The notes beneath the pieces are model-generated. The model ran no database searches. It saw only the letters and a list, made by a program, of their open reading frames with translations, and was not told where the DNA came from. A stretch of 64,000 nucleotides of DNA, taken from Nemertoderma westbladi. Its lineage: Eukaryota > Animalia > Xenacoelomorpha. Below, in pieces: positions 1 to 64,000 of this stretch. Every line of letters starts with the position of its first letter. Positions within the stretch are counted from its first letter, which is position 1. The position numbers and the translations under genes are program-made. The DNA is taken from contig JAUCBJ010008281.1 in NCBI GenBank assembly GCA_032718475.1, positions 39,553 through 103,552 on the forward strand, written 5' to 3'.

Positions 1-3000
1 GATAGCGGTACACACAATTGCCACAATAATGCCATCTGTACAAATGATGATGGTGGATTCTCATGTGATTGCATATCAGGCTATTCTGGAGATGGTGTAT
101 CATGCACTGGTAAGTTAATCACATAATAATTTATCAATAAATTATGTGTAAGTCAATATCCATTGAGTTTGAAATATATATAAATTATTGAGAATAATTT
201 ATATTTTCGTTAAATTAGATGATGATGAATGCGATAGTGATACAAACAATTGCCACAATAATGCCATCTGTACAAATGATGATGGTGGATTTACATGTGA
301 TTGCATTTTAGGCTATTCTGGAGATGGTGTATCATGCACTGGTAAGTTAATCACATAATAATTTATCAATAAATTATGTGTAAGTCAATATCCATTGAGT
401 TTGAAATATATATAAATTATTGAGAATAATTTATATTTTCGTTAAATTAGATGATGATGAATGCCATAGCGGTACACACAATTGCCACAATAATGCCATC
501 TGTACAAATGATGATGGTGGATTTACATGTGATTGCATTTTAGGCTATTCTGGAGATGGTGTATCATGCACTGGTAAGTTAATCACATCATAATTTATAT
601 CAATAAAAAATGTGCAAGTCAATGTCCATTGAGTTTGAAATATATATAAATTAATGAGAAAAATTATATTTTCATTTAAATTAGATGATGATGAATGCGA
701 TAGCGGTACACACAATTGCCACAATAATGCCATCTGTATAAATAATGATGGTGGATTCACATGTGATTGCATTTCAGGCTATTCTGGAGATGGTGTATCA
801 TGCACTGGTAAGTTAATCACATATTAATTTACATCCAATAAAAAATGTGCAAGTCAATATCCATTGAGTTTGAAATATATATAAATTAATGAGATAAAAT
901 TTATATTTTCATTTAAATTAGATGATGATGAATGCGATAGCGGTACACACAATTGCCACAATAATGCCATCTGTACAAATGATGATGGTGGATTCACATG
1001 TGATTGCATTTCACACTATTCTGGAGATGGTGTATCATGCACTGGTCAGTTAATCACATAATAATTTATATCAATAAAAAATGTGCAAGTCAATGTCCAT
1101 TGAGTTTGAAATATATATAAATTAATGATGAAAAATTTATATTTTCATTTAAATTAGATGATGATGAATGCGATAGCGGTACACACAACTGCCACAATAA
1201 TGCCAACTGTACAAATGATGATGGTGGATTCACATGTGATTGCATTACAGGCTATTCTGGAGATGGTGTATCATGCACTGGTAAGTTAATCACATAATAA
1301 TTTATCAATAAATTATGTGTAAGTCAATATCCATTGAGTTTGAAATATATATAAATTAATGAGATAAAATTTATATTTTCATTTAAATTAGATGACGATG
1401 AATGCGATAGCGGTACACACAATTGCCACAATAATGCCAACTGTACAAATAATGATGGTGGATTCACATGTGATTGCATTTTAGGCTATTCTGGAGATGG
1501 TGTATCATGCACTGGTAAGTTAATCACATAATAATTTATATCCATAAAAAATGTGCAAGTCAATGTCCATTGAGTTTGAAATATATATAAATTAATGATG
1601 AAAAATTTATATTTTCATTTAAATTAGATGATGATGAATGCGATAGCGGTACACACAATTGCCACAATAATGCCAACTGTACAAATGATGAGGGTGGATT
1701 CACATGTGATTGCATTACAGGCTATTCTGGAGATGGTGTATCATGCACTGGTAAGTTAATTAATCATATCATTATTTAAATCCAATAAAAAATGTGATAA
1801 GTCAAAACCCATTGCATTTGGGATTTATATGAATTAAAGGGTTATTTTTTTAACTTAACATTTATTTAGATGATGATGAATGTGATAGCGGTACACACAA
1901 TTGCCACAATAATGCCATCTGTACAAATATTGCTGGTGGATTCAGTTGTGAATGTGATACAGGCTTTTCTGGAAATGGTGTATCATGTGCTGGTGAGATA
2001 ATCCCATATTATTCTAAACCAAATAAGATTAATGAATAATAACATAATAATAACATAATTACTCAAGTTCAAATGTGAAATGTAGATTAAATTGCGAACC
2101 AAAGATAACAATAATTTAGAGGTTTTCAATATCAATTATTCATCTTTTTTTTTTCAGATCATGATGAATGCAGTTTAGATACGCACAACTGTCATGAAAA
2201 TGCCAACTGCTCAAATACCTATGGTTGGTTCATGTGCTTTTGCATGTCTGGATATGAGGGGGATGGAATAAATAACTGTTCAGGTAGTACTCTATATTAG
2301 TACATTTTCAGCGATATTTATAATAATTTAAAAAATTAACCTTTATATTCAAAACAATAATATTTTTTTTTAATTAAATTTAAATAATTATATTGTTTCA
2401 TATGAATATAGTATAGAAAAAAAACAAATAAACATATTAAAGATAATAATATGTTAATTAACATTCAAATAACATAGAACAACAAAAAAAATATTATATG
2501 AAATATAATTATAAAGTTTGTAATGTTTGTTTTTTGTTTACTTTTTTAATTAATAAAGTAAAAGTAAATAAAAGTAAATTTTCTTCGGCCGCTAGGCCAG
2601 GTATTACGTACAAAGTCTGATGACTTATTTCCTGTGCGGTCCCCCCAGAACTTTACTCCCCAGAGGAAACTCCAGTACTCATTAAGCTACCACTTAAGGA
2701 TGCAAGGCAGAGATGCGCCCTGGCTGGTCCCTTTAAAGCATTCGTGCCGAAACGAAAACTGCCCTGGCCCATGTGAGGATCGAACCCACGACCTACAGGA
2801 GATGTGAATTCAATGCAAACACTATACCTAGGTGGAACCTTAATAGTATTGTAAAAAGTTTATGAATATTTAATTCATTAGTCTGAATTCATGTTATTTG
2901 TATACAATATAATAGTATAAAATTATTAAAATGTGTTATAAGATATACATGCATAAAATGTGTTATAAGATATACATGCATAAAATGTGTTATAAGATAT

Positions 3001-6000
3001 ACATGCATAAAATGTGTTATAAGATATACATGCATACATGACTTGTTATTTAAGTTTATAATATTCATATTTTATTCACAATTGCAATACATTTATTTTT
3101 ACATTCAATGTTGCAGATATTAATGAATGCATAACAAACATTAATAATTGCAACAATAATGCCAACTGTACAAATACTGATGGTGGATTCACATGTGATT
3201 GCAATTTAGGCTATTCTGGAGATGGTGTATCATGCACTGGTAAGTTAATCACATAATAATTTATCACTAAATAATGTGCAAGTCAGTATCCATTGAGTTG
3301 GAAATATATATAAATTAATGAGTAAAAATTATATTTTCATTTAAATTAGATGATGATGAATGTGATGGTGGTACACACAATTGCCACAACAATGCCATTT
3401 GTACAAATGATGATGGTGGATTCACATGTGATTGCAATTCAGGCTATTCTGGAGATGGTGTATCATGCACTGGTAAGTTAATCACATAATAATTTATATC
3501 CAATAAAAAATGTGCAAGTCAATATCCATTGAGTTTGACATATATATAAATTAATGAGAAAAATGTATATTTTCATTTAAATTAGATGATGATGAATGCG
3601 ATAGCGGTACACACAATTGCCACAATAACGCCATCTGTACAAATGCTGATGGTGGATTCACATGTGATTGCATTTTAGGCTATGGTGGAGATGGTGTATC
3701 ATGCACTGGTAAGTTAATCACATAATAATTTATATCCAATAAAAAATGTGCAAGTCAATATCCATGGAGTTTGAAATATATATAAATTAATGAGAAAAAA
3801 TTTATATTTTAATTTAAATTAGATGATGATGAATGCGATAGCGGTACACACAATTGCCACAATAATGCCATCTGTACAAATGATGATGGTGGATTCACAT
3901 GTGATTGCACTTCAGGCTATTCTGGAGATGGTGAATCATGCACTGGTAAGTTAATCACATAATAATTTATATCCAATAAAAAATGTGCAAGTCAATATCC
4001 ATTGAGTTTGAAATATATATAAATTAATGAGAAAAATTTATATTTTCATTTAAATTAGATGATGATGAATGCGATAGCAGTACACACAATTGCCACAATA
4101 ATGCCATCTGTACAAATGATGATGGTGGATTCACATGTGATTGCATTTCAGGCTATGGTGGAGATGGTGTATCATGCACTGGTAAGTTAATCACATATTA
4201 ATTTATCAATAAATTATGTGTAAGTCAATATCCATTGAGTTTGAAATATATATAAATTAATGATGAAAAATTTATATTTTCATTTAAATTAGATGATGAT
4301 GAATGCGATAGCGGTACACACAATTGCCACAATAATGCCATCTGTACAAATGATGATGGTGGATTCACATGTGATTGCATTTCAGGCTATGGTGGAGATG
4401 GTGTATCATGCACTGGTAAGTTAATCACATATTAATTTATCAATAAATTATGTGTAAGTCAATATCCATTGAGTTTGAAATATATATAAATTAATGATGA
4501 AAAATTTATATTTTCATTTAAATTAGATGATGATGAATGCGATAGCGGTACACACAATTGCCACAATAATGCCATCTGTACAAATGATGATGGTGGATTC
4601 ACATGTGATTGCATTTCAGGCTATGGTGGAGATGGTGTATCATGCACTGGTAAGTTAATCACATAATAGTTTATATCAATAAAAAATGTGCAAGTCAATA
4701 TCCATGGAGTTTGAAATATATATAAATTAATGAGAAAAAATTTATATTTTAATTTAAATTAGATGATGATGAATGCGATAGCGGTACACACAATTGCCAC
4801 AATAATGCCATCTGTACAAATGATGATGGTGGATTCACATGTGATTGCATTTCAGGCTATTCTGGAGATGGTGTATCATGCACTGGTAAGTTAATCACAT
4901 AATAATTTATATCCAATAAAAAATGTGCAAGTCAATATCCATGGAGTTTGAAATATATATAAATTAATGAGAAAAATTTATATTTTCATTTAAATTAGAT
5001 GATGATGAATGCGATAGCGGTACACACAATTGCCACAATAATGCCATCTGTACAAATGATGATGGTGGATTCACATGTGATTGCATTTCGGGCTATTCTG
5101 GAGATGGTGTATCATGCACTGGTAAGTTAATCACATAATAGTTTATATCAATAAAAAATGTGCAAGTCAATATCCATGGAGTTTGAAATATATATAAATT
5201 AATGAGAAAAATTTATATTTTCATTTAAATTAGATGATGATGAATGCGATAGCGGTACACACAATTGCCACAATAATGCCAACTGTACAAATGATGATGG
5301 TGGATTCACATGTGATTGCATTTTAGGCTATTCTGGAGATGGTGTATCATGCACTGGTAAGTTAATCACATCATAATTTATATCAATAAAATATGTGCAA
5401 GTCAATGTCCATTGAGTTTGAAGTACATATAAATTAATGAGAAAAATTATATTTTCATTTAAATTAGATGATGATGAATGCGATAGCGGTACAAACAATT
5501 GCCACAATAATGCCATCTGTACAAATGATGATGGTGGATTCACATGTGATTGCATTTCAGGCTATTCTGGAGATGGTGTATCATGCACTGGTAAGTTAAT
5601 CACATAATAATTTAAATCAATAAAAAATGTGCAAGTCAATATCCATGGAGTTTGAAATATATATAAATTAATGAGAAAAACTTTATATTTTCATTTAAAT
5701 TAGATGATGATGAATGCGATAGCGGTACACACAATTGCCACAATAATGCCATTTGTACAAATGATGAAGGTGGATTCACATGTGATTGCATTTCAGGCTA
5801 TTCTGGAGATGGTGTATCATGCACTGGTAAGTTAATCACATAATAATTTATATCAATAAAAAATGTGCAAGTCAATATCCATGGAGTTTGAAATATATAT
5901 AAATTAATGAGAAAAAATTTATATTTTAATTTAAATTAGATGATGATGAATGCCATAGCGGTATACACAATTGCCACAATAATGCCATCTGTACAAATGA

Positions 6001-9000
6001 TGATGGTGGATTCACATGTGATTGCATTTCAGGCTATTCTGGAGATGGTGTATCATGCACTGGTAAGTTAATCACATAATAATTTATATCCAATAAAAAA
6101 TGTGCAAGTCAATATCCATTGAGTTTGAAATATATATAAATTAATGAGAAAAAATTTATATTTAATCATTTAATTTAGATGATGATGAATGCGATAGCAG
6201 TACACACAATTGCCACAATAACGCCATCTGTACAAATGATGATGGTGGATTCACATGTGATTGCATTTTAGGCTATTCTGGAGATGGTGTATCATGCACT
6301 GGTAAGTTAATCACATCATAATTTATATCAATAAAAAATGTGCAAGTCAATGTCCATTGAGTTTGAAGTACATATAAATTAATGAGAAAAATTATATTTT
6401 CATTTAAATTAGATGATGATGAATGCGATAGTGGTACACACAATTGCCACAACAATGCAAACTGTACAAATGATGATGGTGGATTCACATGTGACTGCAA
6501 TTCAGGCTATTCTGGAGATGGTGTATCATGCACTGGTAAGTTAATCACATCATAATTTATATCAATAAAAAATGTGCAAGTCAATGTCCATTGAGTTTGA
6601 AATATATATAAATTAATGAGTAAAAATTATATTTTCATTTAAATTAGATGATGATGAATGTGATGGTGGTACACACAATTGCCACAACAATGCAAACTGT
6701 ACAAATGATGATGGTGGATTCACATGTGACTGCAATTCAGGCTATTCTGGAGATGGTGTAACATGCACTGGTAAGTTATTCACATAATAATTTATATCCA
6801 ATAAAAAATGTGCAAGTCAATATTGGTTGAGTTTGAAATATATATACATTAATGAGAAAAATTTATATTTTCATTTAAATTAGATGATGATGAATGCGAT
6901 AGCGGTACACACAATTGCCACAATAATGCCATCTGTACAAATGATGATGGTGGATTCACATGTGATTGCATTTTAGGCTATTCTGGAGATGGTGAATCAT
7001 GCACTGGTAAGTTAATCACATAATAATTTATCAATAAAAAATGTGCAAGTCAATATCCATTGAGTTTGAAATATATATAAATTATTGAGAAAAATTATAT
7101 TTTCATTTAAATTAGATGATGATGAATGCGATAACGGTACACACAACTGCCACAATAATGCCATCTGTACAAATGATGATGGTGGATTCACATGTGATTG
7201 CACTTCAGGCTATTCTGGAGATGGTGAATCATGCACTGGTAAGTTAATCACATAATAATTTATCAATAAATTATGTGTAAGTCAATATCCTTTGAGTTTG
7301 AAATATATATAAATTATTGAGAAAAATGTATATTTTCATTTAAATTAGATGATGATGAATGCGACAGCGGTACACACAATTGCCACAATAATGCCATCTG
7401 TACAAATGATGATGGTGGATTCACATGTGATTGCATTTCAGGCTATTCTGGAGATGGTGAATCATGCACTTGTAAGTTAATCACATAATAATTTATCAAT
7501 AAATTATGTGTAAGTCAATATCCGTTGAGTTTGAAATATATATAAATTATTGAGAAAAATGTATATTTTCATTTAAATTAGATGATGATGAATGCGACAG
7601 CGGTACACACAATTGCCACAATAATGCCATCTGTACAAATGATGATGGTGGATTCACATGTGATTGCATTTTAGGCTATTCTGGAGATGGTGTATCATGC
7701 ACTGGTAAGTTAATCACATAATAATTTTCATCCAATATAAAATGTGCAAGTCAATATCCATTGATTTTGAAATATATATAAATTAATGAGATAAAATTTA
7801 TATTTTAATTTAAATTAGATGATGATGAATGCGATAGCGGTACACACAATTGCCACAATAATGCCATCTGTACAAATGATGATGGTGGATTCACATGTGA
7901 TTGCATTTTAGGCTATTCTGGAGATGGTGTATCATGCACTGGTAAGTTAATGACATAATAATTTATCACTAAATAATGTGCAAGTCAGTATCCATTGAGT
8001 TGGAAATATATAAATTAATGCGTAAAAATTATATTTTCATTTAAATTAGATGATGATGAATGCGATAGCAGTACACACAATTGCCACAACAATGCAAACT
8101 GTACAAATGATGATGGTGGATTCACATGTGATTGCAATTCAGGCTATTCTGGAGATGGTGTATCATGCACTGGTAAGTTAATCACATAATAATTTATCAA
8201 TAAATTATGTGTAAGTCAATATCCATTGAGTTTGAAATATATATAAATTATTGAGAATAATTTATATTTTCGTTAAATTAGATGATGATGAATGCGATAG
8301 CGGTACACACAATTGCCACAATAATGCCATCTGTACAAATGATGATGGTGGATTTACATGTGATTGCATTTTAGGCTATTCTGGAGATGGTGTATCATGC
8401 ACTGGTAAGTTAATCACATCATAATTTATATCAATAAAAAATGTGCAAGTCAATGTCCATTGAGTTTGAAATATATATAACTTAATGAGAAAAATTTATA
8501 TTTTCATTTAAATTAGATGATGATGAATGCGATAGCGGTACACACAATTGCCACAATAATGCCATCTGTACAAATGATGATGGTGGATTCACATGTGATT
8601 GCACTTCAGGCTATTCTGGAGATGGTGTATCATGCACTGGTAAGTTAATCACATAATAATTTATCAATAAATTATGTGTAAGTCAATATCCATTGAGTTT
8701 GAAATATATATAAATTATTGAGAATAATTTATATTTTCGTTAAATTTGATGATGATGAATGCGATAGTGATACACACAATTGCCACAATAATGCCATCTG
8801 TACAAATGATGATGGTGGATTCTCATGTGATTGCATTTCAGGCTATTCTGGAGATGGTGTATCATGCACTGGTAAGTTAATCACATAATAATTTATCAAT
8901 AAATTATGTGTAAGTCAATATCCATTGAGTTTGAAATATATATAAATTATTGAGAATAATTTATATTTTCGTTAAATTAGATGATGATGAATGCGATAGC

Positions 9001-12000
9001 GGTACACACAATTGCCACAATAATGCCATCTGTACAAATGATGATGGTGGATTCTCATGTGATTGCATTTCAGGCTATTCTGGAGATGGTGTATCATGCA
9101 CTGGTAAGTTAATCACATAATAATTTATCAATAAATTATGTGTAAGTCAATATCCATTGAGTTTGAAATATATATAAATTAATGAGAAAAATTATATTTT
9201 CATTTAAATTAGATGATGATGAATGCGATAGCGGTACACACAATTGCCACAATAATGCCATCTGTACAAATGATGATGGTGGATTCTCATGTGATTGCAT
9301 TTCAGGCTATTCTGGAGATGGTGTATCATGCACTGGTAAGTTAATCACATAATAATTTACATCCAATAAAAAATGTGCAAGTCAATATCCATTGAGTTTG
9401 AAATATATATAAATTAATGAGAAAAAATTTATATTTTCATTTAAATTAGATGATGATGAATGCGATAGCGGTACACACAATTGCCACAATAATGCCATCT
9501 GTACAAATGATGATGGTGGATTCTCATGTGATTGCATTTCAGGCTATTCTGGAGATGGTGTATCATGCACTGGTAAGTTAATCACATAATAATTTATCAA
9601 TATATTATGTGTAAGTCAATATCCATTGAGTTTGAAATATATATAAATTATTGAGAATAATTTATATTTTCGTTAAATTAGATGATGATGAATGCGATAG
9701 TGGTACACACAACTGCCACAATAATGCCATCTGTACAAATGATGATGGTGGATTCTCATGTGATTGCATTTCAGGCTATTCTGGAGATGGTGTATCATGC
9801 ACTGGTAAGTTAATCACATAATAATTTATCAATAAATTATGTGTAAGTCAATATCCATTGAGTTTGAAATATATATAAATTAATGAGAAAAATTATATTT
9901 TCATTTAAATTAGATGATGATGAATGCGATAGCGGTACACACAATTGCCACAATAATGCCATCTGTACAAATGATGATGGTGGATTCTCATGTGATTGCA
10001 TTTCAGGCTATTCTGGAGATGGTGTATCATGCACTGGTAAGTTAATCACATAATAATTTACATCCAATAAAAAATGTGCAAGTCAATATCCATTGAGTTT
10101 GAAATATATATAAATTAATGAGAAAAAATTTATATTTTCATTTAAATTAGATGATGATGAATGCGATAGCGGTACACACAATTGCCACAATAATGCCATC
10201 TGTACAAATGATGATGGTGGATTCACATGTGATTGCATTTTAGCCTATTCTGGAGATGGTGTATCATGCACTGGTAAGTTAATCACATAATAATTTATAT
10301 CCAATAAAAAATGTGCAAGTCAATATCCATTGAGTTTGAAATATATATAAATTAATGAGAAAAAATGTATATTTTCATTTAAATTAGATAATGATGAATG
10401 CGATAGCGGTACACACAATTGCCACAATAATGCCAACTGTACAAATGATGATGGTGGATTCACATGTGATTGCATTTCAGGCTATTCTGGAGATGGTGTA
10501 TCATGCACTGGTAAGTTAATCACATAATAATTTATCAATAAATTATGTGTAAGTCAATATCCATTGAGTTGGAAATATATATAAATTAATGAGAAAAAAT
10601 TTATATTTTCATTTAAATTAGATGATGATGAATGCGATAGCGGTACACACAATTGCCACAATAATGCCAACTGTACAAATGATGATGGTGGATTCACATG
10701 TGATTGCATTTCAGGCTATTCTGGAGATGGTGTATCATGCACTGGTAAGTTAATCACATAATAATTTATATCCAATAAAAAATGTGCAAGTCAATATCCA
10801 TTGAGTTTGAAATATATATAAATTAATGAGAAAAAATGTATATTTTCATTTAAATTAGATAATGATGAATGCGATAGCGGTACACACAATTGCCACAATA
10901 ATGCCAACTGTACAAATGATGATGGTGGATTCACATGTGATTGCATTTCGGGCTATTCTGGAGATGGTGTATTATGCACTGGTAAGTTAATCACATAATA
11001 ATTTATATCAATAAAAAATGTGCAAGTCAATATCCATTGAGTTTGAAATATATATAAATTAATGAGAAAAATTATATTTTCATTTAAATTAGATGACGAT
11101 GAATGCGATAGTGGTACAAACAATTGCCACAATAATGCCATCTGTACAAATCATGATGGTGGATTCACATGTGATTGCATTTCAGGCTATTCTGGAGATG
11201 GTGTATCATGCACTGGTAAGTTAATCACATAATAATTTATATCAATAAAAAATGTGCAAGTCAATATCCATTGAGTTTGAAATATATATAAATTAATGAG
11301 AAAAATTATATTTTCATTTAAATTAGATGATGATGAATGCGATAGTGGTACAAACAATTGCCACAATAATGCCAACTGTACAAATGATGATGGTGGATTC
11401 ACATGTGATTGCATTTCAGGCTATTCTGGAGATGGTGTATCATGCACTGGTAAGTTAATCACATATTAATTTACATCCAATAAAAAATGTGCAAGTCAAT
11501 GTCCATTGAGTTTGAAATATATATAAATTAATGAGAAAAATTTATATTTTCATTTAAATTAGATGATGATGAATGCGATAGCGGTACACACAATTGCCAC
11601 AATAATGCCAACTGTACAAATGATGATGGTGGATTCACATGTGATTGCATTTCAGGCTATGCTGGAGATGGTGTATCATGCACTGGTCAGTTAATCACAT
11701 AATAATTTATATCAATAAAATATGTGCAAGTCAATGTCCATTGAGTTTGAAATATATATAAATTAATGAGAAAAATTATATTTTCATTTAAATTAGATGA
11801 CGATGAATGCGATAGCAGTACACACAATTGCCACAATAATGCCATCTGTACAAATGATGATGGTGGATTCACATGTGATTGCATTACAGGCTATTCTGGA
11901 GATGGTGTATCATGCACTGGTAAGTTAATTAATAATATCATTATTTAAATCCAATAAAAAATGTGATAAGTCAAAACCCATTGCATTTGGGATTTATATG

Positions 12001-12161
12001 AATTAAAGGGTTATTTTTTTAACTTAACATTTATTTAGATGATGATGAATGTGATAGCGGTAAACACAATTGCCACAATAATGCCATCTGTACAAATATT
12101 GCTGGTGGATTCAGTTGTGAATGTGATACAGGCTTTTCTGGCAATGGTGTATCATGTGCTG
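1..12161 (+). CDS. Multi-exon gene fragment encoding a long tandem array of calcium-binding EGF domains (fibrillin/fibropellin-like extracellular protein); about 49 exons in window, 5' end outside window
   Basis: Repeated 123-bp exons flanked by ttag| and |gtaag, phase 1-1 (e.g. 219-341, 451-573, 11797-11919, 12039-12161). They translate as [41 protein letters not shown], matching the cbEGF consensus (D-x-D/N-E-C, C-x-N-x-x-G-x-F-x-C). No stops seen in the exons read. Divergent exons at 1870-1992, 2158-2283 and 3117-3239. Confidence 0.92.
2555..2840 (-). mobile_element. tRNA-derived SINE with Deu/Nin-like central domain, in an EGF-gene intron
   Basis: Minus strand shows a B-box GGTTCGATCC, a central CTCTGCCTTGCATCCTT...AATGAGTAC resembling the Deu/Nin SINE domain as I recall it, and a (TTTAC)-like tail. 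Confidence 0.6.
2927..3034. repeat. 27-bp tandem repeat, 4 copies
   Basis: Unit TAAAATGTGTTATAAGATATACATGCA. Confidence 0.9.
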
Positions 12162-12279
12162 GTAAGAAAATACCGTATTGTTCTAAATACAAATGAGATT
12201 AATAAATAATAACATAATAATAACACAATTACTCAAGTTCAAATGTGAAATGTAGATTAAATTGCGAACCAAAGATAAC

Positions 12280-13504
12280 TGTAAAAGCTTTTGTGGGATA
12301 ACTGATACGTTTGCCTTTGCTGGCCAGTTCCCCCCCAGTCGCTAGAATACTCTCAAAGGGATTTATAACTAAAATAGTGCAAGCTACCAGCTTATTGGCT
12401 GATGTGCTGTACGGAAATATCTGGGCTCAGTTTAATCGGCCAACTAGCTTAGAGAGGTTGCCTTAGCCTTGCTGTTCGTGTCGGCCAATAGAATTTGCGT
12501 AGGCGTTGATTTCGACCTATCCCAGCGCTACTGAACTGAATTTCCTATCTCTATGCTCATCCTCTGTGTTGAACGGGGCTTCGTGGAATAAGAGTTTTTG
12601 GTATACTCGTATAGTGGTAGTAGTCATATGATTTTATATGATTCTGTTGTTGTGTTCCCATTTTCGCCATAACACCGGCTTTTTGGGAAGAACTCTAGTA
12701 AAACTGCTTAAATTATCGAAAGTATAAACTGTTACCGAATCCGAACCAACGAATCCTCACTAACGCATCTTAACATACTCACTTAATTTAACTGCATTAA
12801 TCATATTGTTTGTACTGTTATTTTACCGTCAGTTATTAATTGTATCTATTTTTGTTGATGGAAATATTGCTCTTTGGATAATACGGATAAATCACCCAAA
12901 TTTCCCAATTTTCTTGATACACTACAGGTTAGAGAGACCGGCTATACATAACAATTGCGATTTATATTAATGTGGTGTGTATTAAATCTAATGTTATTTA
13001 GCAGACCCTACATGAGTCAATTACTGCTCTCTTTATGTGTGATCAAATATACTGACGGTCGGCAGAATAGTGTGCATGATTGTGATTGGTAACAAAGTAT
13101 TTCCTAAAGAATACGCTTTATACTTTAATCATAAGCAGTATCGTTGCGTTTAGTATAAGTCCTAGCTCTGTTTAAATAGATAGAGCGCCACGTCCTAAAG
13201 GAACTGTTAATATTTCCCGAAAGCCAATAATATCTGTCAGAAATTAATTATTAACGATCTATCGAATAATACAGTAAGTTTACGCTGCAACCTTACACTG
13301 CAATAATAAAATTTAAGCATCCGAATTCAGCCTCCCGGGTGTAGATCCATCGGGTGAATGATCGCGCATGGGCTGACTTCGGCTAATGTTTTGCGTATTA
13401 GCATAAAATATTGTCGTATGCTAAAGGTGTTTTAATTAACTAAAAGACATATAAATTTTGGCAGGTTAAACTGCTAAAGGTCTTCAAAAGCGCGAACAGT
13501 AACA
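12280..13504 (+). repeat. LTR copy 1 (5' LTR)
   Basis: TGTAAAAG...GCGAACA(GTAACA); near-identical to 23408-24633 and 59697-60909. Right end is either 13498 or 13504. Confidence 0.9.
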
Positions 13505-13789
13505 GTTTATGATCTTATTGCAGTAGGCAATAAGGTTGCAAAATACCGTAGTAACCGGTATTTCTGTAGGTCTGTAGGCCCAACTGTCCTAACCGGTACT
13601 GCTGTACAAATACATTTAGTATTATTCGATTTTGATTATTGTATACCGGTAGGTCTCGATATTAAATCGGGGACGCCTGGTTTTTATTGGGATTTTACTT
13701 AGGTCTATTTCTGTCAGTTTTATTTCCTAGTAGGCTAATATTGAGCAGAAGGCGTGTGACCCTGCTCAGATTGTTCAGATAATTGTAGG

Positions 13790-14350
13790 CTGAGCTGCTG
13801 TCTGACTGTTGTTGAGTTTGGAGAGATTACGGCGTGTGTAGAGTTTGTCTGATAAAGTGCCGTTAGTAAGTTGGGGCAGCCATATGCGGTAAGGTCAATC
13901 CCCTCTTAAAGAATAAGTCGTACTACCGTGTTAGAACGCATACTAACTAACAGTTTCAGAGTCTGCATATACTGTAGTTTATTTAGGCTTGATCGTAGTC
14001 TGCCAGTGTTTTAGCCTGTGTTTGTTTGTGTAGTCTGTTCAGGTACCGTAATAGTTATTACTCAGATATTTTGTAGGCTGGATTGTTGTCTAACTATTCT
14101 TAGGCCTGAAGGGATTGCTGCGTGTGTAGAGTTGGTCTGATAAAGTGCCGTTAGTAAGTTGGGGCAGCCATATGCGGTAAGGTCAATCCCCTCTTAAAGA
14201 GTAAGTCGTACTACCGTGTTAGAATGCATACTAACTAACAGTTTCAGAATCTGCACATACTGTAGTTTGTTTAGGCTTGATAGTAGTTTGCCAGCGTTTG
14301 GTTTGTATTTGTTTGAGTATTCTGTACGGGTAGCGTAATATTTATTATTC
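13790..14350 (+). repeat. About 288-bp direct duplication in the element's 5' leader
   Basis: GATAAAGTGCCGTTAGTAAGTTGGGGCAGCC at 13851 and 14139; the same duplication occurs in the second element at ~61276 and ~61563. Confidence 0.85.
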
Positions 14351-14637
14351 AGAGTTTATGCGATTATTCGCAACATTCATGTCCCCAAGTTTATTCCTAC
14401 AGTAATTGTGCTTGTTATACATACCGTTATGGTTAAACTAACCCCGGTACTACATCAGGGCTGCTCGGCGTAGGTAAAGACTGGAGATTTTGTGCTTCGG
14501 TCACTCCAGCAGATGCCGTGGTTCTTTTAACTGTTCAAGTATATTTAACTACTGATTATTTGTTATACCGGTACTTGTACCTAATTTAGGGTTTAGTGTA
14601 CAGTGCTTTCCGAAGTAATTAGTGTAGGCAGTATATT

Positions 14638-15195
14638 CAGTAAGGATTAATATCCCTGTGAGGATAGTGAAAATTTTGAAAAATGTCTCTGCTAAGCTAG
14701 TGGTACTCTCTCTACTAAGACATTTTATCATTATTTTAGTTTTTTTAGTTTGCGCAGCCAATGGGGCATTTCCTGACTATGGCATACACTATTTTCAGAA
14801 GAAACATGTGTCAGTTACTTACTCACGAAGTTAACTGTACTCGCCCTGTTAAGTTAGTTTTTCTTATTTAATTTGATATTAAATCACTATCCTAACTAAG
14901 AGAGTATGTAACTGACCTAGCTAGGATAGTTTACTCACTGATTGTACCGAGCTCTCAGAATGGATCATTAAGTATACGTTTTAGTGTTCCTTTGTAAAAT
15001 TGGACTTTGTACATAGCTCAAGCATGAAAATGACATCTACATTATTCTGATACAACATGTACATTCTTGCGCAAAATGCAATTTCTGATTTATCCCAAAT
15101 ATCCTAGTGAGGTTAGATGTACTGCCTCGGCTAAGCGATTTTTTAAATTTTAATCAATTTCACCACTGACTCCGCCAAGATATTAATCCTTACTG
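14638..15195. mobile_element. MITE inserted in the LTR element leader
   Basis: 17-bp perfect TIR CAGTAAGGATTAATATC / GATATTAATCCTTACTG, with ATATT duplicated on both sides. The paralogous element shows the empty site at ~62051-62070. Confidence 0.9.
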
Positions 15196-16108
15196 ATATT
15201 TGTGTTGTAAAGTGGTTGATAGGCACATTCGTTAGCTCTATTAGCTTCTGGGTAGGAACAATCCGTGATACATAACGTAGTACCTATAGCGATACGGTTA
15301 TAGGTCGTCAGGCGGTGGTATTTTCCTATCTGGACAGTACAATATATTTACTACTACTTATTATTTAAATACCGTAGTACCCTGTCCGTTGTAATAACCA
15401 GAAATCTAACCCTTTGTTAGACTGGTTTGTAGACTTCCTGTAAAATTACCCTAAAAAATTCGTACGTAATATTTTGTTGTGTTTAATTAGAGAATTAATC
15501 TCACCAGTATAGTAAGTAATTTGTAGTATTAAGTAACTTAGGTAAATTAGAATTATCTGTTTTAGTGTCCCATAGGTAGCACTTCACTGAGAGCGCACAG
15601 CTTCTGTGTAGTGACTCCCCCAGAAATAATAACATTTATTTCAAATATTGACAAAAACCCATTTAAACGGGTATATAAATAATATAAATCAACTCAAACG
15701 ATTTATAAATAGTAGGCCTGTCATACAACAACTAGGTCTCACTATCAGTTGGACTACTGCTTAAATAACGGTAATAAAGTAAGTTAAAGTAACCAAGTAA
15801 CCCTAAAATATTCAGAAATTCAATTATTCTAAAAAATAATTGACATACCGGTACTTACCATAGGCTTATTATATATATTTATATATATTTGTGCTAAAAT
15901 TATATACCGGTACTCTGTGACAAATCTAGTCTGTAATAATACTTATATATATACTATAAGCATACCGGTATTCTAATATATTATATATATATCACGCTAC
16001 ACTGAGTAGCAGTATCGGTAATTAATTGTTAGGCTAACGGTGATACTGAATTACTAGACTTACTTTGACTGTATTTATAGCCGTAGGCATTCAACTGTGT
16101 AAACAAAC

Positions 16109-19100
16109 ATGTCAGACGCAACCAAATCACTGTCAGATAGTGTCTTAGAAAGTGTTAGAATGAGTATTAGACTTAGACAGCGTATTAAAAGGATCTGTGA
16201 CCAAGATCAAAGTATAGAACATCCCAGATCCAAGTCTAAGTCACCTACTATTGAAAGAAAGGCCACCCCTACAGTAGTAGTGTCAGACCCTAGGCTAGTA
16301 GAACAGCGTAGGTCTATCATCGGCACTTGCGCCCAAGTCAAGCGGGATCAAGAAGCAGCTGTCAAACCGCAGCAACATCCTAGCCAAGAACCTAGTTCTC
16401 AGCGTCCCGATAGCTCCAGTAGTTCGGACACTGCTGAGCGGACACCCGAACGCGGAGTGAAGATGGCGGATACGGTTTATGATGAGCGGCCAACCTATGA
16501 AGAATCAGCCGACGCCACTTCTTCTCAAGTGGAAAGCGAAGTGGAAAGCGAATTAACGGCCGCAGAGAAGCTGCGAACTAGAGACGCCATTGACATATAT
16601 CTGTCAGACTATCAGCGATTCATAGGAGATGAAGAGTTGAGGAGACGACTGTCTGGACTTCGCCCTAATAGTGAAGGAACCAAGCTTGTGTTGGACGCAA
16701 TCGATGCGGAAATGTTAGCTGCAGAACAAGCTAAATGTGATGAAAAACTCCGCCTCGTTAGAGTCCAAGAAGAACAAATAAAGAAAAAACAGATAGAGAA
16801 CCGAAAGGCAGCAGCAGTAAAGGCGGCAGAAGCAGAAGCAGCAAAGGCGGCGGCAGAAGTAGAAGCAGAAAGAAAGGCAGCGGATGTAGAAGCAAAAGGA
16901 AAGGCAGCGGTAGCAGAAGCAGAAAGAAAGGCGGCAGCGGCAATGGCAAAGGCAGTGGCAGAAGCAGAACGGAGAGCGTCTGAGGAGACTGCCCAACTGG
17001 AGTTGGAAAATCTGCAAGAGACGCAAGACTACATAAATAAACATCTAACTGCTAGTCGAATGCAGAGGATGAGACGATCTACTCCAAAACGCCAAGGATA
17101 CACATCATCGGAGGAAAGCGAAACCACCGATCCTGAAGGCGGAGGAAATAGATCTCGTCTAAGCAGGCGTAGAAAAACATCTCACCGTCATAAACTGCCT
17201 GATTTGCCCCCAGCTGTCAGAAGACAACTAGCTAGCACAGACTTAGGTAGTACAGAACCTACAGCCCAAAGTATTAAGGTTCAAAGACTCCCTACAATAG
17301 TTGATGAGCCTGAGATAATTAGGCCTGTCGTTCCCAAAATCACTTCTGTGTTAGAGACCCCTGTACTTCCAGAGCTTAACTCTAAATTCCCTTTACATAG
17401 TACTACACTGCCAATACCCGGTGGAGCAGTCCAAGAGAATATCCCTGTCCAGATAGCAGAGAGAGAAATCAAAAATTTGTCTCCCGTCGTCCCGCGTCAG
17501 CCCGCTACTATGTTGGCGACTCCCGCTTCGGCGGTTGAGTGGGTGGAAGAGGGACGGCGGGGGATGAATCTCCTGCTAGGACAGATGCAGGAGACTGTCC
17601 ACCAACTTAAGGGAACAGTGAGGGAAGGTAGAGCAGAGTTGCAAGAAGTGCAGCAAAGTATCGCGCTAGAACGCGACAAATTAGTCAATATACAAAAGGG
17701 CATACCAATACCCCCTGTAACATTGTGTCAACCTGTTAGGTCTGAAGTATTACATGCGCAAGGTGTGGAGCCTACACGCATCTATACTGCTAGTGAAGTT
17801 GAAACTCCTATAGCAAACCCTATTAAGGGTGATTATAGACCTGTTATTAATGATATTCCCTATAGACCTGATAATGATCCGAGAAATTTATATACCGATA
17901 ATTCGATATTAAATAACACGATGGCCCAAGAAAGCTTCACGCGTCAGATGGCTAGAACAGAAGCCCGCCAAGCGGTCAAAGTGGGAGAGATCGTCAAATT
18001 CAATGGAGATGAGATGAAATGGTTACCTTTCAACGAATATTACAAAGATAGCATACAGAACTCTGTACTATCTAACGGAGAGAAACTTAGATTCCTCATC
18101 AAGTGCTTGGAAGGACCTCCCAAGTTAATGGCGTTAAAGTTTATCGGACATCCAGAAGGATTAAGACAAGTTTGGGATACATTAAACATCAGGTATGGTA
18201 ACAAGGATAACATAGCTAAGTATTTATATGCAAAATTAGTAGCCCCCCGACACTTCCTTAGTAGCGGGATTATAGAGTTTTCCGATGAAATTCAAGAGAT
18301 CTGTAGACAACTGGACTGGTTAGGTAAGTCGCATGAATATCAGAGTTCCATGGTTATTGGAGCCGTAGTCTCTACTTTACCAAAGGGTGGAGTATGTACA
18401 CGCTGGGACAAGAAAGTGTTGTACATGAATGAACAACAACGACGAAGCCCTACCATGGCTGATCTCATGTCTTTCTTAAATGGTGAAGTCAAACTACAAC
18501 TCATCAAGCAGTCCAGAGAGAAAACATCGGAAAATAAGGTAAGTGAGAAACCCACTTCTAGGAGAAGAGTAACACCAGTGTGTTACACTGACGACGGCGA
18601 AAGCCAAGCTTCCCAAGAAGAGGACAGCGGGAAAGACACAGACCGATCTTATTATGTTGACAAGACCTCAAAGGACGTAAGTAAATACAAGGCTCGAAAC
18701 AACGATAGGAGAGAACAGGTTGCCAAGACCCCTCCTCAGTCTCCTAAGAGAATTCACGGAAGAGAGCCCGAAGAAAGAACGAGAGTGCATAACGTTACCC
18801 AAGGTAAAGTGAGTAACATCAAACCAAAATGTGCGCTGTGCGACGGGCCCCACCGTATGAGTGCGTGTGCTGAATTTCTAAAGAAATCCCCTGTAGACAG
18901 ACGTACAGTCCTGTGGAATAAGCGGTTATGCTATAATTGCCTCAGATCAGGACACCAACGGCGAACCTGTTACTCCGACGTAAAGTGTGCAAAGTGTGGC
19001 GCGAAACATCACATCTTGTTACACAGTGAGTTCGAACGAGACAACCCGAGTCAGGTAAGTGAGCCCGAACTACATGTCCAATTCAGTGATGTGAACGACA

Positions 19101-20260
19101 CTGACCAAGGTTCTGAGTGGGAAGGATTCTATACAGACGAATTCTCCGATGCCAACGAATCCTGTTATCTAATAAATACCACAGTGTATCGAGCACTTAC
19201 GTATGAAAAGGACACTGACGAGTTTACTCCAACTCCTTTTGACAAACAACCATCTTGGAAAGTTCCAACTTCCAACATAGGAATAAGAGAATTTCCTGTA
19301 GTGCAAGTGAGAGTTCATGGTCTCAACAAGAGTTACATAGTGAACGCCCTACTTGACTCCGGCAGCACAGGAACATTCATCGATCAAGAACTAGCCGAAG
19401 ATATCTTTGCTGGACAACCCAAGTTCCGGACTAAATTGAATATGTCAGGAATTATGCAGGTTTGGAAATCTACCCTAACGGCAGATTACTATGTAGGTGA
19501 GTTGTCCACCCCCCAGGATAAATTAGGAGCACAAAGTATAAGGTCAGTAAAAATGGTGGCTATAAAGAACTTCGCTACTACCCAAGCAGACCTTTATAAC
19601 TGGGACGAGGACGAGTGCATCCAACATCTTGAGATACCTCGATTCCAAACCGATTATCCTGGAGTGCAAATCCTCATCGGCCAAAACGCGCATGAGGCGC
19701 TCGAGACATTGGAGAAACGGCCTGCTCAACCGCAGCCATTACAAACTTATGCGGTAAGAACTAGAGTAGGTTGGTACTTTACTGGCCCTTCCCGCAGAAC
19801 TCTTGAAGAAAGATTGCCACAAGACCGGCTACTTCAAGTAAAGGATTGGGAAGAGGGGAGCAGTGAAGTGGACGAACCCACTGAGGTAACACCATACTCC
19901 TCAGATAATGACGATATTAACTCCAATGTAGATCAATGGAGACATTGCCTTGGGACGATTAATCCAGCCGACATCGCTTCCAGAGGAGCAACTCCTCAAG
20001 AACTGATAGATACTCCAGGCTGGTTAGGTGGATCCGACTCCTTAAGTAAAGAAGAAGAAGAATGGCCTCCTCATCTTACCACGGCAGAGAGTAGACAGGC
20101 CAAGGGAGCGGAGAAACTAACACAACAACTCAATCGCCCAGCTGGTCGTTTATGTTTACTGGAAAGAGACCGAAAACTGTCCGGAAACTATGGAAGGCAA
20201 GATACTCTTCCTACGACCACTTCCCTAATCCGACAAATATCTAGGGACTCTATAACGTAA
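16109..20260 (+). CDS. gag: BEL/Pao Gag-aspartic protease polyprotein with short RNase H and integrase-tail remnants (1383 aa)
   Basis: Capsid-like KFNGDEMKWLPF...EKLRFLIKCLEG; knuckles CALCDGPHRMSAC, CYNCLRSGHQRRTC, CAKCGAKHHILLH; protease ALLDSGSTGTFI and ILIGQN; QWRHCLGTINPADIASRG...EEWP; RPAGRLCLL. No RT or DDE integrase core. Confidence 0.9.
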   Translation: MSDATKSLSDSVLESVRMSIRLRQRIKRICDQDQSIEHPRSKSKSPTIERKATPTVVVSDPRLVEQRRSIIGTCAQVKRDQEAAVKPQQHPSQEPSSQRPDSSSSSDTAERTPERGVKMADTVYDERPTYEESADATSSQVESEVESELTAAEKLRTRDAIDIYLSDYQRFIGDEELRRRLSGLRPNSEGTKLVLDAIDAEMLAAEQAKCDEKLRLVRVQEEQIKKKQIENRKAAAVKAAEAEAAKAAAEVEAERKAADVEAKGKAAVAEAERKAAAAMAKAVAEAERRASEETAQLELENLQETQDYINKHLTASRMQRMRRSTPKRQGYTSSEESETTDPEGGGNRSRLSRRRKTSHRHKLPDLPPAVRRQLASTDLGSTEPTAQSIKVQRLPTIVDEPEIIRPVVPKITSVLETPVLPELNSKFPLHSTTLPIPGGAVQENIPVQIAEREIKNLSPVVPRQPATMLATPASAVEWVEEGRRGMNLLLGQMQETVHQLKGTVREGRAELQEVQQSIALERDKLVNIQKGIPIPPVTLCQPVRSEVLHAQGVEPTRIYTASEVETPIANPIKGDYRPVINDIPYRPDNDPRNLYTDNSILNNTMAQESFTRQMARTEARQAVKVGEIVKFNGDEMKWLPFNEYYKDSIQNSVLSNGEKLRFLIKCLEGPPKLMALKFIGHPEGLRQVWDTLNIRYGNKDNIAKYLYAKLVAPRHFLSSGIIEFSDEIQEICRQLDWLGKSHEYQSSMVIGAVVSTLPKGGVCTRWDKKVLYMNEQQRRSPTMADLMSFLNGEVKLQLIKQSREKTSENKVSEKPTSRRRVTPVCYTDDGESQASQEEDSGKDTDRSYYVDKTSKDVSKYKARNNDRREQVAKTPPQSPKRIHGREPEERTRVHNVTQGKVSNIKPKCALCDGPHRMSACAEFLKKSPVDRRTVLWNKRLCYNCLRSGHQRRTCYSDVKCAKCGAKHHILLHSEFERDNPSQVSEPELHVQFSDVNDTDQGSEWEGFYTDEFSDANESCYLINTTVYRALTYEKDTDEFTPTPFDKQPSWKVPTSNIGIREFPVVQVRVHGLNKSYIVNALLDSGSTGTFIDQELAEDIFAGQPKFRTKLNMSGIMQVWKSTLTADYYVGELSTPQDKLGAQSIRSVKMVAIKNFATTQADLYNWDEDECIQHLEIPRFQTDYPGVQILIGQNAHEALETLEKRPAQPQPLQTYAVRTRVGWYFTGPSRRTLEERLPQDRLLQVKDWEEGSSEVDEPTEVTPYSSDNDDINSNVDQWRHCLGTINPADIASRGATPQELIDTPGWLGGSDSLSKEEEEWPPHLTTAESRQAKGAEKLTQQLNRPAGRLCLLERDRKLSGNYGRQDTLPTTTSLIRQISRDSIT

Positions 20261-21881
20261 TAACATATGGAGTGGGCGTGTGGCTATATCATTTTATATT
20301 TGTTTTTATTTTATATTTATGTATGTATTATTATGTAATTTTATTATAATCGTTTTCTTTAATTTTATTTAGTAGAATGTTATTTTAGAATATTTAGTAA
20401 ATTAGTGCAATATATTAGTGTTTATTACGTATTTAATTACTTACAATATATTTAGTGCGACGGCAAGAAATAATTATTTTTCTCTTTCCTTACTGTCCGT
20501 ATTATATTATAAATGCGAGACTATAGTAAGATGACATGTCAGTACTTCTTAAAGTACAATAAAGCCACTACTATATTTAAGTATTATTGGTAGGCAGAGT
20601 ATTAGGAATGCAAAGTTCAGATCCTTGTGTCTCGGCTAAACCAAGCTCTGGGTAGACCTTGGAAACGACTTGCCTCTTCACACTGACATTGCTTCGTGCG
20701 ATATTGCTCTTCTACCTTATAACAAATAATACATATAGTAGCGTGATGTCCCTTTAACAGTAGCGTAATTCGCAAATAAATCTGTTAAACTTTTTGACCA
20801 TCTGTAATTCTAGTCGATTAAGATATCGTGGCACCCACCGATATACTTGAAAGACAAATTCTAGAATCGGTGGTTAACGTCCCCAGACAAGTTCTGGAAT
20901 AAATCGGTGCCCATCCTAAATATTAATTTAATATTTATTAAAATCTGTAAAATTCAGATCCGTTAACAATTCTAGTCGATTAAGATATCGTAGCCCTTAC
21001 CGATACTCTTAAAAGACAAATTTCATAGAATTAAGGATCCTATGTCCCCAGACCTGCTCTGGAATCAAATTGTGTCAATTTTAACATCAAATAATAAAAT
21101 TTACGGGAATAAATTAAATTCATATTCAAATGAATTTCATAAATTGTCATTTTGTGCAATTTATAACATTCCCAAAATTCCAGTAATTAATAGATCATGG
21201 GAGCGGAGATTCATATTGAGTGTACTAGAGTGCGAGAATCTCCAATATATAGTCAATAACCGATAAATTTTATAAAATCATGCATAAAGAGGATATTGAC
21301 AATTAAAGAATTACTATTAAATAACATCCCAGATCTGTATGCATGAGAATTACCCTAATTCTACCGCTAGTTTTCCATAATGTCACCATGGCAACACCCA
21401 CGCTAGAATTAGAAGCAAGTTAAAGGAACAATAAAAGGCTTGCCCCATTGCGTAGCATAAGAGTATATATAGCGCACTATTAGTATCCAAGGATACATAG
21501 TAATAACGTGACATTCTGGAAGACACTGACTAACGGACAAATGGCATGCATGTGTGCAGTAAGCAATGATTGTATGGAATTTGTGCGTTTATAGGTGAAT
21601 GTTACTACTAAAGTGTGTTTACAGTAGCTAATCGCAATTGTAAAATAGCCCTAACTCTACCGAGATAACCTCAAGTGGATTCAAGCCTTTGGGACGGACA
21701 GTGGTGGGACTTGTGCCGGTTATCGTTGTCGTGCTGTTGCTACATGTTGGCGTAAACACTGCGACAGCGGTACATCGGCGCTGAGAAACCCACTGTCCGG
21801 GGGCAAAAGCCTAGTAGGCAGCGACGCCCGCTTGCCTAAAATATTAACTTATATTGATATTAATAAACTCAGATAGCAGAT

Positions 21882-23329
21882 ATGACGGAATTGATAGAAG
21901 ATGACCTTGGTATTAGAGAGTGATATACTCTACCTTTACAAGCGTTTGTGGATAGCTTGATACGCGGTGAAGCCGATCCGACTATTACGGAGGACGATGG
22001 TCGTTATATCGAACCGCCGATGTCCCAAGAGCAACTTACGCGTGAATTGGACTATTGAAAATTAACCGCTCGCTATACGCATCGTAATGGTACGTATATG
22101 GACTTCTTAACTACCGGCCATCCTATCGATTTACATGATACGGACGATGTAGACACCGAAAGGGAAATGGTTCTATTTAAATATCATACCCAGCGGCGTC
22201 GTAACGATAAACCGATACCGATAACGAAAATTCTATTCGTAACAGACTGGGAAGACGAACCAATATGTCTAGAATCTGAGGAGATTCAGCCTATCGCGCT
22301 CGGAACAGCGACAACGATTACATCCTAGAATGGTATCAAAGTCCACAGTGTCTCACTGCGTACGATTATCGCCATGCCAACTATGTTTCTCGGCAACGTT
22401 GTCGGTTATGCGCATCGAGAGACCATGTTACGCCCATGGACACAAACGTCCGCTGTTCCTATTTCCACGAACAACCGGCGATGGAAATTTATTGCGCGTA
22501 TTGCAGATTTAATAATTTGCACATTTTTGCGGTTTGCCCTCAATTTATGACTCAATGTCACCATTGTCAACTAAAGGGACATGCCAGTTTCGATTGCCCT
22601 TTTAATCACGATTTGGAAAGCGTAGATGAAATGATCACACTACGTTACATCAGAGCTTGGGAAGCGAACACTGATTTATATTGTGATTCGCGCCATCGCT
22701 ATTATCCCGGACGCGCTTACGAAGGAGTTTATGCGTTACATCCTTATCTATTCGCTTCGGTTGAACAGAAATCACGCATATCAAGTTACGAGCTACTGAA
22801 GCGCGTCGGAGAATGTATTTCAACCAAATTCGTACGCAAATTTCTCAGGAGTGTTAATCCTAGCGACCTTCATTCCTATAACTTAATCAATCATATCCGT
22901 CAGGATCCGGACTATGGAGAATTGTTTGTTAACTCACACCCTGAGTTACAGGAAGTATATCGACGGCCTTACGAATACCGAGCCCGCGAACGCGAGTTGG
23001 AAAGAACCATTAAACCAAGGAAGTTTCTAACTGCCTATGGTCCACCCACGGCCCTCGTTCAGACCACTCGTAAAGGACCCGTAAGAGCGGCTGTCTTGAA
23101 ACGAGCTCTCAAAGCCGTTAGACCCCTCTCCCCGGACGTTGATGTCAATCAACCCGGTACTTCGACCGGCGGATATACCGATCGCAATCCCATACCTTCT
23201 GATGCAATCATATTGCACCCTTCACCCAGGAGTTATAGCCCTCCTCGTAAAGTGGCTCGCCCCAAAGAGAAAAGGACTCTTGCTAGCTTTAAAAAACTGC
23301 GTAAACGCCGTCCGCGCAAGAAAGACTAA
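21882..23329 (+). pseudogene. Accessory zinc-knuckle ORF in the 3' region of the LTR element; the 297-aa 3' part (22436-23329) is open
   Basis: ATG at 21882 is in frame with ORF 22098-22328 across two TGA codons. A frame change near 22280-22310 leads into CRLCASRDH, CAYCRFNNLHIFAVC, CHHCQLKGHASFDC and a basic tail KKLRKRRPRKKD. Confidence 0.6.
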
Positions 23330-23407
23330 CTGTTTAGAGTATTTTTATATTTTAGAAACTGTGATTTTGTATATTTTATAGACTTAAATCCCATTTTCTG
23401 GGAGCGG

Positions 23408-24633
23408 TGTAAAAGCTTTTGTGGGATAACTGATACGTTTGCCTTTGCTGGCCAGTTCCCCCCCAGTCGCTAGAATACTCTCAAAGGGATTTATAACTAA
23501 AATAGTGCAAGCTACCAGCTTATTGGCTGATGTGCTGTACGGAGATATCTGGGCTCAGTTTAATCGGCCAACTAGCTTAGAGAGGTTGCCTTAGCCTTGC
23601 TGTTCGTGTCGGCCAATAGAATTTGCGTAGGCGTTGATTTCGACCTATCCCAGCGCTACTGAACTGAATTTCCTATCTCTATGCTCATCCTCTGTGTTGA
23701 ACGGGGCTTCGTGGAATAAGAGTTTTTGGTATACTCGTATAGTGGTAGTAGTCATATGATTTTATATGATTCTGTTGTTGTGTTCCCATTTTCGCCATAA
23801 CACCGGCTTTTTGGGAAGAACTCTAGTAAAACTGCTTAAATTATCGAAAGTATAAACTGTTACCGACTCCGAACCAATCGAATCGATCACTAACGCATCT
23901 TAACATACTCACTTAATTTAACTGCATTAATCATATTGTTTGTACTGTTATTTTACCGTCAGTTATTAATTGTACCTATTTGTTGATGGAAATATTGCTC
24001 TTTGGATAATACGGATAAATCACCCAAAATTCCCAATTTTCTTGATACACTACAGGTTAGAGAGACCGGCTATACATAACAATTTCGATTTATATTAATG
24101 TGGTGTGTATTAAATCTAATGTTATTTAGCAGACCCTACATGAGTCAATTACTGCTCTCTTTATGTGTGATCAAATATACTGACTGTCGGCAGAATAGTG
24201 TGTATGATCGTGATTGGTAACAAAGTATTTCCTAAAGAATACGCTTTATACTTTAATCATAAGCGGTATCGTTGCGTTTTAGTATAAGTCTTAGTTCTGT
24301 TTAAATAGATAGAGCGCCGCGTCCTAAAGGAACTGTTAATATTTCCCGAAAGCCAATAATATCTGTCAGAGATTAATTATTAACGATCTATCGAATAGTA
24401 CAGTAAGTTTACGCTGCAACCTTACACTGCAATAATAAAATTTAAGCATCCGAATTCAGCCTCCCGGGTGTAGATCCATCGGGTGAATGATCGCGCATGG
24501 GCTGCCTTCGTCTAATGTTTTGTGTATTAGCATAAATTGTTGTCGTATGCTAAAGGTGTTTTAATTAACTAAAAGACATATAAATTTTGGCAGGTTAAAC
24601 TGCTAAAGGTCTTCAAAAGCGCGAACAGTAATA
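23408..24633 (+). repeat. LTR copy 2 (3' LTR)
   Basis: Near-identical to LTR copy 1; preceded by the purine-rich GGGAGCGG; ends GCGAACA(GTAATA). Confidence 0.9.
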
Positions 24634-26329
24634 GTTTGGCTACTGAGGTTTTAGAATGTGGTGATTTCATTGGCAAGGCAATTGTGGTATTTTCTAAAAT
24701 GGCCAATGTGTCAGTCAGCACTTCTCTTCTATTTCAGTACTGCAGTACTATGGTTCTGGTCCGGTAATTTATTGTATTATTCTGTTATGTGGTACCGTAT
24801 GTGCTGTGCACTGCACTACAACTGCGTTACTGGTACCTTAGGCATTCCATTACTGCTGACTGCATTATTCTGTTAGGCATCAATGCCTTATATCATTATT
24901 CATTACCTTTTTATTTCCTTACCTTACCTGTGTTTATTTGACTAGTTATTATCACCTCTACACGGGCTGGCAGCCACGGCACGGGGGTCTAATTTTGGTC
25001 TGGACTGGACATAGTACAGTAGTATCTGAATCTGTATGGAGGGGAGGCCGTAGCAGTTATAGTTGGAAAGTGCTGTGTGTATGGATGCCGCTCGAGCGTC
25101 GCGCGCTCGGTCTACCTACAGTGGCACTTAGTTGCTCTTCTACTGTACAGAACAGATCACACCAGGCCCTTCCACTAACATTTGTACACTTCGACGGGCG
25201 ATATATTCAGTAACCAACAGCGGCCATCTTTATCAAAAGTTGCTGTTCAACGATTCACCATCGAAATTCATGAAGGAGAGTAAAATTAGTTCTTGATCTG
25301 ATGTAGAGATGAAAGCTACTGCTGGACTTAGGGGTTGGATGGGCCGGTTATTCTTGAACCATGACACTAGTGTTATTATATTGCCTAAACCAGCGGGACT
25401 CCTATCTGAATTCCCCGATATCGGCCCTTTCGGAGGATTTCAAATAATACAATGCGTGAACACTGAACACCGCGAACAATGTTCGCTTCTTACTGTCTTG
25501 GATTTAATAGACAAACGTTATTGATACATTAATAGATATGCTGAGATAAATTAATATTACGACTTCAATATAATGAGGAACTGATATTATTTGGGGATTT
25601 ATTAATAACTGCAATTATTGATATGTAATGGGGAATGGTTACTACTTAACTACACCATATCCTGGAATATACTTTCTAATCTACTATGTGTTTGATGCGG
25701 AATTAAGCGATTCATATTCAGTTACTACCGTAATCCTGAGTTATCGGAACGTTTAACCCTATCTAGCCCGGGCTATTTTACTACAGTAAATTAACTTACT
25801 TAATTTAGAAATTTTTTAGATCTTGGCTCAAAAATTATAATTTTCATGGTATAACGGTTTTCGAGGACGCTGAAACTTGTTAACGACAAACCTTAAACCA
25901 CGATAAAACTTGTTAAAAATATTTTTGGGCAATGCAACCATCATTTTTGGTGCTATTTTGGACCACGAGGACGAAAAGTAAAAGTAAACAAATGTCAAAC
26001 TAAGAAATTTTGTGTTTGGTTTGATACGGAGGTATACGGGTATTCGGAGTCGCTGATCATGATGAAACAAGTTATAAATATTTCTGGTAAATGCAAACCC
26101 AATTTTGATGCCATTATGGTGCCCCAGAACGAATTTCAAACTGTTAAATGTTGCCTTTGGTTTGGTAATTCTGAAGCTATACTGGTTTTCAAAGCCGCTG
26201 ATACAACTTCATAAAAATCATTCGTGGTAACGCAACTATCGTTTTTGGCGTTTGTCTAGTGGAACGAAAAATACAAGTGGATAAAATTTCAAACGGCAAA
26301 AATCGAATTTGGATGGATAAAACGATATT

Positions 26330-26870
26330 ATTGAGTGTCATATTCGTGATCAGAGTCCCAGAAAACCCACAATGTCATAAAATCGGATTGATTTGGTAAT
26401 GATATTTTATTATCAAATTTGTGCTACTTGTATTTTTCGGGCCACACATTGACATTGACACGTATCCAAAAAAGCCGTAATCAACAAGGTAAGATATTTT
26501 TCAGTGTCATATCGTGATCAGCATCCCAAAAAAACCACATGGTCATAAAATCAATTTGTTTTCGTGGTGATTTTTCATTATTATATTTCCACTACTTGAT
26601 ATTTTCGTGCTCCAGAGGGCACAAATAACTGACTAATAACTAATAATATAAATACAGTAACAACATGTCTATGTTGTTATATTACACAACTCTTCGATAT
26701 GTTTGATGTAGGTAGAGGAATAAGCATCCCAAAAACCATATGTTCATAAAATCATAATGATTTTTCATTATCATATTTCAACTACTTGTTTTTTTCGTGC
26801 TCCAGGGGGCACAAATAACTGACTAATAACGAATATAACAACATGCAAATGTTGTTATATTACACAACTA
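26330..26870. repeat. Degenerate direct repeats, probably a DNA-transposon/Helentron-like remnant
   Basis: TCGTGATCAG...CCCA(G/A)AAAACC recurs at ~26344 and ~26512; block 26521-26660 is repeated at ~26724-26870. Confidence 0.45.
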
Positions 26871-28029
26871 GATATGCTGGATGTAGAGGAATTACCACTT
26901 TTGAAAAAATTGATACTTGCACTTTTGGTACTCTATTAGTATCTATTGATAAAAAAATGAAAATGTTGCTTCTATTCTTGCTTTCAATTACTAATAATGA
27001 ATTTGACAAACTAAAAAAGCATAGTATGGTTTAATGGTTATTCCAAAGTCTTTGAAGGGTGATGTATTTTGAGTAATTTTATATCCGAAAGGTGCTGATA
27101 TTGTATGTTACTCCTCATATCTCGAAAACTGCTGGAGCTATTAAAATTTTATTTGTTTCATCTGAAAGGGGTCATAATTTTAGTTAAGGCCAAGTACTTT
27201 CGATGCGTTAGATTGTTTCATTGTTTCATTCTATCTAAGAGAAATAACTGGCCCAGTAAATTGAGGGGCTTTGCAGCAGCTAGGTGGCGGGTCGTATCTA
27301 TCTATAGTAGGTCACGGATAATAGATGTTGAAAGCAAGAAGGAACAGTTTCGTTTGGTTTTCTATACCCCAAGGCTTGATTAAGCTTTTGCGGATACAAG
27401 GCTTGAATAATTATCTGCTCGTAGAACCACTTCAAAATAAATATATATTTTTTTATAATATTGTATGACGTAAACCTTCTTGCTGATAGTCGATGTAAAG
27501 GTTATTCTATAATATCCTTCAACATTACCATACTGTAATGTACTGTACTGCACATTAGCGATTCTGGTAGGCATTTCGCTTATCTGGCTGACTGCCACTC
27601 AACATCAACAATTCGTCATGTGGGTGTTGTGTTATAATCACGACATTTCATGTCCCAAATTCAGTTTCAATTTAAAGTACTCGGTGGAGGTGTAAAGTTT
27701 GCATTATTTCACTATTGAATGTATGAAATGTAATATTCTACTTTAGAGTTAACTTGCGATATATAAATACTTACTACTATTACTAACTATGTAAAAAATA
27801 ACTTCTCTTACTGAATATGTGCTAGCATAAGTCTATTGACTCTAAGAAGTGTTATACAAATTCAATTTTTTTCTTAGGTGGAACCATATTTACTATACTA
27901 GTCATCATGAATGACGAATAACCGTTAAATAACAAAAGAAGGTAGGTAGGTTTAGATCAATAATTAGTGCAGTCTAAAAAAAAGTTATTTTCTAGCAGTT
28001 GTTTCAACATTGGTGATTTAGTTTATGGT

Positions 28030-31000
28030 TTAAGGAAGTTTGCTCAGTATTGATTTAAGGGCATTTGATGTCTCCGCTTCAAAATTAGCCAAATCGCTAC
28101 CCAGAGTTCCAATAGCTCTTTCTGTGTTACTTTGTCTCCATTCCCACTCATTGATTTGCTGTGAGAGTTTTTGCTGCCTTTTAATTTCTTCATTTATGGC
28201 AGCTTCTTCCATACATGAGATATGCTTAGTAAGCTGTTTGGAAAGACTTTCCAGGTGTTCATATATTGAGACAACTTTGACTTCAGTCTTTTCAATTTTA
28301 TGTTGGATGATATCTTCTGCTAATTTGGCTGAATCTCGTGATGTGTTGATTTTGTTATCTAGGTCTCGCATCTTGTTATTTATACTGTTGTGTAAGTCAG
28401 CAACAGTATCACAAAGCATAGTCATCGAAGCACGGCTTCGAGCTCGGCCATCATAGACACTCTTCCGTGTTTCTTGTGTTGTCAACAGATCTTGATTCAT
28501 TTGATACTCAACATTGTATAAAATTTTATTTATTTTGGAATCCATACCTTCCAAATCCTTAGAAATACTCTTAAAATCGTTATCCTCAGGTCTGTTACAA
28601 CTATTTTCAAAGTAATATGTCATCGATTCATTTACTAGGCTTATCTGGTGGTTCAGTTTATGATTACTAATCGCAAAGCTTTCGTTCAATGAGTCAACTT
28701 TTCTAACAACAGCATGTACTTGTTTTTCTATGCCCAAATCAACTTCCTTGGAACTTCTGTTTACAAAATTACTAGAGCACATTTCCTCAAAATGGGCAAT
28801 TTCGTTAATTTCATATTTGGGTGAACGTAACTTCAAATCTCTTTTTTTGTGAAGACCTATCAGACGCAACAAGTGAGATATTACTATGAATGGTGGTGAA
28901 AGAATTGGTTTGGTAAAATATTCTTCCATTATGGAGTATCTCTGGAAAAACCAATATTCGTCTGTTAGATCATTAACTGCATCAAATGTGTGACTGAACA
29001 TTGCAATCAATAGGTTCAATAATAATACATTGCTCAACAACATATATACACCTAAAAAGATTACTGGAACATAAGACTCTACTGGACATCTTTGAAGACC
29101 TTCAGAAATTGCCTTGGCATCATCTGCTTCACAGTCAAATCCATCTTGTGTAATTTCATCAAGAAACAACTCCCCATAAACTTGAAAATAGGAATGGTAT
29201 ATTACGGTTGAAATAGCTTTGGTAAAACTGGGTTCATTTGGATACATTATAGATTGAACTGCAACACCATATCCAAGAATATAGACAAATATAATTATTA
29301 TAAAAAACACCAGGTCTTTTACCATTTTCTCAATCATTATTAACTTGGGGCCGAGAACTCTACTGACAGCTGCGATGTGGAGTGTCCTAATGTAAAACCC
29401 CCAAAGTGTTGATACATATAAAAGTCGTGAGAAGAATAAGTCATCAATGACGTACCTTAATATCAAACCAGGCACAAACATCAACAGACAAATGAAATCA
29501 AATTTATTCCATGTGCTTCCAATCCATGTAATCAGTTTGCGGCGTAGAGAAGGAATTCCACTGTCATAAATCTGACGGATTTCTTCTAGAATTAGTGTAA
29601 TAATGAAGACAATGATTAAGAATTCCCAGGGGGAAGGGATTTCATGGAAATCCATTCTGACAACATAACTAAATATAGCAATAAATGTAATGTAAGAGAA
29701 AGCATTCTGCCAAAATACAACTACTGGTGAACGCATAAATCCATACACCTTCCTCCAGTATGAAAGTTCCTCATTTTGCTCTTGTTTTAGTTTCTCCTTT
29801 GTTTCATTCAAATCCTCAGGAGTGAGATTAATTACTCCTGAATTACTTGAGACCAAGGTCTTTGATCGATCAATAACATCAATCATCCTTGTAATATTTC
29901 CAGGTTCTTCTTTTGCATCCTCTTGACTACTGACACTGAATCGTATAGTTTTGGTATCACCATAGAAGCCTATGAGAAAAGGAGCAATCAGAGGACAAAA
30001 GAGACAAAGCATAATTTGTAATGAACTCGTCTCCATTTTCATCTCACCCTTCCATACACTGGACAGAAATGCTTGACACCCGCTTTGCGAGATGAAATTG
30101 ATGCAATTTCCTGTTTGTGCGAGTTCCATTACTGTACTTCCACCAAATAGTGGTAACACTTGGCAAAGAAGTACCTGCGTTTTGAAACTGTTTTTAGAGT
30201 AGCATTCGTTTATCACTCCAATAGCCATCTCCTCGTACATCTTTGCTGTTCGAAATAACTTTTCCGAGTATCGGAGGTCAGTTATGTATCGGGAATTTCC
30301 CATTGATTGAAGGATCCGCACTGCGGCAAGAGCTGCGGCACATGAGTGTTTTCCTTCTTCCCAAAAATATCGCGACATTTCTTCACGGCCTAAAAGAATG
30401 GAAAACATAAATAGTTCCCTGTTAGGGTCGTCAAATAATTGTAATTTATAATATGTATCATCAGAGTCTGATTGGGGGGTATGAAGAAAATTGTTTGTTC
30501 CATTAAGTACTTCTAAATGAGGGTTATCAGATGAATTATTATATTTAATTAATTTTTTAGAAGCTTCATCTGCTGTTGTTTTAAGGTTTGGATTGTATCT
30601 CATATCTGAAAGATAAATTGGATTGTAATTGATTTCAATTCCCATGAAGTATTTAATGACTTTGCCTATATCTTGTAAATTTATTTTCTGTTTCTTTTTT
30701 AAAAAATTAGAGTGTGATTTCAGCACACTCCACAACAAATTGTTCTTTGGAGTTTTATTGTAAAGATGAGTTAACATCTTTACTGTTAGAAATTTCTTCA
30801 AGTTGAGACCACTGTCCAAGAATAAATCAATAAAATCGGACTGGTCTTCTATGGTCGCCTTGAATAAACATTGGAAAAGCTCTTCTTCAACAAATTTTTG
30901 TTCTCCAGAAAATATATATTCTTTGGCCACGTCGACCCTGTCCCAGTCCATACAAATATAAATTTGCTCAATAATCTTTCCCTTGTTAAATTTCATAAGA

Positions 31001-34000
31001 GCTTTGAGTATAACGGTGTCCATATTCATGTTACTCTTGTTTACAATCGTTATCATATCCGTCCTAAGCACTGACTCAAACAACATAACCATAATGCTTC
31101 CAATATCATCTTGTTTTCCCCACAAATCAATAACTTTTTGTTGAACATTAGCCTTTAAGTCGCCGGATAGACTGAATCTTGTCACTTTTTTATCTTCATC
31201 TGTTTGCTTCTCTGACTTTTTCATTTCACCAGTCCTACCCGCCATCCAAGTTAATAGGTCAGCCAATCCTCCTGACCCTTCAATTATTATTAGTGGACAA
31301 TTCCGCTTAATCAATCCGCAAATATCATAAAGCGTTGATTTATCACCACCCAATAGAATGGAAAGATTTGGTACAACTCTGTCATTCCCATCAAAATCAT
31401 GGGAGCCTCGTTCTTTCAGGGCCTGCGTTATATTGCTCAAAATACCAAAAGTGTTACCTGTGGAACCCATTGTGCCATCATCCACAAGTAGATAATGAGT
31501 GTGGTTACCTTCTAAGGGAATGTTCACAGACCCTTGAGTGGAATTAATATTTCTGACATCATACACATATTTTGAAACACGTACTTCATCATTGTTGACC
31601 AGCGATGCCTTTCCTGCAATGCTACCAAATTGAGTAACTCCCATCAGTACTAAGTCTGAGTTATCCCTTATATTTTGAGAAATTGTATTGCCAACTTGTG
31701 CGCTAACTCCTGTGTTTAAACCATGAGTAAAAATCCATATACCATCGATTTCTGCCATTTTCAATAATCCCTTTTCAAACAGCTGTCTCATCCTTCCCCT
31801 CATTATTGTGGGCTCTGTGTTGTTACCGAAAATGCCTACAATAATGGCTGGAGGTGGTATTCCCCAAACATCTTCAAATAGTTGCACAACATCGTCACCT
31901 TTGGACTCTGAGTCTAGTCGAATATATGGCAAATGCTTATCATATCGTGCTGAATGATATAATTTCCCGAATGAGTCTGTTGGTTTTGTTATAGTATCAT
32001 AAACTTTAGACCACTGATTTTTATTCTGTTCGCCATTTCTTATGGCATGTTGGGTGTGTTTCTCGAATCCCAATCCGCAGAAGCATAATCGATTAGAACC
32101 ACCGTTTGTATTTTTTATCTGCAATTTAAAATATAAAATCTGATTTGTTATTATTATTATTTTTTAAAACCAAATGGATGCCATCACGACCTCTGCCTGT
32201 GGCGAAATAGTAAAAAATTCTCCTGAATTTCATAAATTATGACTTAAGGTTAGTTATTGCCATTGATTGAATTAATGTTTATGCCTGAAAAATAAACCCC
32301 AACCAAAAACCCAAACTTAACGGACCACTTAGCCAATACATGGACAGCCTACTTGTAACTTACTTGTAACTACTTGTTACCTCCGGTACCTCACCGCTAC
32401 TAAAATTAGGTCGCACCTGAAGTTTCCCGGGATCTAAAGTCCTGAGACAAATAAACCACCCATTTACATGGTCACCATCTCTTATTATATCATTGCGTCT
32501 ATGGCTCTTTTAGTTTTATGTCTAAATATATATACCGCAATTGGAATCAACATGAATTTGTGCATGGCGATTACGAACTGCCATAGCGATGTGCGGTACA
32601 GGTACACTTTCATCTAGTTATCTGTAATCGGCATGGTGCATTGAAGATGCATTTCGAATCAGCTATATCGGCTTTATCAACAAAATTTTGCCGCTACCGC
32701 CACAACTTCCCAAAACCCATGACTTTGGCGAGATGATCCGTATATAATACAAGGACTGTATCATGGGCGGCCTTGCTGATTTTCTCAATGAAGCGGCCAA
32801 AGCACAGATCATGCATTAGCTGGTATGGTTCCCGTCATTAGTTCTAAACCCAAACAACAGTTACCTACATCTATCTATATCCCATGCCATTGCTAATAAT
32901 TTATTGATCCTAATTACATATAATTTCCTGATGATCCAATTGCCTTGGTATGGCATGCCATTTGCCATGTGTGTGAGATTTAACAATTCCATTCTGTACT
33001 ATTAATTATTTTGCAGTATAATAATTTTCGCTCTATACTTATAGCTCAGTTATAGCGTTCAACATTTCCACTAAGTATCCCGCTTGAATGCGGGATGTTT
33101 ACAGTAAGTAACCCCAGGACCGGATTAAGGGGGGGGGGGGGGGGGGGGATTTTTCCCCCGAATTTAACTAAAATTACTGGTAGACTGGTACTGCACAAAT
33201 CATTTGAATCTCTATTATTGGTTGTTTGCTGTAGGCCTATATCCTCCTGTATGTTACTGTAGTTCAAACATCATCTGAAACTGATAATGAACTATTATTC
33301 GATAAAAAAAAGTAAGCGGAAAACACCACTTTTTTTTCACTCATTTTCAATTTAGCGAAATTCAACTATTCTGTCCGAGTGGTTAAGTTTTACAAGAGTT
33401 GGCAGGTTTTTAAAATACTAACGAGTGGAAAACTTAACACACGAGGGCAGAATTATCTGAATTTCGCTAAAGAAAATGAGTGGAAAATAGTGTTTTCCGT
33501 TACGTTTTTATATCGAATATTTTGTTTTATTTGAAAAAAATATCACCAGCGTTATGAATGTTTACGACGTATAATAACACTATATTTTAATTGTGAAGAT
33601 TAATTTAAAATTAATTAATAATTTTAATTTTGAAGATTGTGTGAGCTAACTGTACAGTAAGCTATTCGACAAGTCTCGGTCTACATTATATAATCATTAT
33701 GTACCAGGAACTTACTCAATGATATGAAAGTATGTATCAATTTGATTATATTGTGTAGTAAATAGTTCATTAAATAAAAAAAAATAAAATAAAAAAAAAG
33801 TTAAAAAAAGTTAAAAATTAGTTAAATAAAGTAAAAATTAGTTAAATAAAGTCAAAATTAGTTAAATAAAGTAAAAATTAGTTAAAAAAGTTAAAAATTA
33901 GTTTAAAACAGTAAAAAATTAGTTAAAAAAAGTAAAAAATTAGTTAAATAAAGTAAAAATTAGTTAAAAATTAGTATAAAAAAGTAAAAAATTAGTTAAA

Positions 34001-35464
34001 AAAGTAAAAAATTAGTTAAAAAAGACTTTGTTTAATTAATTTTCTGGAAATTGGAGAAAAAAATTTAGATTAATTAACTCAATTAAAAAAAAAATATTAG
34101 TGAGAAAAAGAAACTTTTTCAAATAAATTGTTCCCTAAGCATACCGGACCGTTACTATAACAATCAATTTAAAAATGCCTAGGCCCACCAGTAATGGATT
34201 GCAAGCAAATCCTGTAAGCAGGAGTAAGTCCAAACTAGGGTTCAACAGAAGGTACCTTATGGGGCCGATGCCGAATCGAAGCAGTGCAAAGTTCGGGCCG
34301 AACCGAAGTTCAGAAAGTTAGCAAGATGTGGTCTTAATGTCATATTGACGTCACTATACTGGTATCCAAGTGCACCCCAGGCCTCCCACCGGCTTAATGC
34401 GGCACTGAGTAACGGATCTTTCTAACAACAAAACCGATTGCAATAGACTCTATAGGCCAGACACAAACTCATATCACTAAATTTCAAATTACCCACACGA
34501 AAACAAAAACCAAATGCAAAGCCTTATATTGAACTTCACTTTTTAAATTTATCCTATTGAGCGACGTTATACCGACTTTAATTGTGCGAAATAAACTAAC
34601 CTAAGCTAATTACTGTAATATACAATTAAATTGCGCACAATTGCAATATTTCAAATGCCAATTCAATGCACGTTATTAAATTCTATAAATCAGACAGACA
34701 TTGATAACTAACCTGTACAAACCTTCCACATGTTCGCGTTTTGAAAGCGCTTTTTATCCAATCTTCTGTTTCTACTGTTCCTTTGGCGTTGCTGAATCTC
34801 GTCCTAACGTATGTCGATTGTCTCTTCAAAGACTCTCCGTCACTAGAGAATGAGTAACACTTAGGATAATACGTTTAATACATTTAAATATAAATTTATT
34901 TTAAAAAATAAACTTTTAATTTAAAAATAAAGTTTATCCAAAGTACTAAGCAACAACCCGGCAACGTACACACAGTAAAAACAGATAAGCCTGTTTTGTT
35001 ATGGTTTTGCAATCGAACCGCTTGAAAAATGACATTTGGTAATTCTTTAGAAATAAACCCCTGGGGGAAGTTCTGAAAGGGAGGGAGGGGGGGGGGGGGG
35101 GGGGGGGGGGGTTCTAAGACAGTCTTTTATTTAATAGTAATAAGTGCAGCGGTAACAAAAAACGTACCGGTCTGCTATGGAATACTACCTGTAATAATTC
35201 AAAGTAATTCATTAATAATAAATTTAAATAAATAAGAGCATTGTTTATTTACATATAGTTCTTAATTACTGACAATAACTCAAAAAATCTGGCGTATATC
35301 AACAAAAAGTCTGATCGACTGTGACCACAATTTACAAGTTTCTATTTACAATATGTGATTTTAATGTAGAATTAAAAGATTTACCTAGTTTTTGGTGGTT
35401 TTCCCCAAAATCGACCGACATCGAATTGTCTCTTTTCGAAATCGTTTTCGACTTCGTCTGACAT
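28030..35464 (-). CDS. TRPM: TRPM-family cation channel, 3 coding exons (35385-35464, 34713-34842, 28030-32118), about 1432 aa
   Basis: Exon1 MSDEVENDF...KT ends AG|gt (phase 2). Exon2 ...DWIKSAFKTRTCGRFVQ|gt (phase 0) matches the TRPM N-terminal WI..F..R.C motif. Exon3 follows ttgcag| and contains CFCG, MHR motifs (WIFTHGLNTGV, NHTHYLLVDDG, GSGGLAD, WDRVDVA), six TM segments, pore YFQVYGE, LLLNLLIAMFS, TRP box WFFQRY and a coiled-coil tail. Splice phases are mutually consistent. Confidence 0.92.
33293..33520. repeat. Imperfect palindrome, MITE-like
   Basis: CGGAAAACAC...CACTCATTTTC...TTAGCGAAATTCA is mirrored by TGAATTTCGCTAA...GAAAATGAGTG...GTGTTTTCCG. Confidence 0.6.
33795..34025. repeat. 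A-rich ~20-bp minisatellite
   Basis: Repeats of AAAATTAGTTAAA(T/A)AAAGT. Confidence 0.8.
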
Positions 35465-35744
35465 ATTTATATCCTTATTCTGAGATTATATGGGAACAAA
35501 TCACCATAGGCCCACTCAGTTTATTAACGGTCGTAAATAAAAAACATTTGTAAGACTAAAATAATTCTCACTAGCCTATGCAATGCATCACTATGATTGG
35601 CAGATTAGCATTCCAATCATGACCTAATAAACTCTTTGTTTATTACCAAGCAACCAAACAGTCGCGGCTGATTGGAACCCGGCGGGGCTCGAATCTACAA
35701 CCATATATTGTAACCCAGTGGGGGCACAAGCAAATGAAGAAGGA

Positions 35745-37122
35745 CCGCCAGGGTCCACTCTGCCGTCGATAGAATGAGTACCAGTTGAATTACTGGGAGA
35801 AAAACGTGGGATAGGAGTAGCGCCCAACTCTACCCTCGGGAATCAGATAGGAGTAGCGCCCACCCCTACCCTCGGGAATCAGATAGGAGTAACGCCACCT
35901 CTACCTTCGGGTAGCAGATAGGAGTAACGCCCACCCCTACCCTCGGGTAGCAGATGGGAGTAGCGGCCACCCCTACCTTCGGGTAGCAGATAGGAGTAGC
36001 GCCCACCCCTACCGTCGGGTAGCAGATAGGAGTAGCGCCACCTCTACCTTCGGGTAGCAGATAGGAGTAGCGCCCACCTTTAACCTCGGGTAGCAGATAG
36101 GAGTAGCGCCCACCCCTAACCTCGGGTAGCAGATAGGAGTAGCGCCCACCGCTACCTTCGGGTAGCAGTTAGGAGTAGCGCCCACCCCTACCCTCGGGTA
36201 GCAGATAGGAGTAGCGCCCACCTCTACCTTCGGGTAGCAAATAGGAGTAGCGCCCACCCCTACCCTCGGATAGCAGATAGGAGTAGCGCCCATCCCTACC
36301 CTCGGGTAGCAGATAGAAGTTGCGCCCACCCCTACCCTCGGATAGCAGATAGGAGTAGAGCCCACCCCTACCTTCGGGTAGCAGATAGGAGTAGCGCCCA
36401 CCCCTACCCTCGGGTAGCAGATAGGAGTAGCGCCCACCCCTACCTTCGGGCAGCAGTTAGGAGTAGCGCCCACCCCTACCCTCGGGTAGCAGATAGGTGT
36501 AGCGCCCATCCCTACCCTCGGGTAGCAGATAGGAGTAGCGCCCATCCCTACCCTCGGGTAGCAGATAGGAGTAGCGCCCACCCCTACCTTCGGGTAGCAG
36601 TTAGGAGTAGCGCCCACCCCAACCCTCGGGTAGCAGATAGGAGTAGCGCCCACACCTACCCTCGGGTAGCAGATAGGAGTAGCGCCCATCCCTACCCTCG
36701 GGTAGCAGATAGGAGTAGCGCCCACCCCTACCTTCGGGTAGCAGTTAGGAGTAGCGCCCACCCCAACCCTCGGGTAGCAGATAGGAGTAGCGCCCACCTC
36801 TACCCTCGGATAGCAGATAGGAGTAGCGCCCACACCTACCTTCGGGTAGCAGTTAGGAGTAGCGCCCACCCATACCCTCGGGTAGCAGATAAGAGTAGCG
36901 CCCACCCCTAACCTTAGGTAGCAGATAGGAGTAGCGCCCACCCCTACCCTCGGGTAGCAGATAGGAGTAGCGCCCACCCCTACCCTCGGGTAGCAGATAG
37001 GAGTAGCGCCCACCCCTACCCTCGGATAGCAGATAGGAGTAGCGCCCACCCCTACCTTCGGGTAGCAGCTATCGAAAGAAGGGAAGCCTTCGGGTAGACT
37101 CTGGCTTCGGGGGACTGTTTGC
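35745..37122 (+). mobile_element. SINE remnant (Deu/Nin-like domain plus RTE-like tail) hosting the 36-bp array
   Basis: GTCCACTCTGCC-GTCGATAGAATGAGTACCAGTTG before the array and TAGCAGCTATCGAAAGAAGGGAAGCCTTCGGGT after it resemble invertebrate SINE domain and tail sequences as I recall them. Confidence 0.5.
35811..37068. repeat. 36-bp minisatellite, about 35 copies
   Basis: Unit ATAGGAGTAGCGCCCACCCCTACCCTCGGGTAGCAG. Confidence 0.97.
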
Positions 37123-37198
37123 TTGAATTTGAGAAAAAAATTATGTAAAGCAAAATAAGTTTGTCTGTTTGATCATACAGAGTTTGATTAACCATTAA

Positions 37199-38536
37199 CC
37201 CTTTCACTACTATGGCATAACAGTTAGGTCACACCTACTGTACTATGGCCTAGGTGTTATGCCACGAAGTACTAGGAGCTCTATGGCCACCTAAACATGT
37301 CAGTCTGATAGCTGACACACCCATTACATGTTCAGTACTCTTCCTCATAATAAAATTAAGTGGTAATTTCAAATTTTAATTGGTTGTTTTGGTTTTTGGT
37401 AGGGTTGTAGAGCAGTAAGTATAATGGAATATAAAGGCCTGCTGGTACTGGTAATAAAATGTCTGTCAGTCTGTCTGTCAAAAAATAAGGAAGCATATTA
37501 TGTAATAAAAACATTCGCCATGGGGGTTTTCCAGGTAGCTGATCTCATTTCTGATGTCAGTTTTTACGACTGATCAACTCTAGGCTGTCTGTGTCTGTAT
37601 GTATGTCTGTTTGTCTGTCAGTCAAAAAATACGGAATCATATTATGTAATGAAAACATTCGCCATGGGGGTTTTCCAGGTCTCTGATTTCATTTCTGATG
37701 TCAGTTTTTACGACTGACCAACTCTAGGCTGTCTGTGTCTATATGTATGTCTGTATATCTGTTTGTCTGTCTGCCAGTCTGTCTGTCAAAAAACAAGTGG
37801 GGATTTTCCAGGTCTCTGATTTCATTTCTGATGTCAGTTTTCACGCCTGGCTCGACTCACGACACACTGTGTGACAGACAAACAGACAGACACAGACAGC
37901 ATAGAGTTGGTCAGTCGTAAAAACTAACATCAGAAATGAAATCAACGACCGGGAAAACCCCCATAGCGAATGTTTTTATTACATAATATGCTTCCTTATT
38001 TTTTGACAGACAGACTGAAAGACAAACAGACATACATACAGACACAGACAGCCTAGAGTTGGTCAGTCGTAAAAACTGACATCAGAAATGAAATCAGAGA
38101 CCTAGAAAACCCCCATAGCGAATGTTTTTATTACATAATATGCTTCCTTATTTTTTGACAAACAGACTGACAGACAAACATACATACATACAGACACAGT
38201 CAGCCTAGAGTTGGTCAGTCGTAAAAAAGGACATCAGAAATGAAATCAGAGACCTAGAAAACCCCATAGCGAATGTTTTTATTACATAATATGCTACCTT
38301 ATTTTTTGACAGACAGACTGACAGACAAACAGACATACATACAGACACAGACAGCCTAGAGTTGGTCAGTCGTAAAAACTGACATCAGAAATGAAATCAC
38401 CAACCCTTAAAACCCCCAAAGCGAGAATGTTAGTAGATTTAATTCTTTCTTAAGTCTTGACAGACAAACTGACAGAAAGACCGACAGACATCAGTACGTG
38501 GGGAACACATACAATCTTGAATCAGTAGTGAAAGGG
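37199..38536. mobile_element. piggyBac-type non-autonomous element (TTAA TSD) with internal inverted ~152-bp arrays
   Basis: TTAA|CCCTTTCACTACT ... AGTAGTGAAAGGG|TTAA, a 13-bp perfect TIR. Internal units run forward at 37460-37850 and reversed at 37875-38460. Confidence 0.85.
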
Positions 38537-38971
38537 TTAACCCTCAATGTAAAGCATTTATTATAAGAGAGACGCTATATACCAACAGGTGTTGTATCTT
38601 ATTTATTAAAAATGCAGTTATCCGAAGAAAAAGTCAAAGAATGCATAATAAATATATTTCAGAATTAATAATAAGCAAGTAATGTTCTCTACAACGGTAA
38701 AATATTATACTTTAAATCTAAAGTTATGCGGTCGGACGCTTTAATAATTTATGGAGTGGGGGTAAATGACAACGAAATAACACATGGTTTCTGAATTGCC
38801 AACTTCGTAGCTACAGTACCAATAGGTTTGAAGACACCAGTTCTCGTGACGAAATTATCTTTCAACGCCTAACAAAAATTTATAAGGGGTAGTTTAACAA
38901 GGGAACCATTTAAATGTTCAACAGAAATCCACCCCCCCCCACCCCCCCCCCCCCCGTGGTATAGTATACTC

Positions 38972-39039
38972 ATACTACTACTAGTATCGGCATGCTGCAT
39001 TGCAGCTGCATTTTTAAGAATGCTGTGCCGGCTTGTCGA
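38972..39039 (-). mobile_element. RTE LINE 3' tail fragment
   Basis: Reverse complement of 55384-55448 (ORF end, short 3' UTR, (TAG)n tail). Confidence 0.85.
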
Positions 39040-40690
39040 CGTGGCAGTGGTTCGTCGGTCCTTACAGATATTGAAATCCAAAAGTACAAAACCACAACCA
39101 AGACAAGAAAAGGAATCAGTTAAGGTACAATCCGTCTTCCACACAACGACAGATTCGAAATCAGACATTATCAATAAGCCTTTCTCGTGTGGTTTGTTTC
39201 TCAAATTCAGTAACAAACTTCAGCAAGCATTGTGTCTAATTTTATTGTATACAATTTTACTTTATCATATTACACTGACTAATGTTAATCCACTTTATTA
39301 TCTTCTATGAAATACCCACTGTTTTATAAGTTATTCAATTTGTATGTGTCCTCTTGTATACTGAGTCATAAATTTGTATTACAGTACATCTATATCTAAA
39401 TCATATTAAATCTATTTACTTTGATATTTACTTTTTTAGGCCAGGTGCTACTTCCAACATTATTAGCATTATTGGTGCTAAAAGTGTACTCTTTCCGTAT
39501 CACCTTTTAACTATTCAACCATGAACTTACTATTTTGTGCCTACTTTCTCAAATTTTCTGTATTAATTTATTTTTTTATTTGATGGTGTGTGTGTTCGAG
39601 TGTAAGTAGGTATTTAATCATAATTAGTTCATTGCTATTGTGCTGCCCCTATGTTTGTACGTTGTACTATTACTGTAACTAGGTTCAATCTAATATGTAC
39701 GAAATACACATACTAGGCTACATAATAGGCTGGAACATTAGTTAATACGGAATACACCTTGACTGCAGATACTTTTATGGTGATTTATTTTATTGGCTTT
39801 GTACAGCGTTCTTGCAGTTTCTATTTCAATGCACGAGCCAAAGTCGTACAGAAAAATGTCTTGGCATAGAAAAACTGAAGTTCTTAAAGTGCAATAATTA
39901 TGTGTGAGTAGGGAGGGGGTTGGTAGTTGGGTAGGGGGAGGGAGAAGGGGATGTGAGGTGTTCTGGTGACGAATTATAATTAACTCTAATAGATTAATAA
40001 ATACCTGAATATAATTTATATTTACTCGTTTTATACCAAGTCTATAAAGAAGGCACCCTAGTTCCAACTACTGTATTAGTGGGTGCTGTTGTAGTTAACT
40101 CAGAAGTGTTTCTAAACAGAAGCATTACGTTGTTCCAACTTAACGGATGTCAGCGTATCGTTCAAGTGCCTGGTGTTATTCTTAGAATCATTCTATACGG
40201 AGTACCTCTTTTAGTTCAGGTAATGAAGTCAAGTGAAGGGATCGAATTATAAAAATGTAGAATTCGACGTGGTGGTATGGCAGATCTGCTTCGATTGGTA
40301 AATGATTCGCTATGCCGTTACAGATCATAAAAGGTTATAGGTAGTTTCAGTTCGTTTTATATTTAGTCTGTACCACTAACAAACCTTGCTGATATTACAA
40401 TAAAATTGTTACGTGTTATATGTACTTTAGTTTATTGTTTTGGTTAGAATAACGTGCCATTGTTACCGCTCATATCTCAAGATTGGAACGATATACCCAG
40501 ATGGGATTTGGGTTCAGTCCCCGCACTACTTTCGCATGGATTTCACATTTGTATGCTGTTCGGAGGATGAATAAGAAAGACCCTGCCATAATCATGTTCT
40601 GGTTGGATGGCTAATCAATTTCCTAAGGTTGAATTAATTTATTGTATCTTACACCCCAGAACTGAGATGAAACTGTTGAAAATGATTTTT

Positions 40691-43600
40691 AAAACAATCT
40701 TCAAAGGGCTGCTGATGGGTTACTTTTCTTGTTATTCGTGTTGTTTTTGTTGTAACACAATATTCAAAGGGCTGCTGATGGGTTTATTTTCTTGTTATTC
40801 TTGTTGTTTTTGTTGTAAAACAATCTCCAAAGGGCTGCTGATGGGTTGCTTTTCTTGTTATTCGTGTTGTTTTTGTTGTAACACAATATTCAAAGGGCGT
40901 TATTCGTGTTGTTTTTGTTGTAACACAATATTCAAAGGGCTGCTGATGGGTTACTTTTCTTGTTATTCGTGTTGTTTTTGTTGTATAACAATCTCCAAAG
41001 GGCTGCTGATGGGTTGCTTTTCTTGTTATTCGTGTTGTTTTTGTTGTATAACAATCTCCAAAGGGCTGCTGATGGGTTGCTTTTCTTGTTATTCGTGTTG
41101 TTTTTGTTGTAATACAATATTCAAAGGGCTGCTGATGGGTTGCTTTTCTTGTTATTCGTGTTGTTTTTGTTGTAACACAATATTCAAAGGGCTGCTGATG
41201 GGTTGCTTTTCTTGTTATTCGTGTTGTTTTTGTTGTATAACAATCTCCAAAGGGCTGCTGATGGGTTACTTTTCTTGTTATTCGTGTTGTTTTTGTTGTA
41301 ACACAATATTCAAAGGGCTGCTGATGGGTTTATTTTCTTGTTATTCTTGTTGTTTTTGTTGTAAAACAATCTCCAAAGGGCTGCTGATGGGTTGCTTTTC
41401 TTGTTATTCGTGTTGTTTTTGTTGTAACACAATATTCAAAGGGCTGCTGATGGGTTTATTTTCTTGTTATTCTTGTTGTTTTTGTTGTAAAACAATCTCC
41501 AAAGGGCTGCTGATGGGTTGCTTTTCTTGTTATTCGTGTTGTTTTTGTTGTAACACAATATTCAAAGGGCTGCTGATGGGTTGCTTTTCTTGTTATTCGT
41601 GTTGTTTTTGTTGTAACACAATATTCAAAGGGCTGCTGATGGGTTGCTTTTCTTGTTATTCGTGTTGTTTTTGTTGTAATACAATATTCAAAGGGCTGCT
41701 GATGGGTTGCTTTTCTTGTTATTCGTGTTGTTTTTGTTGTAACACAATATTCAAAGGGCTGCTGATGGGTTGCTTTTCTTGTTATTCGTGTTGTTTTTGT
41801 TGTATAACAATCTCCAAAGGGCTGCTGATGGGTTACTTTTCTTGTTATTCGTGTTGTTTTTGTTGTAACACAATATTCAAAGGGCTGCTGATGGGTTTAT
41901 TTTCTTGTTATTCTTGTTGTTTTTGTTGTAAAACAATCTCCAAAGGGCTGCTGATGGGTTGCTTTTCTTGTTATTCGTGTTGTTTTTGTTGTAACACAAT
42001 ATTCAAAGGGCTGCTGATGGGTTGCTTTTCTTGTTATTCGTGTTGTTTTTGTTGTAACACAATATTCAAAGGGCTGCTGATGGGTTGCTTTTCTTGTTAT
42101 TCGTGTTGTTTTTGTTGTATAACAATCTCCAAAGGGCTGCTGATGGGTTACTTTTCTTGTTATTCGTGTTGTTTTTGTTGTAACACAATATTCAAAGGGC
42201 TGCTGATGGGTTTATTTTCTTGTTATTCTTGTTGTTTTTGTTGTAAAACAATCTCCAAAGGGCTGCTGATGGGTTGCTTTTCTTGTTATTCGTGTTGTTT
42301 TTGTTGTAACACAATATTCAAAGGGCTGCTGATGGGTTGCTTTTCTTGTTATTCGTGTTGTTTTTGTTGTAGCACAATATTCAAAGGGCTGCTGATGGGT
42401 TGCTTTTCTTGTTATTCGTGTTGTTTTTGTTGTAACACAATATTCAAAGGGCTGCTGATGGGTTGCTTTCTTGTTATTCGTGTTGTTTTTGTTGTAACAC
42501 AACCTTCAAAGGGCTGCTGATGGGTTGCTTTTTTTGTTATTCGTGTTGTTTTTGTTGTAGCACAATATTCAAAGGGCTGCTGATGGGTTGCTTTTCTTGT
42601 TATTCGTGTTGTTTTTGTTGTAACACAATATTCAAAGGGCTGCTGATGGGTTGCTTTTCTTGTTATTCGTGTTGTTTTTGTTGTAACACAACCTTCAAAG
42701 GGCTGCTGATGGGTTGCTTTTCTTGTTATTCGTGTTGTTTTTGTTGTAACACAATATTCAAAGGGCTGCTGATGGGTTGCTTTCTTGTTATTCGTGTTGT
42801 TTTTGTTGTAAAACAATCTTCAAAGGGCTGCTGATGGGTTGCTTTTCTTGTTATTCGTGTTGTTTTTGTTGTAACACAATATTCAAAGGGCTGCTGATGG
42901 GTTGCTTTTCTTGTTATTCGTGTTGTTTTTGTTGTAACACAATATTCAAAGGGCTGCTGATGGGTTGCTTTCTTGTTATTCGTGTTGTTTTTGTTGTAAC
43001 ACAACCTTCAAAGGGCTGCTGATGGGTTGCTTTTTTTGTTATTCGTGTTGTTTTTGTTGTAGCACAATATTCAAAGGGCTGCTGATGGGTTGCTTTTCTT
43101 GTTATTCGTGTTGTTTTTGTTGTAACACAATATTCAAAGGGCTGCTGATGGGTTGCTTTCTTGTTATTCGTGTTGTTTTTGTTGTAAAACAATCTTCAAA
43201 GGGCTGCTGATGGGTTGCTTTTCTTGTTATTCGTGTTGTTTTTGTTGTAACACAATATTCAAAGGGCTGCTGATGGGTTGCTTTTCTTGTTATTCGTGTT
43301 GTTTTTGTTGTAACACAATATTCAAAGGGCTGCTGATGGGTTGCTTTTCTTGTTATTCGTGTTGTTTTTGTTGTAACACAACCTTCAAAGGGCTGCTGAT
43401 GGGTTGCTTTTCTTGTTATTCGTGTTGTTTTTGTTGTAACACAATATTCAAAGGGCTGCTGATGGGTTGCTTTTCTTGTTATTCGTGTTGTTTTTGTTGT
43501 AACACAACCTTCAAAGGGCTGCTGATGGGTTGCTTTTCTTGTTATTCGTGTTGTTTTTGTTGTAACACAACCTTCAAAGGGCTGCTGATGGGTTGCTTTT

Positions 43601-44441
43601 CTTGTTATTCGTGTTGTTTTTGTTGTAACACAACCTTCAAAGGGCTGCTGATGGGTTGCTTTTCTTGTTATTCGTGTTGTTTTTGTTGTAACACAACCTT
43701 CAAAGGGCTGCTGATGGGTTGCTTTTCTTGTTATTCGTGTTGTTTTTGTTGTAACACAATATTCAAAGGGCTGCTGATGGGTTGCTTTTCTTGTTATTCG
43801 TGTTGTTTTTGTTGTAACACAACCTTCAAAGGGCTGCTGATGGGTTGCTTTCTTGTTATTCGTGTTGTTTTTGTTGTAAAACAATATTCAAAGGGCTGCT
43901 GATGGGTTGCTTTCTTGTTATTCGTGTTGTTTTTGTTGTAAAACAATCTTCAAAGGGCTGCTGATGGGTTGCTTTTCTTGTTATTCGTGTTGTTTTTGTT
44001 GTAACACAATATTCAAAGGGCTGCTGATGGGTTGCTTTTCTTGTTATTCGTGTTGTTTTTGTTGTAACACAACCTTCAAAGGGCTGCTGATGGGTTGCTT
44101 TCTTGTTATTCGTGTTGTTTTTGTTGTAAAACAATCTTCAAAGGGCTGCTGATGGGTTGCTTTTCTTGTTATTCGTGTTGTTTTTGTTGTAACACAATAT
44201 TCAAGGGCTGCTGATGGGTTTCTTTTCTTGTTATTCGTGTTGTTTTTGTTGTAACACAACCTTCAAAGGGCTGCTGATGGGTTGCTTTTCTTGTTATTCG
44301 TGTTGTTTTTGTTGTAACACAACCTTCAAAGGGCTGCTGATGGGTTGCTTTTCTTGTTATTCATGTTGTTTTTGTTGTAAAACAATCTCCAAAGGGCTGC
44401 TGATGATGGGTTACTTTCTTGTTATTCGTGTTGTTTTTGTT
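40691..44441. repeat. 63-bp satellite array, about 59 copies
   Basis: Unit AACACAATATTCAAAGGGCTGCTGATGGGTTGCTTTTCTTGTTATTCGTGTTGTTTTTGTTGT, with 62-bp variants. Confidence 0.97.
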
Positions 44442-44639
44442 GTTATTGTTTTCTTGCCAATCTTGCCAACAATGCCTCTTTGCCTCTCAGCTGAAGTGTA
44501 TGCCGTGGTGTCAACCATGTCAACCAACCGGATATTCCAGAATTTTGTAGGATTTAATTCTTGAAAATGAACTATTTTCGGCTGACACAGTCACACAGGC
44601 CCAGGGTTTATAAGAATCAATGGGGTGGACATTATGCTG

Positions 44640-45050
44640 CGAGGCACACAGCCTTATTGGTTCGGACCACATAATCGTGCTGCGGACTAGTTTGATTGAA
44701 AGCCAGCAATCGCAAGACAAGCAAGCGAATCAACTATGACTGGAATACAGTTATAAATGATAATATTGCAGTAAAGTTTGCTTACACAGTAGAAGTTCAA
44801 AACAACTTAGAGTCAGTCAATCAAGACAACTCTTCAGCTTCTATCGACAGGAATGTAATAAAATCCAAAAATGAATCTGTCAAGATACATATTCTGCAAC
44901 CAACAACCGTGCCGTAAACACCAACAAGGTTGGAAAAGCGAAAGAAGTACTCAAAGTGGGTTGCAGCATCAGCCTGGAGAAGTACATAACGGACAAAATT
45001 CATGCAACTGTGAACTCTCACGTACAATAAAGCTACAGTTTACCACTAGC
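44640..45050 (+). mobile_element. Degenerate RTE-type LINE fragment (end of AP endonuclease plus linker)
   Basis: IGSDHIIV (SDH motif), followed after a frame change by YDWNTVINDNIAVKFAYTVEVQNNLESV; stops present. Confidence 0.55.
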
Positions 45051-45740
45051 TTTCGCGAGTAACTTCCATAATTTTTTTTCATTCTGAGACCCTAGATTTT
45101 TATATTTGTTGTGATTGGTCTTTTTTGTAACTAATGCGAGCTTGTCTCATAGAAATCATCATTCAATGATAAAAATAAATTGAACTGATATGGTACAAAT
45201 TGCACACCTGCACTTTAACTCCAGCTATATTATAAAATAATCTTATGTAAAAACATATAACTGCAGTAGTCAGCTGATAAGAAAGGAACATAATGACTGT
45301 AAAATGAAATTAAATATAAAGAATGTAATGTTAAAGTGGCGTCACTATGGGCTCAGATTATGGGTTAAGACGTATGGACGTACATACACATCAGGTTTTT
45401 TTGATTATTGATAGTAACAATGTGTTAGTAAGCTGTATTTAGTGGTGCGAATTAAATATTTATCCACCAATATAATTCACCAAATTACCTTAAATAAAAT
45501 ATGAACTTCTTAATAAGATAGGGTGAGGGGAGTGGGGGAGTGGTTTGGTGCAATCAAAATTTAAACCTCCATGGGAAAAATCAACGCGAGAGAAATAACA
45601 GTCGTTACAAATAAACATCAATCTGTAATAAACAGTGCCATTAAATTTCGCTTATTGCATTGATTAGAATAACATGCCACTATTATACACCTGGTCAGTT
45701 CATATATTAAGCCCTAGCCCTATATATATAATGTAATAAA

Positions 45741-46314
45741 TACTACTTCTACTACTACTAGAATCGGCATGCTGCATTGCAGCTGCATTTTTAAGAATGC
45801 TGTGCCGGCTTGTCAACAAAATTGCACCGCCACAACTCCCTATCACCCATGACATTTGCTAGATCATCCGCATCTTCAAGGCCAGTGTCCTTTAAGATGC
45901 GTCTCAAGAAAGTCATGGGCTGTCCACCATGCTTATTCACTCCATGAGGCTGCCAAAGTACAAGATTATGCACTGGCTGGTCCTCACGGCGAAAGCAATG
46001 TCCTGCAAAGCGGAGGCGATTTTGTTCTAGTGTCAAGCTTGGGGGAACCAATGAGACACCTCCAATGTTATATAGTGTCTGGTTGGAGATGTGTGCATTG
46101 TGTACTTGACACAATGAACCCGGCGTAGCATTCTTGTGAATGTGCCATCCGGAGATTTGGTGTCCTCAGCAGTTAGAGCACAGCATGGACTCCCGTAGAG
46201 GAGTACTGGAACTACTGCTGCTCTAAATAATCGGACCTTAAGTTTCCGATTAATTCTCGGTGACTTCCAAATCCTGGAAAGCCTATTCAAGGCTGCCCAT
46301 GCCTTTCCCTTACG
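45741..46314 (-). mobile_element. RTE LINE 3' fragment
   Basis: Near-identical reverse complement of ~54889-55448 (KVRLFRAAVVPVLLYG, RLRFAGHCFR), one frameshift, (TAG)n tail. Confidence 0.9.
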
Positions 46315-46530
46315 AGAGATTAAGAAATAAAAGATAAGTTATTTTCGGTAAAATAAACTTATCATTCGAGGTAAAGACCCCTAGATCCCTTCCTATAATA
46401 AATGTATAATAACAAACACCTCGAAAAATACAGCTTGCTAACACATTGTTACTATCAATAATAAAAAAAATCAGGGGCTAATAAAATAGCAGCTGGCTTT
46501 GAAATTAATACTCCATATCTCAAGAACCTG

Positions 46531-46586
46531 TGGCCTAGTGGTTGTAGTCTCGGCTTCCACCTCGAGGTCCCAGGTTCGAATCCGAC
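46531..46586 (+). promoter_or_regulatory. tRNA-like internal Pol III promoter (A and B boxes)
   Basis: A-box TGGCCTAGTGG (46531-46541), anticodon-like loop CTTCCAC, B-box GGTTCGAATCC (46573-46583); no acceptor stem. Confidence 0.7.
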
Positions 46587-46629
46587 ACCACGCTGATGAG
46601 ACCCAGTAAGGTCGAAACGCGTACGTGGT
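46587..46629 (+). ncRNA. Minimal type I hammerhead ribozyme
   Basis: ACCACG-CTGATGA-GACC cagtaa GGTC-GAAA-CGCG-TA-CGTGGT: 6-bp stem I, 4-bp stem II, complete core, palindromic short stem III (ACGCGT), predicted cleavage after GUA at 46623. Confidence 0.88.
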
Positions 46630-46639
46630 TTGGAGAGAT

Positions 46640-47190
46640 ATGAGATATGGGGGGGTGTATCAGGTAAAATTTTCAAATTGTTGTTTCTTTATTTAATCTA
46701 GTGCAGAATTTAATGAGGATTACAAATCTGAAAACCGCTTAGTGAGACCTCTTTCAGTTCTCGAGTTATCACTGTTTTTCCGTATGACGGTCTGTCCGTC
46801 AAATTGTAAGAAAGACAGAAGACCGACAGACAGACAGATAGACTAGATTCTACCAAAAATTAAAACTGACGTCGGAAATGAAATCAGCGACTCCGAAAAC
46901 CCCCGTAACGGACACTTTAGCTCGTTCGTGTGCATCGTTCACGCCGGAAATAATTAACCAACCAGAACACAGACAGCCAATTTTGGCGGGATGGTTTAAA
47001 CTTTGAAGGGCATTTTCTCGGAGTGACATTTTTCATTTTCAAATTACTACTTCTCCGTCATTTTTTAACCAATTTTCTTCGTTTATGGCTCATTCAAACG
47101 AGCTTTGGAAGCTCTTTAAAAGTTATCTTATGGAATTTTGATAAATATTACCATTTTTTCTAATTAGCCAATTTTAATTAAAAATATGAT
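46640..47190. mobile_element. DNA-transposon/Helentron(DINE-1)-like remnant
   Basis: (GACA)n microsatellite plus AAAACTGACGTCGGAAATGAAATCAGCGACTCCGAAAACCCC, related to the units at 37875-38460. Confidence 0.45.
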
Positions 47191-47191
47191 A

Positions 47192-48180
47192 GTAACAGAA
47201 GTCGCCCACATGCTCAAGCATACCATCCTTTGAGCTTATGCTCATCCGATCAGAGACTTGCTGAGGACTTCAAAAGTTAACTGTCAAAATTTTGGTCTTT
47301 CTGGAGTTAATAAAAAGACCAACACTAGAAGCAGCATGTTCTAATGAGCTGAGCAGCCGTTGGGCTCCCTCAAGTGATTCTGAGAGTACTCCTAAGTCAT
47401 CAGCAAAGTCTAGATCAGTTAGGTACTTGGCATGATTTCCTCGACTTCTGGAGCCAGTAGGTGGCGTTATCATCACCCCATCATCATAATGATGATCTAA
47501 GGACATGCGTAGAACATATTCAACCACAATTATGAACAAGAATGGTGCAAGTGTGTCTCCCTGGAAGACGCCCCATAACACGTCAAATGGTTCTGTGTCA
47601 CCGTCAACAGTAGACACAAATGTTGTCGAACCATCGTATACTGATCTGATTGCTGCAATAATATCATCAGGAATCCCATATAATGAAAGTATGCTGAACA
47701 TACGTGAGCGAGAGACTGAATCAATAGCCTGGAAGAAGTCAACAAAGATAACAGCCAGATGCCTGTCTTTCTTTTTTGATAACTCTTCAATTATCCTTCT
47801 AAGTACCAAAATGGGCTCCATGGTCCCACGACCTTTACAGAACCCATTCTGATTTCCACGGAGCAGTCTCTCAATGGGACCGCTAATGCGATTTAATAGA
47901 ATTCTATTGTATAGCTTTGCAGCAATCGAGATCAATGAGATTTCCCGAGAAGAACCATAGAGTGTTAGGTCGCCCTTCTTGGGAACTGGCACCAACTTAT
48001 TTGTTTTCATTTCTTGTGGAACTCTTGTTGTTCGGTACATGTCTACTATGATGGGAAAGATGAGCTTTAAACACTCGGGTATTTTAAAGACCTCAGGGGA
48101 ACACCTACTACCATCTACTCCACTGGCAAGATTGGTCTTAATGCTCTTTGCAGCAGCCTTGAATTCTGCAAAGGAGATAT
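47192..48180 (-). mobile_element. RTE LINE reverse transcriptase fragment
   Basis: LVPVPKKGDLT, QNGFCKGRGT, FVDFFQAIDSV, GVFQGDTLAPFLF, LDFADDL; overlaps the 54348-55448 copy with high identity. Confidence 0.92.
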
Positions 48181-49960
48181 CGCTTTATTCTTATTCGCTT
48201 CGTTAATGAATTATATTATTCGCTTCTGCATAGGAGATATTTACGATTATGATAATGTAAAATAGCGGAATCCGAAGACAGAGGGAATCCGAAATGTTAC
48301 ATGTGTAATGATGTGTAATAATGTAATAATTGCCTAGTTTCTAAAGAGATCACTATTTTAAATTAAATTCTCGACATTGCTCAAAAAGTTGCCGGCCAAG
48401 TTGCTAGTAAAATTTCCACTGCGAATAAATTAAGTTGCTCCATAAAAGTTGCTGGTTGCCGACAAAGTTACTCAAAAAGTTGCCACGTTTAAACCGGCCT
48501 TAATAGCTGAAATGCAGTTATCAGAATGTACCCAGACTGATTGTTCGTTTGTTTTTTTGGTTATTGTTGATAGTCAAGCATAAAACATAATTAAAACTGT
48601 CATGTAACCCTAAGTAATAATCTAATAAATTTAGTGGAATTTCGGACATTATTGCCATATCGAAGGAAATTTTCAGTAATATCTCAATTTTTGAATAAAA
48701 TAACGCGCTATACTGCCACACCCTTTCCTTACTTAAGTTAGGATGGATCCTCGGGGAGTTAACGAAACCCTCGGCTTCGCCTCGTGTTTGTTAACTGCCC
48801 TCGGATAAATACTCGTAAAATAACTAAATAACTGGATGATAAATAATGGTATAGGTTGTATTGGACAGTACGATACTGTTAATGAATCTACTGCATTGTA
48901 TTGTTGGTAAGGGGGCCTTTTCCTTTGCATGGAACGGGTTCTGTTCTAAAGTTCTTCTTGTTATTGGCTATTGTGTGATTTTAATATCATTCACTAACAA
49001 GGGCTTGGCTTATTATACTGCATGTTTCATTCAACTTTTAATAACTTGAATACTCTAGTGATTCTTCCTGTCAGGATATCGTAAAGCAGGTTACAGAAGG
49101 TATAACACGAATAGTATTATATAATTATTGATAAAGTTATGCAGTAAATAATACGCCCTAGCCTAGTATAGTGGCTCCCTTCTTTAATTACCTATTATTA
49201 ATTATATTAATATTTTAATTATATTAAAAATATCATGAATCTTTACAAACATAACAACCCATACAATATATCGATTTTTTAGCAGTCTGCATGATGGTTT
49301 AGTTAGAATTAGTTTGAACCAACGTATTTTTTTTAGCTGTCAAATATTTTAATATTTGTTTTTTCTGAACTAACAAGTGCATCTGGTTGTTATGAAAAGA
49401 GAAGAAATTGGGGTGGGTATTTATTGTCGACTAAAAGTCGTTTTAAAAGCACTGTGTATATTACCGCTATTTTGAGCGAATGACACATATCAATCCCAAA
49501 TATCATCAGTTTTATTAATGGTGAGTAGTAGGCCTACTTGGTGAGGCCTATGGTTCGTTCAGACAGTACACATAAATTATATGTATATGTTAAAAGTTCC
49601 CAGCAGAGGACTGTTCGCTGTTAAAGTCCCCCACAGTGGTCTTTTCTTTTGATATGTTCGTATTTATTTTCAAATAAAACAAAATTTAATCAAGCTATAA
49701 CATACCATGAAGCTAATTATTCTAATTATGTATTTTAATTACCCTATCTAATTACGGCTATACACCAATACGACTTATCTAATTATTCTATACTGTATGA
49801 TGGGTTGTTTTTGTACACAACGACATATATCGTAACAGTATAAGTTACGTGTTATAATTTAGTTCACGATGTTTGGTATTTGAACCCAACTTATTTATAG
49901 ATAAGTCACTTTAATTAATTAGGATTGGTGATTGATGTCCCTTTTAAGCTTATAAGTAAG

Positions 49961-50605
49961 ATGAAGAACATTTCGGTAAGAAGAATTGAAGAAAACGATG
50001 ATTTAGAAAGAGTTCAAAATCTCATTTATTTTGGATTACTGGAACTTATCTGGCCATTTTTCAAAAATATTTTACGTCGACCTACATTTTTCGTTCCCGC
50101 TGCTATTCTATTTGGATTTATATTGTGTTTCACCTCCATATTTAACGCTTTCTTTAGTCTGGTGTTTATAATAATTGCCTTTTATCGATGGTTTCGATAT
50201 AATTTGTCTCAAAGGCTTTTTACTAGATTCTGCCGTGGAATGAGCAGTTGGATCTATTATATTGATCATTTTTTCGCAAGATGTGGTGATTTCTGGGTAG
50301 CTACATGTGACGGTAAGATTGTTGGATGTGTTGGCATGGAGATTACAAATAGTGGTGCGCCAATTTTAGTTAGACTCACTACTGACTCTGATTTCCGTGG
50401 ATGTGGGATCGCCACAAAACTAATTGATCATTTGATTATGGAAGCGAGGAGAAAGGGAGTTGATCGTGTATCGCTAGAAACATCAGAAAATCAATCTGCT
50501 GCGATTTCACTTTATGAGAAAACTGGTTGGACACATGTTAAGAGATTTGTGGCACCTTCAACCTTATACACTTTTTATATTAATCGTTATGAAAAGTTTA
50601 TTTGA
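49961..50605 (+). CDS. NAT8: NAT8/camello-like GNAT N-acetyltransferase, single coding exon (214 aa from the first ATG)
   Basis: N-terminal hydrophobic segment, FWVATCDGKIVGCVG, motif A RLTTDSDFRGCGIATKL, motif B LETSENQSAAISLYEKTGW. Family-level call only; orthology not established. Confidence 0.8.
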   Translation: MKNISVRRIEENDDLERVQNLIYFGLLELIWPFFKNILRRPTFFVPAAILFGFILCFTSIFNAFFSLVFIIIAFYRWFRYNLSQRLFTRFCRGMSSWIYYIDHFFARCGDFWVATCDGKIVGCVGMEITNSGAPILVRLTTDSDFRGCGIATKLIDHLIMEARRKGVDRVSLETSENQSAAISLYEKTGWTHVKRFVAPSTLYTFYINRYEKFI

Positions 50606-51089
50606 TACCATTATTAATATCCCAGTATTCATAGATTTCCATCTAGTTATGTGTTGAGTGGTTTTGAATTGGTTATTTATTATTATTGTAAATTGATCTA
50701 AAATTGTTACGTTTTCTATCGGATATACCCCAAAGAGAAAAAGGAATACTTTTTCCATGGGGAAAACATGTAACCCACATTGATTTAACCTTTTTCCCAG
50801 TGAAAAAAGTAGTTTAAAATATTTTTGGGGAATTTCTTAATTTTTTACATGTGTTGAAAGAGCATCGAAGTAGAAAATGTTTGCTCGTAATTTGACCAAA
50901 ATTCATTGAGACACTCAAAAGTTATTGCAACTTTAGAGGACTTTACTTGGGGAAAATTCTTCTTGCGGTACTCCAGCAAGCAGCAGCTGCTGAAAGTGTA
51001 ATACGTGAAAGATACTCCTACAAGGTAGACAGACACTAAGGACACTACAGATAACACATCCCACATAAGAATGATGTTGCAACAACAAT

Positions 51090-51320
51090 GCAAAGGTAAG
51101 GAACCCCTATCTAAATCACTTCTGCTCGTACGGAAAGTCATATCTCTACTAAATATGGGCAAGGCCCCAGACATAAAGTCCCTCACAATAGAACACTTCA
51201 CTCTAATCCAGAAACAACCTCTATGGCTATTCCGAACATACTCAATGTCGGCATACGATTAGGAAGAGGTTCCAAGCTGCTGGGCAACAGTATTATATCC
51301 CACATATACAAAGGTCAACC
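51090..51320 (+). mobile_element. Very degenerate LINE RT N-terminal fragment
   Basis: LNMGKAPDIKSLTIEHF resembles the GKAPG.D....E.L motif; later VPSCW and IISHIYKG in shifted frames. Confidence 0.4.
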
Positions 51321-51587
51321 TGGGGCTGAATACAGATTTAGTCGAAAAAATTAGCCCAAGAATTTGGGTTATATTTTGTGACTCTTTGACCCAAAACTGT
51401 CCGATTTCGGGTAACATTTAAAAAAATTATCGAAGAAAATTTTATTTATAAGTAATTTAATATTCATTTAATACTTATAAATATTAGTGACCAATAAATT
51501 TATTAGCCCATTGATATATCATGGAAATTTGGAGTCTATGTGTTAAAGTAATGCAAAAAAACAAAAATGTAAAAAAATCTATCGATA

Positions 51588-51977
51588 TTGGGATCATGGA
51601 TCCGGAAGTCAGGTGAGAACCTTCGAATACGTAAGGGAAAGGCATGGGAAGCCTTGAATAGGCTTTCCAGGATTTGGAAGTCACCGAGAATTAATCGGAA
51701 ACTTAAGGTCCGATTATTTAGAGCAGCAGTAGTTCCAGTACTCCTCTATGGGAGTCCATGCTGGGCTCTAACTGCTGAGGACACCAAATCTCTGGATGGC
51801 ACATTCACAAGAATGCTACGCCGGGTTCATTGTGTCAAGTACAATGCACACATCTCCAACCAGACACTATATAACATTGGAGGTATCTCATTGGTTCCCA
51901 CAAGCTTGACACTAGAACAAAATCGCCTCCGCTTTGCAGGACATTGCTTTCGCCGTGAGGACCAGCCAGTGCATAAT
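51588..51977 (+). mobile_element. RTE LINE internal fragment
   Basis: Near-identical to ~54848-55236 (LGSWIRKSG...EDQPVHN). Confidence 0.9.
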
Positions 51978-52474
51978 TTTTTGAATTGCAATTACGCAAA
52001 TCGTCAATTTTGCTAGGTGCTGATCAGTCGGCTTAATAATGACAATCATAGTATTAAAATCATGCAAAAGGTTTACGATTTTGGCTGGAACTGTAGGCCT
52101 ACAGTACCGGTAGGCTAAACTTCCGGCAAAATGAAACAATATTAACACATTTTCTACAAAAAGGAATAAGTGACGATAAGCAACACGGTCTCACAAGGAA
52201 TTCACCCCCTTCTAATTAATTTGTTATCTCAGACATTCTCCACCATCCTTCACGGAGATTTTACCCTGCCCCAGGGAAATTTATCCTCATTAGAAATAAA
52301 TTGGCTAATTAGGCTATTATTAATAAAATAAATTTATACCTACATCGGAATAATATAATATATAAGAAGTTTATAACAGATAATAATTTAGTGTTTCATT
52401 GACAGTTTTATTATGAGTATCATCGTCGTATTGATTCCATGACGACGCATTTAAAATTGTTCGAATCGAAATAA

Positions 52475-55400
52475 TTAGTAAAGGAAGTAAAATACCATAG
52501 CAACCACTAGTATGGTGACCGTAGCGACAGGGGAAGTTGCGCCGTTGCAAAGATCTTCATTGTCGCAGCAGAGACCGACGACAGACTCCTGCAGGGCGGC
52601 ACAGGCAACCTCTTGGCAGGCCCTTTTCACAATACCAACACTGATTGAGCTCAGCCCGGTACTCGATTCATATTTCTAAAAAAATACAAGACAATAAATA
52701 TATGGCACCTATTCTCCGAAGTTGTTTGGAAGGACTTGCATCTATTCCTAAGGTCGACTTCCGTCGACTTTCTTTTTCTTTAACGTCGACTTCAGTGCAA
52801 ATTCATATATTATTAACAAAAAATTAAATTTATTGTAAGCTGATCCAGCAGCATCAATATTATAATCTGCTCTAATCAAACAAAATTGTATATGTACCAG
52901 TACTACACTACCCAATAAAACAACTTTTTATGTCTCCAAATATTGCAGCTGCTGTAAAATCTTCAGTAAAGATAACTATTACCATTAAACCTAAAAGATA
53001 AAGAAACTGTGTACTTTCTGCGATTTCTGGACCTAATGGGGTAGACGACTCGGAAATTTTTTTTCCATTTTTTGTTGGTTTCATGTGAAAGAGCATGTGA
53101 AGAAACCCCAGAGAGCAATTTTACTTAAAAAAAAATAGCGATATTATAGCGATTTTAAAACGCAAAATTTGCAACATCGAAAAATCACGCCGATTCAGAA
53201 AACTGCACGAGTGACGTCAGCCATAACAGAGCAACAGTTGTCAAGCGCTGTTGATTGCGCTAATATAAAGTATAATATTGCAGTATCTAAAATAAAACAA
53301 ATAATAAATGTAGCTAAGTATTTATTTGGATGTGTGTTAAAAATCGATTATATAGGATAGCGGTATGGAGGCAAATTATTCATATCAAGTTAATTATTCT
53401 AGAATAATATTTATTTCGCCCATACCTGTACCGTAGAGCTGTAGCTAAAAATAAATATAGCTAGCTAAATACTGCCAGGCGTTTCATTAATCTATTTTAA
53501 TTGTTTTACAGCGAACAATGCGGGGTAGATTAGCACTAGATGGAAATTATTTAGATTTTTTGTCAGTTCACTGTAAAGTGTTACTGGTACTAGTGTTGCC
53601 CGTGTCACCATTATTCTTCCTTTCATAATAGCTGTTTTTGGTTTGACATCCAAAAATATCAAAATGCCAAAAAAATACCAAAACATAATGTTTTGGGCTA
53701 TAGATTTATGTTCTTGACATATTTTGGCGAGTAGGCTACATGTGAAAAAAAAATGTTTTAAAGAAAATGAAAACAAATGTTTGTGGTAGCTAGTGTTTTC
53801 AATGGAATGTACTGTTTTAAGTAGTTTAAGTGTTAGCTAGTATTTTTTTAAAAGCTAATTAAAATTAAATTAAATTAATTAAATGACAATACAACTCATT
53901 TCAAGGCAATTCAAGTCATTTTAAAAATGGGGGGACGTACGGAACTCTAGCCAAAATTAAAAAATTTACTGTATTGAGGTCATTATATTTAGAAATTAAT
54001 GATATGTTTAGAATACGTATACTGTATAATATTATTTAGCAGACAGCGGGTAATATTTTCTTGCAGCACATACTCACTCAGTCAACCAGAACTAATCGAT
54101 GAGCAGGCTTATGCAACAAATGCTGCAGATGAGTGCTGAAGCGTGGACTTCAATATCAAAGTGTTGTCTCTTCGAAAGAGAAGATCCAGCTGCCAAGATC
54201 CGAGTTGAGTCAACATCTGAGAAGGCCTTGCAGCTTGGGGGCAAATTTCGAAAAACTGTTCAATAATGGCTGAGTGATCCAAGATGACTTCTTTATCGCA
54301 CATCATCACTTCAAGGTACTCTCTGATATCCTTATAGTATTGGTGATACGTATGTTCAGCATACTTTCATTATATGGGATCCCTGATGAAATTATTGCAG
54401 CAATCAGATCAGTATACGATGGTTCGACAACATTTGTGTCTACTGTTGATGGTGACACAGAACCATTTGAAGTGTTATGGGGCGTCCTCCAAGGAGACAC
54501 ACTTGCACCATTCTTGTTCATTATTGTGGTTGACTATGTTCTACGCATGTCCTTAGATCATTATAATGATGATGGGGTGATGATAACTCCACCTACTGGC
54601 TCCAGAAGTCGAGGAAATCCTGCCAAGTACCTAACTGATGGCTTAGGAGTACTCTCAGAATCATTAGAGGGAGCCCAACGGCTCCTCAGATCATTAGAAC
54701 ATGCTGCTTCTAGTGTTGGTCTTTTTATTAACTCCAGAAAGAGCAAAATTTTGACAGTTAACTTTGAAAGTTCTCAGCAAGTCTCTGATCGGATGAACAT
54801 AAGCTCAAAGGATGGTATGCTTGAGCATGTGGACGACTTCTGTTACCTGGGATCATGGATCCGGAAGTCAGGTGAGGACCTTCGAATACGTAAGGGAAAG
54901 GCATGGGCAGCCTTGAATATGCTTTCCAGGATTTGGAAGTCACCGAGAATTAATCGGAAACTTAAGGTCCGATTATTTAGAGCAGCAGTAGTTCCAGTAC
55001 TCCTCTATGGGAGTCCATGCTGGGCTCTAACTGCTGAGGACACCCAATCTCTGGATGGCACATTCACAAGAATGCTACGCCGGGTTCATTGTGTCAAGTA
55101 CAATGCACACATCTCCAACCAGACACTATATAACATTGGAGGTGTCTCATTGGTTCCCCCAAGCTTGACACTAGAACAAAATCGCCTCCGCTTTGCAGGA
55201 CATTGCTTTCGCCGTGAGGACCAGCCAGTGCATAATCTTGTACTTTGGCAGCCTCATGGAGTGAATAAGCATGGTGGACAGCCCATGACTTTCTTGAGAC
55301 GCATCTTAAAGGACACTGGCCTTGAAGATGCGGATGATCTAGCAAATGTCATGGGTGATAGGGAGTTGTGGCGGCGCAATTTTGTCGACAAGCCGGCACA

Positions 55401-57002
55401 GCATTCTTAAAAATGCAGCTACAATGCAGCATGCCGATACTAGTAGTATGTTGCATTATTGTCAGATACCACCATGAATTAAAGAAAGGCGGTTCCCGTT
55501 GACTATCGACGATTGATATCGTATTTTACCAATGCTGCTCCAATTTTATTCCAATACAACATATGGGTTAATATTAACAGCGACTTGAATCGATTTTTAG
55601 CGCAATATACAATATCAATATATATAGGCCTACTGTAATACAATAGCATCATGTTATTACTTGCTTATAGTGCAGGAAACGGATAACGCTAAAATTTGAA
55701 TTTCTTCTGACCGAGTTAGTGAAATTAATTAATATTAGTTGTAAACGGTTTATAGTTAGATGCTCCATAAATTACAATTAATCAAATAGAGTAGTCCCCC
55801 AACAAAAATTTCACATGCATTTTTTTTGCGTTTTAAGTTTGAAAAAAAATTACATAAATACAGTACTTGAAGCATTACATTTAGTATACAGTATACACAG
55901 TATACGTTATAGAATAGTTATTGTGATTCCAATTATTGTACTCTTTAACTCCTGATTCCTACCTTACTCAATGTTAATTAATTTAATTAGCGCAACATAC
56001 AGATCTGTTTTAAGAATTAATTTAACAAACTACAATCGTCATATATAAAATTTCAATATAATTTTGACCGAAAAGTAAAAACCTGATATTCTTCAACACT
56101 GAGTTCTATAAGACAGATAGGGGGGGGGGGGGGGGGGAACTGGACGCAATAAAAACGTATCCCTCTCCAGGGGAAATTCGACGCAAATAACAGCTGATTA
56201 CTCTCAAAAATAAAACTGTAACCTGTTCTAAAGTGTTTAGTTTATTGTTTTCGTTAAAATAACGTGCCACTGTAACCTGCTCCTTTCCCTAAATTGAGAA
56301 TTTAACATTGAGGCGGGATATTAATTCGCCAAGGCGGGTTTTGCGTCGCGTTTCCCCCCCTGTCTCTATAGAGAATATAAATTCTGCTTTGGAGTACGCC
56401 TTGCGGACAGTAAAGTTGCAATAACTATTAATAGATTTTGCTCAAATTACATGCAAACGTTTTCCACTACTACGCTCTTTCAACACATTCATTACAAATT
56501 TATTTCAAAAATGCCACCAAAAAATATATTTTCACATTTTCATACATGAGATAAAAATTACGTCTTTTTATCCCGATTATTCGGTATATTCGGCAGAAAA
56601 ACTAATAAATTAATAATAAAAGTCTTTTTCTTTTATTCCATCATTATTTTTTTCTAATTAAATAATAATAGAAGATAATTTTACATGCAAAAATGTTAAT
56701 TTTAATCAAAATTATATTCGCAAAATGATATTGGTGAATAAATAATAACAGCCTAACTTATGTGTGAAGCCGTGCGGCATTCAATATTATTTATAATACG
56801 AACTAACTTGTACTTCAATTAACACTTCACAGTTTTCATAAACTAAACTTACAGTGCAAGAAACACATCCGCCTTGCTCTGCTGCTCCAGTAATATCAAC
56901 GCTTATTGTACCACTAGTACTGTCTGATGTAGAACATTTAATGAGGGCGCCGCATAAATCAACTGCTACAACAATGAGTAACAAAGCTATTATCACCTTC
57001 AT
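52475..57002 (-). CDS. Ly6/uPAR (three-finger, quiver-like) GPI-anchored protein, 2 exons (56853-57002, 52475-52675), 116 aa
   Basis: Exon1: signal peptide MKVIIALLLIVVAVDLCGA, then LIKC...GGCVSCT|gtaagt. Exon2: ttttag|KYESS...KRACQEVAC...LCCDNEDLCNGA plus hydrophobic tail VATVTILVVAMVFYFLY*. Phase 0 on both sides; diagnostic CC-x4-LCN. Confidence 0.85.
54348..55448 (+). mobile_element. 5'-truncated RTE LINE, antisense in the Ly6-like intron
   Basis: GVLQGDTLAPFLF, FCYLGS, RLRFAGHCFR, short 3' UTR and TAGTAG tail; the FADD motif is deleted. Confidence 0.92.
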
Positions 57003-57439
57003 TGTCTATCGGTTGATGTTTACTTAGTAGCTATTAAGTTATTATTAACCAATATTAATTATACAATGCGTTCTTTATTCTTTAATAAGATTGTATTGTA
57101 TAAGATTGGATTTAATAAGACTGTATTTATATAATGATTAATATACTGTATGTTATAATTTTTAATACAATGTGATAAACTTAAATTAAAGTTTGGCGCA
57201 TAACAATGAAATAACTGGACCTGTAACGTATATACTATAAACCAATCAAAATGGAGATTGGCTAATACTATCTTGGCACTTACTTGTCAACAAAGTAACT
57301 GGACATCTCAGGCCAAATTTAAATGCCAGGCTCCTCTTTCATTCTAATCTACAACACACAACTGCGGCGACCCCGTTTATTGGCTATTTATTTACCTTTA
57401 AGGTGTTATTCATTCAGCTCCGATTGCCTGGGAGGTGAC

Positions 57440-57640
57440 ATCGCGTTTCAGCAACTGTCGCGTTTCGGAAAATAGAGTCGCGTTTCGGCAAAAAAAAGTC
57501 GCGATTCGGCAAAAAGTGGCGATTTGACAAAAAGTTGCATTTCGGCAACTGTCGCGTTTCGAAAAAAAAAGTTGTGTTTCGGCAAAAAGTTCCATTTCGA
57601 CAACAGATATGATTCGGCAAAAAAGTTGTATTTCGGCAAA
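57440..57640. repeat. Degenerate ~20-bp tandem repeat
   Basis: Repeats of GTCGCGTTTCGGCAAAAAA-like units. Confidence 0.7.
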
Positions 57641-58903
57641 AGATAAAGATAAATATTCCTAGATGTGATAGTTCGGGGTTGAATTCAATAATTAAAATTG
57701 TAGTAGTCTTTTTTATGTCAATTATGCAAGGTAGGTACAGTACTAATATTTATTATTTTATTTATTTGAAAGTTTTATTTTCTAATTTCGCACTACCAAA
57801 TCGCCAGGGCGACATATTTTTCAGCTTTATATCGCAGTGCGGCATTATTTCTCAGTATGTCCCTACGCCATACATTTTACTATGTATGTATTGCCAGTAT
57901 ATCCAGTATGTCACGGCGCGATTATTACGTAGTTGTACAAGTTTATATGCATAATTACAAATAATTCCCCACAATTAAATAAAATTAGATTCGCCATTGT
58001 TCATAAATATTATAATCTTTGTTGCGCACAGCTTTGCAAATTCGGCAACGACGTCTAGGTGGGATCGAACTGGTGACCTCTGGGTTGGACGTTATAATGA
58101 TTATAAAAGTTATAATAATATGAAACCACTCATTCACCCAAAACACCAGTAGTAAATTATAAAAATTGTTCATAATTGGCACTTTAAATCTTTTACGGCC
58201 GCAAACGCTATAAAGTACGCAACACTATAAAGTGCTATTTTATGAACAATAACGTATAGCGTTAAATTAATTATTGGTTCAGTAATAACTGGGACTTGGA
58301 TGCTACAAATCTCTGTAATTGCTTCTCTTTATTTATTATCTTTATTATTCACTTAACGTCACTTGTTAAAGCTTTTGCGGCCAAAATGTCCCCATTATTT
58401 GTATTTACACAATGCGCTGGTTACTCTCAAACCCTTGATAAACTCTCAAGAACTTTGTATTTTATGAACTGATGTAAACTTCCTCCCTCCAGCGTTTATT
58501 CTCAGTATAACACTTTCCCCTACATTCCCACAGAAACCCAAATGCTCAGATTATGAAATCGCTATAGCCATTGGATATTATTCTCTTTGTTTACCTTCTT
58601 CTTTGTTAGTCACCATCCAATCAGTATACTTTCCCTCCTACATTACCCCATACACTGAATTACCGGAGCCATTGGTTATGGGTTGATGGCATGGAAACTG
58701 GTCCCTGATTGGGAGTTCTTGCATGTTCCATACATTCCACAGAGTTCGAAATTATTCATGCTTTGTGTACTACTTGACGCAAGAATATTCTTGCAGGCTT
58801 CAGTGTGTGTGTGAGTATTTTATTCACATCCTGACTCTGTGCCCAGAAACACCAGCGGCTAGAAGGATACAGAATGCAAATCTATTATCCATACACACGT
58901 CCA

Positions 58904-59203
58904 CCAACACTGACATACTACATTTGCACAACTCACTGCAACACATCCTGACTGTCTGATATTGCCGCAACACCGCATTTTTATATTGATTTATGCTGTT
59001 ATAATCTGTTGTAAAAAAAATTACAACAGATTATAACAGCATACATCGCATTTTTATATTGATTTATGCTGTTATAATCTGTTGTAAAAAAATTACAACA
59101 GATTATAACAGCATACATCAATATAAAAATGCGGTGTTGCGGCAATATCATACAGTCAGGATGTGTTGCAGTGAGTTGTGCAAATGTAGTATGTCAGTGT
59201 TGG
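58904..59203. repeat. 300-bp near-perfect palindrome with duplicated hairpin tip
   Basis: Left arm CCAACACTGACATACT...CTGTTGTAA and right arm TTACAACAG...AGTATGTCAGTGTTGG; the central ~70 bp is duplicated. Confidence 0.9.
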
Positions 59204-59696
59204 ATTCATATGGATCATATGGATTCATGTTAATAGTTGGAGAATACCTTCAAATAACTGGTAGATCTCTTGGTTTTCATGATCATTGAGGTAAACGGAG
59301 GGGTTTACTATTCGCAATTGCATAGTTCAAATAACCGTGGTTTGTATGAGTTTATGCTGTTTCATAGTCCCCAACATACGTGAGTTAAGTTCTCCCTATA
59401 TGCAAGTAAAATCGGTGACTATTGACAAGTTAGTGTGTTTCAGTACTATTGCCCTTCCTAGGGTTCAATAGGGTCCTAGGGCCCTTCCTTATGTTAAATA
59501 AATACATCCCTAAAGTATGTAAACATTTGCGTTATCTTATGCCCACCCGTTGTAGTTAGTATAAGTCATATTTCTGCATAGTATTTAGAGCGCAACACCT
59601 GAAACGAACTGTCAGTATTTAATGGAAAATAAACATAGTTTTAGAGATTATATAGTAAAGATCAACTGAATAATACAAGGTATCCTACGGCTTGTT

Positions 59697-62600
59697 TGTA
59701 AAAGCTTTTGTGGGATAACTGATACGTTTGCCTTTGCTGGCCAGTTCCCCCCCAGTCGCTAGAATACTCTCAAAGGGATTTATAACTAAAATAGTGCAAG
59801 CTACCAGCTTATTGGCTGATGTGCTGTACGGAGATATCTGGGCTCAGTTTAATCGGCCAACTAGCTTAAGAGAGGTTGCCTTAGCCTTGCTGTTCGTGTC
59901 AGCCAATAGAATTTGCGTAGGCGTTGATTTCGACCTATCCCAGCGCTACTGAACTGAATTTCCTATCTCACTGCTCATCCTCTGTGTTGAACGGGGCTTC
60001 GTGGAATAAGAGTTTTGGTATACTCGTATAGTGGTAGTAGTCATATGATTTTATATGATTCTGTTGTTGTGTTCCCATTTTTCGCCATAACACCGGCTTT
60101 TTGGGAAGAACTCTAGTAAAACTGCTTAAATTATCGAAAGTATAAACTGTTACCTAACTAACTACTTAACGCATCTTAACATACTCACTTAATTTAACTG
60201 CATTAATCATATTGTTTGTACTGTTATTTTACCGTCAGTTATTAATTGTACCTATTTGTTGATGGAAATATTGCTCTTTGGATAATACGGATAAATCACC
60301 CAAAATTCCCAATTTTCTTGATACACTACAGGTTAGAGAGACCGGCTATACATAACAATTGCGATTTATATTAATGTGGTGTGTATTAAATCTAATGTTA
60401 TTTAGCAGACCCTACATGAGTCAATTACTGCTCTCTTTATGTGTGATCAAATATACTGACGGTCGGCAGAATAGTGTGTATGATCGTGATTGGTAACAAA
60501 GTATTTCCTAAAGAATACGCTTTATACTTTAATCATAAGCGGTATCGTTGCGTTTTAGTATAAGTCTTAGTTCTGTTTAAATAAATAGAGCGCCGCGTCC
60601 TAAAGGAACTGTTAATATTTCCCGAAAGCCAATAATATCTGTCAGAGATTAATTATTAACGATCTATCGAATAATACAGTAAGTTTACGCTGCAACCTTA
60701 CACTGCAATAATAAAATTTAAGCATCCGAATTCAGCCTCCCGGGTGTAGATCCATCGGGTGAATGATCGCGCATGGGCTGACTTCGGCTAATGTTTTGTG
60801 TATTAGCATAAATTGTTGTCGTATGCTAAAGGTGTTTTAATTAACTAAAAGACATATAAATTTTGGCAGGTTAAACTGCTAAAGGTCTTCAAAAGCGCGA
60901 ACAGTAACAGTTTATAATCTTATTGCAGTAGGCAATAAGGTTGCAAAATACCGTAGTGACTGGTAAAACTGAACCGGTACTTCTGTAGGTCAGTAGGCCT
61001 AACTGTCATCACCGGTACCGGTACTGCTGTACAAGTACATTTAGTATTATTCGATTTTGATTATTGTATACTGGTAGGTCTTAGTACTTAATCAGGGACT
61101 GCAGCCCTGAATTTTTATTGAGATTTTACCTATTTCTGTCGGTTTTATTTCCTAGTAGGCTAATATTGAGCAGAAGGCGTGTGACCCTGCTCAGATTGTT
61201 CAGATAATTGTAGGCTGAGCTGCTGTCTGACTGTTGTTGAGTTTGGAGAGATTACGGCGTGTGTAGAGTTTGTCTGATAAAGTGCCGTTAGTAAGTTGGG
61301 GCAGCCATATGCGGTAAGGTCAATCCCCTCTTAAAGAATAAGTCGTACTACCGTGTTAGAACGCATACTAACTAACAGTTTCAGAGTCTGCATATACTGT
61401 AGTTTATTTAGGCTTGATCGTAGTCTGCCAGTGTTTTAGCCTGTGTTTGTTTGTGTGGTCTGTTCAGGTACCGTAATAGTTATTACTCAAATATTTGTAG
61501 GCTGGATTGTTGTCTAGCTATTTTTAGGTCTGAAGGGATTGCTGCGTGTGTAGAGTTGGTCTGATAAAGTGCCGTTAGTAAGTTGGGGCAGCCATAAGCT
61601 GTAAGGTCAATCCCCTCTTAAAGAGTAAGTCGTACTACCGTGTTAGAACGCATACTAACTAACAGTTTCAGAATCTGCACATACTGTAGTTTGTTTAGGC
61701 TTGATAGTAGTTTGCCAGCGTTTGGTTTGTATTTGTTTGAGTATTCTGTACGGGTAGCGTAATATTTATTATTCAGAGTTTATGCGATTATTCGCAACAT
61801 TCATGTCCCCAAGTTTATTCCTACAGTAATTGTGCTTGTTATACATACCGTTATAGTTAAACTAACCCCGGTACTACATCAGGGCTGCTCGGCGTAGGTA
61901 AAGACTGGTGACTTTGTGCTTCGGTCACTCCAGCAGATGCCGTGGTTCTTTTAACTGTTCAAGTATATTTAACTACTGATTATTTGTTATACCGGTACTT
62001 GTACCTAATTTAGGGTTTAGTGTACAGTGCTTTCCGAAGTAATTAGTGTAGGCAGTATATTTGTGTTGTAAAGTGGTTGATAGGCACATTCGTTAGCTCT
62101 ATTAGCTTCTGGGTAGGAACAATCCGTGATACATAACGTAGTACCTATAGCGATACGGTTATAGGTCGTCAGGCGGTGGTATTTTCCTATCTGGACAGTA
62201 CAATATATTTACTACTTATTATTTCAAATACCGTAGTACCCTGTCCGTTGTAATAACCAGAATTCTAACCCTTTGTTAGGCTGGTTTGTAGACTTCCTGT
62301 AAAATTACCCTAAAAATTTCGTACGTAATATTTTGTTGTGTTTAATTAGAGAATTAATCTCATCAGTATCGTAAGTAATTTGTAGTATTAAGTAACTTAG
62401 GTAAATTAGAATTATCAGTTTTAGTGTCAAATAAATAGCACTTCACTGAGAGGCGTTCAGCTTCTGTGTAGTGACTCCCCCAGAAATAATAACATTTATT
62501 TCAAATATTGACAAAAACCCATATAAACGGGTATATAAATATTATAAATCAAATCAAACGATTTATAAATAGTAGGCTTGTCATACAACAACTAGGTCTC

Positions 62601-64000
62601 ACTACCAGTTGGACTACTACTTAAACAACGGTAATAAAGTAAGTTAAAGTAGCTAAGTAACCTTAAAATATTCAGAGAATTCAATTATTCTAAAAATAAT
62701 TGACATACCGGTACTCACTATAGGCTTATTATATTTATCTCTATAAATTTGAGCTGAAATCATACCGGTACTCTGTAATTAATTCTAGTTCATAATTATA
62801 CTTATATACTATAAGTGTAAGCTGTATACCGGTATTCACTATAGGCCTACTATATATATATATATATATTTGTGCTAAAATTATATACCGGTACTCTGTG
62901 ACAAATCTAGTCTGTAATAATACTTATATATATTATAAGCATACCGGTATTCTAATATATTGTATATATATCACGTTACACCGAGTAACGGTACCGGTAA
63001 TAAATCGCTAGGCTTGCGGTCATACTGAATTACTAGACTTGCTTTAACTGAAACTATAGTAGTAGACATTCAACTGTATAACTAAACATGTCTGACACTC
63101 AGCAAAACCTGTCAGACAGTCTGATCGATACAACTATTTGTGATTCAGATAGGAGTGTGGAGCGAATAAGAAAGGAGTTCGGCTCACCTCCTACTGTAAA
63201 AAAGGTCATCCCTCCAGTAGTATCAGACCCTAGGCTAGTCCACCATAGGTCCATCATAGGCACTCGGGCACAGGTAAAACGGGACCAAGAGGCAGTTGTC
63301 CTATCGCAGCAACATCTTGGTCAAGAACCTACTTCCCAGCGACCCGATAGCTCCAGCAGTTCGGATACTGTAGAGTTGACTCCCGAACATGGAGTGCAGA
63401 TGGCTGATACAGTCTACTCGGACCCCCTTCTTACTCTTCCTGCTGCAGTGCTAACTACTATATTCATTGCGGTGGAGGAACATCAAGCCGACTGGGCGAA
63501 GAATAAGCGAGCGACCCAAGATAATTACGCGGGATACGCCAGGGAAGAATTGATATCTATTGTTGAATCACAATGGAACTTTCCCGGACTCGGACTCCCG
63601 TTGGACCTGTCCGAGGCTACTTGGGAAGATATACACAGGATGGGAGTGGCACAAGATACAATGGATCCAGCTGTTTGGAAGAGGTCGGCATCAGGATATG
63701 TGCAGGGATTCTTCGGCTCCTTGGACCGATTGGAAGAACAACTGTTTCGACAACCTCAAGGACCTCAAGAGCAGGAAGAGTTACTATATCAAATACGCGA
63801 AAGAACCCTACGCATACGACTAATCCTCTCAGCCTTTGAGGAAACTTCCAAAAGAAGACAAGACACGTCGCTGCAGGTTGCTGTCAAAACTTGGTTACAT
63901 AGGGTGGATCTCAAAGTACAGGAAACAGCCCAGTGGAAATCCCAGCTGGCTGAGAGATCAACCCATGAAGAACCAACTGATGTCACCCTTGCTCAAGCGG
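59697..64000 (+). mobile_element. Second LTR element of the same LTR family, truncated by the window end
   Basis: LTR 59697-60909 and leader to ~63087 are near-identical to element 1, apart from the MITE. Confidence 0.92.
63088..64000 (+). CDS. ORF of the second LTR element, open to the window end (more than 300 aa); N-terminus homologous to the element 1 ORF, remainder dissimilar
   Basis: MSDTQQNLSDS...VVSDPRLVHHRSIIGTRAQVKRDQEA...QRPDSSSSSDT...MADTVY, then SDPLLTLPAAVLTTIF...; no stop found by manual translation. Absent from the ORF track, presumably because it has no stop in the window. Confidence 0.8.
   Translation, partial: MSDTQQNLSDSLIDTTICDSDRSVERIRKEFGSPPTVKKVIPPVVSDPRLVHHRSIIGTRAQVKRDQEAVVLSQQHLGQEPTSQRPDSSSSSDTVELTPEHGVQMADTVYSDPLLTLPAAVLTTIFIAVEEHQADWAKNKRATQDNYAGYAREELISIVESQWNFPGLGLPLDLSEATWEDIHRMGVAQDTMDPAVWKRSASGYVQGFFGSLDRLEEQLFRQPQGPQEQEELLYQIRERTLRIRLILSAFEETSKRRQDTSLQVAVKTWLHRVDLKVQETAQWKSQLAERSTHEEPTDVTLAQA

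What the first reader, a model, noticed from the sequence alone, without database searches (positions are those of the whole stretch)
46511..46652. tRNA-like Pol III head fused directly to a hammerhead ribozyme: candidate self-cleaving ~100-nt retroelement
Seen: A-box and B-box followed within 4 nt by a complete hammerhead (stem I ACCACG/CGTGGT, CUGAUGA, stem II GACC/GGTC, GAAA, palindromic ACGCGT stem III, GUA site). The cassette is bracketed by the inverted repeat CCATATCTCA/TGAGATATGG and lies between RTE fragments. Known: minimal type I hammerheads with palindromic stem III occur in Penelope-like elements and non-LTR retrozymes and can cleave as dimers; Schistosoma SM-alpha pairs a Pol III promoter with a hammerhead. 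Inference: a very compact Pol III-driven ribozyme SINE/retrozyme, here a monomer that would need a trans partner or tandem copy to cleave, embedded in a DNA-element remnant.
Basis: partly seen in the sequence, partly recalled or inferred. Interest (0 to 1): 0.8.

Follow-up and report, generated by a model that had tools for sequence, protein, structure and literature searches.

The report
Truncated copy of tRNA-headed hammerhead retrozyme
The flagged stretch is the tail end of a cut-short copy of an abundant 411-base non-coding repeat of what is likely an animal; each unit joins tRNA-type promoter boxes to a hammerhead motif predicted to cut its own RNA in pairs, a design already known from blood flukes.

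Summary
The motifs are real: A box 46531-46541, B box 46573-46583, complete type I hammerhead 46587-46629 (0 hits in 300 shuffles). The element is not about 100 nt and not inside a DNA transposon. Public runs show an abundant, young family: this locus holds 323 nt (46326-46648) of a unit that closes on itself at 411 nt. The 'inverted repeat' is part of the unit's own RNA closing stem. The copy has no target duplication, is joined to another repeat, and the whole 877-bp insert replaces 42 bp of a LINE. The hammerhead is the canonical animal (retrozyme, Sm-alpha) type, not the Penelope minimal type; helix III likely needs a dimer. Structure is under selection: a metagenome relative keeps helix I by 4 double changes, another conserves B box plus ribozyme (79/80) over the head, and two of this copy's three main differences from the family restore one base pair. 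Best reading: a dead-end copy of a likely Pol III-driven non-LTR retrozyme, probably mobilised by a Penelope-type enzyme; transcription, cleavage and circles are untested. The scan reported a 411/412-nt family of this layout on other pieces of this genome, and the layout in other genomes. New member of a known kind.

The parts
46326..46648 (+). Partial copy (323 of about 411-413 nt) of the retrozyme-like unit; crosses the predicted cleavage site
   Evidence: High-depth block and loose ends at 46326 and 46648 in runs X1, X3, X4; X5 record 26 closes the unit with 90 nt absent from the window
46524..46583 (+). tRNA-like head: predicted Pol III start near 46524, A box 46531-46541, B box 46573-46583; folds as one hairpin, not a cloverleaf
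   Evidence: no ARAGORN or Rfam tRNA hit; start position inferred from the usual 7 nt ahead of the A box (own knowledge)
46587..46629 (+). Type I hammerhead motif, canonical animal type; predicted cut after 46623; helix I extended to 46581/46634, overlapping the last 3 nt of the B box
46499..46522 (+).
   Evidence: 46514-46521 pairs with 46635-46642 (two pairs checked, p 0.998); 46499-46510 is complementary to 46646-46648 plus the first 9 letters that follow 46648 in other copies
46635..46648 (+). Right arm of the closing stem, two tandem GAGATAT; cut off here by the junction
   Evidence: (loose ends at 46641 and 46648)
46431..46496 (+). Hairpin with a compensatory pair: U-A at 46439/46488 here, C-G in the family majority
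   Evidence: table 3 (98.8% C and 99.9% G by depth in X1); pair probability 0.92
46342..46345 (+). Only run of four T on the sense strand of the 323 nt; possible weak Pol III terminator inside a hairpin
   Evidence: hairpin
46315..46325 (.). 11-nt filler between the LINE and the copy
46649..47191 (.). Neighbouring repeat of another, older family with GACA microsatellite; same insert; class not determined
   Evidence: median depth 9- to 34-fold below the unit, many variant sites, relatives at 37459-38424
45753..46314 (-). 3' part of the interrupted LINE
   Evidence: 98% identical to the uninterrupted copy at 54889-55448
47192..48184 (-). Upstream (reverse transcriptase) part of the interrupted LINE; 42 bp lost at the insert
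   Evidence: resumes at 54846 of the uninterrupted copy; RVT_1 E 1e-22

Best explanation
The stretch is the 3' end of a 323-nt truncated copy of an abundant, young, 411-nt non-coding repeat with tRNA-type promoter boxes and a hammerhead motif, which likely spreads as a non-LTR retrozyme copied by a Penelope-type reverse transcriptase. Shown: motifs, unit length, head-to-tail closure, abundance, youth, structure-preserving changes, no target duplication, 42-bp loss in the LINE. Inferred cycle: (1) Pol III starts near 46524 in one unit of a tandem array and reads through the single T4 into the next units; (2) two hammerheads pair through the ACGCGU palindrome, form helix III together and cut after GUA, releasing a 411-nt monomer whose promoter lies at its 3' end; (3) a host ligase such as RtcB closes it; (4) a borrowed reverse transcriptase primes internally and copies across the cleavage junction, giving tandem, inverted or truncated inserts. 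This locus would be one such truncated product: it runs 298 nt up to the cut and 25 nt past it, so its template was a circle, a multimer or uncut RNA, not a cut linear monomer. Alone, it could make only a ~146-nt RNA ending at the T4 at 46670 and cannot regenerate a unit: a dead end.
For: Closed unit: X5 record 26 (441 nt, minus strand) reads 46403 to 46326, 90 other nt, then 46648 to 46374, ends overlapping by 30 nt, so 411 nt; joints from 46641/46649 back to 46329 in X1 and X3; strand convention checked on X7 records. Abundance: summed depth 1.6-5.2e5 across the unit in X3 against 4-21 for its long contigs (not a copy number). Youth: 1 variant row at 1% or more in X3 over 46490-46680. Covariation: L009 shares 28 of 30 core letters and 22 of 30 head letters, and all 6 helix I pairs hold, 4 by change on both sides. 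X7 relative: 1 difference in 80 over 46567-46646 against at least 11 in 66 over 46501-46566, Fisher p 0.0012. Compensatory pair 46439/46488; chance that 2 of 3 sites are partners 0.005. Unit folds better than 100 of 100 shuffles, z -3.6. One-pair helix III costs 5.2 kcal/mol in a monomer while the palindrome duplex gives -7.5. Opposite-strand joints and an inverted loose end in other copies fit the inverted structures of Penelope-like inserts (PMC8557442); internal priming without homology is shown for a Penelope-like RT (PMC11167929); size, GC 39% and tandem form fit non-LTR retrozymes (PMC7229834); retrozymes linked to PLEs (bioRxiv 10.64898/2026.07.22.740005).
Against: No transcript, cut or circle is shown; a closed unitig arises equally from tandem DNA, and X5 is only guessed to be RNA and is labelled another organism. 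A T4 lies about 230 nt after the predicted start in an array, so Pol III must read through it; T-run depletion on the sense strand is not significant (P 0.72). The head is no cloverleaf and 11 of 11 listed X7 changes fall in it, one of them a U-to-A change inside the A box in both X7 contigs (46539) and two more in one contig each; these changes both make and break pairs of the head hairpin. No Penelope-like element with matching sequence was found: no genome is held. No target duplication, a 42-bp deletion, filler and a second repeat in the same insert also fit DNA break repair. The opposite-strand joints are single low-depth contigs. The compensatory pair is one event, and 79 variant rows were not shown.
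Confidence: 0.6

Rival explanations
1. Same retrozyme-like RNA, but copied by a LINE reverse transcriptase (SINE-like partnership) rather than a Penelope-type one; this insert would be a template-switch chimera of the neighbour repeat and the retrozyme.
Against: No poly(A) or LINE-like tail and no target duplication at this locus; no similarity between the 323 nt and the LINE in the window; inverted joints fit Penelope-type inserts better, though L1-type twin priming also inverts (own knowledge).
Confidence: 0.17
2. A satellite-type tandem repeat that amplifies and disperses at the DNA level; this piece was captured during repair of a break in the LINE, and the ribozyme only processes satellite transcripts.
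For: 42-bp deletion, 11-nt filler, no target duplication, arbitrary-looking ends; head-to-tail closure; homogeneity fits concerted evolution.
Against: Structure-preserving changes outside the ribozyme and a whole-unit stable fold point to selection on the full RNA; same design in a distant metagenome relative; diverged single pieces sit in long unique contigs (X3 records 2, 4, 7).
Confidence: 0.13
3. The 323 nt are part of the pseudo-LTR of an autonomous Penelope-like element that captured a tRNA promoter.
For: Another abundant 600-nt contig shares 46329-46453 at about 90% and then diverges (X4 record 17); PLE repeats carry hammerheads.
Against: The unit closes at 411 nt with no coding part; hammerhead lacks the PLE minimal features; no PLE ORF beside it.
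Confidence: 0.06
4. One reading: a self-contained ~100-nt Pol III ribozyme SINE embedded in a DNA transposon remnant with terminal inverted repeats.
For: A 10-bp perfect inverted repeat brackets head and hammerhead; start-to-cut distance is 100 nt.
Against: Depth runs unbroken from 46326 to 46648 with no step at 46511-46524; in other copies the two G of the right arm are absent and the stem continues as part of the unit; no target duplication.
Confidence: 0.03

Closest known systems
Schistosoma Sm-alpha / Sj-alpha SINE-like hammerhead retroposons (seen as passages in PMC6765202, and PMC2770079; the original paper PMC108972 was not held)
   Same: tRNA-derived Pol III promoter followed by a hammerhead; tandem repeats; high copy number; after cleavage the promoter ends up at the 3' end of the monomer, so single copies are dead ends.
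   Different: Sm-alpha is described as tRNA-Gln derived and many copies still score as tRNA genes; this head is no cloverleaf and its parent tRNA was not identified. Sequence homology to Sm-alpha was not tested. Transcription and cleavage are reported there, not here.
Metazoan non-LTR retrozymes (Cervera and de la Pena 2020, PMC7229834; Li, Clavereau and Pollet, bioRxiv 10.64898/2026.07.22.740005)
   Same: 150-450 bp tandem units, GC under 50%, no ORF, canonical type I hammerhead, strongly self-paired RNA; weak helix III with palindromic loop as in axolotl HHR_Amex1, which cleaves 6% as monomer and much better as dimer.
   Different: Neither main text names an internal promoter ('polymerase III' 0 hits in both); most invertebrate retrozyme hammerheads cleave as monomers; circles not shown here; no target duplication at this locus.
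Minimal hammerheads of Penelope-like elements (Cervera and de la Pena 2014, PMC4209133)
   Same: Type I topology, palindromic helix III, dimer dependence.
   Different: Those have an unpaired nucleotide before a 7-8 bp helix II and a 4-5 bp helix I; this one has none, 4 bp and 6 bp.

Membership tests
Type I hammerhead ribozyme | Core CUGANGA, GAAA, UH triplet with helices I and II | tested here: met
   helix pair probabilities 0.76-1.0
Type I hammerhead ribozyme | Rfam gathering score | tested here: not met
   HH9 26.6 bits against 52, E 0.0003-0.005
Type I hammerhead ribozyme | Covariation in helices | tested here: met
   one relative only: 11 of 11 pairs hold, 4 double and 1 single change
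Type I hammerhead ribozyme | Self-cleavage at the predicted site | not testable with these tools
   needs in vitro assay or raw RNA reads
Canonical metazoan hammerhead | Helix I 6 bp, helix II 4 bp, helix III 1-2 bp with palindromic loop | tested here: met
   definition; anatomy
Canonical metazoan hammerhead | Conserved loop 1-loop 2 tertiary contacts | tested here: inconclusive
   loop 2 is a C...A hexaloop as in the Rfam models, but loop 1 is reduced to a single bulge
PLE minimal hammerhead | Unpaired nucleotide before a 7-8 bp helix II | tested here: not met
   contrast L005/L008 which have the extra nucleotide
Non-LTR retrozyme | 150-450 bp non-coding unit, GC under 50% | tested here: met
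   411 nt; 125 of 323 G+C; no ORF of 120 aa or more over the unit
Non-LTR retrozyme | Head-to-tail repeats in many copies | tested here: met
   at family level; this locus is a single partial copy
Non-LTR retrozyme | Target duplication longer than 4 bp when present | tested here: inconclusive
   none at this locus; the feature is optional in the definition
Non-LTR retrozyme | Expressed as linear and circular monomer RNA | not testable with these tools
   only contigs were available
Sm-alpha-like retroposon | tRNA-type A and B boxes directly ahead of the hammerhead | tested here: met
Sm-alpha-like retroposon | Sequence homology to Sm-alpha / tRNA-Gln origin | not tested
   no Sm-alpha sequence was on hand
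Sm-alpha-like retroposon | Transcription by Pol III | not testable with these tools
   needs inhibitor, ChIP or box-mutant assays
Classical tRNA SINE | Head at the 5' end of the insert, simple-repeat or poly(A) tail, target duplication | tested here: not met
   head lies 198 nt inside the copy; no tail; no duplication
Non-autonomous DNA transposon (MITE) | Terminal inverted repeats at the element's ends with target duplication | tested here: not met
   left arm is internal to the unit

The most novel reading that the evidence does not exclude
tRNA-headed retrozymes are a widespread, so far unnamed class: the same tRNA-like head fused to an almost invariant dimer-dependent hammerhead recurs in unrelated eukaryotes (here and L009), the B box is built into the ribozyme's extended helix I, and the whole circle is selected as RNA. 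This would name Pol III as the missing promoter of animal non-LTR retrozymes, fold Sm-alpha into that class, and make them SINE-like partners of Penelope-type enzymes.
Probability: 0.3. Interest if true: 0.6.

Novelty: new member of a known kind. Interest (0 to 1): 0.33.

Why it matters
The two retrozyme papers searched here do not say what transcribes animal retrozymes, and the mobilising enzyme is inferred. A young, homogeneous family with its own A and B boxes makes both testable: mutate the boxes, assay monomer against dimer, map fresh insert ends. The design itself is known from schistosomes, and this locus is a broken copy, so its own weight is modest; what it adds is covariation evidence and a distant relative with the same layout.

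Tried and rejected
No genome is held, so no genome-wide copy count, array map or PLE search was possible. No RNA holder listed; X5 is a guess and was not used as evidence of expression. X8 and X9 (other organisms): nothing laid, no proof of absence. tRNA cloverleaf: none; L009 head gives only a weak truncated tRNA hit, 15.7 bits, E 4.8. T-run strand asymmetry as sign of selection against Pol III terminators: not significant, P 0.72 and 0.18. B box + hammerhead pattern: 11 loci in metagenome contigs, 11 in prokaryote genomes, 0 in viral contigs; 3 of these 22 fold as hammerheads (L005, L008, L009), all metagenomic, 0 of 11 prokaryotic; L005/L008 were set aside as Penelope-type without A box. 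Exact core in viral contigs: 0. Target duplication: none; the longest shared words (4 and 5 nt) are chance-sized and not at the junctions. A hammerhead in the neighbour 46649-47191: no CTGANGA...GAAA within 40 nt on either strand; its first 142 nt fold no better than shuffles; scrambled-order cores were not searched separately. Head-hairpin covariation in X7: mixed, 3 pairs gained or strengthened, 2 kept as wobble in at least one contig, and several broken, so not used as support. Host lineage: TRPM and LINE searches place it among animals at best. Earlier-findings look-ups by sequence, nearness and relatives were empty. Paper searches for a named class of tRNA-headed retrozymes outside schistosomes gave nothing specific (open-licence library only). 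PMC108972 and PMC5785218 were not held.

Full report
Observation. The window shows, on the + strand, an A box at 46531-46541, a B box at 46573-46583 and, 3 nt later, a complete type I hammerhead: helix I 46587-46592/46624-46629, CUGAUGA, a 4-bp helix II with a six-base loop, GAAA, the palindrome ACGCGU and a GUA triplet with the cut after 46623. A descriptor search finds this hammerhead and this box pair once each in the window; 300 shuffles, both strands, gave 0 hammerheads, 1 box pair and 0 combinations. Rfam HH9 matches at E 0.0049 and 0.00031 but under its gathering score. The head is not a tRNA by ARAGORN or Rfam and folds as a single hairpin. The A/B-box and hammerhead consensus motifs used in the scripts are recalled, not taken from a call.

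Context. The window looks like animal DNA rich in repeats: a TRPM channel ORF, a Pao/BEL-type gag (DUF1759; class label recalled), LINE fragments and satellites. No whole genome is held. Comparison with an uninterrupted LINE copy at 54348-55448 shows that 46315-47191 (877 bp) is an insert that replaces 42 bp of the LINE, with no target duplication. The LINE has RVT_1 and DUF6451; its clade was not tested.

True extent of the element. Seven of ten listed runs hold part of the stretch; none is on record as RNA. Laying four runs on 46250-47000 shows one block of very high depth from 46326 to 46648, with loose ends at both limits, and a median depth 9- to 34-fold lower over the right neighbour. 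Joints lead from 46641 and 46649 back to 46329 in X1 and X3. X5 record 26 (441 nt, minus strand) reads 46403 to 46326, then 90 nt not in the window, then 46648 to 46374; its ends overlap by 30 nt, which is what a closed path gives in a 31-mer graph (inference), so the unit is 411 nt. I checked the coordinate convention on X7 records 9-11, whose loose ends fit it. The window therefore holds 323 nt of a 411-413-nt unit. A closed contig does not tell tandem DNA from circular RNA. Summed depth in X3 is 1.6-5.2e5 over the unit against 4-21 for its long contigs; the tool warns that this is no copy number, so I infer only that copies are very many. In X3 one site in 46490-46680 varies at 1% or more (46546, 2.7%): the family is young and this copy equals the majority over head and ribozyme.

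The inverted repeat. Its left arm lies inside the high-depth block. In other copies 46648 is followed by letters whose first nine are complementary to 46499-46507, and 46514-46521 pairs with 46635-46642. The arms thus form a long RNA stem that closes head and ribozyme; the perfect 10-bp match at this locus owes its last two G to the neighbouring repeat. It is not a transposon end.

Selection on structure. First, a pattern scan of metagenome contigs gave 11 loci and the same scan of prokaryote genomes 11, which shows the background; 3 of the 22 fold as hammerheads. L009 begins inside a tRNA-like head (22 of 30 letters as here), has the B box, and a hammerhead with 28 of 30 core letters identical; all 11 pairs hold, 4 of the 6 in helix I by change on both sides. 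The rest of L009 is unrelated, and its host is unknown. Second, a relative in run X7 differs at 1 of 80 sites over 46567-46646 but at 11 or more of 66 over 46501-46566 (p 0.0012; 3 low-depth contigs, regions chosen after seeing the data). Against a strict promoter reading, some of those changes fall in the A box, and they both make and break pairs of the head hairpin. Third, of the three majority-level differences shown between this copy and the family (46373, 46439, 46488; 79 of 119 variant rows were not shown), two are partners: U-A here, C-G in the family, pair probability 0.92, chance about 0.005. The 323 nt fold better than all 100 shuffles.

Kind of hammerhead. PMC4209133 (passages and section 5 read) defines the canonical animal type as helix I 6 bp, helix II 4 bp, helix III 1-2 bp with a palindromic loop, active as a dimer, and the Penelope minimal type as having an extra nucleotide before a 7-8 bp helix II. 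This one is canonical. A one-pair helix III costs 5.2 kcal/mol in the monomer, while two palindromes pair at -7.5 kcal/mol. The axolotl ribozyme with the same weak helix III cleaves 6% as monomer and far better as dimer (PMC7229834).

Mechanism. Shown: anatomy, unit, abundance, conservation, junctions. Inferred: Pol III transcription from about 46524 through an array, which needs read-through of the only T4 seen in the unit (46342-46345; 30 of the 90 missing letters are unseen; T-run depletion is not significant); dimer cleavage to 411-nt monomers; ligation by a host ligase as shown in vitro for other retrozymes; reverse transcription by a borrowed enzyme. The copy spans the cut site (298 nt before, 25 nt after), so a cut linear monomer cannot be its template. 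A Penelope-type enzyme is favoured by inverted joints in other copies (single contigs), the lack of a duplication, the inverted structures and tails described for PLEs (PMC8557442, passages and section 15), internal priming without homology (PMC11167929, passages) and the retrozyme-PLE link (bioRxiv 10.64898/2026.07.22.740005, abstract, passages, section 14). No partner element was found. A LINE partner or capture during DNA repair remain open. At this locus Pol III would stop at the T4 at 46670 after about 146 nt, so the copy is a dead end, as described for single Sm-alpha copies (PMC6765202, passages).

Comparison and novelty. It works like Sm-alpha (tRNA-derived head plus hammerhead, over 10,000 copies; PMC2770079 passages) and meets the sequence-level features of non-LTR retrozymes (PMC7229834: abstract, Results parts 1-2 of 3, Discussion, term search). 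Homology to Sm-alpha was not tested. PMC10085705 and PMC10886601 were seen as passages and did not bear on the element. No supplements were read; those of PMC7229834 show invertebrate retrozyme sequences that may include tRNA-like heads. Seven searches of the open-licence library found no paper naming tRNA-headed retrozymes as a class. The unit length here was measured.

Verdict. A real, well-supported hammerhead behind tRNA-type boxes, in a truncated copy of an abundant retrozyme-like family: new member of a known kind, interest 0.33.

Noticed in passing
window 45396-45440 (minus) and 46426-46470: A 45-nt module of the unit recurs, 96% identical and inverted, in a different repeat 1 kb away; X4 depth peaks over 46432-46457, and other families continue from it into different sequence. 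Possible shared signal for the mobilising enzyme.
   Followed up: partly
X4 record 17 on window 46329-46453: A 600-nt contig of depth 512 shares 125 nt of the unit at about 90% and then diverges for 444 nt: a sister family or partner element.
   Followed up: no
L009 1-90: Metagenome contig with a tRNA-like head fused to a near-identical hammerhead core and compensatory helix I; degenerate CCCTAA-like repeats at about 830-870 suggest a eukaryote.
   Followed up: partly
L005 and L008, about 1500-1570: Penelope-type minimal hammerheads (extra nucleotide before a 6-bp helix II) in AT-rich metagenome contigs, preceded by a B-box-like word without A box.
   Followed up: partly
window 46649-47191, 37459-38424: Abundant repeat family with GACA microsatellite, also present as tandem and inverted 144-152-bp units; class undetermined. 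46710-46733 looks like a decayed hammerhead core with a 5-bp hairpin, unsupported by folding.
   Followed up: partly
window 28030-32163 (minus): Intronless 1377-codon TRPM-type channel ORF; animal TRPM genes usually have many introns (own knowledge), so possibly a retrogene or an intron-poor lineage.
   Followed up: partly
window 1-12166: About 51 tandem 236-bp units, 87% alike, that look like an EGF-type exon plus a short intron: a gene grown by serial exon duplication.
   Followed up: no
window 16103-20260 and 12280-14637 / 59697-62061 / 23408-24637: Long gag-like ORF with DUF1759 and a 1.2-2.4-kb repeat in three near-identical copies (96-98%), likely an LTR element and its repeats.
   Followed up: no
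window 2786 (minus): A second B-box match with a tRNA-like upstream stretch inside the 236-bp array, without hammerhead core; possible SINE insert.
   Followed up: no
window 35810-37068 and 40690-44443: 36-bp and 63-bp minisatellites, 35 and 60 copies, with long open frames that are probably by-products of the repeat.
   Followed up: no
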